A stretch of 64,000 nucleotides of DNA from a virus, in the IMG/VR virus record IMGVR_UViG_3300003629_000001; one strand, given 5' to 3'. The position numbers and the translations under genes are program-made. This document shows, piece by piece, positions 1-64,000 of the stretch (within the stretch, counting starts at the first letter, position 1; the number at the start of each line of letters is the position of its first letter). Below the pieces are notes generated by a model. That model did not search any database, had not been told where the DNA came from, and worked only from the letters and a program-made list of their open reading frames with translations.

Positions 1-39
1 GTGGCGGACACTCCTTCGAGGAAGACTCGAATTAGCCCT

Positions 40-420
40 ATGGTGGGCATTTCGGACGTTATCTCATTCGTTTTCTCAAATCCCGAGTTCGGATGGATAA
101 TCGTCCTCGCCTACGTGGCTTACGAACTCCGTGGCGAACGGGGCCGTATCTACAAACTGGACAAGAAGATTACCAGTTCAATCGTTGTGATACGGGCGTT
201 GTCACGTCAAGGCGCGGAAGGCGTAGACGAAGAAATCGTAGACGAGTATCTTGTCGAAAACGGAATGGAACCCGAGGATTTCATGAAAGGAGAGGAAGAC
301 GGAGATTCGCGGGCGGATTCGTCCAACGGTTCCTACCCAGCACGGAGTGACGGCGAAGGCCCATTCGACCTTGACGACGTGATAGGCGAAGAGGGCGACC
401 GAGGAAAGGAAGGAACGTAG
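40..420 (+). CDS. small membrane protein with acidic C-tail (virion- or lysis-associated?)
   Basis: ATG at 40 in ORF 1..420; one hydrophobic stretch (FGWIIVLAYVAY) followed by an acidic tail; the true start may lie upstream of the window. Confidence 0.5.
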   Translation: MVGISDVISFVFSNPEFGWIIVLAYVAYELRGERGRIYKLDKKITSSIVVIRALSRQGAEGVDEEIVDEYLVENGMEPEDFMKGEEDGDSRADSSNGSYPARSDGEGPFDLDDVIGEEGDRGKEGT

Positions 421-467
421 CCAACCGAGATTTTAGGCGGCGTGGCTGACAATAGGGATAATAACGC

Positions 468-1145
468 ATGGCAATCATACCAAACAACGAAGACGGCTAT
501 TGTGAGCCGAAGGACGTAGCACGCTATTTCAGGACTCTTGAGGATAGCGACGGCTTCGCTTTCGACTCGAACCCCAGCGAAGAGGAAGTGAAGGACTTTA
601 TTATTGAAAATTCCGCTCGAATCGACAAAGAGACGGGTCACGCATGGCGTGAGCGGAAGGTCGAAGAGGAATACCACGACCTTGAGGGCCTGTACTACTA
701 CTGGGCCGGGACGCCGATTCACCTACAGAAGCGAGAGGTTCGCACGCCGATGGACGCTTCCAAAGGCGACAAGGTAGAAGTGTTCGACGGCAACGAATGG
801 GAAGAATGGGTCGGTAGCAGTACCTATACTGAAGGCCGTGGTGACAACGGCGACTACTGGGTTCAGGAAACCGAGGGAACGCTTCACATCTATCGGCGGG
901 CGCTCTGGTTCGAGAAGTACCGAGGGCTTCGGATTTCGTACCGGTACGGGGCCGAGAAAATTCCGAAGGACGTGCAAATGGCCTGTGCGAAACTCACCGC
1001 CGCTGACCTGATTCGTACAGACCTGTTTGGCGACCTTCTCCCGGCTGGTAGTCAGAACTCCGTCAATCCCACTGAAGCCGCCCAGCAACTCGAAGAGGCC
1101 GCATGGAAAGGTCTTGACCGGCGGGCCGAGGTGCGTACCTTCTAA
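468..1145 (+). CDS. head-tail adaptor/connector protein
   Basis: 'LRISYRYGAEKIPKDVQMACAKL' resembles the Y-x-x-G...P-x-D-(V/I) motif of gp6/gp15-type adaptors; lies before the tail genes. Confidence 0.65.
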   Translation: MAIIPNNEDGYCEPKDVARYFRTLEDSDGFAFDSNPSEEEVKDFIIENSARIDKETGHAWRERKVEEEYHDLEGLYYYWAGTPIHLQKREVRTPMDASKGDKVEVFDGNEWEEWVGSSTYTEGRGDNGDYWVQETEGTLHIYRRALWFEKYRGLRISYRYGAEKIPKDVQMACAKLTAADLIRTDLFGDLLPAGSQNSVNPTEAAQQLEEAAWKGLDRRAEVRTF

Positions 1146-1675
1146 TGCCAGTCAATTTCGAGAAGGAAGCCGAACTGGAAGATATTTTCGGCGGCCTGAT
1201 AGGCTGGGAAGGTACGATTCAGTACGAAGCACCCTACGCGCTGTACGTCGAATACGATACGGCCTACGGTGGGACAAAGCCACCGTTTGAACCGATTCAC
1301 AAATGGGTACAACGAAACTGGTCAGATATTCACCCGGCGATTATCGACATGACCAGCAACGAAAACAAGCCGCTCTCGCGGTCTGACCACGAAGAGCGGG
1401 TTGCGTGGTTCATCGTAGAGCAAATCGCTGAAAGTGGCATTGACGGCGTTCACTTCGCCCAGCGCTCACTTGACCACGGGAAAGACCAAGCCAACAAGAT
1501 AGTCGGAAAATACGCTGACAGCGACGACACGGACGCTCACCGGAAGATAGCCGAAGAGTTGACAGAAATGATGTTCGACTACTCACAGGACATTATTGAC
1601 GAGGAAGCGAAAGACACCGAGACGCTGAAAGATAGTGGGTCGTGGGAGATTCGGAAAGGCGAGGGTGAATCATGA
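1145..1675 (+). CDS. HK97 gp10-like neck/tail completion protein
   Basis: 'YEAPYALYVEYDT' resembles the YA-x-YVE-Y/F-GT motif; synteny. Confidence 0.6.
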   Translation: MPVNFEKEAELEDIFGGLIGWEGTIQYEAPYALYVEYDTAYGGTKPPFEPIHKWVQRNWSDIHPAIIDMTSNENKPLSRSDHEERVAWFIVEQIAESGIDGVHFAQRSLDHGKDQANKIVGKYADSDDTDAHRKIAEELTEMMFDYSQDIIDEEAKDTETLKDSGSWEIRKGEGES

Positions 1676-2130
1676 GTACCCCTACCCGCGACGTTGCGAA
1701 ACTGACGCGTGACCTGATTGATGAACAGTGGGGAGAAGGCGATACTGACCCGCGCAAGCCGGAGTATATCGAACTGGTCACGGAAGACGAGCAAGGGAAC
1801 GCTCGCAAGCGAGTTCGTCGGACGAACGAGTACATCCACGTCGCTGAAGAGCAAGAGCGTGGCAACGAGTACACGGACTTTCAACGCAATACCCGTAATC
1901 TCACCGGGTACTGCTACGTAGAGTTCTCTACGAACGAGTCCCGTTCCCGCCGAGAAGAAATCTACGACGAGATTGACCGAATCGCTGTGGCACACCGGAA
2001 GCGTCCTGACACCCCCGGCGGGTGGGACGACCTGAAGTTCAGTGCCAAAATCGTAGACGACGAGAACTTCGGTTGGTGGGTCGGAGAACTGAATTTCGAG
2101 TACACCAAGCGCAAGGACTTAATTGACTGA
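1672..2130 (+). CDS. putative tail terminator
   Basis: 152 aa, directly upstream of the tail tube gene; call rests on synteny. Confidence 0.5.
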   Translation: MSTPTRDVAKLTRDLIDEQWGEGDTDPRKPEYIELVTEDEQGNARKRVRRTNEYIHVAEEQERGNEYTDFQRNTRNLTGYCYVEFSTNESRSRREEIYDEIDRIAVAHRKRPDTPGGWDDLKFSAKIVDDENFGWWVGELNFEYTKRKDLID

Positions 2131-2176
2131 ATAATCTACTTAACAGTAGAACGGCTAATACCCCTAATATCAAACT

Positions 2177-3190
2177 ATGCCCGGAAACGCACCATACAAA
2201 CCGGAGCAAGCCACTCTTTCCGTCGCCACGGAGTCTTCACAGGCTTCGACGGTGACGACAGGGAGTGAGTTTGACTCCTTCGGACTCGTACAGGAAGCAA
2301 CGTCGCTCCCTGACCCCTCTATCCAGTGGATTGAAGAGCGGGTCATTGGTGGCGACCGAAAGATTTTCCAGAAGATTGACGGCCAGCGGGCCTACGAAGG
2401 TGGGTCGATTCCCGTTGTCCCTTACGACGGCGCTCCGCTCGCCTACCTCTTCGGAACCGAATCGGTGAACACTGATACGGATATTGATGGGAGTTCGGAA
2501 ACGGGTACTGATACCCACGTCCTGACTATCAATACCGCCGACCTTCCACCGACTCAAACTATCGAAGCCGCCTACAAGGGCTTCGACACCGGTCAAGACA
2601 ATTTCGTTCGGACGTTCAGCGGGTGTGCTGTCAACTCCGGCGAAATCAGCATGAACAACGAGAGCGAACTTCAGGTTTCGCTTGACTATATCGCTATGGA
2701 CGTGGACACCGGTACGTCAATTACGTCCACCACGACGACGCCCTCTGACCGCGACCCGTGGATTTTCGCGGACACGAAAGCTGACCTGACGATGTTCGGT
2801 ACGCCGTTCGCACGCGTCGAACAGTTCTCGTTCTCGCTCACCAACAATCTCGAACAGGGTCGGTACATCCAGTCTGACGACCCGGAGAACCCGTTCGAGT
2901 TGACCTACGCGAGCGCTGAAATCGAAATGTCGGCCACGATTACGATAGACGACGATACGCTCTATCAAGAACTTATTGGCCCGACTGAAGGTGGCTTCAC
3001 AGGCGAGATTGAGTTCGAGAAGCCGAGCGGTGAATCACTCCGCATTACGGCTTCCGACTGTAACTTCGCTGAAGCGCCCCACGAAATTCCGAGTGACGAC
3101 AGCACGATTCAGGTTGACGTGACAATCATTCCTGAAGACCTTGAGATTCGCGTTGAAGACGACCAGTCGGCTGGCGAAACGTATCTCTAA
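2177..3190 (+). CDS. major tail tube protein
   Basis: 337 aa, beta-rich, with 'FSGCAVNSGEIS' and 'FSFSLTNNL' tube-like motifs; precedes the chaperones and tape measure gene. Confidence 0.75.
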   Translation: MPGNAPYKPEQATLSVATESSQASTVTTGSEFDSFGLVQEATSLPDPSIQWIEERVIGGDRKIFQKIDGQRAYEGGSIPVVPYDGAPLAYLFGTESVNTDTDIDGSSETGTDTHVLTINTADLPPTQTIEAAYKGFDTGQDNFVRTFSGCAVNSGEISMNNESELQVSLDYIAMDVDTGTSITSTTTTPSDRDPWIFADTKADLTMFGTPFARVEQFSFSLTNNLEQGRYIQSDDPENPFELTYASAEIEMSATITIDDDTLYQELIGPTEGGFTGEIEFEKPSGESLRITASDCNFAEAPHEIPSDDSTIQVDVTIIPEDLEIRVEDDQSAGETYL

Positions 3191-3232
3191 AACACCAATA
3201 GCCCTATCAGGCTTCACAATAACCATAATAAC

Positions 3233-3655
3233 ATGACGGAAACTGACCCCGACGACATTCCAGAGCGGTTCCTTGACGGAGATAACGACGTTCAAATGGG
3301 TAGCCGTGAATCGGCGCTCATTGACGAATCCAATACAACCCGTGAGTGGTTCAAGGTTCCCGGTGCGGACGGCGAACCTGACGAAGTGTATTGGGTCGAA
3401 ATCAAGGAGATTTCGTGGGAGAAGAAGACCGACGTGCTGGACGACTCTCTGAAGACCGACAGTCGCACCGGCGACATTGAACTTGACCTGAAGGGGTACT
3501 ACCGGAACATGATGGAAACCGTCATTGACGAAATTTCCGTCGAAGGGTCGCTTCCGGTCTTCCTCAAGGGAATGTCCCCGGAAGTGGGCGACCAACTTCA
3601 GGAAATCGTTCCTGACCCCGGTACGGTCATGGACGAGGTTGACGAGGGAAATTAA
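3233..3655 (+). CDS. tail assembly chaperone (gpG-like)
   Basis: lies between tube and tape measure genes; ends in the slippery heptamer G GGA AAT then TAA. Confidence 0.75.
   Translation: MTETDPDDIPERFLDGDNDVQMGSRESALIDESNTTREWFKVPGADGEPDEVYWVEIKEISWEKKTDVLDDSLKTDSRTGDIELDLKGYYRNMMETVIDEISVEGSLPVFLKGMSPEVGDQLQEIVPDPGTVMDEVDEGN
3646..3652 (+). other. programmed -1 ribosomal frameshift site GGGAAAT
   Basis: X XXY YYZ heptamer in the gpG frame; the -1 frame is open from 3646 (GGG AAA TTA AGG AAA GCA...) through to 4044. Confidence 0.8.
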
Positions 3656-4044
3656 GGAAAGCAGTCAGGGGCGGACGGGAAACTGACGACCCGTCGTTGC
3701 TCCTATACCGCCGAGAGGTAATCGAAACCATGCTCGTAAAGGAAGCCGGATTCACGCTACGTGACATTAGGGGTACTACGAGTCGCAACACCGAGCGGCG
3801 ACCGCGTACCGATTTCCTCGCTTCCGTCCGACGCTGGTGTCCGTACCTCGAAGACCCGGAACCCATCGTTGTGGAAACCGTCGAAAAGGAACCCGGAATG
3901 AGCGAACAAGAGGTGCTTCGGTTCCTGACGTACCACGACGAAATGGAAGAAATCAAACAAGAAGAACAGGAAGACGCACAGCGAGAAGCCCGCCGGAAAA
4001 GTGGTAATCTCGGGGAGAACTCCCCGTCCCGAGGTAACTTCTAA
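3646..4044 (+). CDS. tail assembly chaperone gpT-like part (expressed as a G-T fusion)
   Basis: -1 frame relative to 3233..3655 with no good independent start; its stop overlaps the tape measure ATG. Confidence 0.7.
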   Translation, partial: GKLRKAVRGGRETDDPSLLLYRREVIETMLVKEAGFTLRDIRGTTSRNTERRPRTDFLASVRRWCPYLEDPEPIVVETVEKEPGMSEQEVLRFLTYHDEMEEIKQEEQEDAQREARRKSGNLGENSPSRGNF

Positions 4045-5879
4045 TGGTCAGTATCGGCACTCTCGAATGGAAGGTCAAAGTAGACAACGCTGGGAAGGCT
4101 AAAGAGCAAGCCCAGCAGGTCGAAGAGAAGGTCAACGACGCCAAAGACGCCGCCGAGGGTGCTGACGAGAAGACACGCCAGTACAGCGAAGGCATGAGTC
4201 GCATGGCCGACGCGAAGCAACGCGCTGGCCGTGTCACTGACAAACTGAACGCGAAGATGGGATTCTTCGGGTCGGCCTTGTCGGGAGTCATTTCGACGCT
4301 CGCTGGCCTCATTGGCGGACTGACGGCGCTGAAGGCTCTGATTCTTGGGGCGGGTATAGCCGCCGCTGTCGTGGCTATGGCTATCGCCTTCAAGGAGAAC
4401 TTCGGCGGTATGCGCGAACACGTCATGGGGTTTGTCAATTGGATTCAGGGAGCGCTGGAAACCCTGAAATCGACAGCCCTCGCCATATGGAATAATTTCG
4501 TAAGCGGATTTAAGGAAGGGGGCGGGTCTATCGCGGATTTAGAGACTATCTTCGCCGGAGTCCTTGACGGTATCACACAGGGGCTTCAGGCGTTTTGGTC
4601 TATGTTCGGCCCCATTATCTCTTCCGTAGGCGGAGTTCTGGTCGAACTCGCCGGAGTTGTGGGGAAGGTAGTAGGGGGTATCGTCAACTGGCTTGCTGAA
4701 ATGGAACGCGAGTCGCAAATGATTACGAAGATTGTCGGTTGGGTGACAGCCCTAATCGCTACCTTCGCCGCCGCATGGGCTATAGTTCAGGTACTCGCGG
4801 CTATTGCGTCCGGGGCTATTGCACTTGTGAGTGCCGCCGGTACGCTCTTGAGCGGACTCGCTACCCTAATCTCCGTATTTGGAACTGTCATTTCTGTAAT
4901 CGGGACAGTTGTGAGTGCGGTCGGGACGATTATTGCCGCTCTGAACCCAGTTTCACTCGCAATCCTCGCTATCGTTGCGGTGATAGTGGCGTTCTACGTC
5001 GCGTTCAAGACGAATTTCCTCGGAATCCGTGACATTACGATGAACGTCATTGACGCGATTAAGGGCGCGTTCAATGGGTTCATGAGTTGGTTGGGGAGTG
5101 TCGGAAACACTCTCTACAACTTGTTCGTTCAGCCCTTCGTTGACATTTACAACAAAATCGTCGGTAACTCATTGATTCCCGACCTTGTGAACGGAATCAA
5201 GAGCGTCATTACCGGTGCTGTCGGTATGATTAAGGGAGCGATTCAAGCGGTTATCGACGTAATTCTCGCTCCGTTCAAAGCCCTGTTGAACGGTGGTCAG
5301 GCGATTGCTGGTATCGTCGGGGGAGCGATGGACGCCGCGAAAAACGCTATCAGTGGGGCCGTGGGGGCTGTCTCAAGTGCGGTTGGAAGTGTGACCGGGG
5401 CAATCACCAGTGGATTCCAAGGCGCTCTGGATACTGTGAGCGGAGTTGCGTCCAGTATTGGGGACGCGGCCTCTGACGCTGTAGGAGCGGCACAGGACGC
5501 CGCTGGGGCCGCCGCTGACGCCGCTGGGGGCGCTGTGGACACCGCCAGCAACGCCGCTTCGGGAGCGGTTGACACTGTTAGTAGCGGTTTGTCTTCGGCT
5601 GGTGATATGGTCGGACTTGACTCCGGTGGTATCGTTAAGAAAGAAGGAGTGGCGAAAATCCACAAAGGAGAGGCTGTTGTTCCGGCTGACGTGACGAAAG
5701 AGGTTATGCGAGAAGGCACAGGTCAAGGCGGCGGTCAGGAAATTGTCGTCAACGTGGGCGGTATCGAAGTTGGCGACCAGTCCCTTGACCTGTCAAAACT
5801 GACCCGGCGGGAAATGAAGGAACTGGCCGATATGCTGGCCGAGCGGCTGGGTGACGAGGTGAGGAACACAACAATATGA
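4044..5879 (+). CDS. tape measure protein
   Basis: 611 aa, Ala/Gly-rich helical protein with hydrophobic segments and C-terminal 'GGIVKKEGVAKIHKGEAVVP'; follows the chaperones. Confidence 0.85.
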   Translation: MVSIGTLEWKVKVDNAGKAKEQAQQVEEKVNDAKDAAEGADEKTRQYSEGMSRMADAKQRAGRVTDKLNAKMGFFGSALSGVISTLAGLIGGLTALKALILGAGIAAAVVAMAIAFKENFGGMREHVMGFVNWIQGALETLKSTALAIWNNFVSGFKEGGGSIADLETIFAGVLDGITQGLQAFWSMFGPIISSVGGVLVELAGVVGKVVGGIVNWLAEMERESQMITKIVGWVTALIATFAAAWAIVQVLAAIASGAIALVSAAGTLLSGLATLISVFGTVISVIGTVVSAVGTIIAALNPVSLAILAIVAVIVAFYVAFKTNFLGIRDITMNVIDAIKGAFNGFMSWLGSVGNTLYNLFVQPFVDIYNKIVGNSLIPDLVNGIKSVITGAVGMIKGAIQAVIDVILAPFKALLNGGQAIAGIVGGAMDAAKNAISGAVGAVSSAVGSVTGAITSGFQGALDTVSGVASSIGDAASDAVGAAQDAAGAAADAAGGAVDTASNAASGAVDTVSSGLSSAGDMVGLDSGGIVKKEGVAKIHKGEAVVPADVTKEVMREGTGQGGGQEIVVNVGGIEVGDQSLDLSKLTRREMKELADMLAERLGDEVRNTTI

Positions 5880-6391
5880 GTGACATTTCAGACGCGACAG
5901 AGGTAATTATCGCAAAGGCGGGCGAATCGGAACCATTTGACACCAGTCAAACGGCGTTCTTCTTGAAGTGTGAGAACGTCGAAGTGAGCGTCGGAAACAA
6001 TCTCATAGCCCGTGCAATCCTCTCCGCCGCTGGGGATATTGCCGGTGCTGACCCGGTACTGAACAGCGTTACCTATCAGTTGACCGGTGTCTACCTTCAG
6101 GCAATCGAAGACGAAGACTACCCTGACCAACCCATCAACGACGCTCCGAGCGGATACTACGCTGACGTAGCCGCTGACGACCACAATCAGCGAATGATGA
6201 TTGCCCTCAAAGAAGCCACAAAGCAGTGGGGGCCGGACGCGAACGGCGATATTGACACCCTCGAATGGGACGGTCAGTACATCCCGGTCGTAATAACCTC
6301 ATTCAGTGCGTCGGAGAGCGCGTCCAGTCCGAAGCCGGGTATCTACCAAGCGGACATTGAAATGACGCATATCAGCGCCTACGTGGGGTGA
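5876..6391 (+). CDS. distal tail (Dit-like) protein
   Basis: immediately follows the tape measure gene; synteny only. Confidence 0.45.
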   Translation: MSDISDATEVIIAKAGESEPFDTSQTAFFLKCENVEVSVGNNLIARAILSAAGDIAGADPVLNSVTYQLTGVYLQAIEDEDYPDQPINDAPSGYYADVAADDHNQRMMIALKEATKQWGPDANGDIDTLEWDGQYIPVVITSFSASESASSPKPGIYQADIEMTHISAYVG

Positions 6392-6397
6392 TTAGAC

Positions 6398-7867
6398 ATG
6401 GTTCAATGGGATGTAACGGTCGGAAGCGTCACGCTGGATAGTATCTTCGACGTTTCCTACAACAACGGACGAACGGAAGGACTCGGTGAAGCAACCGTCG
6501 TCTGTGGAAACAACACGAATAATAGGGCTATCGAATCCGGCGACGAAATACAAATCTCGAAGAACGGTACGCTTGATTACCGAGGGTACATTATCGGGAA
6601 GCCGACCAAAGCCGGAGCGAGTCGAACAGAGTTAGAAGTTAAGGCTGTGGATAAGCGGATGGAACTCAAGCACCAGCAGGTCAACCGCGTCTTCTATGAA
6701 ACCGACACCGGTGAAATCATCCGAAAAATCCTAAATGAGAAACTGGTTCCGTTCAGTTTCAGCAACGACCTTGGTGAGTTTATCCACAAAGGGGAATCGG
6801 CGTCAGAATGGGATACAAACATCCCAAAATCAAGCGAAGGGGGGATTGTATCTCTCTCACTCGAAAACCAAGGGAGCGATTTCATGTTTTTCGGGTGGCC
6901 GAGTGGTTCCGGGTCGCAAGACTCCTATCACGCGACATACGACTCCGTTCCAACTGACGCAACTGTTGGGGACGGTCAAGTAGACACGTTCTATACCCGA
7001 TTAGCAATCAACAACAACGGTGGGCCATTTTCCGCCGAGGTTGACCTACGAGACAACTTCGGAAACAACTATATTTGGTCGTTGGAACTCCCCGAGTCAG
7101 GGTTCACAGAATTTGAACTCAAGGCCGAAGACGCGGTTTCAGACGCCAATATCGGCTCTCCCGTGTCCACAGACCAAACGTTAGAATACCGATTCAGTAT
7201 TGACGGAACACTCGCCGGAGCGCGAGGGGTGGCTATCGACTATGCGTCAGCCATTCCCTTTGAAGTAGATAGTCGTGATACTGATATTACCCCCGGTGGT
7301 GTGACAGACAGTGGAAATGTCATTACCCGACGAATTGAGCGAAGTGCATTTCAGACTCTCAAAGAGTTCGCTGTCGAAGACCAATTTATCTCTTACGTGG
7401 ACATAGACGACGTTCTACACTACGAGAACGCTGGTCAGAACACCGCTCGGGAGATTGACTTTTCGAGTACGAATGTCGTTGACGCCGAGTTTAACCGGGA
7501 TTACCAAGACGTGACGAACAAGGTTACAGTGCAAGGCGACGGTGATATTCGAGTTACGATTCCACAACCAGATTCGATTGAGTTCTACGGTGTTTCGTCC
7601 CGCGACGAACCCATTGTAGACACCGAAATCCAAACCGAGGAAGAGGCAATCCGTCGTGGTCGTGGATTCTTGTCGAACAAGGCATGGGACGACGAAGCGT
7701 TCAAATTCGTGATTGCTAACACCGAATATGAATCTGTTTCGCTCGGTGACGACATACTGGTAAATTGGCCGCCGGAAAATATCGCTGGTACGTTCCAAGT
7801 CAGTAACTCCGAGACTGACAAAGACGGACTGGTGACTATCAGTATCACCAAACGGGGGACGCTCTAA
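6398..7867 (+). CDS. baseplate hub/tail tip protein (Tal/gpD-like) with inserted beta domain
   Basis: 'YRGYI', 'VTNKVTVQG', 'SIEFYG', 'EEAIRRGRGFL' and 'LGDDILV' match the hub-protein pattern. Confidence 0.65.
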   Translation: MVQWDVTVGSVTLDSIFDVSYNNGRTEGLGEATVVCGNNTNNRAIESGDEIQISKNGTLDYRGYIIGKPTKAGASRTELEVKAVDKRMELKHQQVNRVFYETDTGEIIRKILNEKLVPFSFSNDLGEFIHKGESASEWDTNIPKSSEGGIVSLSLENQGSDFMFFGWPSGSGSQDSYHATYDSVPTDATVGDGQVDTFYTRLAINNNGGPFSAEVDLRDNFGNNYIWSLELPESGFTEFELKAEDAVSDANIGSPVSTDQTLEYRFSIDGTLAGARGVAIDYASAIPFEVDSRDTDITPGGVTDSGNVITRRIERSAFQTLKEFAVEDQFISYVDIDDVLHYENAGQNTAREIDFSSTNVVDAEFNRDYQDVTNKVTVQGDGDIRVTIPQPDSIEFYGVSSRDEPIVDTEIQTEEEAIRRGRGFLSNKAWDDEAFKFVIANTEYESVSLGDDILVNWPPENIAGTFQVSNSETDKDGLVTISITKRGTL

Positions 7868-8724
7868 TGCCGGGAGAAGAACTACAAGCCCAGCAGAAAC
7901 TACAATGGCTGGGATTGAGTAGCGCCGCTGAAAGCCTGTCGGACGTACAAGAAGAGGTAGAACTACTACAGCAAAATCTTCCTGATTTCAGTACGTTCCT
8001 TGACCACCTTCAGAACGGGTACGACTACAACGGTGACGGAACGAAAGAATCGTTGGATAGTTACCCCTCTTTTGACGATTATCTCGCTGAAGGGTCTGAC
8101 TCAATCGGTTTCACCACCGACGAAGCCGACTCGTTCATAGAGAAAATCAAGCAAAACTTTAGCGACGAGGATAGCAGTGGTACTTCCTTTGACGAGTTCA
8201 AAGAGTTTGTTATCAACGAAACTGTATCGTTCGAGTCGATAAAAACCGGCTTCGGAACCAGCACAGAACTCACCAGTGACACAACCACATCCAGTGGTCA
8301 GGCGGCGGCGGGTGTTCGATTTCACGAAACTGCTGGTGTCACCCGAAATGGTGTGAGTGTTCCTGCTGGTACAACCGAAGTGTACGGCAAAGAGGTTCAC
8401 TTCAGCCAAAGTTCCGCGCCAACTGAAGAGGAAGAAACTGGTTCTATCGACTTTAAAAATATCTCTACCAGTGACGATTTCCCCTTTATTGACGAAACTG
8501 TCACTATCAGCGTGGATATTGAGAATACGCAAAACGAAAGTGCTGACGTAGTAGCAACTTTCCTCGAAGACGGAACTCGAATTGACGCAAGAACGCTCCG
8601 TGTCGGAGCGAACTCTACTCGATTCATAAGTTTCGAGATTTCGTATGGAACCATGCAATTCCACGAATACTCAATCAAAAATTCGGACACTGTAAGTGTC
8701 CAATGGCAATCGCAAATACTCTAA
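7867..8724 (+). CDS. minor tail protein with C-terminal Ig/CARDB-like domain
   Basis: C-terminal 'ETVTISVDIEN...RTLRVGANSTRFISF' is a CARDB-like pattern. Confidence 0.5.
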   Translation: MPGEELQAQQKLQWLGLSSAAESLSDVQEEVELLQQNLPDFSTFLDHLQNGYDYNGDGTKESLDSYPSFDDYLAEGSDSIGFTTDEADSFIEKIKQNFSDEDSSGTSFDEFKEFVINETVSFESIKTGFGTSTELTSDTTTSSGQAAAGVRFHETAGVTRNGVSVPAGTTEVYGKEVHFSQSSAPTEEEETGSIDFKNISTSDDFPFIDETVTISVDIENTQNESADVVATFLEDGTRIDARTLRVGANSTRFISFEISYGTMQFHEYSIKNSDTVSVQWQSQIL

Positions 8725-8731
8725 TTCAACA

Positions 8732-9721
8732 ATGACTAAACGCATTGACCAATTCGTATCTGAAAACCGTGAAAGTGTCAAGCGGCTGGACTCCACATTC
8801 ATTCCAATATCCGGTCAGCGGAGTTCCAACTACACGTTTAGCGGAAATCAGTTCGAGATTGTCACCTCGGTCAGAGTCTACACCCGCGACCTAAACGAGT
8901 CGCTAATCAGCGGCCACCCCAATGGAAGCCGTCATGGGTCAGGTCAGGGAGATTCCGGCGACTTTCGGGGTTCTTGGACACTGGTGGAAGACGTAGAAAA
9001 CAGCGAAAAATTCGTCACTGACGGACGAAATATCGTAGCAGAAGGGCTTGCGGGTCAATCCGAAGCAGTTATCGGAAAAATCTCTGTTGGAAGTGGTACA
9101 ACAGACGCCACTATCAATGACTCGTCTTTAGAAACACCAAGTGCGACTACGTTCGCATATCCGAATCCCGGTGATTCCAGCAACGAGTCAACTGCTGAAG
9201 GAATTTTCCTCTTCCAAGAATACGGAGATACTTTTTCGGAGTTCGGTGCTAAAAGTCGGGCTGGCGACCTATACAACCGTATTACGACGGATACGCTCAA
9301 TCCGTCGAACGAAAAAGAACTCCGTGTCGAAATTGATTTCGAGGTGACAAACGACACGACAGGCACTTCGGTCATAACAGACGTTGGTCAAAATCGGGTA
9401 GCCGACTCCCTACGCGCTCTTGATACGGCTATTGGGCTGAACTCTATCGCATTTGGCACAGGAACAACCGAACCCACCGCGTCTGATACCGCACTGGAAA
9501 ATGAAGTGTTTGAGAAAAACGCCCAACGACTACTCTCGTCTGAAACAGTCACGGCCAACATGGTTGTTTTCCAACAACAGCCCTCTTCCCAGCCACACGA
9601 TATTTCCGAGATAGGGGTATTCGACTCAAGTGGCAATATGCTTTGGCGAGCAACTGTAGACCCGTTCGAGAAAACCAGCAACGTAGAGTTTACGACGAAC
9701 GTCTCGTTCCGAATTAGATAA
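8732..9721 (+). CDS. tail fibre/baseplate attachment protein with duplicated domain
   Basis: two repeats of 'xxGxGTT..T..D..LE' and 'SE(F/I)G'; 'ISEIGVFDSSGNML' is typical of tail-collar/fibre N-termini; ATG at 8732. Confidence 0.6.
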   Translation: MTKRIDQFVSENRESVKRLDSTFIPISGQRSSNYTFSGNQFEIVTSVRVYTRDLNESLISGHPNGSRHGSGQGDSGDFRGSWTLVEDVENSEKFVTDGRNIVAEGLAGQSEAVIGKISVGSGTTDATINDSSLETPSATTFAYPNPGDSSNESTAEGIFLFQEYGDTFSEFGAKSRAGDLYNRITTDTLNPSNEKELRVEIDFEVTNDTTGTSVITDVGQNRVADSLRALDTAIGLNSIAFGTGTTEPTASDTALENEVFEKNAQRLLSSETVTANMVVFQQQPSSQPHDISEIGVFDSSGNMLWRATVDPFEKTSNVEFTTNVSFRIR

Positions 9722-9729
9722 GAAAGCGG

Positions 9730-10635
9730 CTACCCTTCGAGGTCAACGTCGCCTTCGAGGTTCACGTCTTCACTGTCGCCTTCCGTCTTCGGAGAGTCCG
9801 TGTCACCGCCGTCAGACCCTTCCTCGGCGTCGGTCGCGTCTTCGCCACCTTCCTCGGGGTTGTAACCGTCAGCGTCCGTCGTCACACCGTCTTCGTTCGC
9901 CTTCCGAGCGACCATAGCACGTCGGGCCGCGTCAGTCGCAATCTTCTCCCGAACCGTGTTCAGCACGTCTCGGTCGATTGCCGACTCGCTGTAGATAGTG
10001 CGAACGAACTTCGTAATGTCACCGTAGACCTTCTCGAAGACCTGTTCTCGCACCGCGCTCGGACTCTTCGGGAGTTCACTTGCCTCTTCGACCAGCGAAT
10101 CAACGCCAACGTCGTCAGAGGCTTCCTTGGCGAGCGTAGACGCTTGCTTACCGGGAGCGAGTTCCGACATGGGAACGTCGCGCTCGAAGCGCTCGCGGAC
10201 GCCTTCAGTCCCCTTCTGAATGGCGTCGTGGGTACGGTCGCCGCTGGACTCTTCGCGGAGTCCAACTTCAACGTCGCCATGACGAGCGTCCTTGATTAGT
10301 TCGCGCATGGCTTCGTCGTCTTCGTCTTCAAGGTCGATACCGAGACGTGCGATACCAGTTCGCTTGATTACCTCGCCGTCAGTCGTGGGGTCGTCCACCG
10401 TCACGCCTTCCACAGAGCCGTCAGATTCGTCCGTGTCGGATTTCTCCACCTCGTCGGACTCACCGCCCTCGCCAGTAACTCCGACTGACTCACGGTACTG
10501 CTGGACAGCCTCATTGGTACTTTCCTTGCGTTGCTTGACCAGTTCATCGAAGGACGCTTCGTCTACTTCCACGTCTTCGAGTTCAACGTCTTCAATCCCG
10601 TCAGTGGTATTGAAGTGTGTTTTGTCGCTACTCAT
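9730..10635 (-). CDS. acidic hypothetical protein
   Basis: 301-aa ORF with haloarchaeal composition and an upstream TATA-like element. Confidence 0.7.
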   Translation of the reverse strand: MSSDKTHFNTTDGIEDVELEDVEVDEASFDELVKQRKESTNEAVQQYRESVGVTGEGGESDEVEKSDTDESDGSVEGVTVDDPTTDGEVIKRTGIARLGIDLEDEDDEAMRELIKDARHGDVEVGLREESSGDRTHDAIQKGTEGVRERFERDVPMSELAPGKQASTLAKEASDDVGVDSLVEEASELPKSPSAVREQVFEKVYGDITKFVRTIYSESAIDRDVLNTVREKIATDAARRAMVARKANEDGVTTDADGYNPEEGGEDATDAEEGSDGGDTDSPKTEGDSEDVNLEGDVDLEG

Positions 10636-10689
10636 ACTCTATGATAAGGTTATTGTGAGCGCCATATAATTCTTCGCTCGTAAAACGGC

Positions 10690-11022
10690 TTAAGTCGCCT
10701 CTTCAGCCCACGAAAGGTAGTCCTGAAACCACGGTCTGACAACGAGTACAGGACATTTCTTTGGCGGATTGCTGATACGTAATTCTTCGATTTCCGACCG
10801 TGGCAACCCCAGCACGCCAATAGGGGTATTACTTGACGCGGCTACCTCGAAGTGATACTCGTCCACCTTGACCATTATATCGTCTTCCTGCTCCCCGGTC
10901 GGATACAGTTCCCACTGTAGTTCGAGGAACGTTTGTTCGTTGACAACTGGTTCGTTCTCTCTCACTGTTTCAACCTGAAACTCGGATAACAGGTAGCCGT
11001 TATTCCACGGTTCGAGGTGCAT
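10690..11022 (-). CDS. hypothetical protein
   Basis: 110-aa acidic ORF with ATG start. Confidence 0.55.
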   Translation of the reverse strand: MHLEPWNNGYLLSEFQVETVRENEPVVNEQTFLELQWELYPTGEQEDDIMVKVDEYHFEVAASSNTPIGVLGLPRSEIEELRISNPPKKCPVLVVRPWFQDYLSWAEEAT

Positions 11023-11094
11023 TCGTTATTACCCATACTGTGAGAGGCACTATGCCACTATGTACCTTGGGTCGCCTGTCCCTTATCATAATAA

Positions 11095-11240
11095 CTTTAT
11101 AGTAGTATAGTATAATTGCTGTTGCTGTAGCGGGGCGGTTCTAATATACAGTAGGCCCTATAGTATATACTATATTATATATTATATACGATAATACAAC
11201 CAATAACAGTTGATACTACGATATACAACCACTATAGGTT
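11095..11240. other. AT-rich non-coding segment with 16-bp palindrome (candidate origin/unwinding element)
   Basis: TATAGTATATACTATA at 11159-11174; ATACAACCA at 11194 and 11223; much lower GC than the flanks. Confidence 0.4.
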
Positions 11241-11300
11241 GAACAGCACAGCAACCGCTACCGCAAGAGTACAAACGATAATTATGGCTAAAAACAGAGC

Positions 11301-12206
11301 CTATACGTCTTTCATGGACTCAAGGCCAGTTCCAGTGATATTGACGTGGAACTCAATATCACCCACTTCCGGGTGGTTGGTGATATTAGCCTTACTGAAC
11401 GAACCTTGGGCGTTCTTCATTTTCAGGAAGTAGTTGACCGAGTGGTGGAACAGCGACCCGCCGTAGGTATTGTTCGCGCCACCGTAGGCCGAAGGGTTCC
11501 CGTAGACCTGTGCGGTCATGAGAACCGGCACTTCCAGATACTCGGCCATTTGCTCAATCTTCTGTAGGTGACGACCCATAATCTTCGAGCGGGTCTGTAG
11601 GTCGCCACGGTTCTCGAACTCGTCCGATAGGCGGAAGCGTGCGGTGAACGAGTCGATAACGACGAGGGCGCAATCCTCGAAGTGTTCGCTCACCTTGCCG
11701 TAGGCCATTTCTTGCTGTTCAAGGTCGTATGCCTTGACACGATGAATCAGGTTTAACGTATTTTCGTCATTCGCCATACTCTGTAACCGAGACGGGCTGT
11801 ATCGGTTTCGCTCCGTTTCAATGTAGACAACGGGCTGTCCAGTGGCTTCGGCGGCGGCGACGAGAGCCTGAAACGTGACCTGTGTCTTCCCCGCACCGGA
11901 CTCACCAGAGATAGCGACGACGTTGCCCTGTTGCCAGCCACCGTCAATCGTTTCGTCCAGCACGTCCATGCCCGTGGTGATATTGTCTTTTGATTCGTAC
12001 TCTTCGACTACTTCGTCCCCAGTCTGGACGATTACGGCGTTCTGTTTCGCACGCCGGATGATTTTGTCAGCCTTGTTGTCCGACATACCCTCGTCCGACA
12101 GGTGTTCGACTGTCGTCTGTGCGAGTTCGTCTACGCTGGATATGCCAGCCGATTCGAGTCGTTCTTCGGTGACGCCGCCGACACCTTTCAAATCTCCGAG
12201 TTCCAT
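11301..12206 (-). CDS. radA: RadA recombinase
   Basis: N-terminal HhH (LKGVGGVTEERL), Walker A GESGAGKTQ, 'YIETE', Walker B 'VVIDS', 'TAQV', 'YGG'. Confidence 0.92.
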   Translation of the reverse strand: MELGDLKGVGGVTEERLESAGISSVDELAQTTVEHLSDEGMSDNKADKIIRRAKQNAVIVQTGDEVVEEYESKDNITTGMDVLDETIDGGWQQGNVVAISGESGAGKTQVTFQALVAAAEATGQPVVYIETERNRYSPSRLQSMANDENTLNLIHRVKAYDLEQQEMAYGKVSEHFEDCALVVIDSFTARFRLSDEFENRGDLQTRSKIMGRHLQKIEQMAEYLEVPVLMTAQVYGNPSAYGGANNTYGGSLFHHSVNYFLKMKNAQGSFSKANITNHPEVGDIEFHVNITGTGLESMKDV

Positions 12207-12379
12207 ACATCCGTGATTCGGCTTCGAGCGGGTTAGTTCTTTGGATGAAATCACGACAGTAGGGATAATGATAGCGAGAGACGGGTAAACTCGGGTTTAC
12301 GAACTGGCGTCGATTGAATCTATGAATAATCCCATCCGAAAACACTATATGCCTACGTGGAATACATGGAAACGCGACA

Positions 12380-13357
12380 ATGGACGAAGACCAAATTGAA
12401 GAACGGCTCGCGGCTTTCGTAGAGGGAACGAACAACGACTTGGACTGGGCGTGGGAAGTGTACCACAACAAACTCGAACTCGCCAAAGAGCGAGCGGGAG
12501 AAGGCGTGGGCGAAGAGACGCTGGCCCCGGCGGCTATCCAAATGGTTCGCGGCGAACTCGTCAAGGGTTCCCGCACGGGTGGCCCCGTGGAAGAGGTGAA
12601 CATCCTCTCTATCGGTCAGAGTGGTGTTCAGTCGTGGAACGACGGCGACGGTGGCAAGAAGGACGTGCTGATTGCCTACGGCGTCGTGAACCCGGAAGAC
12701 GACCCAGCAGGACTCGGCGTCTTCATTTGCGATTCGGCTGACGGCGTGGACGTTTACAACTGGAAGGACAAGTTCGGCACGCTTGACACCCTGACGGGGT
12801 ACTTCCAAGTGGACGAGAGTGACGAACTCTCGAACGTCTACGTTCTCCGCACGTCGGACGACGCACGCGTGGAAGTTGACGAAGACGACGACATGAGTAT
12901 GGCGGACAAGCGAGACTACCTTCACAACTTCGTGGACGACAAAGCGGAAATCGCCACGATTGCGAACTCGCTGTCTGTCACCAACTCTGACGGCTACGCC
13001 GCCGAGTTCGGTGCGGACGTGAAGCGTATGGTCGTGACTGTCGTGGACTGGTACGCGGGTGACGGGTTCAACACCTACACGGTGCTGGACGACTCCGTTG
13101 TGGACGCCGCTGAACTCGGTGACGACGTGGTATCCGACCGTGGCCGCACGCCGGGTATGACTATCTGGTGTCCTGACGAGTTCTTCAAGTACGGGAACGA
13201 CTCGCAACTCGAAATCTACGGGACGATTACCCGTGGCGACGACGGTCAGATTTCGATGAACGCGTGCGGCGTCTTCCCGCTCATTCCGTTCGACCAAGAC
13301 GAACAGACCAGCGGTGACAGTACCACCGAGAGCAACGTCAGCGAACAGAGTATCTAA
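12380..13357 (+). CDS. putative OB-fold ssDNA-binding protein
   Basis: 325 aa, beta-rich, 'LEIYGTI...ISMNACG' OB-like ending and acidic tail; divergent from radA at the head of the replication operon. Confidence 0.45.
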   Translation: MDEDQIEERLAAFVEGTNNDLDWAWEVYHNKLELAKERAGEGVGEETLAPAAIQMVRGELVKGSRTGGPVEEVNILSIGQSGVQSWNDGDGGKKDVLIAYGVVNPEDDPAGLGVFICDSADGVDVYNWKDKFGTLDTLTGYFQVDESDELSNVYVLRTSDDARVEVDEDDDMSMADKRDYLHNFVDDKAEIATIANSLSVTNSDGYAAEFGADVKRMVVTVVDWYAGDGFNTYTVLDDSVVDAAELGDDVVSDRGRTPGMTIWCPDEFFKYGNDSQLEIYGTITRGDDGQISMNACGVFPLIPFDQDEQTSGDSTTESNVSEQSI

Positions 13358-13359
13358 TC

Positions 13360-14829
13360 ATGGCGGACTGGATGGAACAACAGATTTCCGACGCGGACGA
13401 CTCGGACGACGCTGACGATACCAGCGTCGAAGCGAAAGGTAACGAAGAGTTCGCCAGTCAGATTCGGACGATGGTAGCGACCGGGAGTGTCGAAAAACTC
13501 TCCGTCTCGCTCCTTCGTGACCGACTGGACGAGGTGGACGACGTGGAAGCCCTCGAAGCAGGGCTGGAAAACGACACGCGAGAAGAGGCACAGGAAGAGT
13601 ACGAAGACCGACTGGTCGAAATCGGTGAATACGACTACACCGACCCGGACGAACCCGAGGAAGAGTCCGAAGCGGCTGACGCCGATACCGAGGAAGACGA
13701 GTCCACCGACGCATTCCCCGGTAGCGACGACTCCGAGGAAGACGAAGAGGAACCGACGCCCGGAGTGGACGAGTGTGTTCACTGTGGCGCGTCCATCGAA
13801 GACGGTCACTGTCCCGAGTGCGACGGGGACGAGGATTCGGAAGAATCTGCTGATAACCCTATCGACACCGAGGGAGAACCCGAACCGGAACCCGAGACGC
13901 CGGAAACGACCGAGACGCCTGACCCCGAACCCGAGACGGGTGACGCGGTGGGTGACGGTGGCTCTTCGGCTGTCGAAGTGGACGTGAAGAGTATCGCGCC
14001 CGACGTGATTACGGCTGACGACGCCGCCGAGCGCGACCCGCGATACACCATGCTGGTGTGGGCCGACCCCGGTCAGGGGAAGACGCACTTCGCGTGTACC
14101 AGCCCGGAACCGGTCGTTATCATCGACACCGAGGGGAAGGCTGACCAAGTGGCCCGGAAGTTCAAGGGCGAGGGTGAAGTGCCGCAATCGCCGTTCATCT
14201 TCCAGCCGACGAACTACGACGAAGCCGTTGAAGCGCTGGACTCCGCGCTGGACATTCTGGACGAGTACCGCAACAAGGCCGGTCTGACCGGCACGCTCGT
14301 CGTGGACAGTATGTCCGTCATGTGGGGCTGGTCGCAACAGAAATACGTCGAAAAGTTCTACCCCGGCAAGGACGCGAGCGAGGTAGAGTTCAGTTCGGCG
14401 TTCGGTGGCGGCCAGTCTGACTGGAAGCAAATCAAGCGCTACCACAACGTCAAGTTCCGTCAGGTCATGCTGGACTCCCCGTACCACCTCGTATGGACGG
14501 CCATGCGAGAAGACGACTACGAGGAAGCCATGAAGGGCAATCAGGACGCGGACAAGCCCGCTGGCGAGAAAGAGAACGCCTACAAGGTAGACGAAGTTCT
14601 CCGTATCGAAGAGGGTGAAGACGGCGCTCCGGTCGGCGTGCTGAACAAGTCCGGCAAGGTCAAGCACCGGTACAGTGGACTCCGCTACCCGACGTTCGAC
14701 AAGCACCAAGACCTTGTGAACGGCATTCTCGAAGCCGAGAATGGTGGTCGGTCTATGAGCGCCCTCGCCGGTGCGAAGGGTGTGAGTATCCACGAAGGGA
14801 ACCCCAAGTTCCAGAAAGACGACGAGTGA
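13360..14829 (+). CDS. Sak4/AAA_24-like P-loop ATPase with acidic N-terminal region and CxxC..CxxC Zn finger
   Basis: 'LVWADPGQGKTHFA', 'IIDTEG', 'TLVVDS'; CVHC/CPEC. Confidence 0.75.
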   Translation: MADWMEQQISDADDSDDADDTSVEAKGNEEFASQIRTMVATGSVEKLSVSLLRDRLDEVDDVEALEAGLENDTREEAQEEYEDRLVEIGEYDYTDPDEPEEESEAADADTEEDESTDAFPGSDDSEEDEEEPTPGVDECVHCGASIEDGHCPECDGDEDSEESADNPIDTEGEPEPEPETPETTETPDPEPETGDAVGDGGSSAVEVDVKSIAPDVITADDAAERDPRYTMLVWADPGQGKTHFACTSPEPVVIIDTEGKADQVARKFKGEGEVPQSPFIFQPTNYDEAVEALDSALDILDEYRNKAGLTGTLVVDSMSVMWGWSQQKYVEKFYPGKDASEVEFSSAFGGGQSDWKQIKRYHNVKFRQVMLDSPYHLVWTAMREDDYEEAMKGNQDADKPAGEKENAYKVDEVLRIEEGEDGAPVGVLNKSGKVKHRYSGLRYPTFDKHQDLVNGILEAENGGRSMSALAGAKGVSIHEGNPKFQKDDE

Positions 14830-14833
14830 ACTC

Positions 14834-15184
14834 ATGGACGAAAGAGTTCGCGTAACGGAATCTTCCCGCTCTCGCTTGAACGAACTCAAGCAAGGGGGTC
14901 AGACCCACTCCGACGTGCTGGGTAGGATTCTCCCCGAAGAGGCCGACGAACGGCTTGAGAACGAAGAGAAGGTTTCGATTGGCGTCACCCCGGAAATCCA
15001 TGACCGGATTTTCGCACTGGCTGGCGACGGCGTTCCGGCGTATAGAGTAGTCGAATACTACCTCTACCGAGAGCAAATGAAGCAGGTCGTCTCGGCTGAC
15101 GAGTTGCTTGACACGCTCTACAATAGGGGTACTGGCATGGTCGAAGAGCGGTACATCGAAGACACGGAAACTGAAAATGAGTGA
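14834..15184 (+). CDS. ribbon-helix-helix-like DNA-binding protein (tandem)
   Basis: 'VRVTESSRSRLNELKQGGQTHSDVLGRIL' plus a second similar unit, 'IGVTPEIHDRIFAL'. Confidence 0.55.
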   Translation: MDERVRVTESSRSRLNELKQGGQTHSDVLGRILPEEADERLENEEKVSIGVTPEIHDRIFALAGDGVPAYRVVEYYLYREQMKQVVSADELLDTLYNRGTGMVEERYIEDTETENE

Positions 15185-16085
15185 ACAAGAACTCGGTACG
15201 ATTCGCGGCCCCTCGCAACGCATTCGGGAGATTATCACGCACACGGCGCTGGCTGGTCGGGGCGACCCCTTCCACAGCGACGTATATCTCTCCGTCACGC
15301 CCGGTCAGGTGGACACGGTTGTTGCCAGCGACGGTAACACTCTGTTGACCTACTGTACGTTCACCGACGACGCGCTGTCGGAGATTGACGTAACTGAAGA
15401 CGACGCGGACTCGGCACAGGCAATCGTCAACGTGGCGGATTTCCTGAACTACCTCGATTTCGCGTCTGACGGCGGTGAAGTGGAACTCGCCTTCCGGGGC
15501 GAACCCGACAGTAAACTCGCGTCCGTGCTGGAAGTGACCGGGGCGCTGAACACCCGCGTCATGCTCCCGGCCAGCGAGTCGATTCTGGACGACGTACCGG
15601 TCAACGCCATGTTCGACCGGTTTGACGACGAGAACAATTTCCAAGGCAAGAGCGGGGCGTTGGAAACGAACATCGAAACCGACGTGGAACAGATTCAGCG
15701 GCTAATCGAAATCGTCAACTACGACTCCGAGACAGAGTTCTTCCCGATTACGGTCGAAGAGGTAGATTCGGCTACTGTTGAAGGGGAGAATGTCGAAGCG
15801 GAAGTAGAAGGTGAAGGTGAAGAGTTCGACGGGAGTGGCGAGTACGAGTTCGCGCTGGACATTGGCCGTGACACCGGTCGGAACGCTGTGTGGGGTGAAA
15901 TGAGCGCCACGTCAGTTACGTCCGACTCCGAGGTTCACAACAACTACCACCAAGGATTCGAGCCTGTCTTCGACACGCTCGGCGGCGACGTTCGACTACA
16001 GACCGCTTCCGGGGGCGCTCCCCTTGCTGTGGTTCAGGAACGTGACGGAGTAACCCTTCGCCACGTTATCGCCAACGTGTCGTAG
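15177..16085 (+). CDS. pcn: PCNA-like DNA sliding clamp
   Basis: two-domain pattern; 'VYLSVTPGQVDTVVASDGNTLL...VNVADFLNYL' and C-terminal 'PLAV...LRHVIA'; the genome encodes both RFC subunits and PolB. Confidence 0.65.
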   Translation: MSEQELGTIRGPSQRIREIITHTALAGRGDPFHSDVYLSVTPGQVDTVVASDGNTLLTYCTFTDDALSEIDVTEDDADSAQAIVNVADFLNYLDFASDGGEVELAFRGEPDSKLASVLEVTGALNTRVMLPASESILDDVPVNAMFDRFDDENNFQGKSGALETNIETDVEQIQRLIEIVNYDSETEFFPITVEEVDSATVEGENVEAEVEGEGEEFDGSGEYEFALDIGRDTGRNAVWGEMSATSVTSDSEVHNNYHQGFEPVFDTLGGDVRLQTASGGAPLAVVQERDGVTLRHVIANVS

Positions 16086-16157
16086 AACTGACTCTCACAC
16101 TTTAATAAGGTGATACGCAATATTCACATACGATTAAACTGACCGAATTGACACACA

Positions 16158-17357
16158 ATGGACAAAGCAACTAACGCGCTCTTCGGAACGTTCCCGAGAG
16201 CGGTCGGTGTAACGCAAGATTTCGGGGGGCTACGACAGTTCGTTGTTCACTCCGCCGGAGAGTTCGACGTGTTCACCGACGCCGTAAACGGTTCGAGAAA
16301 TGCCTACGCGTCCGTGTCATGGCGTCCAATCGGGGGTAACATCAAACTGGACAAAGTGACGCTTGATTTTGACACGCCAGCGAAACCGGACTGGCCTATG
16401 TTCGAGGGCGAGAAGCCCCCGGACGACGAGATTGTGGCGCGTATGCGGAGTGACGACCGAATAGCCAACGACGTGCTGGGAGAGGTGTTTCAGGACGCCA
16501 GCGAGTTGGCCCAACGTGCGATAGAAGACGAGGTTCCCCTGATAGGGGTATTCTCGGGAATGGGTATGCACGTTCACCTACTGTACGAAGAGACGAACGA
16601 AGACCTGAAAAAGAAACTCGGCACGACCGCCCGGAAGTACGTGGGCGACCTGAACCTCGGGACGGCTGACCCGAAAGTCGGGCTGAACGGCGACCAGAAG
16701 AAAATCGTCCGTATCCCGAACATCGAACGAATCGAAATCACCAACGGCGGTGCGAACGTGCGGCCATGCTCGGTGTTTACGATTCCGCTGACGCGGAAAG
16801 AGTTAGCGGACGGTATCTCCCCGAGTGAAGCGCTCGAAATGGCGCGGACGGAGCGAGATATAGACCCGGACATAGGTGAAGACGAGCGCCCGGAAATGGA
16901 AATCCACGACCACTACGTTACGGATTTCTCGGAAGAACAGCAGGCGGAACAGCAGGAAGTGGGCGACTCCGTACTTGGTGACGGTGACGACGACACCCTG
17001 CTTGAGTTCTTCCTACAGGAATGGCTGAAAATGCCCTGTATGTACGAGCGCGTTCAGCAACCGGAACCCGACCACCGGATTCGACAGAACTTCGCCGTGT
17101 TGATGTTCAATCTCGGGTTCTCGAAAGAGGAACTACACGAAATCATTCAGCGAATCGGCTGGGTTGATTACGACTATGAGACAAGCAAGCACCAAATCGA
17201 CCAAATCTACCGCCGGGGGTACTCCGACATGACGTGCGCGAGCATTCGTCGGAAGGGCCTCTGTACGGTGGACGAAGACGGTAAAGACCCACAAGTAGAC
17301 GACGCGGAACAGTGTCCGACGTTCGGTTGGTCGGGGGGAAAGGTGGAATGGAAATGA
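16158..17357 (+). CDS. priS: archaeo-eukaryotic primase, PriS-PriL fusion
   Basis: AEP motifs LDFD, FSGMGMHVH, IVRIP; C-terminal PriL-like Cys cluster (MPC..TC..LC..C). Confidence 0.85.
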   Translation: MDKATNALFGTFPRAVGVTQDFGGLRQFVVHSAGEFDVFTDAVNGSRNAYASVSWRPIGGNIKLDKVTLDFDTPAKPDWPMFEGEKPPDDEIVARMRSDDRIANDVLGEVFQDASELAQRAIEDEVPLIGVFSGMGMHVHLLYEETNEDLKKKLGTTARKYVGDLNLGTADPKVGLNGDQKKIVRIPNIERIEITNGGANVRPCSVFTIPLTRKELADGISPSEALEMARTERDIDPDIGEDERPEMEIHDHYVTDFSEEQQAEQQEVGDSVLGDGDDDTLLEFFLQEWLKMPCMYERVQQPEPDHRIRQNFAVLMFNLGFSKEELHEIIQRIGWVDYDYETSKHQIDQIYRRGYSDMTCASIRRKGLCTVDEDGKDPQVDDAEQCPTFGWSGGKVEWK

Positions 17358-17644
17358 GTTCGACCGCCTGTCCCTGCTGTGGACGCCCGGCGAAGACGGG
17401 TCAAGCAACCTTGACCGACCACGAAATCGACCGACTCCCGATGGGGAATCAGAACACGAAGTGGAACGTCGTCCGCTGGCAAGCGGTCAAGGGCGCGGCC
17501 ATGTACTACGAGGTTCCCGACTGGACGAGTAAAGTGGACGCGTCTCTGGACTACACAGAGAATATCGCTCTCATGGCGGAGTACGGAACCAACGTCGAAG
17601 CGAACGGCGGGAAGACCATGCGAGAAATGGAACCGCACCGCTGA
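17354..17644 (+). CDS. hypothetical protein (CPCCG)
   Basis: ATG overlaps the primase stop. Confidence 0.55.
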   Translation: MSSTACPCCGRPAKTGQATLTDHEIDRLPMGNQNTKWNVVRWQAVKGAAMYYEVPDWTSKVDASLDYTENIALMAEYGTNVEANGGKTMREMEPHR

Positions 17645-17713
17645 TATGGGTACTGGCGAACTATCACCCGAAGACATTAAGTCAGTAGACTATAAAACTA
17701 TAATCGGATTCAA

Positions 17714-18697
17714 ATGACTGTTTCAGACGCGATTTGGGTAGAGAAGTACCGCCCCTCGAACCTTGACCAGATAGTCGGCAATGAGGATATTGTCGCCCGC
17801 ATGAAGGATTTCAGTTCCGACGCTGAAATGCCGAATATCATGCTTGCTGGCCCACAGGGAACCGGGAAGACCGCCATGACTACCGCACTCGCCAAAGAGA
17901 TTTACGGTGACGACTGGCGGAGCAATATGCTGTCGCTGAACGCCAGTGACGAGCGTGGTATCGACACGGTTCGTGACCGAATCAAGTCGTTCGCTCGCAC
18001 TGACACCGTTGGGGGCTACGATTTCAAAATCGTGTTCCTTGACGAAGTTGACAGCACCACGAAAGACGCCCAGTCAGCAATGCGGCGGGTCATGGAAGAC
18101 TACAGCGACAAGACGCGGTTCATCCTGTCCTGTAACTACCCCAACAAGATTATCGCCCCGATTCAGTCACGGTGTGCCATGTATCGCATGGACAGACTCG
18201 GGGACGACGGCATTCGTCAGGTCGTTGCGAACGTAATCGCACAGGAAGGTATTGAGGCGTCTGACGAAGCCATAGACGCACTCGTTCAGGAAGCGGGCGG
18301 TGACGCCCGGAAGGCAATCAACACGCTTCAGTCGTGCGTGTTGGACGGAGAACTCACTGCTGAAGGCGTACAGTCGATTGCCGGAGCGGTCGGGTACGAC
18401 GAGGTTCGCGCAATCCTCGAAGACGCGATTGCTGGCAATCTGGACGACGCTATGCGGACGCTGGACGTGGACGTACTGAAGGCGGGTGTCTCGGAACAGA
18501 AGTTCATCGACACCGCTCTTCGCGTCGTCAAGACGCTGGATATGCCCGCTGACGCCCGTGCGAAGTGTATCGACAAGATAGCCGAGTGCGACTGGCGAGT
18601 CATGCAAGGAGCGAACCCGCACGTCCAACTTCACTCCCTGCTGTCCGACGTACATATCGCGTACCACCTGTCGCTTCCAAACTACAGCGAGGAATAA
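17714..18697 (+). CDS. rfcS: replication factor C small subunit
   Basis: WVEKYRP, GPQGTGKT, LNASDERGID, LDEVD, SRC, GDARKAIN. Confidence 0.95.
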   Translation: MTVSDAIWVEKYRPSNLDQIVGNEDIVARMKDFSSDAEMPNIMLAGPQGTGKTAMTTALAKEIYGDDWRSNMLSLNASDERGIDTVRDRIKSFARTDTVGGYDFKIVFLDEVDSTTKDAQSAMRRVMEDYSDKTRFILSCNYPNKIIAPIQSRCAMYRMDRLGDDGIRQVVANVIAQEGIEASDEAIDALVQEAGGDARKAINTLQSCVLDGELTAEGVQSIAGAVGYDEVRAILEDAIAGNLDDAMRTLDVDVLKAGVSEQKFIDTALRVVKTLDMPADARAKCIDKIAECDWRVMQGANPHVQLHSLLSDVHIAYHLSLPNYSEE

Positions 18698-18888
18698 TGT
18701 CGGACGAAGACGACGAGGTGTGCGAAGAACCCAGCCAAATGGAAATGGCCGCTGGTGAACTTCACGTCTTCGCACAGGCCGAAGAGAGCGACGACGCGCT
18801 CGAAGCCGTACAGGAAATGTGGAGTCAGGCCCTCGAAGACCTGAAAGAAATGCCAGCCGAAGAACGAGAGCGAATAGGTCTAAAATGA
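18697..18888 (+). CDS. small acidic protein
   Basis: ATG at the RFC stop (TAATG). Confidence 0.55.
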   Translation: MSDEDDEVCEEPSQMEMAAGELHVFAQAEESDDALEAVQEMWSQALEDLKEMPAEERERIGLK

Positions 18889-18992
18889 GTCAAGACGACG
18901 CCTACGTACTGACCGACCTTGAGTTGATAGCGGTATCACTGGTCGAAGAGCCTGTTAACCCGGACTGTCGTTTCGCGGGGTCAGACTCATGA
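18885..18992 (+). CDS. 35-aa micro-ORF resembling a prohead-protease C-terminal motif
   Basis: MSQDDAYVLTDLELIAVSLVEEPVNPDCRFAGSDS; ATGA overlaps on both sides. Confidence 0.45.
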   Translation: MSQDDAYVLTDLELIAVSLVEEPVNPDCRFAGSDS

Positions 18993-19155
18993 TAGCGACC
19001 GCTGTCATGTGGTATTCAATCTCGCAAATCTTCGCCGCCGAAGCCGAGTTCGAGGAACTGGAACCGGACGATGCCCTTCCACTGTACTTGACCCTCGGCC
19101 CGCTTCTACTGGACGGAGCGGCGTTCTACTGGCTGTCTCAAGCGGTGATAGCATA

Positions 19156-19836
19156 ATGGAATACACCCCACCACCGGAAGACTACCAGATAAAAGAACGA
19201 GAGTGGCCCGAACCGGACAGAGAGAAGTGTTCGGTAGAGATAGCGGAATCTACGCCTGTAGTCGAATTTGACGAGTCCGACATGGGGTTGATTGCGAAGT
19301 GGGGGCTGTTCCGAACCCGAGCGAAGAACGACAACGAAGACTTGTCGGATATGGATAATGCACGGCAATCGACGGTCGCGGTCAACAGCGACCTATACGA
19401 CGAAGTGCAAGAAGTTCACGAAGCGGGTGTCGCTGGCGAATTAGCCTTCGCACAATACTACGATTTCGATTTCCCGTATAGCGAAGAAGGTGAGTTGGAC
19501 GACGGATACGATTTCGTTATTCGACTCGGTGATACGGGTGACTGGCTTACCGTTGATGTGAAGGCTACCCAAATGACTGACGGCGGCCCGTTGCTCATTC
19601 AGCAAATGAAGGGCATTCGGGCTGACCTGTACTTCTTGGTGGACTACTACCAAGACGAGGAACGGGCTGAACTGGTCGGATTCACCACGGGTGCGATTCT
19701 CGGTGATTGTCCGATTATCAGCGGGAACTACAAGGAACCGAACTTCCAATGCAATCGGAAGCGATTGATTCCTGTTCCTGACCCCGAGGAAGTTGAACTG
19801 ATTCCGTGGGAGCGGTACGTAGAGGTGTACCAATGA
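19156..19836 (+). CDS. PD-(D/E)XK-type endonuclease-like protein
   Basis: 'GVAGELAF...DDGYDF...VDVKAT'. Confidence 0.6.
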   Translation: MEYTPPPEDYQIKEREWPEPDREKCSVEIAESTPVVEFDESDMGLIAKWGLFRTRAKNDNEDLSDMDNARQSTVAVNSDLYDEVQEVHEAGVAGELAFAQYYDFDFPYSEEGELDDGYDFVIRLGDTGDWLTVDVKATQMTDGGPLLIQQMKGIRADLYFLVDYYQDEERAELVGFTTGAILGDCPIISGNYKEPNFQCNRKRLIPVPDPEEVELIPWERYVEVYQ

Positions 19837-20525
19837 GCGACGACGATTCGCTGTACGGGAATTTCGACCCCGGACGTGGGATTGGTAGTATCCCCACGAA
19901 AGAGGTGCTAATCTCGAACGACGAAGCGTTCAACATGAACGGGAGAGTTCCCCCGAGACAGAGTATCGGGTTCAACACCCAGCAGGTGACGGTTCCCGAC
20001 TTGGAACAACTCGGACTGGAAGATTTGGCTACCGAGTCCCTGCTGAAGAGCGCTACCCAGCGTCGTCGGGAGAAGATAGAACACAAGACGTGGGAAGCGC
20101 TCTTCGACGTGGCCGAGGCTTCGGAAAACAAGCAACTGGACGCCGCTGGCACTGGCTGTTTCGTGGATACGCTCATGGACGGGTGTAGACAGTTGCACGA
20201 ACAGGGTGGCGACCCCGAAGACGCCTACCTGTTCATGAATCAGAAAACGAAGGGTCATGTCCACGACTGGATTCAAGACGAAGTTCGTTTCAATAGCCCT
20301 ACTGGCGACGACGGTCAGTATGACCCAGCCACTATTCGGGTTAACGGAATCAAGTACCAGTGTCTCGTCTCGCCACACCCCGAACCCGACCAGTTGGTTA
20401 TGGTCTGTGATACGATGTACGCCGCACCCGAGTCCGTCCCGTGCGTCGTAATCGACAATCTCCCTATCGGGGTAGAGATTCGGATTGAGGTTGACGGTGA
20501 AGATAACAACATAGTGATAGACTAA
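19833..20525 (+). CDS. hypothetical protein, possibly a degenerate HK97-fold
   Basis: ATGA overlap; see the related finding. Confidence 0.55.
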   Translation: MSDDDSLYGNFDPGRGIGSIPTKEVLISNDEAFNMNGRVPPRQSIGFNTQQVTVPDLEQLGLEDLATESLLKSATQRRREKIEHKTWEALFDVAEASENKQLDAAGTGCFVDTLMDGCRQLHEQGGDPEDAYLFMNQKTKGHVHDWIQDEVRFNSPTGDDGQYDPATIRVNGIKYQCLVSPHPEPDQLVMVCDTMYAAPESVPCVVIDNLPIGVEIRIEVDGEDNNIVID

Positions 20526-21331
20526 TGCCTTGGAAAGACTACGACATTAGCGCGTCTCGAATCAAAAAGCACGCGTCCTGTCCCGAGAAGTACCGACTCC
20601 GCTACAAGGCGGACAAACAGCCGACGAAAATGCGACAGGGCTACGGTGAAATCGGTTCCCTCGTCCACGAAGCGATTGAAAACGTCCTGACCGAGCGCCC
20701 GGACGAAAAGAACCAGAGCGCCCTGACCAGCCGTCTCAAGCAAGAGTTCTACGAACTCGAAGACAGCGGCGAGTACGACATGGACTTGATAGACGACCGG
20801 CAACGGTCGGACGGACTGGACTGTCTCGAAATGGCCGCCAAGTGGCTGGCGAAGCCCGACAACGACGTAGAGTTCCGAGATATAGAGGCTGTCTGTCACT
20901 ACAATCTGGACGGTATTGACCGGACGGCTATCGGGTTCATGGACGTTGCCACGATGGACGGCATTTGGGACTGGAAGACCGGCACGATTCGGGGCGACGA
21001 AACCGAGCGTGACGAAATCATTCAGGGGGCCGTCTACATGGGCGGCTACCACAACGAGTACGGTGAACTCCCGAAGTACATCAAGTTCATCTATCTCAAA
21101 GAAGAGAAGGTTCGCACCGTCACGCCCGGCGAGGAAGCGTGGAACGAAATGCTGGGCTACGCCCGCGAACTCGTCAAGAGCGAACAGACGGACACCTATG
21201 AAGCCGACCCCGAGGAAGGAAAGTGCTACTTCTGTGGGTTTGAAATGTGGTGTTCGGAATCCGCTGTCTCGCCCGGTCAGATTCAAGCGGAAATTGACTC
21301 CGGTCAGACTGAAATGTGGGACGCAATCTGA
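20525..21331 (+). CDS. Cas4/RecB-family exonuclease with Fe-S cysteines
   Basis: SASRI..CP, GSLVHE, 'MD...DWKTG', Q...Y, CYFC...C. Confidence 0.85.
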   Translation: MPWKDYDISASRIKKHASCPEKYRLRYKADKQPTKMRQGYGEIGSLVHEAIENVLTERPDEKNQSALTSRLKQEFYELEDSGEYDMDLIDDRQRSDGLDCLEMAAKWLAKPDNDVEFRDIEAVCHYNLDGIDRTAIGFMDVATMDGIWDWKTGTIRGDETERDEIIQGAVYMGGYHNEYGELPKYIKFIYLKEEKVRTVTPGEEAWNEMLGYARELVKSEQTDTYEADPEEGKCYFCGFEMWCSESAVSPGQIQAEIDSGQTEMWDAI

Positions 21332-21332
21332 T

Positions 21333-21788
21333 ATGGATACTGAAGACAAATACCTCGAAACGGAGTTCTACGTGGTCATGGCTGGCGGAACGCCACCCCA
21401 TCACATTCAGGACTACCAAGACGAGCGGATAGCCGACCCTGACGACAGCACTGTCGGCGTAGACCGGAGCGGACTCCGCGACCACCGCGCGCTGAACGAA
21501 GATGTGCCTATCGACGGTCAAATCCGATTCTACTGGCCTGACCGGATGGAACCCGACTGTGAAGAGGGCTGGAAATCGTTCGAGTTCCCGTTCCGGTCGG
21601 TCGAAAAGGACGACGCGCCGTGGGCGGCGTACCCGGACAAGGAGAACTTCAGCCAGCACCCGGTGTGGGAGTGGCAAAACCCGAACGAAGACCCACATGA
21701 GAAACTGACGCTCAAGCCGAGTATCGGTGTGGGGTCGCCGCTGACGTTCCACTGCTTCGTTCGAGACGGCGAGGTGGAATGGATATAA
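21333..21788 (+). CDS. protein with DUF6527-like C-terminus
   Basis: 'WEW...LTLKPSI...FHCFVRDGEVEW'. Confidence 0.5.
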   Translation: MDTEDKYLETEFYVVMAGGTPPHHIQDYQDERIADPDDSTVGVDRSGLRDHRALNEDVPIDGQIRFYWPDRMEPDCEEGWKSFEFPFRSVEKDDAPWAAYPDKENFSQHPVWEWQNPNEDPHEKLTLKPSIGVGSPLTFHCFVRDGEVEWI

Positions 21789-22030
21789 TGGGCGACCCCG
21801 AGTCTCTGAAAGCCGAGAGCGATATTACTCACAGTAGGGGTAATAGACACGGCTGTCCTCAATGCGATTGGGACGGCGAAGTGGCTGTAACTCACGACTA
21901 CGACCACGTTTACTATACCCACGTAATCGTCCGCAACAGGGAGTTATTCGTCGGAAACAAGTGTTCTCGTCGGACGAAGGAACGGCGCGAAGGCCCCCTG
22001 ACTCGGTTGTTCCGACTGTTAGGATTATAG
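21788..22030 (+). CDS. small CxxC protein
   Basis: TAATG coupling; CPQC. Confidence 0.45.
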   Translation: MGDPESLKAESDITHSRGNRHGCPQCDWDGEVAVTHDYDHVYYTHVIVRNRELFVGNKCSRRTKERREGPLTRLFRLLGL

Positions 22031-22072
22031 GGCGATAGTTTTATAGGATTATGCGAAAGACTCTATAATGGA

Positions 22073-22261
22073 ATGTCCCAATCTGACGAGACTGACGAAC
22101 AGCCTATCAAGACGGTTGTTATTGATAACGGTCTTCACACTGCTGTCAAGCGTCTTTCTGACCTTGAAGATATGTCGATTCAGGACACGGTTGACGAAAT
22201 CATCCGGTCTGACGACGACATTCAGGAAGAACTTGACATTATCGAAGAGCGGCGTAACTGA
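22073..22261 (+). CDS. small RHH-like protein
   Basis: 'KTVVIDNGLHTAVKRLSDLEDMSIQDTVDEII'; upstream TTTTATA promoter. Confidence 0.5.
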   Translation: MSQSDETDEQPIKTVVIDNGLHTAVKRLSDLEDMSIQDTVDEIIRSDDDIQEELDIIEERRN

Positions 22262-22378
22262 CGGAGAGAGGCTTGGGACACCAACGGGACTGACGGGCGG
22301 TTTCACACAAGGTGATACTTTCGACGTAAGCACACACGCGACCGAGAACCGAGCGCTGACCGAGACGCCCCTGAACCA

Positions 22379-25303
22379 ATGAGTATGACACTAATCCGCG
22401 TTACCGACCTGATATACCGCGACTCCGACGAACACGGAGTGCTGGTAATCGTATCTGGTCGGGCGCGAAACGAGAACCCCGACGAACAGGACAAGCGGGT
22501 CGCGTGCCACATTACGGGTACGACTCCCTACGCCTTCGTCCCCGACCACGACAACGTGGAACTGGATATAGGCGGTCACGTAGACCTAACGAACGAGATA
22601 CCCGACGAAGACTGGGTGACGCACGTCGAACCCGGTTATCAGGGCTACGACGGCGTGCCGCTCCGACGTGTAGAGGTAGCCGAACCCGGCAACGTCAACG
22701 ACCTGAAAGAACACTTCGACGTTGTGTATGAGGCTGACGTTCCCTACGTTCGCCGCTCGTCAATCGACTACGGACTCTCTGGTTACATCCGTGTCCCCAG
22801 CGAGAAAGTGAGCGAGGTTGGCGGGAGTGAGATTCGGGAGTCGGACGCCGTGACGGTAGACGTGGACGAACTCGAAACCGAAATCGACAGCGGAGAACTC
22901 GAAGAGCAAATCGAACCCCGAGTTCTCATGGCTGACATTGAGGTGATTCCGCCGGGCGAAGGGGGGTCGTTCGAGACGTTCACCGAGAAGGCCGAGAAGG
23001 CGGTCACGGCGATTACGACCTACGACACCTACGCCGAGGAATATATCGCGTTCGTGCTTGACCCCGAAGACGTGGTGGAAGGCCACCGCGTCAAACAGCA
23101 CCTCGCTGACCATTGGGACGACGACGAAATCGGCCACGGTGCGAACTACGAGAAGTACGTCGGTCAGGCTGACATTAGGCTTATCAAGAGTACGACAGAG
23201 AAAGATATGCTCTTGTCGTTCATTGACGAGGTGGAAGAATACCGTCCAGACCTTTTGAGCGGCTGGAATTGGGTAGATTTCGACCACGAATACCTACTCA
23301 ATCGGTTCCGCAATCACTTCGACGGTATCAATGAGCATAGACTGTCTGACATAGGTACTGTCAGCGGCTTCAAGACCAGCGAGAAAATCGACGGCCTCCC
23401 CGGCTTCGACATGATGGACGCGTTCTGTGAGAAAATGACGTTCTCACAGTGGCGCTCGAAGAGCCTTGACTACGTGTCCAAGGAAGAGTTGAACACGGGG
23501 AAGGTGGCGGACGTGTCTATCGGGGAAGCCTACCAGAACGACCGCAATCGCTTCCTCGCGTACAACATAATCGACACGCAACTGCTGGTCGGCATGGACG
23601 AGAAGCACGGGATTCATGAGTTCTTCTACGAACTCGCTGACCTGTCGTCCATCCAGATTTACGACACGTTCTCGGAAATGCGTCTCGTTGACGGCTTCCT
23701 CATGGCCCACCGAGACGACGACGAGATACTTCCCACCCAGTCCAAGAAGGACTTGGAAAGTATTCCCGGTGGGCTGGTTCTCTCCCCGAGTGACGGCGTG
23801 GAAGAGTGGGTCGCGGTGCTTGACCTGAAGAGCCTGTACCCGTCCATCTTCATTACGCTGAACGTTTCGGAAGAGACGCTGACGAAGAACCCCGAGTACG
23901 CCGACTTGGTGTGTCCCGATATGCCAGCCAGCGAAGACGACGTTGGTGGCAAAATCGAAGACCACCACATCAAGTGGGACGTGGAAGAGGGCGCTGTCGG
24001 TATGCGTACTGACGAAGTGGGTGTAGGCGAAGGCGTTCTCCCGAAGTACCTCGCTCTGCTGTTCGAGGAACGTGCTGATAAGAAGGAGATTCGGAACCAG
24101 TACGAACACGGCGACCCGCGCTACACGGTTTGGGACAACAAGCAGAACGCGGTGAAGGTTATCATGAACTCGTTCTACGGAGTGTCACAAAACAAATACT
24201 ACCGCCTGTCTACGCCCATTCAGGGGAGTCAGGGTATCGGTAGTACGATTACCGCTGGCGGACGGTACACTCTGTGGCGAGGGGCCGAAATCGCGGAGAA
24301 GATGGGCTATACTGTCAAATATGGAGATACTGACAGTATTATGATAAGTCTTGCTGACGCCGACGAAGACGTGACCGCACGGGAAGTAGTCGAACGTGGC
24401 AAGGAAGTGGAAGAAGAAATCAACGCGGCTATGGACGACGTAGCCGACGAGTTCGGAGTCCCCGAGGAACACCCGTTCCTGAAGGACAAAGACCTACACG
24501 GGACTGACCGCCACTGTCTTCACTGGGAGTTCGAGAAACTGTATCGCCGCTTCCTACAGACCGGCAAGAAAAAGCGTTATGCTGGAAACAAAGCGTGGGA
24601 AGAGGGTGAGTGGCTTATCGACCCCGACGCCGTTGACCCCGATTTCCCGAAGCCGGACATTACCGGACTCGAAGCCAATCGGGCCGACGTACCGCCCATT
24701 ACCGCCGAGACGCAACGTCGGGTAATCAAAATGGTACTCGCCGGTGCGGAGTTCGAGGAAGTGAGCGACTACCTCTCCGGTATCGTTCAGACGGTGAAGC
24801 ACAACGAGAAGGAACTGTCGGAACTCGGGACGCCGGGCGTAATCAACAAACCGCTCGAAGAGTACCCGAACCGTCCGACGAAGCGGGCGTGTCTCTACAG
24901 CAACGACCACCTCGGGTACTCGTTCCGCGAGGGCGACGACCCGTGGATATACAAGATTCAGGACACTCCGGCCATGAAGCCCGCGACTGACGTGATAGCC
25001 CTCGAATGGTCGGACGAGGAACTACCCGACGGATACGGACTGGATATTGAGGGTATCATCGAAAAGAAGATTCAAGACCCAATCGACCCCGTGGTTCCGT
25101 GGTCGTTCGAGGAACTTCGGTCGGGCCGTCAGGTCGAAGCAATCGACTTGGGTGGCGGCGGCGATTCAAGCGACAATCCGTTCGCTTCCGCTTCCACCAG
25201 TAACGACGACGCTGATACCGATACTGACGACACCGAGGAAGAGTCCGAAGAGGAAGAAGAGAGCGACGACGAGGAAGCCACGAACAACCCCTTAGAATGG
25301 TAG
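22379..25303 (+). CDS. polB: family B DNA polymerase
   Basis: Exo motifs DIE, GWN..FD, YN..D; polymerase motifs DLKSLYPS, K..MNSFYG, YGDTDS, KKRYAG; no intein seen. Confidence 0.97.
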   Translation: MSMTLIRVTDLIYRDSDEHGVLVIVSGRARNENPDEQDKRVACHITGTTPYAFVPDHDNVELDIGGHVDLTNEIPDEDWVTHVEPGYQGYDGVPLRRVEVAEPGNVNDLKEHFDVVYEADVPYVRRSSIDYGLSGYIRVPSEKVSEVGGSEIRESDAVTVDVDELETEIDSGELEEQIEPRVLMADIEVIPPGEGGSFETFTEKAEKAVTAITTYDTYAEEYIAFVLDPEDVVEGHRVKQHLADHWDDDEIGHGANYEKYVGQADIRLIKSTTEKDMLLSFIDEVEEYRPDLLSGWNWVDFDHEYLLNRFRNHFDGINEHRLSDIGTVSGFKTSEKIDGLPGFDMMDAFCEKMTFSQWRSKSLDYVSKEELNTGKVADVSIGEAYQNDRNRFLAYNIIDTQLLVGMDEKHGIHEFFYELADLSSIQIYDTFSEMRLVDGFLMAHRDDDEILPTQSKKDLESIPGGLVLSPSDGVEEWVAVLDLKSLYPSIFITLNVSEETLTKNPEYADLVCPDMPASEDDVGGKIEDHHIKWDVEEGAVGMRTDEVGVGEGVLPKYLALLFEERADKKEIRNQYEHGDPRYTVWDNKQNAVKVIMNSFYGVSQNKYYRLSTPIQGSQGIGSTITAGGRYTLWRGAEIAEKMGYTVKYGDTDSIMISLADADEDVTAREVVERGKEVEEEINAAMDDVADEFGVPEEHPFLKDKDLHGTDRHCLHWEFEKLYRRFLQTGKKKRYAGNKAWEEGEWLIDPDAVDPDFPKPDITGLEANRADVPPITAETQRRVIKMVLAGAEFEEVSDYLSGIVQTVKHNEKELSELGTPGVINKPLEEYPNRPTKRACLYSNDHLGYSFREGDDPWIYKIQDTPAMKPATDVIALEWSDEELPDGYGLDIEGIIEKKIQDPIDPVVPWSFEELRSGRQVEAIDLGGGGDSSDNPFASASTSNDDADTDTDDTEEESEEEEESDDEEATNNPLEW

Positions 25304-25497
25304 AATTTCAAGAAAAAGCCGAAGCAATGGTCGGCAAAGTCGGAGAGGGAGAACCGCCCGGTAGTGACGAGACTTGCACGCTGTACGTCAAAGGCTGGTG
25401 TGGCGGTGGCAAAATCATGGTCACGACCAGTGGTACGAAGTACGCGTGGGAAATGGACGCTGAAGACCTTCGGAACGTCAGAGAGCCAAAACTATGA
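25297..25497 (+). CDS. hypothetical protein
   Basis: overlaps the polB stop and the next start. Confidence 0.5.
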   Translation: MVEFQEKAEAMVGKVGEGEPPGSDETCTLYVKGWCGGGKIMVTTSGTKYAWEMDAEDLRNVREPKL

Positions 25498-25787
25498 GCG
25501 ACGACAAGAACATTCTCGAACAGGCGAACGACACGGTTGCACAGCGGGCTGAAGAGTATGGCCCACCGGACGAGAACTTCCAGAAAGCCGCTGACCTGTG
25601 GTCAGCCTATCTCGGTGTGCCTATCTCGAAGTACGACTACGCTCAAATGATGTTGCTCGCCAAGGTTGCACGGACGAAAACCGGCGACCCCGGAGAAGAC
25701 GAAGAACTGGACAAGGTGGGGTACGCGTTCACTGGCGACCTTGTTCGGCGGAGCATGATGGAAGACGGGGTGTGGAATGACGAGTAA
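25494..25787 (+). CDS. DUF6378-like (all-alpha nucleotide hydrolase-related) protein
   Basis: 'R..EYG....NF..AA.LWSAYL...M...K.AR....D..GY'. Confidence 0.7.
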   Translation: MSDDKNILEQANDTVAQRAEEYGPPDENFQKAADLWSAYLGVPISKYDYAQMMLLAKVARTKTGDPGEDEELDKVGYAFTGDLVRRSMMEDGVWNDE

Positions 25788-26343
25788 GGTTGCTGTCGAT
25801 ATGGACAGCACTCTCGCCGCAACGTGGGAAATGGCCTTCGAGTTGCTGGAAGGCCCCGACCATGACAAGTCCTACGACGACTTAGCATATTGGGACTGGG
25901 GAGTTGACGAATACGGACACCCCCGGTTCCTGAACGCTCTGTGGGGCGCGTGGACGATTCGAGGGGCCGACATACCCCCGATGGAAAGTGGCCTCTCGAA
26001 CGTCATTACGCGTCTGAACGAGGAACATGAGGTACACGTTGTTACCGCCCACCCGAATCGTCTCGGCCTTGACGAAGCCAAAGAAGAGTGGTTGGACGCG
26101 CAAGAGATTCCCTACGACAACTTCGTCTCACTCCCACCTCGGTTTAGCAAGGGGAAGTTCGAGCAATATCGGTGGTACATAGACGACAACCCCGGATTCG
26201 TAGACGAAGTGCCGGAACACGCTACGCTGTACTTGAGGAATCAGCGCTACAATAGGCATATCGACACAGACTCGTATGTTAGCGTGGAACGCGTAAGAAC
26301 TGTAGCCGAGGGCGTGAATAGGATTCTTAATGACACTCAATGA
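25777..26343 (+). CDS. HAD 5'(3')-deoxyribonucleotidase
   Basis: DMDSTL, VTA, K..WL, YIDD, YN motifs. Confidence 0.8.
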   Translation: MTSKVAVDMDSTLAATWEMAFELLEGPDHDKSYDDLAYWDWGVDEYGHPRFLNALWGAWTIRGADIPPMESGLSNVITRLNEEHEVHVVTAHPNRLGLDEAKEEWLDAQEIPYDNFVSLPPRFSKGKFEQYRWYIDDNPGFVDEVPEHATLYLRNQRYNRHIDTDSYVSVERVRTVAEGVNRILNDTQ

Positions 26344-26461
26344 GTGTACGTGTGAGAATCCAGAGATAGAAGAGCGAGAAATGCTGTCCAGTGCGATTGA
26401 AAAGATAATCAAGTGCGTGTCGTGCGGCGCGTCGAAAATCGAATGGAAACAAGTCCCATGA
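26330..26461 (+). CDS. 43-aa Zn-finger microprotein
   Basis: MTLNECTC...CVSCG; its stop overlaps the tmk ATG. Confidence 0.45.
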   Translation: MTLNECTCENPEIEEREMLSSAIEKIIKCVSCGASKIEWKQVP

Positions 26462-27066
26462 CAGATTCAAACGGAACCTTCGTCACACTCGAAGGTATCG
26501 ACGGTAGCGGGAAGACCAGTGCGGCAAAAGTGATTCAGGAAGAGTACAAGGCAACGGTTCAGACGCAAGAGCCGAGCGACCTGTGGACTGGCAAGCAGGT
26601 CAGGCGGGCTATCAGTAACGACGAAGCCGACGTACACCCACTCACGACGTTCTTCCTGTTCATGGCGGATAGGAACCACCACATCAACGAACGTATTCAG
26701 GACGCACTTGACGACGATATGCTGGTGGTCAGTGACCGGTATTCCGACAGCACGTTGGCGTATCAGCCGGTCGCCCTTGAAGACCACCTCGAAGACGCTC
26801 CGACGTTTATGCGCGACGTTATGGCGGAATGGAACCTCGAACCTGACCTGACTATCTATCTGGACGTATCCGTTGATACGGCTATCGAGCGTTCTGTTGG
26901 TGACGAGGAATACGAGAACCGCGAGTTTCTTGAGGGTGTCAAGGCCAACTACGACGAGATTCGTGACGAGTTCGACCACCGGTACGTCACACTGAACGCC
27001 GAGAAACCGATTGACCACGTTCAGAAAGAAGTGCTACAGATAGTCGAAGCCTACTACGATAACTAA
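26458..27066 (+). CDS. tmk: thymidylate kinase
   Basis: EGIDGSGKTS, QEP, 'FMADR', 'SDRY..ST.AYQ', PDLTIYLD. Confidence 0.93.
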   Translation: MTDSNGTFVTLEGIDGSGKTSAAKVIQEEYKATVQTQEPSDLWTGKQVRRAISNDEADVHPLTTFFLFMADRNHHINERIQDALDDDMLVVSDRYSDSTLAYQPVALEDHLEDAPTFMRDVMAEWNLEPDLTIYLDVSVDTAIERSVGDEEYENREFLEGVKANYDEIRDEFDHRYVTLNAEKPIDHVQKEVLQIVEAYYDN

Positions 27067-27068
27067 CC

Positions 27069-27383
27069 ATGCCTGAACCACAGAGAATTGCTGTCGATTT
27101 CGACAAGACGCTCACTGACCCGGACGGCGGGACGTACTTCACAGACGAACCGACGCTCCCGAACAACAACATGATAATGTGGGTCAACGAGCGTTACAAG
27201 GAAGGTCACACTATCATTATCCATACCGCTCGCCCGTGGTCGGAAGCCATGAAGACAGTCGGGAAACTGACCGAGTGGGGCGTCCGCTGGCACGGGATTC
27301 GGATGGATAAAGGGGCCGCTGACGTGTACGTTGACGACAAAGCGCTACAGCCTGAAGAAGCCCGGAGTGATAATCATGTCTGA
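27069..27383 (+). CDS. small HAD-family phosphatase
   Basis: DFDKTL, HTAR, K..ADVYVDDKA. Confidence 0.75.
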   Translation: MPEPQRIAVDFDKTLTDPDGGTYFTDEPTLPNNNMIMWVNERYKEGHTIIIHTARPWSEAMKTVGKLTEWGVRWHGIRMDKGAADVYVDDKALQPEEARSDNHV

Positions 27384-27579
27384 ATGTCCAAACTGTAAGT
27401 CTGAACAGATTCGAGAGCGAGGGGCTAATCTCCTTCGTAACGTCAAGCGCCGCGAGCGGGGAGAGAAATTAGACCCGTTCGTGTGTGACGCCTGTGAGTG
27501 GTCGGGAACCGAGGAAATGCTGGTCATGGACGAAGACGACGAAGTTCAGGTTGATACACTGAACCCGATGGAATACTAA
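27376..27579 (+). CDS. Zn-ribbon protein ending NPMEY
   Basis: CPNC...CDAC, acidic linker, C-terminal motif. Confidence 0.6.
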   Translation: MSECPNCKSEQIRERGANLLRNVKRRERGEKLDPFVCDACEWSGTEEMLVMDEDDEVQVDTLNPMEY

Positions 27580-28644
27580 TGGATAGGTCAAGCGACGGCG
27601 ACCCGAACGGAAATCCTCGCATTACAGGCGGGAGTCATCCGAAGTGCGAGGAATGCGGGTCGAAAATAGTTCCACACTTCACGTCGTTCGGTTTCTGGTA
27701 TCACTGTAAAAACTGTGGTCACAATGGCGGCGACGGTTCAGTCGAACAGGTGGCCGAGTTATGAGTCACCGTCAGCACCCCAGTTGGATTGTTCGTCACA
27801 CACTCTTCGTCGCGTGTACGATTATCGTGACGTTCCTGCTACTGGGTTTCGCAATCATACACTTCGCATGAAAGAGAAAATGGAAGCGTACCTCGACCCG
27901 TTCGACGGTGACGGCATACTTCACAATAGGGATAATATGGACGAAGACGACGAAACAGAGTACGAATGTAGCGAGTGCGGGGCGGATTGGGAAGGAGAAT
28001 CGTGCTTCGGGTACGTCAACCCGGTTTGTAGCGAATGCGGAACCGTAGCGCCACAGGCGAAGGTAGAGAAATGATAGAACCGATTTACCAGAACTATCAG
28101 GTCGAACACAACAACGAGGAAGAGGGAATGGCAATGCAAATGTACCAAGACGAAACTGTTCTTGGCGGGTTTCGGATAGTCAAATGAGAGCCAAAGTCCG
28201 GTGTGGCGCTCCGAAAGCGCGTGGTCATGAAGGAGTATGTGACCGTCTCGCCGCTACTCCGTACTGTCCCGAGCATATGTTCTACGCCGACGAGGGTGGA
28301 TTGTTCAAGGTCGTTCTCGAAGACGACCGGGTGCTGGTCGTTCGCGCCCGAAGACTCGGTGACGTGTGCGATTTCATCAAACCCGGAGTAGAGATAGAGA
28401 GGGTAATCTAATGCCAGCCGACCCCAGCAACATCAAAGAACGACTTGTAATCAGCGACGACTATCAGGACGATAAAGTGTGGATTGAGTTCTACACCAAT
28501 ACTTCAGTAGCGATTGGCCGTGGCGAGGAAGGGCCAAATCAAGACCGTGTGTGGTTGGACGGGAAAGAGAAGCATGGCATATTTGAGGCGCTGTCTGACC
28601 ACCTCGGAGAGGTAGAAGAGATAACTGTCGAAATAACGAAATGA
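27579..28644 (+). other. cluster of small coupled ORFs, several with CxxC Zn fingers (27579-27764, ~27937-28074, 28184-28411, 28411-28644)
   Basis: overlapping start/stop codons and CxxC pairs. Confidence 0.5.
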
Positions 28645-28803
28645 CCGTCGAACCTGTTTGGGTGGAAAAGCATGGTGAGCGGTTTCATCCTCGCATTGGT
28701 GGTGGTTGTAGACAGAAAACACGAAGATTGGTGCTTCGGGGATTTCAAGTTCAAAGATGAACCCACCCAGCGGCTTTTGTTTGTCTGATAGGGATAATAC
28801 TGT

Positions 28804-29187
28804 ATGGACTTTCCAAACGAAGACGAACCTGACGGCGACCGCTTTCTCCCACACCACTATCTACATGGGGCTTGGGCGCTCTTGCTGATAGCCCTGATTC
28901 ACGACGCGACATTCGTTTTGGTTCCGATATTCCTGTCGCTCTTCGGCTGGTATCACGTATGGTTCCACTACCACGCGTTCGGGGCCAGCCTGACGCTGAT
29001 AGGCTTGAGCGCCGCGCTGGGTGGGGCAATCATGAGTCCCGCACTTTCACCCACAATGAAGTTTTTCGCTACTGTGGCCTTCCTGTGGGCGCTTGACGAC
29101 GCCTACGAACACGCGACCGGAGTATGGACGCCATTGGACTGGCTCTGGAACAACCACCTTCGGAAGTACGTCAAACGGCTGGATTAA
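28804..29187 (+). CDS. small integral membrane protein
   Basis: 3-4 hydrophobic segments; HHYLHG and DD..EH motifs. Confidence 0.6.
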   Translation: MDFPNEDEPDGDRFLPHHYLHGAWALLLIALIHDATFVLVPIFLSLFGWYHVWFHYHAFGASLTLIGLSAALGGAIMSPALSPTMKFFATVAFLWALDDAYEHATGVWTPLDWLWNNHLRKYVKRLD

Positions 29188-29243
29188 TCCCCTTCAAGAA
29201 GTTTTATAATCCTATAGACTGAAGCGTAGGTAGAGGGATAGAA

Positions 29244-30641
29244 ATGCCCAAGCAAACGATAGAGGGTGAGTCAACGACCGCGACGGTCATGACTGACCAA
29301 TACGACGACAATTGTGGTGAGCAAATTCAGACGATTGCTGACCACGAAGCCTTCGAGAATCCGATAGCCATTATGCCGGACTGTCACTACGGAAGTGGCG
29401 CTGTCATTGGCTTTACCATGTCTATCGGAGAGCGTGTCGTCCCGAACACGGTGGGAGTTGACATTGGCTGTGGCATGACCGCACGCCACCTTGGCGACGA
29501 CCTATTCGCTGACGCTCCCGAGTATATCGGAATGCCGGAGATAGACGAACTCATTCGGAGCAACATTCCGTTCGGGAGAGAGGTGTACGACTACGAGGAA
29601 CAGAACTACCACATTGTAGACGATTTCCCGTGGGACGAATGTCAGGACACCTTCGAGAAGTTCGTAGAGGCTGTTGACTGGCTTGACCAGTCCGACGTAG
29701 ACGAGTTCATGGGGTACGGAAAAGCATACTTCATGGACGTGTGCCAGCGGGTACACTACGACCAGAGTCGGGCTATCAACAGTCTCGGGACGCTTGGTGG
29801 CGGGAATCACTTCGTAGAGATTGCCGAGTCTGAAAAGAACGGTGACTACTGGGTTGTCGTCCACTCGGGGAGTCGGGGTATCGGCCTCTCAATCGCCCAG
29901 CACTGGCAAGATAAGGCGACCCAGTTCACGACCGCTCGGAAGAACATCGAAGACGTTCCCGACGACCTTCGGCCCTACCTCAAGGAGAACTGGAAGCCGG
30001 ACGCTGACGCGATTCGCTCGGATTTCGAGGGCGAAGAGATTCAGCGTATGTTCGACCGTATTAGCGGTGCAATTCAGGAATACGGCCCGAACGCTGACAA
30101 TCGCAACAACGACCTTGACTGGCTGGAAGGCGACGAAGCACTCGGCTACTGTATCGACATGATTTTTGCCCAACGCTACGCGAGCGAGTCACGGCGGATT
30201 ATGGTCGATACCGTTGCTGACCTGATTGGAAACGCTACTGAAGTCGAGTACGTGGAATCCACGCACAATTATATCGACTTTCAGGACGGCATGATTCGCA
30301 AGGGCGCGACGAAGGCCAACGAGGGCGAGCGTCTGATTATCCCGTTCAACATGAGAGACGGTACTATCGTTTGTCGTGGGAAGGGCAACGACGACTGGAA
30401 TATGTCGGCCCCACACGGCGCTGGACGCCGTATGAGTCGAACGCGTGCGTTTTCGGAACTGGACGTAGACGAGTTCCACGACACCATGAGCGACGTGTTC
30501 AGCACTTCGGTCAACGAAGAGACGCTGGACGAAGCCCCCGCCGCCTACAAGGACACCGCTGTCATTGAGTCGGTAATCGAAGAGACAGCGGAAATCGAAG
30601 ACCGCTGGACTCCGGTCATGAACCTCAAGGCCGAAGAGTGA
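29244..30641 (+). CDS. rtcB: RtcB RNA 3'-phosphate/5'-OH ligase
   Basis: MPDCH, GVDIGCG, GGGNHFVE, HSGSRG, HN, RKGA, HGAGR, DEAP.AYK. Confidence 0.95.
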   Translation: MPKQTIEGESTTATVMTDQYDDNCGEQIQTIADHEAFENPIAIMPDCHYGSGAVIGFTMSIGERVVPNTVGVDIGCGMTARHLGDDLFADAPEYIGMPEIDELIRSNIPFGREVYDYEEQNYHIVDDFPWDECQDTFEKFVEAVDWLDQSDVDEFMGYGKAYFMDVCQRVHYDQSRAINSLGTLGGGNHFVEIAESEKNGDYWVVVHSGSRGIGLSIAQHWQDKATQFTTARKNIEDVPDDLRPYLKENWKPDADAIRSDFEGEEIQRMFDRISGAIQEYGPNADNRNNDLDWLEGDEALGYCIDMIFAQRYASESRRIMVDTVADLIGNATEVEYVESTHNYIDFQDGMIRKGATKANEGERLIIPFNMRDGTIVCRGKGNDDWNMSAPHGAGRRMSRTRAFSELDVDEFHDTMSDVFSTSVNEETLDEAPAAYKDTAVIESVIEETAEIEDRWTPVMNLKAEE

Positions 30642-30774
30642 CGGGGTTAATCCTCGTCATGCCGGGTGGCGGGGAACAGAGGATTCCCGACGCGGATGAA
30701 CTAATCGAACAACTTCGAGACGGAAACGGACACCACGTCACTGACGACGGTGCGTGGGTGCGGGCAACAGCAAA

Positions 30775-31086
30775 ATGACTGAACTACGAGACTTACAACA
30801 CGAAGCGTGGATGATAGCCGAAGAGAGTGGTTTCCATGAAGGCGACGAAGCCGGGGAAGACGCTCGGAGTCGGGCGAAGATACTCGCTCTGATTCACTCC
30901 GAAATCTCCGAAGCACTCGAAGCGGACAGGGAAGGCGACGACGAGAACTACCGGGAAGAACTTGCTGATACGGTTATCAGGATTCTTGACCACGCCGAGA
31001 CGGAAGGTATCGACCTGACCGAAGAGATAGAAGCAAAGTTCGAGGTGAACCGCGACCGGGAGTTCAAGCACGGGAAGCAATACTAA
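30775..31086 (+). CDS. mazG: MazG-like nucleotide pyrophosphohydrolase
   Basis: LIHSEISEALEA...EELAD..IR..D. Confidence 0.8.
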   Translation: MTELRDLQHEAWMIAEESGFHEGDEAGEDARSRAKILALIHSEISEALEADREGDDENYREELADTVIRILDHAETEGIDLTEEIEAKFEVNRDREFKHGKQY

Positions 31087-32189
31087 TGGACGAACTCTCA
31101 ATCACGGAACTGGACGACAAGGAAGGCGTCGTCTACGTTCTCGGTATCGCTCACAAAGCCCCCGAGTCCGTTCGGAAGTGGTTCTACGGCGACGAGTTCC
31201 GAAATGCCTTCCTCAAGCGATTCGACCATGCTGAAATGCTTCGTGTTCCGGGCGCGGTTGGAACAGTCGAAGTGACTGAAACGTCGAAGCAAGAACTCGA
31301 AGAGTTGTTAGACCTATGAGCGTTCGTCCGAACTACGGTCAGCGACGGATTCACGTCACGCCCGAAGTGATAGAAGCGTGGCTGGTCAACGAGAACCGGG
31401 TGACGGCTAACTTACCGGACGACGCCCGTTTCGTTCGGATGTACGCTCGTGACCGTGGTGGGTACTACCTCGTCTTCGAGAGTACCGAGTGGGACGAACT
31501 CGCTGAAGGCGAGAATATCCCGAAGGAGAGCGTCACGGTCGAACGAGCGAATACGAGAGTCACAATTCAAAAATGACTGATACGGATAATCTGACGACAG
31601 TTCCGTGTGGCTGTGGCGATTTCAGTATAGAGGTGTCGAATACCTCTGTCGTCAACAAGTTCGACGTGGTGTGTCCCGAGTGCGACAACCACTTTGGGTG
31701 GCGAGAGAAATCGGGGAAATACAACTTCCTCGAAGAACTGTCCGCCCTCGAACACCGTCAGTGGATTCACTGGACGAAAGCGCTGGCGAAGCGCGAAGAC
31801 CTTCCTGACGGACTCGTAGAGCGCTGGGAAGAGAACTGGATTCCCTACGGGGAACTCGAAGACGACGTGAAAGAGCAAGACCGCGAGTGGGCGCGTAAAG
31901 CCCTCAAAATCATGAAAGGTAATCACGAATGAGAGGTTTCGGTGACGCTATTCAGTTGGCACAGAAAGAAGCGGAACGGCGTTTCCCCGAGGGGGAGTAC
32001 ACCCTTCAAACGCTACAGTGGTGCGACGGCGACTACCGAATCACTGTCCGAAACGGGTTTAGCATGACCGAGGAAGAGAACTCACTACAGAAAGAAATCG
32101 TCGTGACGCCGCACCAAGCGAAGGTGCAACTTCGAGAGACTACCCAGTCGGAAGAGTATAGCGTCCACGACGAAGAGGTGCTACAATGA
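31086..32189 (+). other. four small coupled hypothetical ORFs (31086-31319, 31316-31576, 31573-31932, 31929-32189)
   Basis: ATGA overlaps and acidic composition. Confidence 0.55.
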
Positions 32190-33436
32190 GCGAAGAGTCG
32201 TGGGTAGAGAAGTACAGACCCGAGGTGTGGGGTGACATTCAGGGGAACAATAGTGACCTTGACGACCTGAAAGACTGGTGTCGTAATTTCACTCCCGGCG
32301 ATACGCCGCAATTGTTAGTCGGGACGCAAGGCACTGGGAAGACCAGCACAGCGAACGTAATCGCCAACAAGATGGATTGGCCGATGAATCAGACCAACGC
32401 CAGTGACAAGCGCTCTTCGGAAGATATAGCGCGACTGGCGGCGTCTATCTACACCACGCCACCGGACGCGGAGTTCCAACTGGTGCTGATTGACGAGATA
32501 GACAGTCAGTCGTCTCGCACTAACAAGCGTCCGTTGTACGACGCGCTGGACTCTCCGAATAACCCTGTTATCATTACGGCGAACGACGAGTACGATATTC
32601 CACAGGGTATCAAGAGTCGCTGTAAGATTCGGGAGTTTAAACTGTCGAAGGCGTCGAAGGCGGCTAAACTGAAAGACATAGCCGAAGCCGAGGGCATTCG
32701 AGACGAAATGTCCGACGCTGACCTTGAAGACCTATCCGAGCGGGCTGACCTTCGCTCCGCGATTCAGGATATGCAAACGTGGGCGAAGCAGGATATTCCG
32801 CCGGGTCAGGACGAACGTGACGTGGAAATCGGTGAGTTCGAGGTTATGGATAATATCATGCGAGGGACGAAGGAAGCGGGTCAGGTCAGCCCGCCCGATT
32901 TGGTCATGTGGCTTGACGAGAACCTTCGCAAAGAGTTCCGGGGCGTCGAAGCGCTCACCGCCTACGACACGCTCGCCAACGCCGACAAGTGGCTCGCACG
33001 CGCCCAGCAGGAAGACTATCGGTTCTGGAAGTACGCTGGGGAATTGGCCGAACAGACGGCGACACAGCGCGTGACAGAGCCTTACGACGGCTGGATGGAC
33101 AAGGACTTTCCCGAGTGGTTCCGGCACAAGCAACCCAACGCGCACGGGGAGAAGCCCGAAGCGCGGCTGTACCGGAAACTTAAGGACTGGGAAGGCGGTT
33201 CTTTCCAGTTCGCCGGGGACTACACCCACTTCCTGAACGTGGTGCTACCCCTACTCGAAGACCTACCGCTGGACGAGCGCCGTCAAATGGTGTTAGAATT
33301 GAGCCTTGACGACGGCGAAATGGAAGCGCTGGGTGTCAGTCCGAAGCGCTATAAGAAGTGGGCACAGTCGGACGTACCAGCCGAGCGCCAGCAGAACGAA
33401 GCGGAACTACAGACGACGGACGTGCTGGACTACTAA
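32186..33436 (+). CDS. rfcL: replication factor C large subunit
   Basis: WVEKYRP, GTQGTGKT, NASD.R, IDEID, AND.Y, DLRSAI.D, W.DEN. Confidence 0.9.
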   Translation: MSEESWVEKYRPEVWGDIQGNNSDLDDLKDWCRNFTPGDTPQLLVGTQGTGKTSTANVIANKMDWPMNQTNASDKRSSEDIARLAASIYTTPPDAEFQLVLIDEIDSQSSRTNKRPLYDALDSPNNPVIITANDEYDIPQGIKSRCKIREFKLSKASKAAKLKDIAEAEGIRDEMSDADLEDLSERADLRSAIQDMQTWAKQDIPPGQDERDVEIGEFEVMDNIMRGTKEAGQVSPPDLVMWLDENLRKEFRGVEALTAYDTLANADKWLARAQQEDYRFWKYAGELAEQTATQRVTEPYDGWMDKDFPEWFRHKQPNAHGEKPEARLYRKLKDWEGGSFQFAGDYTHFLNVVLPLLEDLPLDERRQMVLELSLDDGEMEALGVSPKRYKKWAQSDVPAERQQNEAELQTTDVLDY

Positions 33437-33438
33437 CA

Positions 33439-33687
33439 ATGCAAGGAATCAGCGGAACACTCCGATTCGAGTCGCACGAAGAGTTAGAAGAATACTTCGA
33501 CTGGGCCGAAGGCTTCCTCATGACGAAGCAGGACGTGGAACAGGGTCTACAGGGCGTACCAGACGACGAAGTGCCGTATCCGCTCGAACTCGAAATCGAC
33601 TTGGCGAAGCAAACTGTGAAGAATCTCGCCAAGAAGAACCCCGAGAAGACAGTCGAACTACAGAACAAGTGGCTGGAATCGGAGTAA
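33439..33687 (+). CDS. hypothetical protein (paralog of the next ORF)
   Basis: aligns by eye with 33718..33981. Confidence 0.55.
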   Translation: MQGISGTLRFESHEELEEYFDWAEGFLMTKQDVEQGLQGVPDDEVPYPLELEIDLAKQTVKNLAKKNPEKTVELQNKWLESE

Positions 33688-33717
33688 GACTTATACCAGT
33701 TCATCCCCTATCAAGGA

Positions 33718-33981
33718 ATGAAGACAATGTGGAAAGGCAAACTCAAAATTGAAGACGAGGAGAGCATGACCGAGTTCTTCGTTAACACCTCGGACGCGCT
33801 CATTACGCAAGATGAAAAGAACCGGATTGCCGAGGTAGTCCAAGAGGCTGACACCGTGTCGTGGCCTATGGAAATCGTGTTCGAGATTCAGGAAGATACG
33901 TGGGAAGCGTTCTCGAACAACCACCCGGACGAAGCCAAGGTAATCGAAAACCACCTCGAACAGCAACCCACCCAAGCATGA
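33718..33981 (+). CDS. hypothetical protein
   Basis: preceded by the conserved promoter motif. Confidence 0.6.
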   Translation: MKTMWKGKLKIEDEESMTEFFVNTSDALITQDEKNRIAEVVQEADTVSWPMEIVFEIQEDTWEAFSNNHPDEAKVIENHLEQQPTQA

Positions 33982-34364
33982 GCGGAGAAATGCAAGACGC
34001 TCACGGGTACTACTGTAAGACGTGCGGGGACGAGATAGCAGATATAATCGAACTCGTCCAGCACGGGTGCGAGGAACCGCTGGCCGCGCCGTCGCTCTCG
34101 AAGGGTGAGCGGGCGACCCTCATGTATATTGAGAGTCGCGTTGTGGAACACCGGGGCGAGTTAGACCACGAGCAAATGAACTACGACGACCAACAGAACA
34201 TCAAGGTCTTTCAGGCGGCTGGACTCCTTGAGATAGACGAGTTCACCGTGAAGGTGTTCTCTGACGCGGCGTGGAATCTCACCCGCGACTGTCGGCAAAT
34301 GCGTGCTGACAGTTGGATTGAGGGCGACACGGACATAGGCGACGTGCCGGGTGACTTGAAGTGA
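33978..34364 (+). CDS. hypothetical protein (Zn finger plus wHTH-like region)
   Basis: CKTC..HGC, then 'LSKGERATLMYI...AAGLLE'. Confidence 0.5.
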   Translation: MSGEMQDAHGYYCKTCGDEIADIIELVQHGCEEPLAAPSLSKGERATLMYIESRVVEHRGELDHEQMNYDDQQNIKVFQAAGLLEIDEFTVKVFSDAAWNLTRDCRQMRADSWIEGDTDIGDVPGDLK

Positions 34365-34677
34365 GCGACGAAGTTCGTCTTCGCTTTGCTGGGTCGTTCG
34401 GTGACGGGTTAGAGTTCGTGGAAGCCGAAGACGGTGACGGTAACAGTATCGACGTGGGGACGTGGGAGCGCGACGGCGACTACCACATTCTGACGTTCGA
34501 CCCCGAGGATTCGGTATAGCGCTATGTGGTTTATTTTCGGGATTGTGACGCAAGCGGGGCCAGTGACCCTATATTCACAGATAAAGTTTTTTATCCTGCT
34601 GAATGGGGTCAAACAGCCCACCACCGCCTTCGGGCGAATAGCAAAACTCGCCGGTTTATATCCGCAAATCTGATACC

Positions 34678-35421
34678 ATGAAACAGAAACTCAAATCCAA
34701 AATCAGTAGCCTACTTGAGAGGTATGGTTACAAACCAATCGAAGTAATTCCTCATTGTTGCGAATGCGAGAATGAGGCTGACCACGCCACACAGCAAGCA
34801 CCCGGTCGCGGGCTTGACTACTGGTGCGAAGACCACTGTCCCGTCTGTAATCCGAGGGTGAACATTGACTGACCAACCTGACCCCAACGACCGAGACGCG
34901 TTCCTTGAGTGGATGGTCGGACGACAGTTCCGATACGACGTTGCCACGACGCAAATCCACTTCGAGGGAATCGAACCGATTGTCGAAGAGAGCGAAGTAG
35001 AAACCGAGTCCGGTAACGAACTCACCGAGAGCGTCAAAGCCGACTCCGTGTACCTACTCGCTGAAGAACTCACCACGACCGACGAGACAGTCGAAGGCGA
35101 AGTGACCGAAACCACTGTCCCGACTGTTGACCCAGCCGACGGAACCGGCGAGGAACACAAGATTCCCTTCGACACTGTGCGGGTCGCGTGGCTACAAGGA
35201 AGGATAGAAGAGATATGAACGGCTCAAGAGATAATCAAGGTGGGCGTACTAATCTCCGTGGAGAAACACCGACTCAAGCATTCGGAACAGCAGTGGTAGA
35301 AGCTTTTGCTCCACTTCTCCGAGACGCGCTTCAAGGACGTGAGATTAACGAGAAGAAAGCACGAGAACGGTTGGAACACCAACTGGAAGGCCGAGGCTTC
35401 GAGGTTGAAAAGAAAGAATGA
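34678..35421 (+). other. small hypothetical ORFs (34678-34872, 34865-35218, 35215-35421)
   Basis: coupled ORFs. Confidence 0.5.
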
Positions 35422-35726
35422 CCGTCGTTAGTATCCGCTGTCAAGAGTGCGACGAGGTGAAGCGTGAAGAGAAAATGGCTGGTATTCAGGTGTGCAAGGA
35501 GTGTTCGGGCGGCGACACCCCGGACTCACCCGAGGAAGACGACGACGCTAACTCCGAAGACGGGTCAGTTAGCAATGGAGGTGGCGTCAGCGAGGAAGAA
35601 ATCACCGAGGAATCTGACAGTACCCCTACTGACGACGCTGACACCGACGAAACGACGGACAGCGCCGAAAGAGACAAGAAGCCGCTTGAAGAATCATTTA
35701 ACGAGCAAGACCCGCTCGAATGGTAA
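35418..35726 (+). CDS. Zn-ribbon protein with acidic linker ending DPLEW
   Basis: CQEC...CKEC; the C-terminal PLEW matches the PolB end. Confidence 0.65.
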   Translation: MTVVSIRCQECDEVKREEKMAGIQVCKECSGGDTPDSPEEDDDANSEDGSVSNGGGVSEEEITEESDSTPTDDADTDETTDSAERDKKPLEESFNEQDPLEW

Positions 35727-35733
35727 TCCAACA

Positions 35734-36003
35734 ATGCCAACCATGATAGTCGAATTTGAAGACGTGAGTGCGACAATGGAAGGAACCGTAATCAAGGTCG
35801 AACGGAACACGGGTGGCCGCGAAGGCTACTTCTACTTCGGCCCCGAGTACATGGAAGAGTTCGACGGCGGGTCGTTTGCACTCTCGGCTGGGCGAGAACT
35901 CCCAGCGGAAATCGGCCTGCTACCGGACGGTGAGCGGGAAGCCCTTCGGGAGAATCTTTTTCCGAAGGACGACGACGAAGACTCCGGTGAGTCTGAAGAA
36001 TGA
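35734..36003 (+). CDS. hypothetical protein
   Basis: acidic ORF with ATG at 35734. Confidence 0.55.
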   Translation: MPTMIVEFEDVSATMEGTVIKVERNTGGREGYFYFGPEYMEEFDGGSFALSAGRELPAEIGLLPDGEREALRENLFPKDDDEDSGESEE

Positions 36004-36004
36004 C

Positions 36005-36307
36005 ATGGTAAAACCTGTACTCAACGTTCATACTGAATGGGTGGAGAACAAGTACGGGAAGCACCTCGAATTTCACTGTAGCAATTGCGGGAACATCGAA
36101 CGCATGGTTCGTCGGAACGCGACGAAATTCTGTTCGTCGTGTGACCGTCTCATGCAAGCCGAGAACTACAGTTGTTCGGGGGAAGCGCCTGACCCACAGA
36201 ATCCAAAGCGATTCCTTCGCAAGACAGCGAAGCGGCGTGGACTCCCCTACGATTACTACTACCCCGAGGAAGACGAACCGACGACAGACGACCCTTTGGA
36301 CTTTTAG
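36005..36307 (+). CDS. Zn-ribbon protein ending DDPLDF
   Basis: CSNC...CSSC, basic patch, C-terminal motif. Confidence 0.6.
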   Translation: MVKPVLNVHTEWVENKYGKHLEFHCSNCGNIERMVRRNATKFCSSCDRLMQAENYSCSGEAPDPQNPKRFLRKTAKRRGLPYDYYYPEEDEPTTDDPLDF

Positions 36308-36347
36308 ACCCCAAACGCTTTGCGCGTCGGAATAAGATTATACAACT

Positions 36348-36599
36348 ATGGTAGACGTTGGGTCGTTCGACATTTCAGTACACGCGCTCCTTCTCAAGTC
36401 TGACCAGTACGAAATACTGGTCGAAGCGAGAGAAGTGATGTACGGTGACAGGGCCAGTGAAGTGTCGCTGGCTTCTGTGATAGCCCTACTGGCACAGGAA
36501 GAGGTAGCGCGAAACAAGGACACGGACACTGACGCACTCATGGACGGCGTAACCGAGAGCGACGTTCCCTACGACGTAGACGAGGAATACCCACGATGA
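36348..36599 (+). CDS. hypothetical protein
   Basis: 83-aa ORF. Confidence 0.5.
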   Translation: MVDVGSFDISVHALLLKSDQYEILVEAREVMYGDRASEVSLASVIALLAQEEVARNKDTDTDALMDGVTESDVPYDVDEEYPR

Positions 36600-36714
36600 T
36601 TACTACAGCCATGTATATGTACGGTGTCATTGTTGGTTACAGTCAACCCGGCCCGGAGATAGGAATGTTTCTTTTCTTCGATATGAGTATGGCCGCTGTT
36701 CTTTCCTCATCGTA

Positions 36715-36903
36715 ATGATTACGCTCTCAATCGACATGACCGAGGAACAGGCCGAGGAAATGGTTGCGTCGATTCAGGACGCACTCGAAGAAGACGAACC
36801 GTGGACACCGGAACTCACGTTCCAACCCGAAGACGCCGAAAACATCCAAAAGAACCTGAAGTTTCAGGTTCGCCACAGCGACCACTACTACGAGAATTTA
36901 TAG
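36715..36903 (+). CDS. hypothetical protein
   Basis: 62-aa acidic ORF. Confidence 0.5.
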   Translation: MITLSIDMTEEQAEEMVASIQDALEEDEPWTPELTFQPEDAENIQKNLKFQVRHSDHYYENL

Positions 36904-36953
36904 TAGCAGAGGTTTTATAACCTTCTACAACCAATTTCTTCCCGAGATAAGAA

Positions 36954-37553
36954 ATGATTGAACTCGGGGACGTGCTTCAGGGCAAACGAGGTGAGCGTTT
37001 CGTAGGCTTAGTGACGGAAGCCGACTTGGAAGAGGTTCGAGTAGCGAAGTTCGACCGTCTCTACAACAACTACCAAGGGAGCGAACAGTTCGAGCAAGGC
37101 TTCATTCGCGCTCGAATCCGTGACGGTGTGTTCCACAAAAATGGACACGCCGACGAACTTTCGGAAGCGGTTGCTACGAGGCAAATGGAATCGGAGTCCG
37201 GTGAGTTCAGTGGTTCTACCGCGTACAAGTTCGACTCTACGGGGACGGAGAGTGTGTATCGCCACCTTAAGGCTGGGGAGAATCCGAAGGCGCTGGACAG
37301 CAACGCGGTTCTGTTCGACGCACACAGTAGCCAGTGGCGGACAGTTGTAGAGGCTGGCTGGCGCTCTGACGGGCTTGCTGACGACCTACTTCGGATGGGT
37401 GACGACTCAATAGAATCCGTCTCTACGGTCGTACAGGCCATGCGAGAAGGGCTGTGGTTGCTCATGACCGCGAACAATGCGACCGTCGCTGATAATCCGA
37501 ACGTGAACATAGACGGTGAGATTGACCCCGAGACGGGGAACATACTCGAATGA
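36954..37553 (+). CDS. hypothetical protein
   Basis: 199 aa; upstream TTTTATAA. Confidence 0.6.
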   Translation: MIELGDVLQGKRGERFVGLVTEADLEEVRVAKFDRLYNNYQGSEQFEQGFIRARIRDGVFHKNGHADELSEAVATRQMESESGEFSGSTAYKFDSTGTESVYRHLKAGENPKALDSNAVLFDAHSSQWRTVVEAGWRSDGLADDLLRMGDDSIESVSTVVQAMREGLWLLMTANNATVADNPNVNIDGEIDPETGNILE

Positions 37554-37933
37554 GTCTACCAGTCGGGTTGGGTGGACTCGTTGATACTGACGAACTCAAG
37601 CCCCCACAGGGTCGCAATACGCAAGGCCCGACTGGTTCGAGAGAGTTCACGACGCTCATGAACCAAATCAACGGAGAAGGGAAGAGCGAGCGCGTGGACT
37701 TGAGCATAGGTGGCTACGTCACAATATCCCTATCACCGTACAACTGGACGCTTTACGATTGCGAGTATCAGCACGACCCGACTATTGAAGAGAATATCGC
37801 TCGCGCCGAGTTCGTTGACGCCGGTGGTCACTCCGAAGCGGTTCTTCTAATTGACATAGAGAGCGGGGAAGTGGTGTCCGTACAGGTAAATCGTCGGGGC
37901 GAACACATGGTCGGTACATATAGTGGCCCATGA
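37550..37933 (+). CDS. IGGYV-motif protein 1
   Basis: DLSIGGYVTISL. Confidence 0.6.
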   Translation: MSLPVGLGGLVDTDELKPPQGRNTQGPTGSREFTTLMNQINGEGKSERVDLSIGGYVTISLSPYNWTLYDCEYQHDPTIEENIARAEFVDAGGHSEAVLLIDIESGEVVSVQVNRRGEHMVGTYSGP

Positions 37934-38274
37934 ACGAGAACCAAATCATCATACTGTGGGTCTTCGGTGTTGCTGTGATATACGCACTCGACTGGATTCC
38001 GGGGATAGTTTATCTCGCCGCTGTCGCTCCCCCAATATTATATCACGCCCGAACCACGTACCCTCGAAAGACGAGCGTGGAAGAAATGGAACACGCGGAC
38101 TCACACTCGGAGATTGAAAATGACGAGGTGACGGTCGATAGCGAGTACACGGAGCGAATCGAACTGGAAATCGGTGGCTACGTCGAACTCGAATGCTGGA
38201 AGGAAGTGCCGTTCAGCGAAGCCAGCGAGGAAGAGAAAGACCAGAAGCCACCTCTTGAGAAGTTCTACGAATGA
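37930..38274 (+). CDS. IGGYV-motif protein 2 (N-terminal membrane anchor)
   Basis: hydrophobic N-terminus; ELEIGGYVELE. Confidence 0.6.
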   Translation: MNENQIIILWVFGVAVIYALDWIPGIVYLAAVAPPILYHARTTYPRKTSVEEMEHADSHSEIENDEVTVDSEYTERIELEIGGYVELECWKEVPFSEASEEEKDQKPPLEKFYE

Positions 38275-38396
38275 CCTACACGTACAAGTCAGAAATCGCA
38301 ATCGGCGGGTACGTTCGCTTCGAGTACGAACACTCGGGGAAGGAAGCGCGTGACAGAATGGGTCAATCGCTGGCGAACACGATGGACGAACTATGA
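38271..38396 (+). CDS. IGGYV-motif microprotein (41 aa)
   Basis: MTYTYKSEIAIGGYVRFEYEHSGKEARDRMGQSLANTMDEL; ATGA overlaps. Confidence 0.6.
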   Translation: MTYTYKSEIAIGGYVRFEYEHSGKEARDRMGQSLANTMDEL

Positions 38397-38515
38397 GGGA
38401 AGCAGAAATCGAATTACAAATAGGCGGCTGTGTTCAGTTCGAGTACGCGTTGACAGCCGGTGAAGCGCTATCCGGTAAGGGGCAAGAACTGGCGGACGTA
38501 ATGAACGAACTATGA
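38393..38515 (+). CDS. IGGCV-motif microprotein (40 aa)
   Basis: MREAEIELQIGGCVQFEYALTAGEALSGKGQELADVMNEL. Confidence 0.6.
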   Translation: MREAEIELQIGGCVQFEYALTAGEALSGKGQELADVMNEL

Positions 38516-38658
38516 AAACAAAGCACGAAACTGTTAACATAAATATCGGCGGATTCATTCGAGTGACCACGAAGCACTACGAACCGGGAGACACAGGAAA
38601 GCAGGTGAGTGAAGCACAGGACACGGCGGCGGATGTGCTGGAAGAGTTCGACCTGTAA
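38512..38658 (+). CDS. IGGFI-motif microprotein (48 aa)
   Basis: MKTKHETVNINIGGFIRVTTKHY...AADVLEEFDL. Confidence 0.55.
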   Translation: MKTKHETVNINIGGFIRVTTKHYEPGDTGKQVSEAQDTAADVLEEFDL

Positions 38659-38689
38659 ATTTGAATCCAGTTCTCTTTTTCGTACCCAT

Positions 38690-38762
38690 AGTTTTATAGG
38701 ATTATGGTGAGAAGCGTAGGACGCGCCCCGACGCTCCCAACCCCCCATAACCGGGGCGCGTC
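38690..38762 (+). promoter_or_regulatory. tRNA-operon promoter and 5' hairpin
   Basis: TTTTATA box at ~38692; perfect 11-bp stem GACGCGCCCCG (38720-30)/CGGGGCGCGTC (38752-62). Confidence 0.55.
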
Positions 38763-38776
38763 ACACGCTTCAGAGT

Positions 38777-38910
38777 AGTCCCGTAGGGTAGTTCGGCCAA
38801 TCCTACTGGCCTTTGGACGGACGAAGGAGTGAAGAGGGTTCCAACCACCTGACGTAACACCTTCGCCCGGAAGAGAGCCAGTGACCCGAGTTCAAGTCTC
38901 GGCGGGACAA
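38777..38910 (+). tRNA. tRNA-Gln(TTG) with 59-nt BHB intron at 37/38 (38817-38875)
   Basis: acceptor GTCCCG/CGGGAC; anticodon arm CTGGC-CTTTGG^A-GCCAG; T arm CCGAG-TTCAAGT-CTCGG; canonical bulge-helix-bulge (CTTT/GAAG with bulges GG^A and AG^A). Confidence 0.9.
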
Positions 38911-39057
38911 TAGCGCACGAAGGTCTGACCCGCTGTAAAGCGCGTCGTGCTACAAAATCCCGAAAACCCAATCGGGAGAAACAAGCACTGAAGAAAACGA
39001 GAATTGCGCGGCGGTGAGAAATCCGTTCGTAGCATTCTCCGACCGGATGGGTCATAT

Positions 39058-39130
39058 GCCGGGTTGGTTTAGCGGTCTATAATCCCGCTCTGTCACGGCG
39101 GGGACGTGGGTTCAAATCCCACATCCGGCG
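39058..39130 (+). tRNA. tRNA-Asp(GTC)
   Basis: GCCGGGT/ATCCGGC acceptor; CCGCT-CTGTCAC-GGCGG anticodon arm; GTGGG-TTCAAAT-CCCAC T arm. Confidence 0.92.
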
Positions 39131-39154
39131 TGGGTTTCGCACCTTCCCCAATTC

Positions 39155-39227
39155 GCTCCGTTGGTGTAGGGGCCAATCATGGTTGCCTTTCGAGCAACCG
39201 ACGAGGGTTCAAATCCCTCACGGAGCA
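39155..39227 (+). tRNA. tRNA-Glu(TTC)
   Basis: GCTCCGT/ACGGAGC acceptor; GTTGC-CTTTCGA-GCAAC anticodon arm; GAGGG-TTCAAAT-CCCTC T arm. Confidence 0.92.
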
Positions 39228-39283
39228 TTTTCTAATACGGGTATCAGCCAACTTATTTAGCCTCGGCGCTACCAGTATGGGTA

Positions 39284-39787
39284 ATGACAAGGTACGAAGT
39301 GGCCGGTGACTCCTTCCGAAGTACCTCGTCTGTCATTCGGAAGACGAAGCCACCGTTCTTCGAGGAAGCCGACACAGACTCCGAGTTCGGGGTCGATTTC
39401 GGTATCACGCCGGACTACGCCAACGACCAGTTCGACGTAGACGGTGGGTACGCTCGAATGTATGATGGGTCGGCGGCGTGGCACGGCTTCTACGAAGCAA
39501 CCAATACCCTTACTCTCGAAGCCCCGTCCGGGGTCAACTACCTCTACGCTGTGTACGACAATACACAGAACAGTCTCGAATACGAGGTGCTGTCTTCGGA
39601 TTCGCCCACTGGGTCGATTACTGTTAAACTGGCTGAAATCGACGCGGGCGCTCAAGAAGTAACGAAGGTCAACACCGACCCCAACGTCTCGGTTCCCTCT
39701 CAAGGATTCCGTGATAGTTCGGGTGTTCGACAACAGACGATTCAGTACGACGAAGAACTCCGTTCTCTGGTTGTGATTAAAGAATGA
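39284..39787 (+). CDS. putative minor virion protein
   Basis: beta-rich, resembles fibre N-terminal domains ('VDGGYA...YLYAVYD...KLAEID'). Confidence 0.45.
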   Translation: MTRYEVAGDSFRSTSSVIRKTKPPFFEEADTDSEFGVDFGITPDYANDQFDVDGGYARMYDGSAAWHGFYEATNTLTLEAPSGVNYLYAVYDNTQNSLEYEVLSSDSPTGSITVKLAEIDAGAQEVTKVNTDPNVSVPSQGFRDSSGVRQQTIQYDEELRSLVVIKE

Positions 39788-41148
39788 GTGACGCATACGA
39801 ACTCGGTACAGCAGAAACGTTCGACAAATACAGTACCCCATACAATGTTCTGAAGACGGGGAAACAGACGGTTCAGTTTTCCCACGACCCGTCCAAGTCT
39901 CTCACAAAGCGTCGGTATGGGTATTACTCGAATAACGCGTTTTTCGACGCAACGAATATAGCGTCGAACGAACCAAGTGGAACAATCACAATCTCTACAA
40001 CAGCGACCGGGACAGATACCGCACGCATTCGTTCTGCTATTGCTGGACAGTACGTCAGTCAAACGCTGGCGAAGCCGGGTGTCGGTCTTGACGTAGATAG
40101 TGCGAATATCAATTACGACGCTGACGGATACGTGTCTACCTCGCACGGCCAAATCGCTGTTGGGGCTGGTTGGCACGACGGGTCTTCGGGTGGCTGGGGT
40201 GCGGCTGAAAACGGCGGCCCGATTCAGACGTTCCTTGGTCGGGTTTACACTCCCACAGGCGCGGAAGCGGTCTGTATTTCGGACGGGAATCACGTTCACG
40301 GGAGTCCGGTTCCGCAACCCCAGTGGAATCTGGACGACTTGAGTGGGCAAGACGACGCTGATAACCCCAGCGGTGTCCAACTCCGTCCTGACGACGGTGT
40401 AATCAACAACTTCCCCTATACATGGTATGCGTTCGGAGCGCTCTTCGACGGGATTGTCCCACCCGAGGAAGACGAAGAGGTTCTGTCCCACAAGTTCGTT
40501 CCTGACAGTTCCAGTCTTGACCGATCGAATCTGACCCCTATGGTCATTCTGGACAATGACGGAACGGCGACCGCTATGAGCGCTGAACTCGGTGGAATGC
40601 AATTCTCGGTCTACGGAGCGGACATTAAAGGCGGCGAAGGCGGCGAAGACCGTGGCACTGAAATGACTCGTCTGACTGGTACGAACGCCAATGGGTTCAT
40701 TTCCGATACTGTCGTGGTCAACAACGAATCAATCGACGTGAATGCCGAACCCGGTAAGCCAGCACTGGCTGTCAAGCGAGAAACTGGTGTCCGTGACGTT
40801 GCGTTCCGCATTGAAGAACTGGGTGTCGAACCCGATACTAACGTCTATATCATTGCGTGGGACGAGTACGACCCGGCTACAGCACTTGACGGGACGTTCC
40901 GACAGCCGAACAAGCCGAGGAATACTGAAGAATCGCTTCTGGAAGTGAACACGACCTGTACGACCTATACGCCAACGCAAGCAGTTCAGCGTGGGTGGGA
41001 CAAGGTGAAGGGTGCTAACGACGCTGATATTGCGCCAGTGTCTACGACTGACGAGATTCCGATTGACGCTACTCGGGTCTACACGCTGGTCAACGACGGT
41101 TCGGCTGGTGACGCCGAGATACTTGTTCGGGGTATTGAAGGGTACTGA
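39784..41148 (+). CDS. putative virion lectin/ConA-like protein
   Basis: 454 aa, beta-rich; 'QPQWNLDDLSG..NPSGVQL...YTWY.FG' pattern seen in viral structural proteins. Confidence 0.45.
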   Translation: MSDAYELGTAETFDKYSTPYNVLKTGKQTVQFSHDPSKSLTKRRYGYYSNNAFFDATNIASNEPSGTITISTTATGTDTARIRSAIAGQYVSQTLAKPGVGLDVDSANINYDADGYVSTSHGQIAVGAGWHDGSSGGWGAAENGGPIQTFLGRVYTPTGAEAVCISDGNHVHGSPVPQPQWNLDDLSGQDDADNPSGVQLRPDDGVINNFPYTWYAFGALFDGIVPPEEDEEVLSHKFVPDSSSLDRSNLTPMVILDNDGTATAMSAELGGMQFSVYGADIKGGEGGEDRGTEMTRLTGTNANGFISDTVVVNNESIDVNAEPGKPALAVKRETGVRDVAFRIEELGVEPDTNVYIIAWDEYDPATALDGTFRQPNKPRNTEESLLEVNTTCTTYTPTQAVQRGWDKVKGANDADIAPVSTTDEIPIDATRVYTLVNDGSAGDAEILVRGIEGY

Positions 41149-41199
41149 CTCGTTCCCCTTTTCGGAAAGACTGAAGTAGTGGCATAATAAAGTTATAAT

Positions 41200-41535
41200 A
41201 TGCCCGCCGAGTACGGCTTCGTTGGCGATAGCCGCGAAGAGACGTTACGAACCGAGAAAGTCCAACGCACCGAACTCGAATCTGTCACCATACCCCTATC
41301 AGTTGGTGGTTCAGTAACCCTACAGATTCTCGAAGACGTGGAAGAGTACGTCGGTTCAATTGCCCCAAACAATCACTTCAACGTCAGTGACAGGGGCGGG
41401 TATTTCCGGGTTCGTGTCTACCGCAAGAAGAAGGTCTGTACGGTCGGTGACTGTGCGACGACGGCGGAACAGAAGTTCGACGGAAATTGGCTATGCCCAC
41501 AGCACCTTGATTCATATACAGCGAGGAACTTCTAA
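41200..41535 (+). CDS. VGGSV-motif protein with C-terminal Zn finger
   Basis: PLSVGGSVTLQI; C..C...CPQH. Confidence 0.55.
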   Translation: MPAEYGFVGDSREETLRTEKVQRTELESVTIPLSVGGSVTLQILEDVEEYVGSIAPNNHFNVSDRGGYFRVRVYRKKKVCTVGDCATTAEQKFDGNWLCPQHLDSYTARNF

Positions 41536-41728
41536 CATATGTGTCGGTTCGTGGGATTACCGCACACGTCACAAAGTGCGGACAAGCGGAGATACACTAC
41601 GAGAACGAAATTCTAATACCCCTATCAGTCGGTGGCCGGGCTGAAATCCAGTTCGAGAACATCGACCACAAAAACCTATGAAACAACACTATCTTCCGAC
41701 ACCACACGTCGCTTAACTGACGTAGCCA

Positions 41729-41791
41729 TTCCCCATACGGGGAAGACTTAATACCCCGGAGACGCTACTATAGGGTAGAGAGGTAAATTAA
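41729..41791 (+). promoter_or_regulatory. conserved early-type promoter (TTCCCCATACGGGGAAGACTTAA)
   Basis: the same BRE/TATA-like block recurs at ~33686, 43449, 44039, 49500(-), 50637(-) and 61350. Confidence 0.7.
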
Positions 41792-42934
41792 ATGCCTATC
41801 AACAAACCCGAGCGCGACCGCTCTCTGTCGTACCACCAGCAGGTGACGAAGGAGATTCTGTGCGACGAATGCGGCGAGGTTATCGTTCGGTTCTACATGA
41901 CCGGCCCGCGCCAGTCCACGGATATAGCACCCGCTCGCTGGATTACGCGTCAGCGTCAGGTCGCGTCCAGTCAGCCCGGAACCTACGAGACGTATATGTG
42001 TACGCCGTGCGTGAACGAACTGGTTCCCGAAGAGAATCAGGCGTACAACGTCGTCAGCCGGAGTGAGCGGGAATGATTTCCGACAGGGAAGAACTCACGC
42101 ACGTCGAAATATCGGATGTACGGGAAGGTGAGCGCGTCCAAATCGTCTACACCAGCCAGCAGTCCAGCAACAAGGTCGAACACGAAGGAGTCGTCCAGTC
42201 GGCCCAGCGCTACGGACAAGAGACGAAACGGTTCGTCTTGCTGGGTGACAACGACATTGAGTACAAGTGCGAGAAGTGGGAAGAAGTGTACTCTACGGGC
42301 GAGAACCAGCGTCAACTGTCGTCTGACCGGCCTGACGTGTATCTGGTCGAAGGGCTGGACGACGAAGAGTGGGAGCGCGAGGAACGCCACGGAGCGCTTC
42401 ACATTCGCTTCCAGAAGAACGAGGTGTTCCGCTGTCCCCAGTGCCGTGAGAAACAGGCCAGCATAGCCACGGAGAACTCGAACGGGACTGTCACCGTGTC
42501 GTGTGGGAGTTGCCGGAGTACCACCGTGTGCGACGAACAGCCACTCGAAGTGTCGTTGAAAATCACGCGCTGACCATGCTGGATTTCGAGTGGGAAGTGG
42601 GCAAAGGCGACAGTCCGTTCACGGAGATTTGTATTCAGTGTCCCAACTGTGAGAAGCAGGGCGTTTACTACGAAACGAAGATTCAGGGACAGGTCTGTTG
42701 CGAGTGCAATAAAGAGTTCGAGGGTGTCGTAACTATGAAACTCGTCGTGACGGTGAAACGATGAACGATATGCCTGATTGGTGGGAACCCGGAATCAAAA
42801 TCTATCACGAAACGAGGTGTCGAAACTGTGGGAAGGGTGACGGCATGAAGAACCCGTTCGACCGAGAGGGTCGCTGTAGCGGCTGTAATTCTATGGCACG
42901 CGGCACGTTTCCCCGCGTTGTCGTGCGAAAATAG
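41792..42934 (+). other. operon of Zn-finger/hypothetical ORFs (41792-42076, 42073-42573, 42576-42764, 42761-42934)
   Basis: CxxC pairs and coupled starts. Confidence 0.55.
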
Positions 42935-43037
42935 CGTGTGTTGAAGATTGGCACGGGCGGAGTCATTATTAGGGCTACTGACAAAGAATTAGATGGATGG
43001 ATTCACACCCAGCCGGTTCTTGCTTCGGTGGTAAAGA

Positions 43038-43436
43038 GTGATAATCCACACCGACGCTTCCTGTAAGGGCAACGTCGTCGGTATTGGATATGTGATACGA
43101 GACAACAACCAGAGCCATGAGAACGCCACGTTCGAGAAGGGTGACTACACCTCAATGGACGGCGAATACATGGCTATCCGAGAGGCCGCAAAAGTGGTTC
43201 AGCAACATTTTGAGGCCGAAATGCCGGTGTATTTCTACACCGACTGTCAGGCTGTTGCTCAAAAACTATCTGACCCCCAGTCAACGAAGTGGGAGAAGCG
43301 AGCGCACGAACTTTCACTGATTGTCGAATACGAGTTTCAGGTGAAGTGGATTCCCCGAGAACGTAATCGGAAAGCCGACAGTCTCGCCGGGACAGGCCGA
43401 CGCCGAGGGGCTACGAATCCTGTTGCGGCGGACTAA
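43038..43436 (+). CDS. rnhA: ribonuclease HI
   Basis: HTDAS, G.G.V, EY.A, TDCQ, WIPRE.N..AD.LA. Confidence 0.9.
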   Translation: MIIHTDASCKGNVVGIGYVIRDNNQSHENATFEKGDYTSMDGEYMAIREAAKVVQQHFEAEMPVYFYTDCQAVAQKLSDPQSTKWEKRAHELSLIVEYEFQVKWIPRERNRKADSLAGTGRRRGATNPVAAD

Positions 43437-43490
43437 TTGGTAAGTATCGGGGAAGCATTTATTACGGTTCATCCCCTATCTCGAAACGGA

Positions 43491-43850
43491 ATGAGCGAAC
43501 CAATCTTCAACTACGGCGACCGGATTCAGTACGGGGGAAAGACTGTGGGTTCCTACGCCACCACGCTTCGGGGTGGCCGGGTGGCCGTACTCTGGAAGGT
43601 CATGCACGAGTATCAGGACTCGTATTCCACGTCAGTCGGCCTTCTGGACAAGATTGACGACGATGTGGAATACCTGTTCATGTACGACAAGGACAAGAAG
43701 GAGTTGTTCAAGTTCAAGCGCGACACCTACGAGAAGCACGAAACCAACGTCCACCTCGAAGACCAGCCACAGAAAAGCCCGCACGTCGCCCACGCTATCG
43801 GTCACTGGACGAACGGCGACGAGATTGTGAACAACTTCACGATAGCATAA
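43491..43850 (+). CDS. hypothetical protein
   Basis: ATG right after the conserved promoter block. Confidence 0.6.
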   Translation: MSEPIFNYGDRIQYGGKTVGSYATTLRGGRVAVLWKVMHEYQDSYSTSVGLLDKIDDDVEYLFMYDKDKKELFKFKRDTYEKHETNVHLEDQPQKSPHVAHAIGHWTNGDEIVNNFTIA

Positions 43851-44081
43851 TGGCCTTATTAACAGCCGAGGAAGAGCCAGTGTGGGTCGTCAACTCCCGC
43901 ACGGGCGAGACGATAGAAGCGCGAATCGACAAAGATGGGTTCGTTCGGGAGAAGGACGGCGCTGGGGCCTTCTCCGAAGGCACTTACGAACTACTCGTCG
44001 TCAACTGACGAGCGTTCTTTTCGCTGTCGTCGGGCGTAGGGGACAGACTTAAGTCAGTTCATCCCCTATCTTGGAACGAAG

Positions 44082-45733
44082 ATGGAACAGAAAGAACTTC
44101 CGCCAGTTGGCGCGACCGTTGAAGTGTCCTACGACGTTGCACAGCCCGGTCGTACTTTCGGCAACCGAACGTCGTTCAAGTTCACGGTAGACGAGCATAC
44201 CGCTGACGGCTTCGTTGGTGGTGCTGGTATCGGAACGAAGTACGTCACTCACAGCGACCAAGTGTTCGCTCCTACGTCCAGCGACGGATACCACGCTGAC
44301 GGCGACCAGCGGATTCGTGTTGGAATGGACGCGGAATGGGAAGTGGTGGAAGAATGAGCGAGTTCGAGGAACTTCGGTCGGAAATCGAAGCGCTACACAG
44401 CGAGTATCAGGACGAAGCCAGCGAAACGCTCGGTGACGACATGACTCGCTACGGGGAAACGCAAGGCGCTCTCGAAGCGCTTCAGGAACTCCGAGAGAAG
44501 GCGAGGGAGATAGAAGAGTGAGTCCACAGTGTGTCACCTGTAAGGGTGACGGCTACCAAGAGGATGAAAACGGGGAGTACATTCACCGAATCAGCGAGGG
44601 TGAGACGTGCGATTCGTGTGGTAGACCCCACGGCTTTCAACAAGTCAGAATCTCATATTCGGTCGTGAACGAGTCGGGGAATCGAAGCCGTAGACACAAG
44701 ACGGTAGACAAAGGTGATACCCCGATGGAAGCGGTCAATTCCGTATTGGAAGACCACAGCGGCCCGCGTGGAGAACGGGTTTGCGAAATCCGTCAAATCA
44801 AGGTGAATCGGACGCCACTGATAACAGAAGAGGAAATGGGCGAGCGGTCTGTCCAATTCGAGGAAGCAGGTATAATCGCCCATACCCTTACCTTCGAGTT
44901 AGAGAAATGACCCGACTCACACTTCACTGGCACTTACGAGGAATCGTAGAAGGGACGACTGTAGCCGAGTGCGTCCGCGTCGATTTAGACCACTACAGCG
45001 AGTGGTCAGAGCGCTGGTGGCCCGGACAGCGGTACTACACCGACCCCAACGTCGAAGGCTACGAGCAACACGAATCGCAATCCGCCGCTAACAGTTACAC
45101 CACCGGCTTTCGTCAGGACTGTGGGGAGTTTTGTGACGCGTTCAGTATCCGCGCTCACGAAGCGCTTCACGCTGACGACACGGTGAAGTATCTGGACGCG
45201 GTGGCCCACGACCCGACGAAGCGACACCAAGAGCGGTACGACGCCGCGCAACTCTTGGACTATCACATTTGGCCTGACTCGCCCGACGCTGGCTCTCTCG
45301 GTCGGGGGCTTCAGGCTGACCGTGACGACATAGATGTTCGAGAGTTCCTTGACGCTGGTATGGGACGCCGCTCGGTCGGGCCGACGTACATGGCTATGCG
45401 GTGTGTCAATCCCGAGTGTTCCGAAGGCGAGTGCCTGTGCGATTGGGATACGCTTCGAGACGAAAATCGGGCCGAGTGCATGGTCTGTGGCACGGAGCAA
45501 CCACGACCACAGTATCCCTAATGGAAATCGACACCAGTTGGTCGTACACACAGGAAGCCTTCGCTTGTGCCTGTGTGGACGCCGGAGTGACGTTGGTTGA
45601 TACTGGCGTCACGAATCCAGAAGGACACCGCCTCAAGCGTACCGTAGAAGACGTGTGTCCGTCCTGTGAGATACCATTCACTAAAATCTCGGAACACGAC
45701 TATACGAAGGTTCTCGTCACGGTTCGTCGCTAA
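44082..45733 (+). other. operon of small hypothetical ORFs (44082-44357, 44354-44521, 44518-44910, 44907-45521, 45521-45733)
   Basis: conserved promoter at ~44039; coupled ORFs. Confidence 0.55.
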
Positions 45734-45790
45734 CTCGCTTCTTCCAATAACTTTATTAAACTATAGCCAAATCCTTTAATCGCATTCAAA

Positions 45791-47548
45791 ATGGCAAACG
45801 ATACTGAACTAACGGGGAAGACGACCGCCGCTGTCGCTATGGTGGCGACGGTACTCGGCGTCGTTCTCCCCACGGCACTGACGGGAAGCATTCTCCCGCT
45901 CGTACTCGGCCTTGTCGGCATGGCCGCGTGTACGTATGCACTACTCGGAAAGGACTACGGAGTCTACGCGGCCCTCGCTGGCGTCCTACTGTTCTTCGTC
46001 GGCGGGTTCGCCTTCTGGTATCCGTGGTGGCAAGGAATCGCTTACGCGCTGGCGTTCAAGAATCCCGGTGGTCTTCAGTGGCTTGTCGTCGGTGTGCTGG
46101 CCGCTGTCGTGATAGCCCTACTGAAGCTCATGACTCGCACGGACGATTCCGGCTACTCGTCCAGCACCGAAACGACCGGCTGGGCATACGTCGCGGGGTT
46201 CTTCCTCGTCTTCGCCGCCGTTGGGTTCCTCTTCGTGGGGCCAATGGTGAGTGGAATGTACGCCCAAGAACACATGGCGAATCAAGTCCAGTCGAACGCT
46301 GGAACCCTCGAAGAACTCCCGAACAGTGACCAGAACCGTTCTCGTATCGCTCCCGAAGCCGTCTCTCGAAACTGGGCGACGAACAGCCTACAGTATCCCC
46401 AGTACAACCTCGAAGGCGGTGATATAACGTACATCAACGGAACGCCACATTGGTCGTATTCGCTGTCGCCTGACGGCATGGTGAACTCGTTCACCCTACA
46501 GCAACGCGGGGCCGTGTACGTGAATCAGTCGTCCATGAGCAAGGATATGACCATTCAGGACGACCAGAAGTTCCGCTACGGTCAGGGAGTCGCGTTAACT
46601 GACGCCTACGACTGGCAACTCGCCAAGCACGACTACGCGGCGGATTACCGCGACCCGTTCGTGGTTCCGCACGAAGGCAAATCGACTATGGCTGTCCCCT
46701 ACGTCGAACACAACTGGGAGTTCCGTCTGACGCCGATTCCCCAGTTCTACGCTGTGCCGGAGTTCGGCGGTGTGAAGACGATTGAGCAAGACGGGAGTAT
46801 CGAAGACCTGTCGCCTGAAGAGGCACAGAACTCCGAAGTTCTCGGAGAGGAACAGAACTACTACCCGTACTCGCTCGCCCGCTTCAAGGTTGAATCTATG
46901 GCCTACAAGAACGGAATCGTCAATACGTGGTTCGGCCACGAAGGTCAGATTGAGGTTCCGGGCGTTCCGGGTCAGGGCAACGACCAGCCGTTCACTGTCC
47001 CAACTGAAGACGACGGGATTCAGTATTTCGTCGCCACTGAACCGTGGGGCAACGCGAACGGAGTCCTTGAAGTGTGGACAATCGACGCACAGACCGGCGA
47101 CATGGCCGTGAAAGAGTACGACGGTCAGTCCACCCAGCGTGGGGCGCGGAAGGCTGTGGACTCTGTAATGGCGACTGAACGCGTCTCTCGGCTTGGTGAC
47201 GACATGAACGCGGTCGAACCCATCCCGGTCGTCGTGGACGGCCAACTCTACTGGCAAGTCCGCATTGTGCCTGACTCGTCGTCCCGCATTACCCTCGTCG
47301 GGTTCTTCAACGCGGACACCGAGGAAACGGCGCTGGTAGAGACGACCGGTCAGGTCAACGCGTTCCTCGCCGGAGAACAGCCCACTACGGGTAATCAGAG
47401 CGACGACACTGGCGACAGTGACAGTGAGAGCGCGTCCGATTGCGCGTTCAACATCGTAGTCGAATACCCGGACGGAACCACTGAAACGACGTGTGTCCCT
47501 GACGGTGGAAGCGTGACGGTCGAAGAGGGTAACAGCACGTCGGGCTGA
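45791..47548 (+). CDS. large membrane-anchored protein (about 5 TM segments plus a large soluble domain)
   Basis: hydrophobic N-terminal ~155 aa followed by a ~430-aa soluble domain. Confidence 0.75.
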   Translation: MANDTELTGKTTAAVAMVATVLGVVLPTALTGSILPLVLGLVGMAACTYALLGKDYGVYAALAGVLLFFVGGFAFWYPWWQGIAYALAFKNPGGLQWLVVGVLAAVVIALLKLMTRTDDSGYSSSTETTGWAYVAGFFLVFAAVGFLFVGPMVSGMYAQEHMANQVQSNAGTLEELPNSDQNRSRIAPEAVSRNWATNSLQYPQYNLEGGDITYINGTPHWSYSLSPDGMVNSFTLQQRGAVYVNQSSMSKDMTIQDDQKFRYGQGVALTDAYDWQLAKHDYAADYRDPFVVPHEGKSTMAVPYVEHNWEFRLTPIPQFYAVPEFGGVKTIEQDGSIEDLSPEEAQNSEVLGEEQNYYPYSLARFKVESMAYKNGIVNTWFGHEGQIEVPGVPGQGNDQPFTVPTEDDGIQYFVATEPWGNANGVLEVWTIDAQTGDMAVKEYDGQSTQRGARKAVDSVMATERVSRLGDDMNAVEPIPVVVDGQLYWQVRIVPDSSSRITLVGFFNADTEETALVETTGQVNAFLAGEQPTTGNQSDDTGDSDSESASDCAFNIVVEYPDGTTETTCVPDGGSVTVEEGNSTSG

Positions 47549-47590
47549 CGAGTTTACTTACTCGTAAGCCTACGAGTAAACCCGCGAGTC
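47548..47590. repeat. clustered ACGAGT/ACTCGT inverted repeats upstream of parA (candidate centromere/operator)
   Basis: ACGAGTTTACTTACTCGTAAGCCTACGAGTAAACCCGCGAGT. Confidence 0.5.
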
Positions 47591-47644
47591 CGCCGACCGT
47601 CTGACTAACCTTTATTATTCTATGATTTTATAGCAGTAGGTGTA

Positions 47645-48517
47645 ATGGTACGAACTGTAACCATGTGGACGCAAAGTGGCGGTGGCGGTAAATCCACTGT
47701 CACGATGAACACCGCGCACGCTCTCGAAAAGGCTGGACATGACGTTTTGGTGTGGGACATTGACCCACAGCGACAGTCGCTTACCGACTACATTGGCATG
47801 ACGGAGTACCTGTCGAATGACCGGGCGAATGCTCTGGAAGCCGTGTTCGACGGCGACCTGAACGACGTGATACTCTCGAAAGAGCGCCACGACGAACTCC
47901 CGTTCGACCTGATTCCTTCCTCGTTCCAGTGGTCGGATTTCGACAAGGTGCTGGCCCGCGAGCGCGTTCCGAACGAGTGGACGGTGTTCCGACAGGCTCT
48001 CGTCAAGGCAAATATCCCTGATTACTACGACGTGTTGTTCATCGACTGTGAAGGCCGGAAAGGACTCAAGGAACGCAACGCGCTGATAGCGACACAGAAC
48101 GTTATCGTTCCTGTCTTCCCAAACCGAAAGGGTCGGACGGACGTGAAGACCGCGCAAGAGTACCTATTCAACCGTACACAGCCAGCGCTCGCTGACGCGG
48201 GGATAGACATTGAGTTCGACATAAACGCTGTCGTGGCGACACAGGTGGACTACAACAAGTCGATTCACCAAGACAACATAGGCTACTTCCAGAACAGCGA
48301 CGAGATACCGCTGTTCCCGCACGTCTTCAAGGACAGAGGCCCCTACGAACAGGCTATGGAAGAGCAAATGACGCTCTTCGAGTTTGCGGAGTCCGACGAG
48401 ACGCGTGACCTGTACGACTACGAACCCGAGGTGCTGGAAAAGTATCACTACCTCGCTCAAGCAATCATGGTGGGCGACCTGAACATCGAATACGAGAAAC
48501 CCCGCGTGGTAGCATGA
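47645..48517 (+). CDS. parA: ParA/Soj-family ATPase
   Basis: deviant Walker A SGGGGKST, 'VLVWDIDPQ', 'LIPS', 'YDVLFIDC', 'VIVPV'. Confidence 0.85.
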   Translation: MVRTVTMWTQSGGGGKSTVTMNTAHALEKAGHDVLVWDIDPQRQSLTDYIGMTEYLSNDRANALEAVFDGDLNDVILSKERHDELPFDLIPSSFQWSDFDKVLARERVPNEWTVFRQALVKANIPDYYDVLFIDCEGRKGLKERNALIATQNVIVPVFPNRKGRTDVKTAQEYLFNRTQPALADAGIDIEFDINAVVATQVDYNKSIHQDNIGYFQNSDEIPLFPHVFKDRGPYEQAMEEQMTLFEFAESDETRDLYDYEPEVLEKYHYLAQAIMVGDLNIEYEKPRVVA

Positions 48518-48900
48518 GCGACGGCCCGGTCGAACCAGATTTCGACGGGGACTTGGAAGACCTTGAGACTGGCCCCGACGAAGAAATGGACGACCCGCTC
48601 GGCGGTCAGGACGACACCGACGAAATTCCTGATAGCCCTATTGACGAAGCGCTGGACGGAACGCCGCGTGTGCTACAGGATGGAAAGGAGAATCGGAAGG
48701 CCGTCACCGCGTACATAAACCGTATGGTGCTATACGAAGTTTCCGACCTACAGACACAGTTGGGCCGGGAGTTCACGCCCGACCCGAGGAAACTGGACGT
48801 GTACGCCGCAATCTTCTACGCTGGACTCCCAACGACGGACAAGAGCATGAGGGAGTTCCTACGCGAGTTCGGGTACAGAGACGAAGACGGTGGAAGTTAG
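48514..48900 (+). CDS. ParA partner protein (acidic N-terminus, putative DNA-binding C-terminus)
   Basis: ATGA-coupled to parA. Confidence 0.55.
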   Translation: MSDGPVEPDFDGDLEDLETGPDEEMDDPLGGQDDTDEIPDSPIDEALDGTPRVLQDGKENRKAVTAYINRMVLYEVSDLQTQLGREFTPDPRKLDVYAAIFYAGLPTTDKSMREFLREFGYRDEDGGS

Positions 48901-48916
48901 CCGAAAACAGCGAACG

Positions 48917-49279
48917 TCAGTAGCGGTCGTACTTCTTGACCCACGACCCTTCTCCGAACTCTACGGCGATTTCGCCGTTGTCGATTTCGAGGGTGGCTTC
49001 CTGCTTCTCTTCGCCGTCCACGACCGCGACCGTCTTCACGTCCGCCTGTAGCAGTTCGCCGTAGTCTTCGTTGTGACGAGTCCCACGGTCGGGCGTGAGC
49101 CAGTCAACGAAATCGTCGTAGCCCAACTGTTCGGCTACGTCAGCCACGCCTTGTGGACTGAACATATTCGTCGCGCCCGTGTCTCGAATCAGCCACAGTT
49201 TGAGGTAGAAATCATCCACCTCTTCGGGTACGTCCGCGTCACACTGTGGAATGTTCCGAATTTCTATGTTGTTGCTCAT
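48917..49279 (-). CDS. DUF5049-like protein
   Basis: 'LIRDTGATNMF...V..VA..LGY...VDWL....Y'. Confidence 0.5.
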   Translation of the reverse strand: MSNNIEIRNIPQCDADVPEEVDDFYLKLWLIRDTGATNMFSPQGVADVAEQLGYDDFVDWLTPDRGTRHNEDYGELLQADVKTVAVVDGEEKQEATLEIDNGEIAVEFGEGSWVKKYDRY

Positions 49280-49285
49280 GATGGA

Positions 49286-49459
49286 TTACCCCGCGTTCGT
49301 CGGCGGGTTCGTCGTGTTATGGTCTTCCGGGCTATCACAGTCGCACTTGAGCCGGTAGACGCCGCCACAGTCCTTGCATTTGTACGCGGGAACCGTATCG
49401 CTCCCCCGCGTCGAAACCGATTCTCCGCCAGTCGTCGAACCACAGTGCTTACAGTGCAT
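49286..49459 (-). CDS. Zn-finger microprotein
   Basis: CKHC/CKDC/CDC..H; downstream of the conserved promoter. Confidence 0.55.
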   Translation of the reverse strand: MHCKHCGSTTGGESVSTRGSDTVPAYKCKDCGGVYRLKCDCDSPEDHNTTNPPTNAG

Positions 49460-49555
49460 TTCTATCGTCTCTCCGTACACTACAATAGTGTCCCTACTGA
49501 CTTAAGTCTTCCCCGTATGGGGAATGGTTAAGGGACTCCGGGTACAAGCAGGTGT

Positions 49556-49858
49556 ATGGACAAGAAGAGTGACGGCTATCACTTCGAGTTTGCTGGGGTC
49601 GAACTCACGTTGCCTGAAATGGCCGAGAGTGCGTTTGCTATGCTCCGCGACGACGAGGCCGCTGAATCCGACCCGACCGCGTGTGACCACCGTGTTGCTC
49701 TTCCTTACCGTGGTGGCTACGCGTGTGGAACGTGTCACACCGAAGTTGAACTCTCCGCCTGTCGCTACGTATGGGTGAATCTGGATAACGGCGTCGTGAA
49801 AATCGAACTCGGAAAACGACTCGGTGATTTGTTCAGCGATACGGCTACTGAAGACTGA
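49556..49858 (+). CDS. hypothetical Zn-finger protein
   Basis: CDH...CGTC; divergent promoter at 49500-49535. Confidence 0.55.
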   Translation: MDKKSDGYHFEFAGVELTLPEMAESAFAMLRDDEAAESDPTACDHRVALPYRGGYACGTCHTEVELSACRYVWVNLDNGVVKIELGKRLGDLFSDTATED

Positions 49859-49885
49859 AAACCGAAGAAAGTTTGTCGTCGCCCG

Positions 49886-50044
49886 TTACGCCTTTTCGTA
49901 GGTGACGACGCGGTAGTCTCGCTCGTCCGCGAGTTCGTAGGCCGCGTCTTCGTCGGTGGTCGTCACAACCGGGTCGGCTGGGTCGTCGTCGTACACGACG
50001 TACAGGATTCCCGGTGCTTCCGACCGCGAGATTGTTTCACTCAT
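49886..50044 (-). CDS. 52-aa acidic protein
   Basis: MSETISRSEAPGILYVVYDDD...; ATG lies 3 nt after the tRNA-like module. Confidence 0.55.
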   Translation of the reverse strand: MSETISRSEAPGILYVVYDDDPADPVVTTTDEDAAYELADERDYRVVTYEKA

Positions 50045-50046
50045 AA

Positions 50047-50614
50047 AGCACCCACCGGGACTCGAACCCGGTTTAATTCCGGCCTTTCACACCACAGGGC
50101 GCGACGACGCTCCTAACGCACGACGCGAAATCTGTGTCACTTCGGCGCTCGGGTGCTGACCACGCTTGGTTCCGTTCAAGCCCGCACGCCAACGTCAAGG
50201 CGGTGGTCGTGTGCGAGTCACCCGCGAGGTGGGTTCAACCCCTCGAACCGGCTACCGGCACGGGCGAGCGCAAGACGAGTGGTAAGTGCCGTAGACTCCC
50301 GCGACGTGGGCCATTACCCCACGGTTCGGTCGGGAAGGCGCTGGGTGATTGTTGCGACCCAGCCGCACCGAGGTATCGCGCCCTCGGCCACTTCGGCGCT
50401 GGCCCGGTGGCACGCCCGTAAGGGCTTCAGTCGGGTAGTTGACGCCGAGAGGCTGGTATTGAACCAGCCCGTCTCGCTTGAATCCCCCGCCGGGTGTGAC
50501 ACCGGGTACAGTCAGGGGAAAGTTCGCGTCAGGCGTCTACCTCTTACCGGGTAGACTTTGGGGTTCACCTGACGGAACCGGAGCGTGTGTACGCGAGGTC
50601 GCTCCCCGCGTACA
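50047..50614 (-). ncRNA. large structured non-coding RNA with 3' tRNA-like module (unknown family)
   Basis: conserved promoter at 50637-50650(-); no acidic ORF; long-range helices, many hairpins, T-arm CCGGGTTCGAGTCCCGG plus acceptor stem. Confidence 0.65.
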
Positions 50615-50757
50615 TAGTAGTAGCACCCCCTCGAACATAAGTCTTTCCCCATACAGGGATGAACAACGCGGGAAGAAGAATCCGGCTATACTCATATCTT
50701 GTAGTACCCCTATTGGCGAACGCTTTTTAGCCTGTGTTTAGAACCTTATTACAGAGC

Positions 50758-51186
50758 ATGAGTTTCATCCTGACCGACCTTGGTGAAGAATACGTCATGG
50801 AAACGAACACCAATGGCGTCACTCTCTCCGTAGGTCTTTACAACGACAGCACAGACGCCATTAGCGATAGCGACGACCTTGCGGCGCTTACTACCGAACC
50901 CGCTGGGTCGAACTACGCTCGTCAGTCGGATACCTTCGCTACGGCCAGTCTCTCGGGGGACTATGGATTCGACAACGACTCGCTGATTACGTTCGACACC
51001 AGCGACAGTTCACAGACGGTGGACGCGTACTTCATTGTCGCCAACTTCGACTCCGACGTTGCTGGCGACGGTGGAACGGCGTCTGACCACCTGATTGCGA
51101 CGGGAGCGCTTTCCCAGTCGCGGAATCTGTCGGACATTGACACCCTCGAAATTTCCGCTGGTGGCACTGGTGTCAAGGTCAACTAA
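50758..51186 (+). CDS. minor virion/fibre-associated protein
   Basis: 'E..GSNYARQ...NDSLITF...LIATGAL' pattern of small phage fibre-module proteins. Confidence 0.55.
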   Translation: MSFILTDLGEEYVMETNTNGVTLSVGLYNDSTDAISDSDDLAALTTEPAGSNYARQSDTFATASLSGDYGFDNDSLITFDTSDSSQTVDAYFIVANFDSDVAGDGGTASDHLIATGALSQSRNLSDIDTLEISAGGTGVKVN

Positions 51187-51308
51187 CCGCCGTGTCATAC
51201 GGAAATAACGAAACGCCGGTAGAAGGTTTGCCGATTTAAGCGTCAACGAGTCGTATAAACTCCCCACCACGGCTAAACATCTTCCAAACTAAACTAATAA
51301 GATAAATT

Positions 51309-54284
51309 ATGTTTCTATTTGACGGATTTGAAGATGGCGACGTAAATGAGTGGACTACTAATAACTTTGAAGCGAGTACCAACAGAAGTAATAGTGGTTC
51401 ATGGTCAGGTCTTGCTACATATAATAGCGGTACAAATCTCAATACCATTGACGATATACAAGGGTATAGACCGCTTTCTCAAAGAGTCAACTCTGGTACA
51501 TTTACAATAAGTTACTATTGGAACGAGAGTAGTAACGGGAATGGTCACTCGTTCGGTTTTGAAGACTCAAACGGGAATCCGATATGTGCATTGGGTAGTG
51601 ACAACCCACAATGGCTGGTTTTTGATGGAAGTTGGAATACAGTCGATAGCGGTGGTGCTGATTACGGTGATTGGGTTTACGGAGAAGTTACGATAGATTT
51701 TGATAATAACCAATTTGACTATTTCATTTCAGACCAAACATCTACAAAAAGTGTTTCGGGTACGTATAATTTCGCCAATAATGTATCATTAGACCGCGTA
51801 GCGTTGCGGGCAAATAGTAGTAATCGTTATGCGTATATCCAAGACAATACGGATAATAACAACATCGAAGTTTGGATTGACGATATAGAGCATGACGCGC
51901 TCGTATCGGCTCCTTCTACCCCACAGAATCTTACTTCGAGTGTTTCCGGTGATGATATTTCTCTCAATTGGGACGCGGTAAATTGGAATGGGGATAGAGG
52001 GTATTATGAAATTTACCGGGCGGTATCAAGCGGTTCGTCCCGTTCAGATTATACCAGTATAGCCACTGTTCAAGATGGAACGACGAACTATACAGATTCT
52101 TCACTGAATGACGGTGAACGGTATTACTACAGGGTAGACGCCAATAATTCCGCTGGTTCGTCAGGACTATCAAATCAAACGGCTGAAACAACGAGTCTTC
52201 CCGGCCCCAGCAATATTTCTGCTTCAGCGTTAGGTGACGATGTTACTATTTCATGGAATGACAACTCTGACAACGAAGACGGGTTTCAAATTTTTCGGGG
52301 AACCAGTAGTGGGTCACTGTCTTTGTTGGCTACGGTTGGAAGTAATACAACGAGTTACAGTGACAACAATTTGTCGGACGGTGAACGGTACTACTACCGC
52401 GTCGAATCGTACACCGAACACCGGAGTTCGTCAAGTGGTGAAGTAAATGCTCTCACCGGTCTTCCCGCACCCACTTCTCTGTCTCTGAATACGGGTACTG
52501 AAGACCAGATTACTATTTCATGGTCTGACAACTCGGATAATGAAGACGGTTTTGAGATATTCAGGGGAACCAGTAGTGGGTCACTGTCTTCAGTAGCAAC
52601 TGTTGGAAGTAATTCTACCAATTACACAGATAGCGGATTGGCTGACGGTGAACGGTACTACTACCGCGTCGAATCGTACACCGAGCATACGGCTTCGTCA
52701 AGTGGTGAAGTGAGCGGAGTAACGGTTCTCCCAGCCCCGAGTTCGCTATCCACGGCGTCAAACACCGAAGATGAACTGGATTTATCATGGACGAACAACT
52801 CGGATAATGAAGACGGGTTTGAGATATTTCGGGGGACGAGTAGCGGGTCGCTCTCTTCAGTGACAACTGTCAGTGCGGGTTCAACGGCATATACGGATAC
52901 TGGATTGGCTGACGGGGAGAAGTATTTCTACCGCGTCGAATCGTACACCGAGCATACGGCTTCGTCCAGCAATGAAGCGAGCGAAATTACAATTCTCCCG
53001 GCCCCTTCGTCGCTTTCAACGACAACACAGGGAACAGACCAAATCGACCTGTCTTGGACGGATAACAGCGACAATGAAGGAGAGTTCCGAATTGAGCGTG
53101 ATACTGGAAGCGGGTTTAGTCAAATTACTACTGTCACTTCTAATACAATTTCATACTCGGACACTGGCTTGGAATCGAACAGTTCCTACACCTATCGCGT
53201 CAGAGCGGCAACAGTTCATACAACGTCGGGATATAGCAACGAGTCTACTTCTACAACGGATAGATTCGTTGTAACTGAAAGCGGGAATATTACCACTTCA
53301 GTAGGTGTTTCAACAACGTCTACTGAAACCGGAACGCTCCTTTCCCAAACTCTGTTGACAGATTCCACAGCCAGCGTCAATACGCTTACTGAAACGTCTA
53401 CAAAGTTGGTAGGGAGTTCTGTTACGCCGACAACCACAACAACTCAATCCGTATTTGAACAAACAATTTCGCAAGCGGGGGCTGACGTTACGCCGACAAC
53501 CACGACCGTATTCACAGCGGGAACTACTACTCGCTCTACACTTATTACCACTATCAGTTCCGGGCTTGCGAGTCCGATTACAGGTAATTCAGACTCTACA
53601 TTGACTGTTGACGGTAGTATAACGGACGCCACTGGCATTGTGCTATCTGTCGATATTGACGGTTTTGCTCTTGGTGACGCACAAATCACAGACGCGAATC
53701 CGTCGTTGTTGGTGGCTGATAACCTGACCACGGCGGCTTCGGAAAGTGTGGTAACTGGGAGTGTAGCGTCTGTTCAGCAAAATGATGAAATCGGAATTTC
53801 TCGTCCGAATACTGTTCTGACCGAAGGTCAAGCGTCACCACTTCTTCCTTCTGAAGTGGGAACATTAACTGTCATTCCCAGTTTTGTATCCTCTGTCGGA
53901 ACACCGACTACTGTCGAAGAGATAATCACTTCGCTCGAAACCGGTGTGATAACCTCGGCTTCAGCGTCTACCTTCGGGACAAATACAACGACGACAGCAC
54001 AGGGAGAGGCGTTAATAATCAGTGCTACCGGAACACCGTCAACAGCCGGAACATCGGGATTCCAAGAGATTACTGGTCAAGTGACTCTCAATGGAATCGG
54101 TGTTGGTGGGGCTGTCATTTACGTCATTGATACTGAAACTGACAGTATCGTTGGAACCGAAACAACGGATGGGAACGGGGAATATCTTTTGACTGTTCCC
54201 AGCGAACCATTGTATCACGTTACAGTTCAGTACGACGACGGGAGTGAGAAATACAACGCACTCTCGAAACCCTATGTGGACTAA
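51309..54284 (+). CDS. adhesin-like protein: lectin-like N-terminal domain, 5 fibronectin-III repeats, Ser/Thr-rich stalk, C-terminal Ig-like domain
   Basis: five 'P..P..L....I.LSW.DNSDNE.GF.I.R...Y.D..L....YYYRV' units; C-terminal 'ITGQV...GA.I...TTDGNGEY'. Confidence 0.8.
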   Translation: MFLFDGFEDGDVNEWTTNNFEASTNRSNSGSWSGLATYNSGTNLNTIDDIQGYRPLSQRVNSGTFTISYYWNESSNGNGHSFGFEDSNGNPICALGSDNPQWLVFDGSWNTVDSGGADYGDWVYGEVTIDFDNNQFDYFISDQTSTKSVSGTYNFANNVSLDRVALRANSSNRYAYIQDNTDNNNIEVWIDDIEHDALVSAPSTPQNLTSSVSGDDISLNWDAVNWNGDRGYYEIYRAVSSGSSRSDYTSIATVQDGTTNYTDSSLNDGERYYYRVDANNSAGSSGLSNQTAETTSLPGPSNISASALGDDVTISWNDNSDNEDGFQIFRGTSSGSLSLLATVGSNTTSYSDNNLSDGERYYYRVESYTEHRSSSSGEVNALTGLPAPTSLSLNTGTEDQITISWSDNSDNEDGFEIFRGTSSGSLSSVATVGSNSTNYTDSGLADGERYYYRVESYTEHTASSSGEVSGVTVLPAPSSLSTASNTEDELDLSWTNNSDNEDGFEIFRGTSSGSLSSVTTVSAGSTAYTDTGLADGEKYFYRVESYTEHTASSSNEASEITILPAPSSLSTTTQGTDQIDLSWTDNSDNEGEFRIERDTGSGFSQITTVTSNTISYSDTGLESNSSYTYRVRAATVHTTSGYSNESTSTTDRFVVTESGNITTSVGVSTTSTETGTLLSQTLLTDSTASVNTLTETSTKLVGSSVTPTTTTTQSVFEQTISQAGADVTPTTTTVFTAGTTTRSTLITTISSGLASPITGNSDSTLTVDGSITDATGIVLSVDIDGFALGDAQITDANPSLLVADNLTTAASESVVTGSVASVQQNDEIGISRPNTVLTEGQASPLLPSEVGTLTVIPSFVSSVGTPTTVEEIITSLETGVITSASASTFGTNTTTTAQGEALIISATGTPSTAGTSGFQEITGQVTLNGIGVGGAVIYVIDTETDSIVGTETTDGNGEYLLTVPSEPLYHVTVQYDDGSEKYNALSKPYVD

Positions 54285-54287
54285 CCA

Positions 54288-56507
54288 ATGCCTAAATACG
54301 CCGCACCGGACTCGGATAACGTCAATTTCGAGTTAGAAGGGTACACTGAAGCGGTCAGCGACGACGTTGATTTTGAACTTCAAGGAATTACGACCGACAC
54401 CGGGTCGATAAGCACCGCGAGTGCCGATTCCGTTGTCAGCACGGAAGGGGCTACGCTTACCGCCGAAACGACCGTTACGCCAGCCACGGCTACTCCCAGC
54501 GATACAACGTCGGTGTCTACAGCCATTTCGTCGGGTACTGTCACAAGCACAGTAGCAACGACGACCACGGCAACTATATCGGCCACCGCCACACCCGAGT
54601 CAGCGATTACAGCGGCCAATGCGTCACCAATCACTGAAAGTCGGGAAGCGAAAGACAATGGTTCTATTACCACAATTCAAGCGTCTGACATTGTGGCTTC
54701 AGAGGTCGGAACCAAGCAAGCGACGACAGTAGTTACGGTGGCAACGGCGAGTTCCACAACTACTTCGGAAACCGCAACACTTCGCTCTCCAACGAGTATT
54801 ACACCCGCGTCGGCTTCCGCTATTAGTGCTACAGTTTCGACAAGAGCGTCAGTTTTACCGATTCTCACGGGTGCTGACGCGACAAGTAAACTATCGGGGG
54901 AGAGCGCTCGCCAAAGAGTCAGTACATTAGTATCTAATGCGGAAGGAAGCCCGCTGTCAGCCACCTCGGAAACCGCATCCTCACTTGTCAGTAGCCCTAC
55001 TGACGCCAGTGCGACAACCACGGCAACGGGTACGTTTACAAAAGCCCTCGGCGGTGGTGTCATTATTCCCGCAACCGGGAGTTCCCCGACCACTGACGAA
55101 TTTAGTCTTCTCCGTGAGAAAGGAGCAATTATCGACGCGCAAGCGGTTCCACTCTCCGCGCCTTCGACACTCGGTATTACAGTAGCGACAGAACTCGTCT
55201 CCGCACAAGCGTCGTCACTTCAGTCTGAAGACTCGGGGGCGTCCAGTGTCGGAGCAATTCTAACAGACGCATTCGGTGCGACAGACACAGTAGACGAACA
55301 AACGCGTTCGGCTACACAGGGTGTTCTTACGGACGCTACAGCAACTTCTCTGTCCGCTCTCGAAGAAACCCTTGCACTCCTCGCCGGAGATATTACAGCG
55401 GCCAGCACGACGACGCTGGGGACGCCAGCGACGACGAAAGCCTTCGGTGGGAGTGACCCGACGCTGGCAACCGCGACACCGTTCGGCCCCGACGAGTTCG
55501 CCAGTCTACGAGATACACCCGAAATCACGCTGGCAAGAGCGACGACGCTGGCTACGGATACCGCCACAGGTTCGACCGTAGACGGTACAATTACAGCGGC
55601 TACGGCGACTCCCGAATCTCTTGACGAACTCACTCGCTCCCGTGGTGGCGCGGCACTCACGGACGCACAGGCGACAGTAACAGGCGTGGATACACTCACG
55701 CTCGCCAGTGGGACAGACGGCCCTGTCTCGGCGGCCAGCACGACGCTCACGACGACCGAGCAAGGGACGGCACTCACGACCACGGAAATCACTCCGGCCT
55801 CTGCTACGCCGCTCACGACGCTGGAAGATACCCTCGCGCAAACAGCCAGTGCTATCACCTCGGCCAGTGCGACCACGACAGCCACAAGCGAAGCCACGCG
55901 GGCCAGTCCGAACTCGTCGGTCACGTCCACAGTAGGGGTATCAGTGAGCGCTGGGGAACTCGGAACGGCGACCGACCCAGCGTCCATTTCGTCAGCGACG
56001 GCCTCTCCGCTACAAATCACCGAAATCGTCGTCTTCACGCAAATCCCCGAAGCGACGGCGACAACGCTTCAGGCCAACGAAACGACGCAATCAACGGAGA
56101 ATCCCGGCGTTGTCTCGGCGGTGGCATTCGTCACGACCGCACAAGCCCGACGCCCGCCGGTCACTATCAAGCGGACGGTCGAATGGAACCTACAAGTAGA
56201 CCGAACGCTGGCACAGCAAATCGCCGTTACACGCACCCTCGTAGAACACGCCCTCGAAACGCGCACCGTCGAATACCACAGCACGCACAGTCGGACGGTC
56301 GCGGATAGGAGTACGACCGCTCGAACCCTGACCTACACGGCGGAACAGGTACGCACACTCGTCGCTGGAAACCCCGACCGACTACTGAAAGCCACGTTCC
56401 CGACGCGCACAGTCACCGAACCGGTTCTGGACGAAACCCTCGTCTACAGTAGCCTTGACCGGCTTCTTGAAGACAAGCATATCCGACGCACTCTTGAGGA
56501 AGATTGA
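54288..56507 (+). CDS. Thr/Ala/Ser-rich repetitive fibre/stalk protein
   Basis: about 25-aa quasi-repeats '(I/L)T.A.A.....E'; C-terminal 'RT(L/V)' repeats. Confidence 0.7.
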   Translation: MPKYAAPDSDNVNFELEGYTEAVSDDVDFELQGITTDTGSISTASADSVVSTEGATLTAETTVTPATATPSDTTSVSTAISSGTVTSTVATTTTATISATATPESAITAANASPITESREAKDNGSITTIQASDIVASEVGTKQATTVVTVATASSTTTSETATLRSPTSITPASASAISATVSTRASVLPILTGADATSKLSGESARQRVSTLVSNAEGSPLSATSETASSLVSSPTDASATTTATGTFTKALGGGVIIPATGSSPTTDEFSLLREKGAIIDAQAVPLSAPSTLGITVATELVSAQASSLQSEDSGASSVGAILTDAFGATDTVDEQTRSATQGVLTDATATSLSALEETLALLAGDITAASTTTLGTPATTKAFGGSDPTLATATPFGPDEFASLRDTPEITLARATTLATDTATGSTVDGTITAATATPESLDELTRSRGGAALTDAQATVTGVDTLTLASGTDGPVSAASTTLTTTEQGTALTTTEITPASATPLTTLEDTLAQTASAITSASATTTATSEATRASPNSSVTSTVGVSVSAGELGTATDPASISSATASPLQITEIVVFTQIPEATATTLQANETTQSTENPGVVSAVAFVTTAQARRPPVTIKRTVEWNLQVDRTLAQQIAVTRTLVEHALETRTVEYHSTHSRTVADRSTTARTLTYTAEQVRTLVAGNPDRLLKATFPTRTVTEPVLDETLVYSSLDRLLEDKHIRRTLEED

Positions 56508-56525
56508 CCAACGTTATATCAACGA

Positions 56526-56873
56526 ATGCCACACCTCATTGAGCGGAACGACCACTACGTCGCCGGGGAAACCGCACAGTGGTCGTTCACTGTCGAAAAA
56601 GATGGAAGCGCGAAAGACCTGACCAACGCCACAGTCGAATGGTATCTCGTTCCCAGCAAGGGCGACCCTGACGAAGACGCTCTGTACGACGACAGTGATA
56701 CGGGTATCACCGCTCAAGTCACCGACGCCACCGCCGGTGAACTCGAAGTGGTAATCGACAGAGACGTGACCACAGGCGACGGCGGGAACAAATACTGGCA
56801 ACGCCTAATCGTCACCGACGACCAAGACCGAACGCAAATCTGGAACGGTCACTTCCCGATTCAGGTTCGTTAG
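56526..56873 (+). CDS. BppU-like/Ig-like fibre-attachment protein
   Basis: 'GET...FTV..DG...DLT.AT....TDA..G...V......T....Y' pattern. Confidence 0.55.
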   Translation: MPHLIERNDHYVAGETAQWSFTVEKDGSAKDLTNATVEWYLVPSKGDPDEDALYDDSDTGITAQVTDATAGELEVVIDRDVTTGDGGNKYWQRLIVTDDQDRTQIWNGHFPIQVR

Positions 56874-57214
56874 GCGTTGGGGACAGTTGGTTCGTCGTCG
56901 GAGAACGCCAGTTCGTCAAGGTCTACCTCTTCCTCGGGATTGTCAGCGTCCACCAGCGGTTCAGTGAACGTTTCCACCTCTTTACGGAAGAGGTTCAGCA
57001 CCTCTTCGACCGAACTCTCTGTGCTGACGCTCCCGTGCTGTTTGGTGATACTCGTCACCAGCGACTCGTAGATTTCGTCTTGGTCTTTCAGCACTTCGAC
57101 GCCTTCCGCGAGTCGCTGGTACGCCAGCATTTTCCTGAACCCACGCGTGTTCAGAATCGCTTCGATTTGTTCGTCAGTCAGTTCGTCTACCGTGATACGG
57201 TCTTTGTCGTTCAT
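56870..57214 (-). CDS. hypothetical protein
   Basis: acidic 114-aa ORF. Confidence 0.6.
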   Translation of the reverse strand: MNDKDRITVDELTDEQIEAILNTRGFRKMLAYQRLAEGVEVLKDQDEIYESLVTSITKQHGSVSTESSVEEVLNLFRKEVETFTEPLVDADNPEEEVDLDELAFSDDEPTVPNA

Positions 57215-57849
57215 TCGTCTTCCTCGTTGTCGAAGGCTTCACCGGTAAACTGTTCCCACGTCTCGTCGTCCACGTCGTATCGCCGGACGGCTTCGTAAAT
57301 CAGCCGCCCTTGCTCTTCGGTGTAGTTCCGATGTTCAATCAGAATCTCTCCGAAGAAATTGAGCGCCTGTTTCTCGTATCCGCAAATGTCGTCGTACAAC
57401 GGCGGAAGGTCAGGCGAGATATTCCCGAACGCGCTCTGGTCGTCAATCTCTTCGAGTTGGGTGTTGAACGCCGCGACGGCTTCGACGCACTCCGAAAGCC
57501 AGTTCCAAAACTGGTTCGACGGAACCACGTCTTCCTTTTCAACGAACTCGAAGATTGCATTCCGCTCCCTCTCGCCGTTGAATCGACTGTGGTAGTCCAT
57601 CCACAGCGTCGAAGGCCCTTCTCCGGTCGAACCGACAGTAACCGGCACACGGCTCTCTACGCCGTCCACAGTCTTGTCCGACAGTAGCGCCCACTGGGTT
57701 ACTTGTCCGCTGTCGTCACGGAAGACATGGAACCGAAACGGCTCACGCTCTTTCTGAACGCGTTCAGCGGCGGCACGTTCCACCTCTTCAACCATTTCAT
57801 TCCATGTCTCGTCCACGTCGCTCTCGTCGTCAGTTCCAAGTCCGAGCAT
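57211..57849 (-). CDS. hypothetical protein
   Basis: acidic 212-aa ORF. Confidence 0.65.
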   Translation of the reverse strand: MLGLGTDDESDVDETWNEMVEEVERAAAERVQKEREPFRFHVFRDDSGQVTQWALLSDKTVDGVESRVPVTVGSTGEGPSTLWMDYHSRFNGERERNAIFEFVEKEDVVPSNQFWNWLSECVEAVAAFNTQLEEIDDQSAFGNISPDLPPLYDDICGYEKQALNFFGEILIEHRNYTEEQGRLIYEAVRRYDVDDETWEQFTGEAFDNEEDE

Positions 57850-57912
57850 TACGTATTCAGGAATGAGTTGAATCCCCTTAAAGTTATAGGTCTATAGAAT
57901 AATCTCCTTCAT

Positions 57913-58266
57913 ATGGTAACGATAAAGACAGGCGACGACCCCGGCCCTGATATTGACATACCCGAGTACGAACAGCCGGACTACTACAAAACGAAACTCG
58001 TCTTCTCCGTGCTATTCGCCGGATTGACAGGCGCGGTGTGTTGGCCCACCGCCGCGTTCTATTGGGCGTTCATCTACGTATGTAAGCACGTCGCCAGTCT
58101 CTTTGGAATCAACACAGGGTGGCGCTCGTACTACTACACGCTCGCCTTGAGACTCGCCGTCGCTCCCCTGAAAGCCTTCGACTGGCTACTCATTCCCGAC
58201 GAGTTCCACAGGGACAATCCGTTCATTCCCGAAGACTACAAAGAAAACCTCGAAGACTCACAGTAG
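57913..58266 (+). CDS. small membrane protein
   Basis: hydrophobic core. Confidence 0.55.
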   Translation: MVTIKTGDDPGPDIDIPEYEQPDYYKTKLVFSVLFAGLTGAVCWPTAAFYWAFIYVCKHVASLFGINTGWRSYYYTLALRLAVAPLKAFDWLLIPDEFHRDNPFIPEDYKENLEDSQ

Positions 58267-58283
58267 GGGTAATAGCGACTCAC

Positions 58284-58694
58284 TCACTCAATCTCAATCA
58301 GCGGTTCCTCGAACTGTAAGGAGTCCAAATGTTCTAACTCCCGCGACGTTCCCAGCGGCCCGTAGGCTATCAGTTCCTCGCCCATAGCCAAGAACCAACC
58401 GTCTACCACACCACTGGCGTCGTGAAGGTGAAGTTCAGTACCGCCGCTGTCACCGTGGTCGTGGACGTACTCGGCCCGCTCATATCGTAGGGGTTCGGTC
58501 GTAATATCGGACAAGTCCTGAACCTCTCCGTCCACCGACCGATTGAACAAACCGACCATAGTGGCGTCCGGTTCGTTTACGACCACTTCGACGTAGCCAC
58601 CAATCGACAGGTGGAACGTATGAGTGTGACCGACCTTGCCACTCCCCCGAAGCGCTTCGAGCATTCGTTCGTTCAGGTCAGGTGAGATTGGCAC
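58284..58694 (-). CDS. IGGYV-motif protein (paralog of 37550..37933)
   Basis: HLSIGGYVEVVV ... RAEYV...G vs DLSIGGYVTI ... RAEFV..GG. Confidence 0.6.
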   Translation of the reverse strand: MPISPDLNERMLEALRGSGKVGHTHTFHLSIGGYVEVVVNEPDATMVGLFNRSVDGEVQDLSDITTEPLRYERAEYVHDHGDSGGTELHLHDASGVVDGWFLAMGEELIAYGPLGTSRELEHLDSLQFEEPLIEIE

Positions 58695-58696
58695 AG

Positions 58697-59826
58697 TTAC
58701 GCTACTTCGTCTTCCTCTTCCATTTCTTGCACAGGGTGGCCGTCCTGACAGTCCAGCGTGACCTGAATGTCCGTCGTGGCTCTCACAGTAGCCCTACTGT
58801 CACACGCCGGGCAACTGAACACACGCTTCGGCTTGGCTTCGCTTTCGTCAAGACCCTCGCCGTCCACAGTGAACGACAGATTGACGCCCTTCAACATCCA
58901 ACTCAAGCACCCTTCGTACTGCTTCCCACGGAACTCTACGTCCACCTCTTTCCCGTTTCCGTACTTCGACCGCGCCCTGTCCACAGCGGCTTGTAGGGCG
59001 TCTTCACCCTCGCCTTCAGTCAGGTACTCCGTCGCCGCTGAAAGACTCGCGCCGTATCCGTTCTCACGCGGGGTAATCGTTCCCTTGATGGGCCACGGGT
59101 CTTCGAGGCCGTTCATTGTTCGCCCTCGTCGTAAGCGCCTACGTCTATCAGGTGGTTCACAACTTCTCTCCCGCTGTCCCCGATAGGCTCACCACAGGAA
59201 CAGGTATAGTGTTGGTGAGAGCGCCCACTGTTGTCCCATTCCAGCGTCGGGTGCGATTCGTCAGGGTCAGGGAGTTCAGACAGCGTAGCGCTTCCTCGCG
59301 TCTTTGCTCGAATCTCGTGGCCTTCAGGCATATCCAGTTGACTAATATCCATGTCACTCACCACCCGCCATGAGCGGACGTAGGCACTGACTCTTGTATT
59401 CTATCTCTTCGGCTTCCTCTTCCCGGCCCAACGCGAACAGCAGAGTACGTCGCCGCTCCGCGTTCGACAGCGGGTCAGGCTCATTCGTGTCTCGCCGGTA
59501 CACCTCAAGCGCTTCCTCTAACTCTTCCTCGGTCTTCGGTTCGCTCATTCGTCCAGCCACCTCGCCTCTCCGAACTCTACGTCCGTCGCCAGTGACTCGA
59601 AGACTCTCTCCCATTCCTCGCCCTCAAGGTTCGCTTCGGAGTGAGCGATTTCTAATATGGGCTTCAGTGCCTCTTCGACGTGTTCAGGAAACTCACAGCC
59701 CTCGAATTGACGGGCCAACTCTTGTTCTACCATATGCGTGTTCACGTAGTCCTTCCACGGATATAATCCTTTCCCTATACCGGAATGCACAGAGGCCACT
59801 ACTGAAGACTCACTCGCCACTCCCAC
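58697..59826 (-). other. operon of small early-type ORFs (58697-59116, 59113-59364, 59354-59548, 59545-59826)
   Basis: coupled acidic ORFs, some with CxxC. Confidence 0.55.
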
Positions 59827-60472
59827 CCTACTTAAATTTTAAATGAGTGTGGCAACTTTCAGGACGCGCTTCGAGGTACGATTTCCGGGGTTGCCCTCGC
59901 CGTCAGAATGGCCGCTCTGGACACACGCTCGCCGTGGCGCTTCTCGTCGCTCTCACACGTCCCCTCGCCCCGCTAATTCTACGGCCTCTCACAACGCCCA
60001 CACGCCGCTCTCAACGGACGCCCCATCATACGCTACAACCACGGAAACATCATAGGCCAACACCACAGTACCAACCAACTCACTCACTCCCTCGCCCATA
60101 CTCACTACCACCACAACAGCCAACGCACTCCCTTCCATACCGAATACCTCGCCCACTACCACGCTCACTACTCCCTACATAGCAACAACATCCACAGCAT
60201 ACCACGCCAACGTAACGAACGGCCCCAATCACCCCCTGAAAATATAACCCCGAGAGGGAGAGCGAGAGCGTCAGAGAAGATTCGAGGGACTTTCTTACTA
60301 CTCTCTCCGTTCGTCCCTACGTGGCTCTGTCGTCTGTAGGCGCTCTCTATGGCGCTCTCTGTCTCGTAGAGGGGCTGTCTGTGAGCCGTAGAAAGTCGCT
60401 ATGGCGCTCTCCGTGGGGCGCATACTCGTTCTCTGTCTCATAGGGGCTGTCTACAGGCTGGGGAAGGCGTCT

Positions 60473-60600
60473 CTATCGTGTTCTAATAGCCCTAACGTGG
60501 CTCTACTGGCATTAGGGGTACTCTCTATCGGTTGCTAATAGGGGTAGCGGCGCTCTACTGACAGTAGGGGTAGTGTCTATCGGTCGCTAATAGCCCTACT
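60473..60600. repeat. phased repeat array: TAG(C/G)(C/G)(C/G)TA every 26 bp, 52-bp unit x2.5
   Basis: cores at 60487, 60513, 60539, 60565, 60591; CTATCG at 60473, 60525, 60577. Confidence 0.8.
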
Positions 60601-61402
60601 GACACGCTACGGCTGTCTCTGACCGTCGAAATAAAGTCGTAGAGGGCCGTAGACGCCCGTTGTCCGCGTATGAGGCTGTCTGCTATACAGTAAGGAGAGT
60701 TATACATTCGTCGCCAGTTCGGAGTTCTGACATAGTAAGCAGAGTTATCCTTTCGAGGCTACATATCCCAGCATTACCCCTACTGTGAGAGAATGGCGGA
60801 GAGAGACGTAGACGCGGCTTATTTGACTCTCCGGTCGTTTTAGGCCAGCCAAAATGTTGGCCTCTCTATTAGGGCTACTGGCAACGCTCACAGTAGCCAT
60901 ACTGTGAGATGTATCACGTTCCTTACCTTACTTTCTTTCCTGACACTTTTCGGCCCATTCCTGTTAACGGGATGAACTTATTTTCTACATACAGTATAGA
61001 GCCTGACACGTTGACCCCTACCTAACTCTACCGACATGATGTGAAATCGCATTAGGGCTACTGTGCGCCGCCCCACGCGTTTCCGGTTTCGTTACATATC
61101 ATAATCGCTATACATCCGGTGAGAGCCATGCTTTAGACGGCGTGAGCGTCCCCGTATGCGGAATGAAATAAACGTGCTATGTTAGGATAGACCCCTTCGG
61201 GGCGGCTACCGAGACGGTTCACGGCGGCTCACTGTGTCACGCACGCGTTGGGTGTGTGAACGCTTCAGACATACCCGGAGGCGGGGTGTGTTTGACCTTC
61301 ACATGGGCAACACGCCAGCGTGTATGTGAATCGTATTCATCTCCGATAAGGGGAAGACTTAAGCCAATAGGGGTACTACTATACTGTACGGAGAGGCCCA
61401 CA

Positions 61403-62500
61403 ATGAAAATCGGAGACTACCAAATTGACGGTGACGCACAGGACGACGATGGACAGAACCTCATGGGTATCAGTGGCGCGGACGACCCCGAAGACGTAGA
61501 GGTCGTCGGACAGGCCATTTGGTACACGATTGGTTCCGATTTCGTCATTTCCAGTGATGGGACTGACGGTGACGAGACGGGGCGCGAATGGCTACTCCGC
61601 CGCATGGACGAACTCGAACTACCGGAGTTCATGGCCCCGCCCGAGGTGTCGGCCAAGGGCGCGTTCACGCGAACCCGTGACCACCTCGTCACGCCGCGCA
61701 ACGACGAAGTGACCTTCGACGGTCAGACGGTGGAGTTCGAGACGAAGCGGGCTGGCCGCGACTCGTTCCACCTACTCGCCAACGCGTACTTCACGGCGGA
61801 AGACCTGAACGCGGAAGACGGCGAATGGCGACAGGTCACGGTCGGTGTGTTCCGCTACATGAGCGAACACAAGGCTATGGCGACGGTTCCCAAGATTGAC
61901 CGCGACGACCGGATGTGGGACGCTTGGGAAGCGTTCAGCCAGCGTGCGACGACGCTCATGGACGAAATGGAAGTGTCCCATATCGGTCGGGACATTCAGA
62001 AAATGATGAACCGGTTCACCCACGACTGGACGCACACGGTGAAGTTCCGCGACGGTGGTGCGGTGTACTTCGTTCCGGCCCAGTACAACGACACGCTGGA
62101 CGGCCTCAAGACGCTCATTGAGGAAATCAACGTCCGGTTCAAGACCCACGGACGCGACTGTGAGTTGAAGCGTATCCCGGTCGTCAACGACGACGAACGT
62201 CGGGAAATGGTCGAAGACCGCGCTCGCCAGCACATTGAGTCGAAGGTCGAAGACGCCCTCGACAATGCTATGGAAGCGGTCAAGGCCAACGAAGAGGAAC
62301 TGACCCAAGAGATTATCGCCAGCGCGGAAGAGACGGTCAAAGACGGCGACTCGTTCGCCGCCCAGTACAACGACCTTCTCGACCTTCGACTGTCGGTCGA
62401 AGACGTGCTGGACGAGTTCGCTGACGACATTGAGGGCGGTGTGAAGGGCGAAATCATCGCTGAACTCACGTCCGAAGCGAAGACCGACGGCGGACACTGA
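61403..62500 (+). CDS. DUF6744-like protein
   Basis: 'G...WY..', 'P......AF.R', 'GGAVYFVP', C-terminal coiled coil; preceded by the conserved promoter. Confidence 0.6.
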   Translation: MKIGDYQIDGDAQDDDGQNLMGISGADDPEDVEVVGQAIWYTIGSDFVISSDGTDGDETGREWLLRRMDELELPEFMAPPEVSAKGAFTRTRDHLVTPRNDEVTFDGQTVEFETKRAGRDSFHLLANAYFTAEDLNAEDGEWRQVTVGVFRYMSEHKAMATVPKIDRDDRMWDAWEAFSQRATTLMDEMEVSHIGRDIQKMMNRFTHDWTHTVKFRDGGAVYFVPAQYNDTLDGLKTLIEEINVRFKTHGRDCELKRIPVVNDDERREMVEDRARQHIESKVEDALDNAMEAVKANEEELTQEIIASAEETVKDGDSFAAQYNDLLDLRLSVEDVLDEFADDIEGGVKGEIIAELTSEAKTDGGH

Positions 62501-62523
62501 TAGCCCTATTGACGTGGGCCAAC

Positions 62524-62569
62524 GCACACGTTCGGTGCTTCGCGGGGGCTTCGATTCCCCCGGTGTGCT
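62524..62569 (+). ncRNA. mini tRNA-like element (t-element)
   Basis: GCACAC/GTGTGC stem stacked on CGGGGG-CTTCGATT-CCCCCG (12 bp total, TTCGA loop). Confidence 0.5.
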
Positions 62570-62587
62570 TCGAGGACTGAACCAACA

Positions 62588-63063
62588 ATGCCTGAACACA
62601 GAGGACTGACCTACACAGTAGAACGCGAAGAGAACGACAGTGCCGGTGGCTACGCGTATGAGTTCGTCTTGTACGTCGAAGGCCGCCGCGTCGTCACCGC
62701 CAGCCAACTCGAAGCCCGTGGCGCTCACGGCCCCGAGGACGACGGTGACAACTGGACGAACCAACTCGGTGTGTACGCTATCGCATACATCGACGGCCTC
62801 GAAGCCGAGGTGGACGCATGAGCGACGACGACCTATGCGTTCGGTGTGATACCCCTATTGAGACTGGGGACAGATTCGTGCGTATCCCGACGCCGAACCT
62901 GCTGAACGACGACGCCGAGATTGTCGCTCACGAAGCGTGCGTCCAAGTCGCTCGCAAAGACGCTGTGGGCTTCACGCCCGACGACGGCCACGCTGGTCGG
63001 TTCAACGAAGACGCCGACGGTGAGTGGACGTGGGACGACGAGACGCCCATCAAGCCGGACTGA
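62588..63063 (+). other. two small hypothetical ORFs (62588-62821, 62818-63063)
   Basis: coupled acidic ORFs followed by a T-tract. Confidence 0.55.
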
Positions 63064-63861
63064 CGACGCCTGACACGGACTCTTTTTCGACGCTCTCTAC
63101 GCCGCCGTGAGCCTTCGCTACGGCCAGCAGGACAGGGCTATGTTAACATAGACCCTTTCCCCAAATCGGAATGAGACGCCGTAGAGACGCTGATAGGCAT
63201 ACTGTGAGCGGTAGTGCTACTATATAAGGCCAATACCGCCGAAAACGGAAGTGCTGAGGTTCAACACCCACCATAAGGGACGTGGACGTTCGTCCATGCC
63301 AACCGCTATACATATCTCTTCTATCATGATACAACGGCTATATGTCACGCCACCGCACTGGTTCGGTGATACGGCTACTGTGCGAGGGACGCCGATATGG
63401 CTATTGAGAGAGGCTAACGCTACGAGTTTCTTTCACGCTCTACGCCGCGCTCTGTGAGTCTCTGTCGATACCCCTAACGTCACGCTTGTCGTGTAACTCT
63501 GTCGAACCTTCCAATCTCATATACATAGCATATCTGAACCTTTCACGCTGATATGTATATCATTTGCTTACATATCCGCCGCCGAGAGTAGCCCTACTGT
63601 GAGAACCTGTCAGTATCCATACTATGAGCGCTCACGGTAGCCCTACTGTCGCTCACAGAGACGGCCCCTGATAACCCTAACGTCACGCTACGCCGCTCTC
63701 CGCCGTCCGCTCATTACCCCCACTCTCACACGCTCACAGTAGCCCTAATGCGTAACTCTGCTGACTGTTCATCAGACAGCCTCTCCTCGCCATAGCCCCC
63801 CGCTACCCCCCGTAGAGGCCCCCTGCTGAAAGTGCCGTGAACACCGCCCACAGGCGCTCTA

Positions 63862-63961
63862 CCCCCCGACCCCGGCCCGGCCCCCCGTCAGACCCCCGGC
63901 TATAGAGCCGAATATATCGGGAAATTGAGGGGACTCCCCCAACCCCCGGCCCCGGCCCCCC
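63862..63961 (-). repeat. two C-tract direct repeats; G-quadruplex-forming on the minus strand
   Basis: CCCCCCGACCCCGGCCCGGCCCCCC (63862-86) and CCCCCAACCCCCGGCCCCGGCCCCCC (63936-61). Confidence 0.65.
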
Positions 63962-64000
63962 TCTGAACCCCCCGTCGTAAAAGAGCAGATCGGAAGAGCG

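Follow-up and report, generated by a model that had tools for sequence, protein, structure and literature searches.

On the evidence of its modelled fold, ORF 15177-16085 is a previously unrecognised sliding clamp in a salt-lake archaeal virus. Five proteins of this virus end in a shared short tail that most likely docks them on this clamp, a reading to which we assign a probability of about three in four. The window analysed here is the last 63,944 nt of the 110,711-nt virus genome.

The tail follows the register x-[PV]-[LM]-[ED]-[WFY]-stop, in which Leu and the lone terminal aromatic are separated by one residue. Scanned in all six frames, the complete genome has [PV][LM][ED][WFY]-stop at the C-terminus of exactly five ORFs, all on the plus strand and within 22.4-36.3 kb of the window, in the replication module. 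These are the five ORFs named in the original prediction, with the same positions and endings. In called genes, the strict motif occurs four times in 34,682 positions, two of the four being the C-termini of the polymerase PolB and the clamp-loader subunit RFC-L. At this frequency, 0.017 tails are expected among ca. 150 C-termini compared with five observed (Poisson P about 1e-11). A conservative count, which treats all 1,177 six-frame ORFs of at least 30 aa as genes, still gives an expectation of only 0.15 (P = 6e-7). The tail always occupies the last five residues, as in terminal PIP boxes on a flexible linker, and is preceded by an acidic linker of variable length and poor conservation. It does not fit the canonical PIP register Q-x-x-[LIM]-x-x-[FWY]-[FWYLM], and Gln at position -5 is kept in some tails only (QDPLEW, QSVLDF and QDILEW).

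Two carriers belong to the replication machinery. The family B DNA polymerase (PolB; 22379-25303, plus strand; Pfam DNA_pol_B and exo1) ends ...NNPLEW, with the tail NPLEW at 25286-25300 following an acidic linker of ca. 39 aa; homology to the HCTV-1 PolB ends at residue 935 of 974, and ortholog endings read DPLAW, GVLSW and GALSW. The RFC large subunit (RFC-L; 32186-33436, plus strand; Pfam AAA, weak Rad17) ends ...TDVLDY, with the tail DVLDY at 33419-33433. It is 47-51% identical to the annotated RFC-L proteins of HCTV-1, HCTV-5 and HVTV-1, all ending in SVLDF, while other orthologs end in DILEW, SALDW and SAMEW. The tail is absent from the RFC small subunit (RFC-S; 17714-18697, plus strand; phrog_168 clamp loader, E = 1e-68), whose C-terminus reads ...PNYSEE. 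Cellular RFC likewise carries its PIP box on the large and not the small subunit (PMC7776575).

The remaining three carriers had been described as small CxxC...CxxC zinc-ribbon proteins, and two CxxC pairs are indeed present in each. Judged by sequence, all three are real genes, since homolog families could be recovered for each of them. Zinc-ribbon protein 1 (27376-27579, plus strand; 67 aa, CPNC...CDAC) ends ...LNPMEY, with the tail NPMEY at 27562-27576. Its search returned 31 matches at E up to 0.001, with some long proteins matched over multiple stretches; of the 14 short homologs read (65-132 aa), ten end in W, several having x[LI][DG]W, and the ortholog in the closer metagenomic relative ends in DPIEW. 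Its model is a generic zinc ribbon (pLDDT 72) for which no PDB match fell below E = 1, the best rows being the Brf1, TFIIB and TFS4 ribbons at E above 1. Zinc-ribbon protein 2 (35418-35726, plus strand; 102 aa, ending ...QDPLEW) consists of an N-terminal CxxC...CxxC, a variable acidic linker and a conserved 20-aa C-terminal segment (about 35664-35723) ending in DPLEW. In its family of eight members the tail [DN]PL[ED]W is near-invariant and the linker rich in indels. Zinc-ribbon protein 3 (36005-36307, plus strand; 100 aa, weak Pfam Zn_ribbon_8) ends ...DDPLDF, with the tail DPLDF at 36290-36304; all four family members end in DPLD[FW], the ortholog in locus L015 in DPLDW. The small-protein alignments thus combine a varying linker with a conserved tail. 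Pfam and PHROGs searches with the three proteins returned nothing except the sub-threshold Zn_ribbon_8, and neither gp33 and gp55 nor archaeal transcription factors showed homology to them. Look-alikes by protein features from bacterial FYDLN_acid clusters (0.90-0.91) had few features in common with them and were not counted as kinship.

Two nearby ORFs were rejected. ORF 35464-36003, longer and overlapping, owes its apparent extent to an upstream GTG and is not a gene in that form: the counterpart of its 3' part in the relative is a gene of its own, encoding 88 aa. ORF 37930-38274 had been put forward as a weaker, more canonical-looking candidate (KPPLEKFYE), a suggestion we drop: the relative's ortholog has the C-terminus ...TLRTRK, and the tail is not conserved. 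By inspection rather than prediction, the N-terminus of this ORF resembles a membrane helix.

Conservation of the tails, one of the checks set by the original prediction, was observed in orthologs. In the closer metagenomic relative (contig ERZ27230152) the tail is kept in 5/5 orthologs and the clamp is 71% identical. Among cultured Druskaviridae, tails were found on six proteins of HCTV-1, seven of HCTV-5 and seven of HVTV-1. Over the whole of HCTV-1, six observed tails compare with 0.23 expected (P = 2e-7); in the remaining 60 kb of this genome there was no match to the strict motif, and a looser pattern gave one unannotated 37-aa ORF. The carriers in these three viruses are PolB, RFC-L, an HNH nuclease, a GNAT protein, a D12 DNA methylase, DpdA4 and a protein of ca. 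150 aa, with a Dam-like methylase among them in HVTV-1 and HCTV-5, and all lie in the replication or DNA-modification module. Orthologs of HCTV-1 gp94, GNAT, DpdA4 or the methylase were not found in the window virus, nor were orthologs of the three zinc-ribbon proteins in the HCTV/HVTV loci. Client sets therefore differ between viruses, and family-wide client conservation is testable for PolB and RFC-L only. An IMG/VR search with the single RFC-L protein gave no relatives; an alignment query gave only ten loci, namely the three cultured viruses, two new relatives (L007 and L009) and five distant ones (25-29%). The flavour of the tail is virus-specific across clients, with [PV]L in the virus studied here, A-[LIVM]-x-W in locus L020 and x-x-[STD]-W in L009. 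A flavour shared within each virus is what a common co-evolving receptor would produce.

The halovirus HSTV-2 served as a control and carries no viral tails. In the 42.5 of its 68.5 kb that were read, neither an RFC nor a clamp of this kind was seen, and its PolB ends in QSGLGAFI, a host-type PIP box. The PIP box of Haloferax volcanii reads QxxLxxFx (PMC7776575), from which the viral tail differs. Both observations fit the virus-specific network that was originally envisaged.

The proposed receptor of the tail is encoded at 15177-16085 (plus strand; 302 aa). Searched against Pfam at E up to 0.01, it had no match, and a PF00705 search of the whole genome gave no match although control genomes score. 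The protein belongs to phrog_25687, 'unknown function', and 43 homologs were found. Its earlier assignment as a divergent viral clamp is borne out at the level of predicted fold. The AF2 model (pLDDT 89, pTM 0.86) displays two repeated beta-alpha-beta-beta-beta domains per protomer and a connector loop, as in PCNA clamps. Top Foldseek matches in the PDB were all PCNA (probability 1.0, TM by target 0.73-0.80, identity 10-13%), and more than 40 PCNA entries reached probability 1.0. The gene is co-encoded with the RFC-type loader and is present in every related locus reaching that far, L020 stopping short of its position.

Complex modelling placed the tail of zinc-ribbon protein 2 in the partner pocket of the predicted clamp. 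Clamp plus residues 63-102 of zinc-ribbon protein 2 scored 0.78, whereas the best of three controls scored 0.00. Of 80 solved complexes, 58 attain this mark, as do 2 of 110 mismatched pairs; these counts calibrate the score only roughly, own alignments having been used. Runs share at least 83% of contacts, with a partner pLDDT of at least 50. Modelled contacts involve residues 94-100 and 102 of zinc-ribbon protein 2 and clamp residues 53-57, 141-158, 258-259, 280-282 and 297-302, that is, an N-domain strand, the connector loop and the C-terminal strand, which together correspond to the PIP site. Clamp residues P141 and P282 within this interface are invariant, while the interface as a whole does not exceed the remainder of the clamp in conservation (mean top-residue frequency 0.65 vs 0.70). 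Because PCNA-peptide complexes are abundant among solved structures, the good score may stem from resemblance in fold and not from specific recognition. Taken together, tail conservation, clamp fold, enrichment and the complex model support the proposal of a non-canonical PIP box for the viral clamp, with binding itself being predicted.

We propose that the virus runs its own system in which the divergent clamp would be loaded by the viral RFC (17714-18697 and 32186-33436) and clients would be recruited by a peptide at their extreme C-terminus. This peptide would consist of a small residue or Pro/Val, then Leu/Met/Ile, an acidic or small residue and finally an aromatic bearing the free carboxylate, with a flexible and often acidic linker keeping it clear of the protein body. 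In the model, it runs along the C-terminal strand of the clamp and inserts Leu and the terminal aromatic into the pocket under the interdomain connector loop, the classical PIP site. Putative clients here are PolB, RFC-L and the three zinc-ribbon proteins, while in relatives the same tail would recruit the DNA-acting enzymes DpdA4/DpdA, D12 methylase, HNH nuclease and GNAT. While tethered, the zinc-ribbon proteins would presumably work on DNA or next to it; a role in coupling to transcription or in competing with PolB, as raised in the original prediction, is speculation.

It is unlikely that the tail instead serves another common partner, be it a polymerase or SSB in the manner of T7-style acidic tails, a protease or chaperone for which it would be a tag, or a replication compartment to which it would localise proteins. 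The tails of T7 gp2.5 and gp4 do resemble an acidic linker ending in an aromatic, and the clients are functionally mixed, including GNAT, HNH nuclease and zinc ribbons. However, the polymerase and the large subunit of the clamp loader, which must touch a clamp, are both tailed, every client of known function acts on DNA, and in the model, whose controls were clean, the residues occupying the canonical clamp pocket are exactly the conserved ones. The HbYX motif of proteasome activators, in which Tyr stands one residue before the end and not at the end, differs in register from the tail.

Quite improbable, too, is a degenerate PIP box that docks viral proteins on host PCNA, instead of or besides the viral clamp, which would then have another role or unseen clients. 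The tails that keep Q-x-x-L would agree with such an arrangement, as would the general degeneracy of PIP motifs and the shallower pocket of H. volcanii PCNA, which tolerates a non-aromatic last residue (PMC2737543). Against it, most tails lack the Gln of the host motif and all have one-residue spacing and a terminal aromatic; the virus brings a full RFC and clamp and has the tail on RFC-L; HSTV-2, in which no such RFC or clamp was seen, bears a canonical PIP box on PolB; and the model with the viral clamp scored 0.78, its best control 0.00. From the difference in motif and the HSTV-2 contrast, these two grounds only, we infer that the viral clamp, rather than host PCNA, is the favoured partner of the tail. 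That the five similar C-termini reflect chance or the acidic composition of halophile proteins can be dismissed: although the motif was defined after inspection of the sequences and halophile proteins are rich in D/E, its frequency is far above chance (0.02-0.15 expected vs 5), and the explanation is already refuted out of sample, since each of three independent cultured genomes has 6-7 copies of the fixed motif, all five proteins have orthologs that bear it, and HSTV-2 lacks it.

Docking on the viral clamp, our preferred reading, has several consequences. No clamp or docking motif is described in the literature on Druskaviridae that we searched, supplementary tables lying outside the search. 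The clamp assignment would explain what a conserved 'hypothetical protein' in a cultured family of haloarchaeal viruses does (HCTV-1 gp96, HVTV-1 gp101) and complete a replisome of PolB, RFC and clamp. The last four or five residues would then offer a simple sequence rule for listing clamp clients in these viruses. DpdA4, the predicted enzyme placing preQ1 in viral DNA (with 30% of Gs modified in HVTV-1; PMC6884629, PMC10516641), is on this list in HVTV-1, HCTV-1 and HCTV-5, and the Dam-like methylase is on it in HVTV-1 and HCTV-5. This suggests that anti-restriction DNA modification takes place at the replication clamp, a link testable in culturable systems. Further, HSTV-2 PolB has a host-type PIP box where clamp-encoding viruses have the shortened tail. 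This contrast suggests that a private clamp-peptide code separates viral from host replication traffic, which would be a useful case for the co-evolution of short linear motifs with their receptors. Finally, a concrete candidate partner emerges for the three small zinc-ribbon proteins, which belong to no known family.

The closest known counterparts of the predicted clamp are its orthologs HCTV-1 gp96, HCTV-5 gp97 and HVTV-1 gp101 (L7TKG1), annotated 'hypothetical protein' (phrog_25687), the HVTV-1 homolog being 'uncharacterized' in BFVD. They share 38% identity (HCTV-1 gp96), gene neighbourhood and genomes with the same tails, but their accessory clients differ, the HNH, GNAT, D12 methylase, DpdA4 and ca. 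150-aa proteins occurring there without the three zinc-ribbon proteins and the reverse being true of the window virus. African swine fever virus E301R (PDB 8i6g, 7ype), which was among the structural matches, is likewise a viral, enlarged (about 300 aa) and divergent protein of PCNA fold, but it is encoded by a eukaryotic virus and has no sequence relationship to the clamp described here. Archaeal and eukaryotic PIP boxes are C-terminal on PolB, PolD DP2, the RFC large subunit, Fen1 and RNase HII and bind PCNA under the interdomain connector loop. Like them, the viral tail is short and linear, forms the very end of the protein behind a flexible linker, is found on the polymerase and the large, not small, RFC subunit, and is modelled at the same site. 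Unlike them, it has one residue and not two between Leu and the aromatic, lacks a second aromatic, its single one being the last residue, is mostly without Gln and often has Pro or Val before Leu, while its receptor is unrecognised by PCNA sequence profiles and only 10-13% identical to PCNAs.

In phages T4 and RB69, the polymerase gp43 and the proteins gp33 and gp55 have similar hydrophobic-acidic C-termini for the gp45 clamp (PMC2988020, PMC7892883), and the T4 precedent on which the original prediction drew is accurate (PMC2988020). As in T4, the virus encodes a clamp and its own loader, and one C-terminal epitope, preceded by a divergent and dispensable linker, is common to the polymerase and small non-polymerase proteins, here the three zinc-ribbon proteins. 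The two systems have no sequence relationship, however, the clamp loader of this virus also bears the tail, and its host is an archaeon with TBP/TFB-type transcription. By analogy, gp33/gp55, and likewise Mu MuC with its beta clamp, might have archaeal-virus counterparts in the zinc-ribbon proteins. Once the viral clamp is loaded at replication forks or nicks, these proteins would travel on it and deliver it to host RNA polymerase or initiation factors, making late transcription replication-dependent. We regard this as doubtful; if true, the archaeal domain would have its first example of clamp-activated transcription.

We inspected the C-termini of PolB (22379-25303), the RFC large subunit (RFC-L, 32186-33436) and three small proteins (ORF 27376-27579, ORF 35418-35726 and ORF 36005-36307; zinc ribbons 1, 2 and 3), which had been proposed to share a docking motif. 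All five termini were exactly as given in the original prediction, and two CxxC pairs were found in each of the three small ORFs, as claimed. The window forms the final 63,944 nt of a virus record of 110,711 nt. When all six frames of this complete genome were scanned for [PV][LM][EDS][WFY]-stop in ORFs of at least 30 aa, these five ORFs alone matched, and a looser pattern added just two further ORFs, 30-35 aa long and on the minus strand. Within called genes (34,682 positions), the motif occurs 4 times, and this count includes the ends of PolB and RFC-L themselves. At this frequency, about 150 C-termini would yield 0.017 matches by chance (P about 1e-11); if all 1,177 six-frame ORFs are taken as genes, the expectation is 0.15 (P = 6e-7). 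The five observed matches thus stand against 0.017-0.15 expected by chance.

PolB is 47-49% identical to the PolB of HCTV-1, HCTV-16, HCTV-5 and HVTV-1, haloarchaeal siphoviruses of the Druskaviridae, and the gene order of the replication region is the same in all of them. In the window the order starts with RadA (minus strand), a 325-aa protein, an AAA_24/Sak4-like ATPase, a 116-aa protein and ORF 15177-16085, followed by a 399-aa protein, the RFC small subunit, a PD-(D/E)XK nuclease, PolB and thymidylate kinase, and then by zinc ribbon 1, RtcB, MazG, RFC-L and zinc ribbons 2 and 3. The RtcB RNA ligase and the MazG-like pyrophosphohydrolase (29244-31086) lie within the replication block as in Druskaviridae, and both are without the tail. 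The 399-aa protein (16158-17357, phrog_9660), directly after ORF 15177-16085, is conserved but of no known function; it ends in GWSGGKVEWK and its HCTV-1 counterpart gp95 in GWSGGEAEWMS, the near-terminal Trp being kept though not as the last residue. A long ORF with a GTG start (35464-36003) overlaps zinc ribbon 2 in another frame. It was rejected as a full-length gene: the match to a real 88-aa gene in a relative (L015:10310-10576) is confined to its 3' part, starting at about 35730.

Conservation of the tail in orthologs was checked at several distances. A metagenomic relative whose ORF 15177-16085 homolog is 71% identical carries it on five of five orthologs (PolB DPLAW, zinc ribbon 1 DPIEW, RFC-L DILEW, zinc ribbon 2 DPLEW, zinc ribbon 3 DPLDW). 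In the eight-member family of zinc ribbon 2, the N-terminal ribbon is invariant, the acidic linker rich in indels and the last 20 residues near-invariant; all four members of the zinc ribbon 3 family end in DPLD[FW]. The zinc ribbon 1 family is wider, with 10 of 14 short members examined ending in W, several of them as x-[LI]-[DG]-W. More distant lineages show their own tail flavour on all clients at once. In the related locus L020, PolB, RFC-L, a canonical DpdA, a zinc ribbon and a 243-aa protein all end in A-[LIVM]-x-W, and in L009 the flavour is x-x-[STD]-W. The shared C-terminus is a genuine, conserved feature that occurs far more often than chance predicts.

Since the motif was defined post hoc from the window's sequences, it was tested on other genomes. 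The whole HCTV-1 genome contains six matches where 0.23 are expected (P = 2e-7), and all six are annotated genes of the replication and DNA-modification block: gp94, the HNH nuclease gp86, PolB, the GNAT protein gp84, RFC-L and gp64. In the other 60 kb of HCTV-1 the strict motif was not found, and a looser pattern gave one unannotated 37-aa ORF. The GNAT acetyltransferase adjoins PolB and ends in EDPLDF, the small HNH nuclease in DPLDY or DVLDY. HCTV-5 and HVTV-1 have seven matches each, the addition being a D12-class N6-adenine DNA methyltransferase ending in DVLDF (L002:24673-25527 and L003:23236-24087, respectively). Only PolB and RFC-L are clients common to the window virus and the HCTV/HVTV group; the accessory clients have turned over between them.

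The tail is also found on DNA-modification enzymes. HCTV-1 gp64 (L001:32943-34106) and HVTV1_69 (L003:33296-34456), ending in DVLDF or NVLEF, are DUF6610 proteins, named DpdA4 by Hutinet and colleagues. DpdA4 is the predicted transglycosylase responsible for preQ1, which takes the place of 30% of G in the DNA of HVTV-1 (PMC10516641, PMC6884629). The canonical DpdA (L020:6253-7140) ends in SAMEW. DNA 7-deazaguanine transglycosylases of related viruses bear the same clamp tail as PolB, which suggests that preQ-type DNA modification takes place at the replication clamp.

The proposed receptor, ORF 15177-16085, had been called a divergent viral clamp. It has no Pfam match, its PHROG is of no known function, and a PF00705 profile search of the virus genome found nothing. 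Its AlphaFold2 model (38 aligned homologs; pLDDT 89, pTM 0.86) shows a repeated beta-alpha-beta-beta-beta arrangement, and the top Foldseek matches are PCNA structures only (probability 1.0, TM by target 0.73-0.80, 10-13% identity), with that of H. volcanii and the enlarged clamp of ASFV among them. The best BFVD match is the HVTV-1 homolog, entered as 'Uncharacterized protein', and our literature search found no mention of a Druskaviridae clamp. All related loci long enough to cover its position contain the gene. The assignment as a sliding clamp thus holds by modelled fold. The window protein has 302 aa compared with 277-290 aa in relatives; about 17 extra residues lie in a low-confidence loop (pLDDT 54-61; residues ~200-220, about 15775-15840).

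To model docking, the clamp alignment was combined with residues 63-102 of the zinc ribbon 2 family and compared with three controls. The complex scored 0.78 (best control 0.00). Among solved complexes 58 of 80 attain that mark, and among mismatched pairs 2 of 110; both counts are only rough here as our own alignments were used. At least 83% of contacts agree between runs, with partner pLDDT of at least 50. Confident tail contacts involve residues 94-100 and 102 (F-N-E-Q-D-P-L and W), and on the clamp 53-57, 141-158 (connector loop), 188, 258-259, 280-282 and the C-terminal strand 297-302. Set against known PCNA-peptide complexes, this modelled surface corresponds to the PIP site. Two of its prolines, P141 and P282, do not vary across the clamp family, and the modelled interface as a whole is conserved not above the clamp average. 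Because many PCNA-peptide complexes are already solved, the pass may reflect likeness to these rather than specific recognition. The predicted docking of the tail on the viral clamp is supported by the controlled model.

Host PCNA is the other conceivable partner. In H. volcanii, the PIP box QxxLxxFx is found on PolB, PolD, RFC-B, Fen1 and RNase HII (PMC7776575; PMC2737543). The viral tails differ in having one residue instead of two between Leu and the aromatic, a single aromatic at the very end and, in most cases, no Gln. The PIP-like Q-x-x-L persists in a few tails (QDPLEW, QSVLDF, QDILEW), and the viral tail therefore looks like a shortened descendant of the PIP box. HSTV-2 (Hafunaviridae) provides a contrast: in the 42.5 kb examined, no RFC is annotated and no ORF has a viral-type tail, while its PolB (L022:19956-22607) ends in QSGLGAFI, a textbook host-type PIP. 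A 493-aa neighbour of that PolB (L022:9775-11256) ends in the PIP-like GGLASFT. Given this contrast and a complete viral RFC bearing the tail on its large subunit, the viral clamp is the likely receptor.

None of the three zinc ribbons could be assigned to a family by Pfam, PHROGs or protein-atlas searches. A model was made of zinc ribbon 1 only; it shows a generic ribbon that has no significant structural neighbour. In zinc ribbon 1 a basic stretch separating the Cys pairs is conserved, and zinc ribbon 3 has a basic patch ahead of the tail. In zinc ribbon 2, about 20 C-terminal residues are conserved (35664-35723), including a second element, KKPLEESF, eight residues before DPLEW, whose Phe lies in the modelled interface; the two elements may form a two-part clamp contact or contact two protomers. 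The analysis gave no link between them and transcription, and we read the zinc ribbons as putative clamp-tethered small nucleic-acid-binding or regulatory factors.

The tail gives a predictive rule of use, and culturable relatives are available for testing the tail-clamp system. It is the PIP/clamp principle in a new variant, serving a hitherto unannotated viral clamp, and its zinc ribbons share the architecture of T4 gp33 and gp55, with a small domain, a variable linker and a polymerase-like clamp epitope (PMC2988020).

What the first reader, a model, noticed from the sequence alone, without database searches (positions are those of the whole stretch)
37550..38658. Expanded 'IGGYV' protein family, including three unannotated tandem 40-48-aa microproteins
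Seen: five consecutive ATGA-coupled ORFs just before the tRNA operon share a hydrophobic-x-IGG[YCF][VI]-x-hydrophobic core: DLSIGGYVTI, ELEIGGYVEL, EIAIGGYVRF, ELQIGGCVQF and NINIGGFIRV. Two more copies lie elsewhere: PLSVGGSVTL (41200-41535) and HLSIGGYVEV (58284-58694, minus strand). The three microproteins (38271-38396, 38393-38515, 38512-38658) fall below the ORF-track cutoff and also share a C-terminal helix (GQSLANTMDEL / GQELADVMNEL / DTAADVLEEF). The motif is fused to different cargo: a membrane anchor, a Zn finger, or a 'RAE[FY]V' domain. Inference: it is a beta-hairpin module used as a common oligomerisation or targeting tag, for example a hetero-oligomeric assembly or a diversified set of inhibitors of one host target. 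I do not recognise the family.
Basis: partly seen in the sequence, partly recalled or inferred. Interest (0 to 1): 0.7.

Follow-up and report, generated by a model that had tools for sequence, protein, structure and literature searches.

The report
Halovirus beta-hairpin small-protein gene family
An uncultured salt-lake archaeal virus carries eight genes, three of them only 40-48 codons long, that share one short hairpin-shaped motif; the tiny genes are real and conserved, but the family matches nothing characterised and its function is unknown.

Summary
Five ATGA-coupled ORFs at 37550-38658 and two distant ones carry the quoted motifs, and I found an eighth copy at 41541-41681. The strict motif occurs 6 times in the six-frame translation of the genome, against 0.28 in shuffles.

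The micro-ORFs are real genes. In three ~88%-identical metagenome contigs, ORF3 and ORF5 stay intact with their ATGA overlaps. Their pN/pS is 0.07-0.22 in frame and at least 0.8 off frame. ORF4 is absent from all three contigs, as an exact 120-nt unit indel between ACGAACTATGA repeats.

Similarity between subfamilies covers only a ~20-residue amphipathic GG-turn hairpin. Pfam, PHROGs, NCBIfam, PDB sequences, 1.8 billion representative proteins, IMG/VR and three cultured haloviruses give no match to this module.

One cargo is now identified. The 58284-58694 protein is a divergent member of phrog_17792, the halovirus relative of the Gp80 whisker/fibre monomer of podophage GP4, and the hairpin sits in an N-terminal insertion. 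The claimed RAE[FY]V domain shared with ORF1 is not supported.

Both AlphaFold models were poor, so no fold is known. The most likely role, a beta-strand docking or oligomerisation module, is inferred, not shown. This is a lineage-restricted new small-protein family of moderate interest.

The parts
36913..36920 (+). TATA-like box TTTTATAA about 34 nt upstream of the first gene of the operon
   Evidence: Read directly; identical in metagenome relative L001. Promoter function is inferred.
36954..37553 (+). First gene of the operon, 199 aa, acidic, no hairpin, no family match
   Evidence: intact in L001
37550..37933 (+). ORF1, 127 aa: disordered N-terminus, hairpin VDLSIGGYVTISL, beta-rich C-terminus
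   Evidence: pN/pS 0.16 against L001
37930..38274 (+). ORF2, 114 aa: N-terminal hydrophobic membrane segment (residues ~5-38), acidic linker, hairpin IELEIGGYVELEC near the C-terminus
   Evidence: pN/pS 0.19-0.21
38271..38396 (+). ORF3, 41-aa microprotein: hairpin plus C-terminal helix
   Evidence: 80-93% identical proteins in metagenomes; pN/pS 0.12-0.22 in frame, 1.0-5.9 off frame; helix 26-40 in the AF2 model
38393..38515 (+). ORF4, 40-aa microprotein, paralogue of ORF3; present in this genome only
   Evidence: BLASTP E 2e-10 to ORF3; absent as an exact 120-nt unit in L001-L003, flanked by ACGAACTATGA
38512..38658 (+). ORF5, 48-aa microprotein (64 aa in relatives): hairpin plus acidic C-terminus
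   Evidence: pN 0.029 against pS 0.41
38676..38680 (+). T5 run after ORF5 (candidate archaeal terminator), followed by a second TATA-like box at 38692-38699 before the tRNA genes
   Evidence: Read directly; region conserved in L002/L003, where the run is T4. Function is inferred.
41200..41535 (+). 111-aa protein: hairpin IPLSVGGSVTLQI plus Cys/His-rich C-terminus (candidate zinc finger)
   Evidence: intact in L002/L003 with GGS changed to GGE
41541..41681 (+).
   Evidence: intact in L002/L003 (3 aa changes among 7 nt differences). Membership is marginal on the motif alone.
58284..58694 (-). 136-aa protein: N-terminal helix, inserted hairpin FHLSIGGYVEVVV, then a phrog_17792/Gp80-like core
50734..51186 (+). 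Hairpin-less canonical phrog_17792/Gp80-like gene of the same virus, the reference for the cargo domain of 58284-58694
   Evidence: phrog_17792 E 6e-36; PF23140 E 1e-4 to 9e-6, below cut-off; hhalign 97.4% to the 58287 family

Best explanation
Shown: this is a real, lineage-restricted multigene family of an uncultured haloarchaeal tailed virus (110.7 kb). The virus shares a fibre-like gene with HCTV-1, HATV-2 and HRTV-25. The family is defined by a ~20-residue element: three alternating hydrophobic positions, a GG-x turn, then three more alternating hydrophobic positions. Five members are translationally coupled. The micro-ORFs are under purifying selection. The tandem array changes copy number by unit-length recombination at the repeated gene junction. 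The element is portable: it stands almost alone with one helix (ORF3-5), it is attached to a membrane segment (ORF2), to a Cys/His tail (41200) or to a beta-rich tail (ORF1), and it is inserted at the N-terminal edge of a Gp80/phrog_17792-like whisker-fibre domain (58284-58694). Read from sequence, not tested: the five tandem genes plus a 199-aa gene look like one operon, bounded by a TATA-like box and a T-run. Inferred: the element is an amphipathic beta-hairpin. If the loop is GG plus the next residue, all six hydrophobic positions fall on one face. It most likely acts as a protein-protein docking unit, by beta-sheet augmentation or hairpin-hairpin pairing. That would bring these proteins onto each other or onto one common partner, so the coupled operon products would form one assembly, tethered to the membrane through ORF2.
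For: ORFs and motif. Family statistics. Coding status of the micro-ORFs: homologues P0001, P0004-P0007; intact syntenic ORFs in L001-L003; pN/pS 0.07-0.22 in frame against at least 0.8 off frame. Copy-number change by a unit indel. Operon signals. Cargo identification. The 58287 homologues from other viruses (32-70% identical) all keep h-x-[LI]-x-[IV]-GG-x-[VA]-x-[IV] while the residue after GG varies (Y, H, T, E), as expected for a turn position. Poor monomer models are compatible with a unit that folds only in a complex. The only fold context available, Gp80-like fibre dimers, is one where partners are held by beta-sheet augmentation (PMC13730344; PMC12609058).
Against: No structure: pLDDT 44 and 53, so the hairpin itself is only weakly modelled, and Foldseek found nothing. 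No interaction was tested. Similarity between subfamilies is 12-21 residues with single-comparison E 1e-4 to 2e-3, so common descent of all eight copies is likely but not proven. ORF5 and 41541 are marginal by leave-one-out. Homology of the ORF5 C-terminal helix to that of ORF3/4 is weak. The two distant loci (41200/41541 and 58284) are not in the operon, so one single assembly is not required.
Confidence: 0.45

Rival explanations
1. The hairpin is specifically a docking element for Gp80-like whisker/fibre dimers, a 'rope in pieces'. In GP4, A1002 and Bas63 an extended rope peptide strings Gp80-like dimers together by beta-sheet augmentation. Here the 58284-58694 protein would carry its own dock, and the other hairpin proteins would attach to, cap or regulate the whisker built from the 50734 and/or 58287 proteins.
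For: The only recognisable cargo is Gp80-like, and the hairpin lies in an insertion at the N-terminal edge of that domain. Rope-dimer binding by an augmented beta-sheet is documented.
Against: The hairpin profile shows no similarity to the GxG-repeat protein encoded next to GP4 gp80, the rope candidate (hhalign prob 0.09%, no hmmsearch hit). The operon lies beside replication and tRNA genes, not in the structural module. ORF2 has a membrane segment, which is unusual for a virion fibre part. Cultured haloviruses that have the Gp80-like gene lack the hairpin.
Confidence: 0.1
2. The family is a diversifying set of small host-directed effectors, for example anti-defence or takeover proteins. Each uses the same hairpin to bind one host target, and the array expands and contracts under an arms race.
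For: The proteins are small and acidic and sit in a coupled array. Copy number differs between ~88%-identical genomes. The family is restricted to one virus lineage. The position downstream of the replication module fits non-structural expression.
Against: ORF1, 2, 3 and 5 are under clear purifying, not diversifying, selection. No match to any named family in Pfam, PHROGs or NCBIfam; the PADLOC defence library was not scanned. One member is a structural-type Gp80-like protein.
Confidence: 0.2
3. The motif is a sorting or processing tag like the capsid-targeting sequence shared by phage T4 internal proteins. It would direct unrelated cargo proteins into the procapsid or another compartment and might then be removed.
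For: One short element is shared by otherwise unrelated small proteins, several of them encoded in tandem. This resembles the tandem T4 internal-protein genes (my own knowledge, not tested here).
Against: The motif is not at a fixed distance from the N-terminus: residue 10 in ORF3/4 and residue 81 of 114 in ORF2. No protease-site pattern was identified. ORF2 is membrane-anchored.
Confidence: 0.07
4. The micro-ORFs are chance ORFs and the motif recurrence is coincidence or a DNA-level repeat.
For: Pairwise similarities are short. The module profile is by construction fitted to its own members.
Against: 6 strict motifs against 0.28 expected, five of them in consecutive genes. Third-codon positions differ between copies. 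pN/pS is well below 1 only in the proposed frames. The ORFs are intact in three diverged contigs. An independent profile retrieves the copies.
Confidence: 0.03

Closest known systems
phrog_17792 / Pfam PF23140 (Gp80, fibre I or whisker monomer of podophage GP4; structural relatives A1002 gp40/gp41, VP1 gp11, Bas63 gp5)
   Same: The 58284-58694 protein and its five metagenome homologues match phrog_17792 (E 1e-5 to 2e-4). They align to the genome's canonical member 50734-51186 at hhalign 97.4%, E 1e-11. The ESM Atlas places the protein among Gp80 clusters (0.93; 27 of 30 hits). Size is similar, ~135 aa.
   Different: It carries a ~25-residue N-terminal insertion holding the GG hairpin, lacks a ~14-residue loop of the canonical halovirus members, and sits on the other strand among small genes rather than next to the LamG/fn3 fibre gene. 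PF23140 itself does not hit it at E <= 10. The other seven hairpin proteins have no Gp80-like domain.
Rope / fibre-dock segments that string Gp80-like dimers (GP4 rope protein, Bas63 collar N-terminal extension, A1002 gp39)
   Same: Short beta-forming segments whose documented role is to complete the sheet of a partner. This is the kind of mechanism proposed for the hairpin.
   Different: No sequence similarity to the repeat protein next to GP4 gp80. Here the segments are on separate small proteins, not repeated in one chain. No evidence of binding.
Tandem phage small-protein sets sharing a short tag (T4 internal proteins with the capsid-targeting sequence)
   Same: Several small, tandemly encoded proteins share one short element on different cargo (recalled knowledge).
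   Different: Position of the motif varies, no cleavage site was recognised, and no link to the capsid. Analogy only.
HicB / UPF0150-like small beta-beta-alpha antitoxin domains
   Same: Superficial resemblance: strand, GGY-type turn, strand, then a helix, in ~40-70 aa proteins (a lead from memory).
   Different: The PF15919 model finds nothing in the whole genome at E <= 10, and Pfam scans of the microproteins are empty. Not a member.

Membership tests
phrog_17792 (halovirus Gp80-like family), for 58284-58694 only | Significant match to the family HMM over most of its length | tested here: met
   All 6 members of alignment A7 hit phrog_17792, best E 9.7e-6. The window protein scores E 2.1e-4 over profile positions 27-141 of 143. 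True members score 1e-30 to 1e-50, so this is a divergent branch.
phrog_17792 (halovirus Gp80-like family), for 58284-58694 only | Profile-profile similarity to a bona fide member | tested here: met
   hhalign A7 against 50734-51183: prob 97.4%, E 1e-11, 82 columns. hmmsearch with A7 gives E 1.6e-10.
Pfam PF23140 Gp80 | Score above the gathering threshold (27 bits) | tested here: not met
   No hit for any A7 member at E <= 10. The canonical 50734 protein scores 22-23 bits, and HCTV-1 and HATV-2 homologues 17-18 bits. The link to Gp80 is remote and rests on sub-threshold HMM hits plus ESM features.
Pfam PF23140 Gp80 | Gp80 fold, dimerisation and attachment to a rope | not testable with these tools
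No multimer tool was available.
GP4-type rope / fibre-dock repeats, for the hairpin module | Sequence similarity to the repeat units of a rope protein | tested here: not met
   A11 against the 325-aa GxG-repeat protein next to GP4 gp80: hhalign prob 0.09%; not reported by hmmsearch --max. The identity of that protein as the rope is my inference from its position and ~10 repeats.
Any curated family, for the hairpin module and microproteins | Match in Pfam, PHROGs, NCBIfam or PDB sequences | tested here: not met
   Exhaustive HMMER over 1.84 billion representatives found only 58287-type relatives. No longer fused forms were found.
HicB / UPF0150 (PF15919) | HMM match | tested here: not met
   0 matches in the genome at E <= 10, while the control genomes were hit.

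The most novel reading that the evidence does not exclude
The hairpin is a portable docking element by which a haloarchaeal virus plugs otherwise unrelated small proteins (a membrane anchor, a zinc-finger-like protein, three microproteins) onto its Gp80-like whisker protein or onto each other. That would be a modular beta-augmentation 'connector code'. In effect it would be the rope of bacterial-phage chain-like fibres broken into separate, exchangeable genes whose number varies between strains.
Probability: 0.1. Interest if true: 0.7.

Novelty: new variant of a known kind. Interest (0 to 1): 0.42.

Why it matters
It adds three verified 40-48-codon genes, and a fourth candidate, to a virus group whose small proteins are almost wholly uncharacterised. 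It defines a short portable module with no counterpart in current family libraries. It also links one member to the Gp80 whisker/chain-fibre family, known so far from solved structures of bacterial phages. If the hairpin proves to be a docking unit, it would give a simple, testable case of how viruses wire small accessory proteins to a common scaffold, and of how such arrays gain and lose units by recombination at repeated gene junctions. If it does not, this remains an ordinary lineage-specific ORFan family.

Tried and rejected
- Near and protein-level searches of the phage collection with the cluster, ORF1, the 454-aa neighbour and the 58287 protein found nothing.
- IMG/VR scans with the 454-aa protein, the ORF3 family, RFC-L, P0011 and a degenerate DNA pattern found nothing. 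The one hit in GTDB genomes was a chance match outside any reading frame.
- AlphaFold2 of ORF1 (pLDDT 43.6) and ORF3 (52.8) was too poor to use. Foldseek on the ORF1 model gave only noise.
- The ESM Atlas for ORF1 gave sub-threshold MoaF-like hits (0.78), which I rejected.
- Three long repeat proteins in the exhaustive search (P0014, P0015, P0017) are repeat artefacts.
- The HicB/UPF0150 idea is rejected.
- The rope-repeat similarity is rejected at sequence level.
- The look-alike VELDIGGHVDL in the PolB N-terminal domain (22568) scores at noise level (6-9 bits) and lies in the ordinary PolB N-domain. I treat it as coincidence.
- A hit at genome 16676-17065 (-) lies in an antisense junk frame.
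The 95-kb contig that carries P0011 could therefore not be read, and the alignment-based locus searches failed for lack of conserved stretches.

Full report
**What is there.**
- The window is the right-hand 64 kb of a single 110,711-bp virus record: IMG/VR, linear, rated 100% complete by CheckV, GC 54%.
- It encodes a tape-measure protein, family-B DNA polymerase, RFC-like ATPase, RtcB and fn3-rich proteins.
- One of its genes has 43-50% identical homologues in the haloarchaeal tailed viruses HATV-2, HCTV-1, HCTV-16 and HRTV-25 (order Thumleimavirales).
- Nothing in the phage collection or IMG/VR is closely related to it.

**The observation.**
- The five + strand ORFs are ORF1 37550-37933 (127 aa), ORF2 37930-38274 (114 aa), ORF3 38271-38396 (41 aa), ORF4 38393-38515 (40 aa) and ORF5 38512-38658 (48 aa).
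- Each start overlaps the previous stop in ATGA. They are followed by tRNA-Asp and tRNA-Glu.
- The two distant copies (41200-41535 + and 58284-58694 -) are as quoted.
- An eighth copy was missed: a GTG-start ORF at 41541-41681, directly after 41200-41535, with IPLSVGGRAEI.

**Is the motif more than chance?**
- In the six-frame translation of the whole genome, IGG[YFC][VI] occurs six times against 0.28 on average in 200 shuffles (maximum 2). Five of the six are in consecutive genes.
- The codons under the motif differ at synonymous positions, so the conservation is in the protein, not in a DNA repeat.
- Leave-one-out HMMs of a 21-residue module recover ORF1, ORF2, ORF3 and the 58287 protein at E 8e-6 to 5e-3. 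ORF4 and 41200 come at 0.03. ORF5 and 41541 are not above noise.
- An independent profile, made only of the 58287 protein and five metagenome homologues, ranks ORF1, ORF5, ORF4, ORF2, 41541 and 41200 immediately after the two Gp80-like genes among 2,535 six-frame segments (E 0.012-1.2; best reversed control 1.2).
- No further copies exist in the genome.

**Are the micro-ORFs genes?**
- A profile of ORF3-5 found five metagenome proteins of 41-64 aa.
- ORF1, ORF2, ORF3 and ORF5 are intact there with the same ATGA overlaps.
- Nei-Gojobori counts give pN/pS of 0.16 (ORF1), 0.19-0.21 (ORF2), 0.12-0.22 (ORF3) and 0.07 (ORF5) in the proposed frames. The two other frames give 0.8-5.9.
- ORF3 and ORF5 are therefore protein-coding genes under purifying selection.
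- ORF4 is missing from all three contigs. The alignment shows an exact 120-nt unit indel bounded by the repeated junction ACGAACTATGA.
- ORF4 is 50% identical to ORF3 in protein (E 2e-10) but only 63% in DNA, with differences spread over all codon positions.
- The duplication is therefore old. The relatives most likely lost the unit by recombination between the repeated junctions, or this genome regained it.

**Operon signals.**
- A TTTTATAA box lies at 36913-36920, ~34 nt before the 199-aa gene 36954-37553, and is identical in L001.
- A T5 run lies at 38676-38680, and a second TATA-like box at 38692-38699 precedes the tRNA genes.
- I read this as a six-gene operon. The signals are read from sequence and not tested.

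**Anatomy of the module.**
- The eight copies share hydrophobic residues at -5, -3 and -1, then G-G, a variable residue, then hydrophobic residues at +2, +4 and +6 (alignment A11).
- The residue after GG is Y, F, C, S or R here, and H, T or E in homologues. This fits a turn position.
- With a three-residue GG-x loop, all six hydrophobic positions fall on one face. That makes an amphipathic hairpin (inference from the pattern).
- ORF3-5 add one C-terminal helix, modelled at residues 26-40.
- ORF2 has a strongly hydrophobic N-terminal ~35 residues (Kyte-Doolittle window mean up to 2.1).
- 41200-41535 ends in a Cys/His-rich stretch. All members are acidic (pI 4.1-5.8).
- Profile-profile comparisons between subfamilies align only the ~20-residue hairpin (E 1e-4 to 2e-3, probabilities 15-52%).
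- The 'RAE[FY]V domain' said to be shared by ORF1 and the 58287 protein is not supported.

**Search for relatives and known families.**
- Pfam, PHROGs and NCBIfam give nothing for ORF1-5 or 41200.
- PDB sequence searches with profiles give nothing.
- The exhaustive HMMER search of 1.84 billion representatives found only five real relatives, all 132-134-aa homologues of the 58287 protein that keep the hairpin. It also returned three repeat-protein artefacts.
- No longer fused forms of the microproteins exist in the 5.8-billion-protein collection.
- The module profile finds nothing in HCTV-1, HATV-2 or HRTV-25, while the same search recovers all eight copies in the own genome.

**One cargo identified.**
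- The ESM Atlas placed the 58287 protein among clusters carrying PF23140 (Gp80, 'podophage GP4 fibre I'), with score 0.93, 196 shared features and 27 of 30 hits.
- PF23140 does not hit that protein directly. It does hit another gene of the same virus, 50734-51186, at 22-23 bits, below the cut-off.
- The 58287 family aligns to that gene at hhalign 97.4%, E 1e-11.
- Both belong to phrog_17792, the family of HCTV-1 gp39 and its halovirus homologues.
- Alignment A12 shows that the 58287 branch is the phrog_17792 core with a ~25-residue N-terminal insertion that contains the hairpin.
- Published structures show that Gp80-like ~140-aa monomers form dimers. These dimers are strung on a 'rope' segment by beta-sheet augmentation, building chain-like fibres or whiskers (PMC13730344; PMC12609058).

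**Test of the rope idea.**
- I read GP4 (MH638294). gp80 is followed by a 325-aa protein with about ten GxG-strand repeats. From its position and repeats I take this to be the rope.
- The hairpin profile has no similarity to it.
- The idea that the hairpin is a rope-like dock therefore stays an analogy without sequence support.

**Structure.** Both AlphaFold2 jobs gave poor models.
- ORF1: pLDDT 43.6, all-beta, with strands flanking the GG.
- ORF3: pLDDT 52.8, with only the helix formed.
- Foldseek on the ORF1 model gave noise.

**Verdict.**
- The family is real, coding, restricted to this virus lineage and variable in copy number.
- Its defining element is a short amphipathic GG hairpin that is joined to several cargos, one of which is a Gp80-like whisker/fibre domain.
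- Function is not shown. I commit to a protein-protein docking or oligomerisation role by beta-strand pairing (0.45). The rivals are host-directed effectors (0.2), a specific dock for Gp80-like dimers (0.1), a sorting tag (0.07) and chance (0.03).
This blocked the most informative comparative step.

Noticed in passing
window 39284-41148; L002 699-2494; L003 1297-3092: The 454-aa gene 39784-41148 is replaced in the ~88%-identical relatives by an unrelated 431-aa gene. Only the first ~12 residues (MSD-YELGTAET) and the upstream 167-aa partner gene are kept, the partner being much more diverged (~68% nt). This looks like a swapped cassette and could be a host-recognition protein.
   Followed up: partly
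window 50734-56507: A Gp80-like (phrog_17792) gene is followed by a 991-aa protein with a jelly-roll-like N-terminal region (my reading of the sequence) plus five fn3 domains, and then by a 739-aa Thr/Ser/Ala-rich protein. HRTV-25 has the same order: Gp80-like gene, 1569-aa laminin-G protein, BppU_N protein. HATV-2 has the Gp80-like gene between terminase and portal. This looks like a whisker/fibre module conserved across halovirus families.
   Followed up: partly
window 41541-41681: GTG-start 46-aa ORF with the hairpin, 6 nt after the stop of 41200-41535, intact in L002/L003. It is a likely fourth micro-gene of the family.
   Followed up: partly
window 38380-38396, 38500-38515, 38640-38658: The C-termini of the microproteins (TMDEL, VMNEL, VLEEFDL) loosely recall the C-terminal tails of PolB, RFC-L and Zn-ribbon proteins (NPLEW, NPMEY, DPLEW, DVLDY). 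An earlier finding of this scan read those tails as clamp-docking peptides. The microproteins end in L, not W/Y, and in relatives ORF5 is extended by 16 residues. Untested.
   Followed up: no
window 22553-22585: PolB residues ~59-69 read VELDIGGHVDL, fitting the loose hairpin pattern. The module HMM scores it at noise level and it lies in the normal PolB N-terminal domain. Probably coincidence.
   Followed up: yes
L011 27948-28925 (-), Ralstonia phage GP4: The 325-aa gene next to gp80 contains about ten repeats of a glycine turn plus a short alternating strand (for example GRIDLTGSG, GSIELSGSG). This matches the ten monomers of five fibre dimers, so it is a likely rope protein. It is annotated only as virion-associated.
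   Followed up: partly
window 36596-36715: A 39-aa hydrophobic ORF is ATGA-coupled between the 83-aa and 62-aa genes just upstream of the operon. It may be another unrecognised micro-gene (membrane peptide). The 62-aa neighbour is conserved in L001.
   Followed up: no

Follow-up and report, generated by a model that had tools for sequence, protein, structure and literature searches.

The window, i.e. the whole stretch of DNA that we analyzed (64,000 nucleotides), makes up the right-hand 64 kb of an IMG/VR virus record of 110.7 kb (IMGVR_UViG_3300003629_000001), whose sequence marks it as that of a haloarchaeal tailed virus. The Gp80-like gene matches those of HCTV-1, HATV-2 and HRTV-25, and the genome carries tRNA genes and a gene for an RtcB RNA ligase (window ~29322-30629 (+), 198 bits). 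Between a gene coding for a 100-aa zinc-finger protein (49556-49858) and the Gp80-like gene lies a cassette on the minus strand, in which a promoter module is separated from a small ORF by a stretch rich in potential helices. The features of this cassette, given in the direction of the predicted transcription, together with the other copies of its promoter module, are the following:

50615-50665, minus strand: promoter/operator module, in which an inverted repeat surrounds a BRE/TATA-like block at 50650-50637
50588-50614, minus strand: 5' terminal hairpin H1 of 9-11 bp, which the homolog retains with a single G.U-to-G-C change
50484-50587, minus strand: 5' domain, with H3 (50578-67/50534-22) enclosing H4 (50556-49/50543-35), and H5/H6 (50518-09/50492-84)
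50270-50477, minus strand: central multi-helix domain of ~210 nt, with the long-range closing helix H7 (50477-70/50277-70)
50451-50469, minus strand: T-loop hairpin H8, which stacks directly on H7, with two doubly changed pairs and a 7-nt T-loop-like loop that is kept
50448-42/50399-93, 50388-82/50373-67 and 50361-57/50346-42, minus strand: central-domain helices H9, H12 and H13, to which H14-16 are added
50218-50267, minus strand: inner degenerate t-like element, with an acceptor-like stem of 7 bp, a small hairpin and a hairpin that resembles a T arm but has a non-canonical loop
50157-50217, minus strand: extension, missing in the homolog on contig L079, which holds the 3' strands (50175-61 and 50181-75) of two proposed long-range pairings
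50048-50156, minus strand: tRNA-like unit, with acceptor 50156-50150/50054-50048, T arm 50071-50055 and two non-canonical internal hairpins
49886-50044, minus strand: 52-aa ORF, which begins 2 nt past the predicted tRNase Z site
49857-49870, minus strand: candidate archaeal terminator, a T-rich stretch 3' of the 52-aa ORF, as read from the sequence
41739 (+), 61350 (+), 49514 (-) and 50649 (-) in the window, and 40445 (+) in the genome: copies of the promoter module, each an inverted repeat around the TATA-like block

All the features that a sequence-only reading of this DNA had listed are present in it. The promoter block which that reading placed at 50650-50637 is part of a ~60-nt promoter/operator module that occurs in five full copies in the 110-kb genome. 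The other four copies lead protein genes, with an ATG 15-25 nt downstream, as against ~570 nt without an ATG at the RNA locus, and spacing places the predicted transcription start near 50614. The sequence that follows is GC-rich (65-68% at 50100-50500 vs ~48-61% in the flanks). No Pfam match was recovered in any of its frames, and a six-frame comparison with the homolog described below (tblastx) yields only short pieces with frame switches and stops. As the frames are broken between the homologs and match no Pfam domain, the locus is best described as non-coding, in line with the sequence-only reading, which saw no acidic, haloviral-looking ORF here. Two gene calls on related contigs, one of 57 aa (L079:2298-2471 (-)) and one of 233 aa (L080:2486-3187 (+)), sit in or run across the homologous RNA and are probably spurious, since the window does not preserve their frames.

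The minus-strand RNA folds better than its shuffled versions, the check proposed in the sequence-only reading giving minimum free energy z-scores of -3.7 for the full 574 nt, -4.4 for 50614-50157 and -2.35 for the tRNA-like unit. The 5' hairpin at 50614-50588 has a pair probability of 0.97, and its prediction thereby holds; the T arm reaches 0.98, the acceptor 0.77 and a long-range closing helix that had been proposed for the RNA 0.78. A 12-mer described as repeated in the locus indeed occurs exactly twice, and with one mismatch allowed at least two copies are seen in 6 of 100 shuffles; the first copy, as the 3' strand, pairs with 50448-42 in a helix that covaries.

The neighboring zinc-finger gene provided the route to a homolog, as a 73%-identical protein is encoded on ten contigs. 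Among the nine of these listed, six (L079-L082, L084 and L086), all metagenomic contigs of related haloviruses, carry a clear homolog of the RNA, four of them complete and two cut at the contig end. In nhmmer searches the homolog is matched with E-values of 4.6e-38 for the promoter and 5' domain and 3.9e-29 for the central part. The ParA genes of the window and the relative share 92% DNA identity and the 124/128-aa proteins of the two viruses are 93% identical, indicating that these are close viruses. Their gene order differs: in the relative the RNA lies 3' of the 124-aa gene, on the one strand common to all genes, and heads a long operon, whereas in the window the promoter-RNA-ORF cassette is inverted and sits between the zinc-finger and Gp80-like genes. 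Recombination between copies of the promoter module, which is kept at 72% identity in the homolog (L079:2268-2318), could have inverted promoter-led cassettes relative to the L079 virus. The two RNAs align collinearly from the promoter to 50218, apart from 176 nt that the relative has inserted at the border of the 5' and central domains, and the relative lacks the last ~170 nt of the window RNA (50217-50047).

Within the scope of two lineages, and with the structure picked by RNAalifold from the same alignment, the consensus fold has 105 pairs, every one of them paired in both sequences (100%); in 15 of them both bases have changed, in 6 a single base via G.U, and none is broken. When partners were slid by 1-3 columns there were only 0-1 doubly changed pairs and 34-49% pairing, and the observed covariation values were reached by none of 500 shuffles. 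All the doubly changed pairs fall in the central domain, which is 68% identical, and at this identity every substitution in a paired column (36/36) preserves pairing. Helices compensated above controls are thus found in two lineages, as expected of a conserved structured RNA, and the compensatory changes for which the sequence-only reading had proposed to look are there. The G.U pairs (9 and 4 in the two sequences) occur exclusively on the promoter strand, and A.C pairs number zero, and the fold is therefore assigned to the promoter strand. Taken with the coding tests, these comparisons indicate that window positions 50047-50650 (-) are a real non-coding structured RNA locus.

The comparison also redraws the architecture of the RNA. 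The 5' domain (50614-50484), in which H3 and H4 form one long bulged hairpin, is 97% identical to its homolog, with 4 substitutions and single-base indels, against 72% for the promoter, 68% for the central domain and 57-92% for neighboring genes. Its helices are invariant and so are beyond the reach of covariation; the 97% identity between less conserved flanks points to constraint on the sequence of this domain as well as on its fold, and such near-invariance suggests a sequence-specific partner. The central domain is closed by H7, and the minimum free energy fold of the homolog taken by itself reproduces its architecture inclusive of this closure. Most of the internal hairpins drawn in the sequence-only reading stand (50556-35, 50469-51, 50388-67, 50363-40 and 50321-07), the majority with compensatory changes, and the CGGCAC/GTGCCG pairing finds no support in the comparison. 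The long-range pairings proposed in the same reading fare differently. Since the relative lacks 50217-50047, it has no partner for either the closing helix 50587-72/50175-61 or the second pairing 50482-76/50181-75, and neither is conserved. The homologous 5' strand of the closing helix, identical to that of the window, folds locally with 50534-22, and in the window the local and long-range pairings of this strand are mutually exclusive. Accordingly, the ~455-nt unit that this helix had been thought to close gives way to the conserved closure at 50477-70/50277-70. By our estimate the 8+6-bp long-range match is unlikely to arise by chance (roughly 0.01-0.03 from counting possible pairs) and may be retained as a predicted feature of the window RNA only.

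The tRNA-like unit at the 3' end combines an acceptor of 7 bp with a perfect T stem of 5 bp and a canonical T loop of 7 nt; its discriminator position is 50047. It thus has the acceptor coaxial with a T arm and the T-loop consensus that characterize t-elements and mascRNA-type structures. The acceptor and T arm had been recognized in the sequence-only reading, and both are confirmed and rare in shuffled DNA: a scan for acceptor plus T arm across the 110-kb genome returns the real tRNAs and this unit, while shuffled genomes give 0.05-0.17 hits. A looser version of the scan adds one site, at genome 46602-46496 outside the window, which may be a chance match. A second, shorter acceptor register is possible at 50102-50097, rendering the predicted RNase P site ambiguous between 50157/50156 and 50103/50102. 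The unit is the genome's best match to the mascRNA covariance model, the sole Rfam model to touch it, with 19.9 bits against a cut-off of 42.5 bits and E-values of 0.3 (region) and 0.009 (genome). We rejected membership in the mascRNA family, as the score lies under the cut-off and the match is to generic shape. A regular tRNA was likewise rejected: ARAGORN with default settings reports none and, once its thresholds are lowered, nothing but forced models whose 'introns' measure 113-257 nt, and the tRNA model (RF00005) has no match here even at E-values up to 10.

Directly beyond the unit, as had been noticed, stands the ATG of the 52-aa ORF (50044-50042), three bases past the acceptor end at 50048, these being the discriminator 50047 and two U. 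The inner t-like element (50267-50218), which has a degenerate T loop and adopts the fold listed above in isolation, aligns with the intact terminal t-element of the homolog (L079:2840-2886). In the latter the acceptor and the T-arm-like hairpin are 6 bp each, a small hairpin is also present, and one base, UUU and AUG follow. Thus, in both viruses the junction reads UUU-AUG after different t-elements, and is conserved at the nucleotide level around the AUG, while the ORFs that follow are unrelated to each other. This combination of a different t-element, the same spacing and an unrelated ORF fits a processing role. Moreover, a further t-element terminates the insertion in the relative and lies five bases ahead of the helix that closes the central domain, which there has a t-element on either side. 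Homologs of the 52-aa ORF itself (E 1e-8 to 3e-4, 53-67% identity) sit in ordinary small-gene operons, and the RNA was sought upstream of them and found absent.

The reading that we favor, and hold to be probable though with moderate confidence, is that RNase P and tRNase Z release the folded RNA and leave a near-leaderless mRNA. The viral promoter would transcribe, from near 50614, a structured RNA of a small halovirus-specific family, and the tRNA-like elements on its 3' side would serve as processing signals. Host RNase P would cut 5' of the tRNA-like unit, in one or the other of its two registers, and tRNase Z would cut after 50047. The mRNA for the 52-aa ORF would then start just 2 nt ahead of its AUG, and the stretch between the two cuts would come off as a small tRNA-like by-product. 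Most haloarchaeal mRNAs are leaderless. The stable RNA so released is predicted most likely to act in trans, as a protein-binding decoy or as a scaffold with tRNA-like T-loop modules; such a role is favored because of the T-loop modules and the invariant 5' domain. If the tRNA-like elements are cut, the virus would punctuate its transcripts with the host's tRNA-maturation enzymes, linking haloarchaeal t-element processing with leaderless mRNAs. As the RNA has a promoter, a homolog and compensatory changes, these proposals are directly testable.

Partial parallels to this arrangement are seen in several known systems. The 3' ends of the long non-coding RNAs MALAT1 (with mascRNA) and NEAT1 (MEN beta), which are eukaryotic and nuclear, are set by RNase P at a tRNA-like unit. 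They share with the viral locus the succession of a long non-coding RNA and a tRNA-like unit, but no ORF follows their element and the resemblance is that of the generic acceptor/T-arm shape. GOLLD and ROOL are large structured phage or prophage RNAs that adjoin tRNAs, and are thus comparable as structured RNAs of several hundred nucleotides in a virus genome with associated tRNA-type elements; the RNA described here does not match their Rfam models, belongs to a virus of an archaeal host, is smaller and represents a far narrower family. In mitochondria, tRNAs between the genes of polycistronic transcripts are cut by RNase P and RNase Z, leaving mRNAs with little or no leader. The viral elements similarly are tRNA-shaped and lie between genes, but they are not functional tRNAs and occur at some gene borders only. 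A parallel in the form of the elements themselves comes from haloarchaea: RNase P and tRNase Z cleave the t-elements of Haloferax in vivo, and in Haloferax volcanii a t-element precedes 5S rRNA and t-elements were also used to flank an engineered crRNA, which was released (PMC4326828). Like those, the viral elements mimic an acceptor and T arm, have no true D or anticodon arm and border another RNA, and the two-sided flanking recurs around the homolog's central domain, making it, if the elements are cut, a natural counterpart to the engineered Haloferax cassettes. They differ in being viral, in bordering a large structured RNA 0-3 nt from a start codon and in having no sequence relation to the Haloferax elements, and their cleavage is a prediction.

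The principal alternative is that the RNA stays uncut, as a 5' leader acting in cis on how stable the mRNA of the downstream gene or genes is or how it is translated, with the tRNA-like element as a structural or stabilizing module. It would account for the position of the RNA between a promoter and same-strand ORFs in both lineages, including at the head of a long operon in the homolog, for the nucleotide-level conservation of the junction and for the fact that no independent terminator separates RNA from ORF. Against it stand the unrelated downstream ORFs of the two lineages and the homologs of the 52-aa ORF that do without such a leader. An acceptor/T arm 0-3 nt from the AUG would, moreover, block leaderless or SD-led initiation unless removed, haloarchaeal t-elements are cut in vivo (PMC4326828), and the homolog's central domain has t-elements on both of its sides. 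We therefore regard cis control by an uncut leader as rather unlikely. It is very unlikely that the locus is a functionless, decaying relic of degenerate viral tRNA genes with recombination scars between tRNA-like repeats. Several T-arm hairpins, one of the t-like elements being degenerate, and the modular arrangement that is rearranged between lineages are what such decay might leave, but pairing that survives all 36 substitutions at 68% identity with 15 pairs doubly changed, a 5' domain conserved above any neighboring gene and a dedicated promoter that has been retained are not. Finally, a DNA-level element (replication origin or packaging site) or a PATE/MITE-like non-autonomous mobile element, which the GC-rich inverted repeats, the differing place and orientation of the cassette in the two viruses and a PATE expressed as non-coding RNA in another halovirus (PMC10544981) might suggest, is highly improbable, because G.U pairs are confined to the one strand that the promoter drives with no A.C pair, the locus shows no similarity to any record in blastn searches of phage and plasmid collections, and the genome has no paralog of the RNA, the promoter alone being repeated, and no terminal inverted repeats. 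Compensation, strand-specific G.U pairs and lack of other copies thus speak jointly against the relic, DNA-level and mobile-element explanations.

Rfam searches at gathering and E-value thresholds, covering GOLLD, ROOL, SRP RNA, riboswitches and introns, gave only sub-threshold generic matches, which agrees with the prior designation of the RNA as undescribed. The archaeal RNase P RNA model (RF00373) has no match at the locus, its only weak match in the genome being elsewhere (12 bits); a Y RNA/YrlA-type RNA with a Ro partner was rejected because no TROVE match is present in the genome, and a CRISPR-repeat mimic because the resemblance is by eye only and is not kept in the homolog. The terminal t-element of the relative gives a sub-threshold match to a CRISPR repeat model of Rfam (L079:2865-2896 (+), 22.8 bits, E 0.02), probably by chance. 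The nhmmer, HMM and covariance model (R1) searches over ~0.66-0.88 Mb of related virus loci recovered no further member, exact-pattern scans of IMG/VR and JGI metagenomes gave only chance matches in coding DNA, and the RNA is absent near the Gp80-like genes of the isolated haloviruses HCTV-1, HATV-2 and HRTV-25. We found no description of a large structured non-coding RNA of archaeal viruses in the literature searched, and to our knowledge none has been described.

Among loci around Gp80-like genes the sole weak match is a 750-nt non-coding gap at L006:235-985 (+). Part of it (L006:506-632) is homologous to the extension and the first half of the tRNA-like unit (window 50216-50094), with a local alignment score of 30 vs 11.5 +/- 1.3 for shuffles and an nhmmer E-value of 0.003. 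The central domain was sought in L006 and is absent, and the two-sequence fold of the extension from the window and L006 is weak. The gap holds t-like elements at ~238-282, 608-649 and 866/930-966, the last of them 17 nt before an SD-led start. Contig L089 breaks off within the upstream sequence of a 41-aa ORF, and the ~85 nt that it still holds there (2916-3002 (-)), placed where the window has its RNA cassette, resemble L006 ~450-500 by eye; this fragment may be a second type of RNA in the cassette slot. On account of the resemblances in L006 and L089, these RNAs look modular and reshuffled between lineages. The family as presently sampled appears very small, with one further lineage and the partial module homology in L006.

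T-arm hairpins that are not part of tRNAs number 24 in 0.70 Mb of related viruses vs 4 in shuffles. At L042:8694-8720 and L058:5387-5413 just 7 nt separate such a hairpin from an ATG, and at L012:996-1035 an SD-like trailer and then an ATG come after it; all three are candidate t-elements set against start codons. Tentatively, and as something short of probable, we propose that viruses of this clade carry modular structured RNAs bracketed by tRNA-like elements, from which non-coding RNAs such as the ~210-nt central domain would be excised by RNase P and tRNase Z, with the same cuts generating leaderless or short-leader mRNAs. This would amount to a form of tRNA punctuation and to the first family of large structured non-coding RNAs in archaeal viruses.

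Some further observations concern the window and the search material. The contig of locus L041 (JADGEQ010000019.1, 125 kb), which is labeled as a Desulfobacteraceae MAG, has a Gp80-like gene 50% identical to the halovirus family and is possibly a mis-binned virus genome. In the window, the gene for a 991-aa fibronectin-type-III repeat protein begins in a stretch (51200-52000) with a GC content of 37-44%, far under the level elsewhere in the region. Elsewhere in the window, at 62524-62569 (+), a small t-element, made up of an acceptor of 6 bp plus a small and a T-arm-like hairpin, sits in the spacer between an ORF end at 62500 and an ATG at 62589, and its trailer resembles that of the last t-element of L006.
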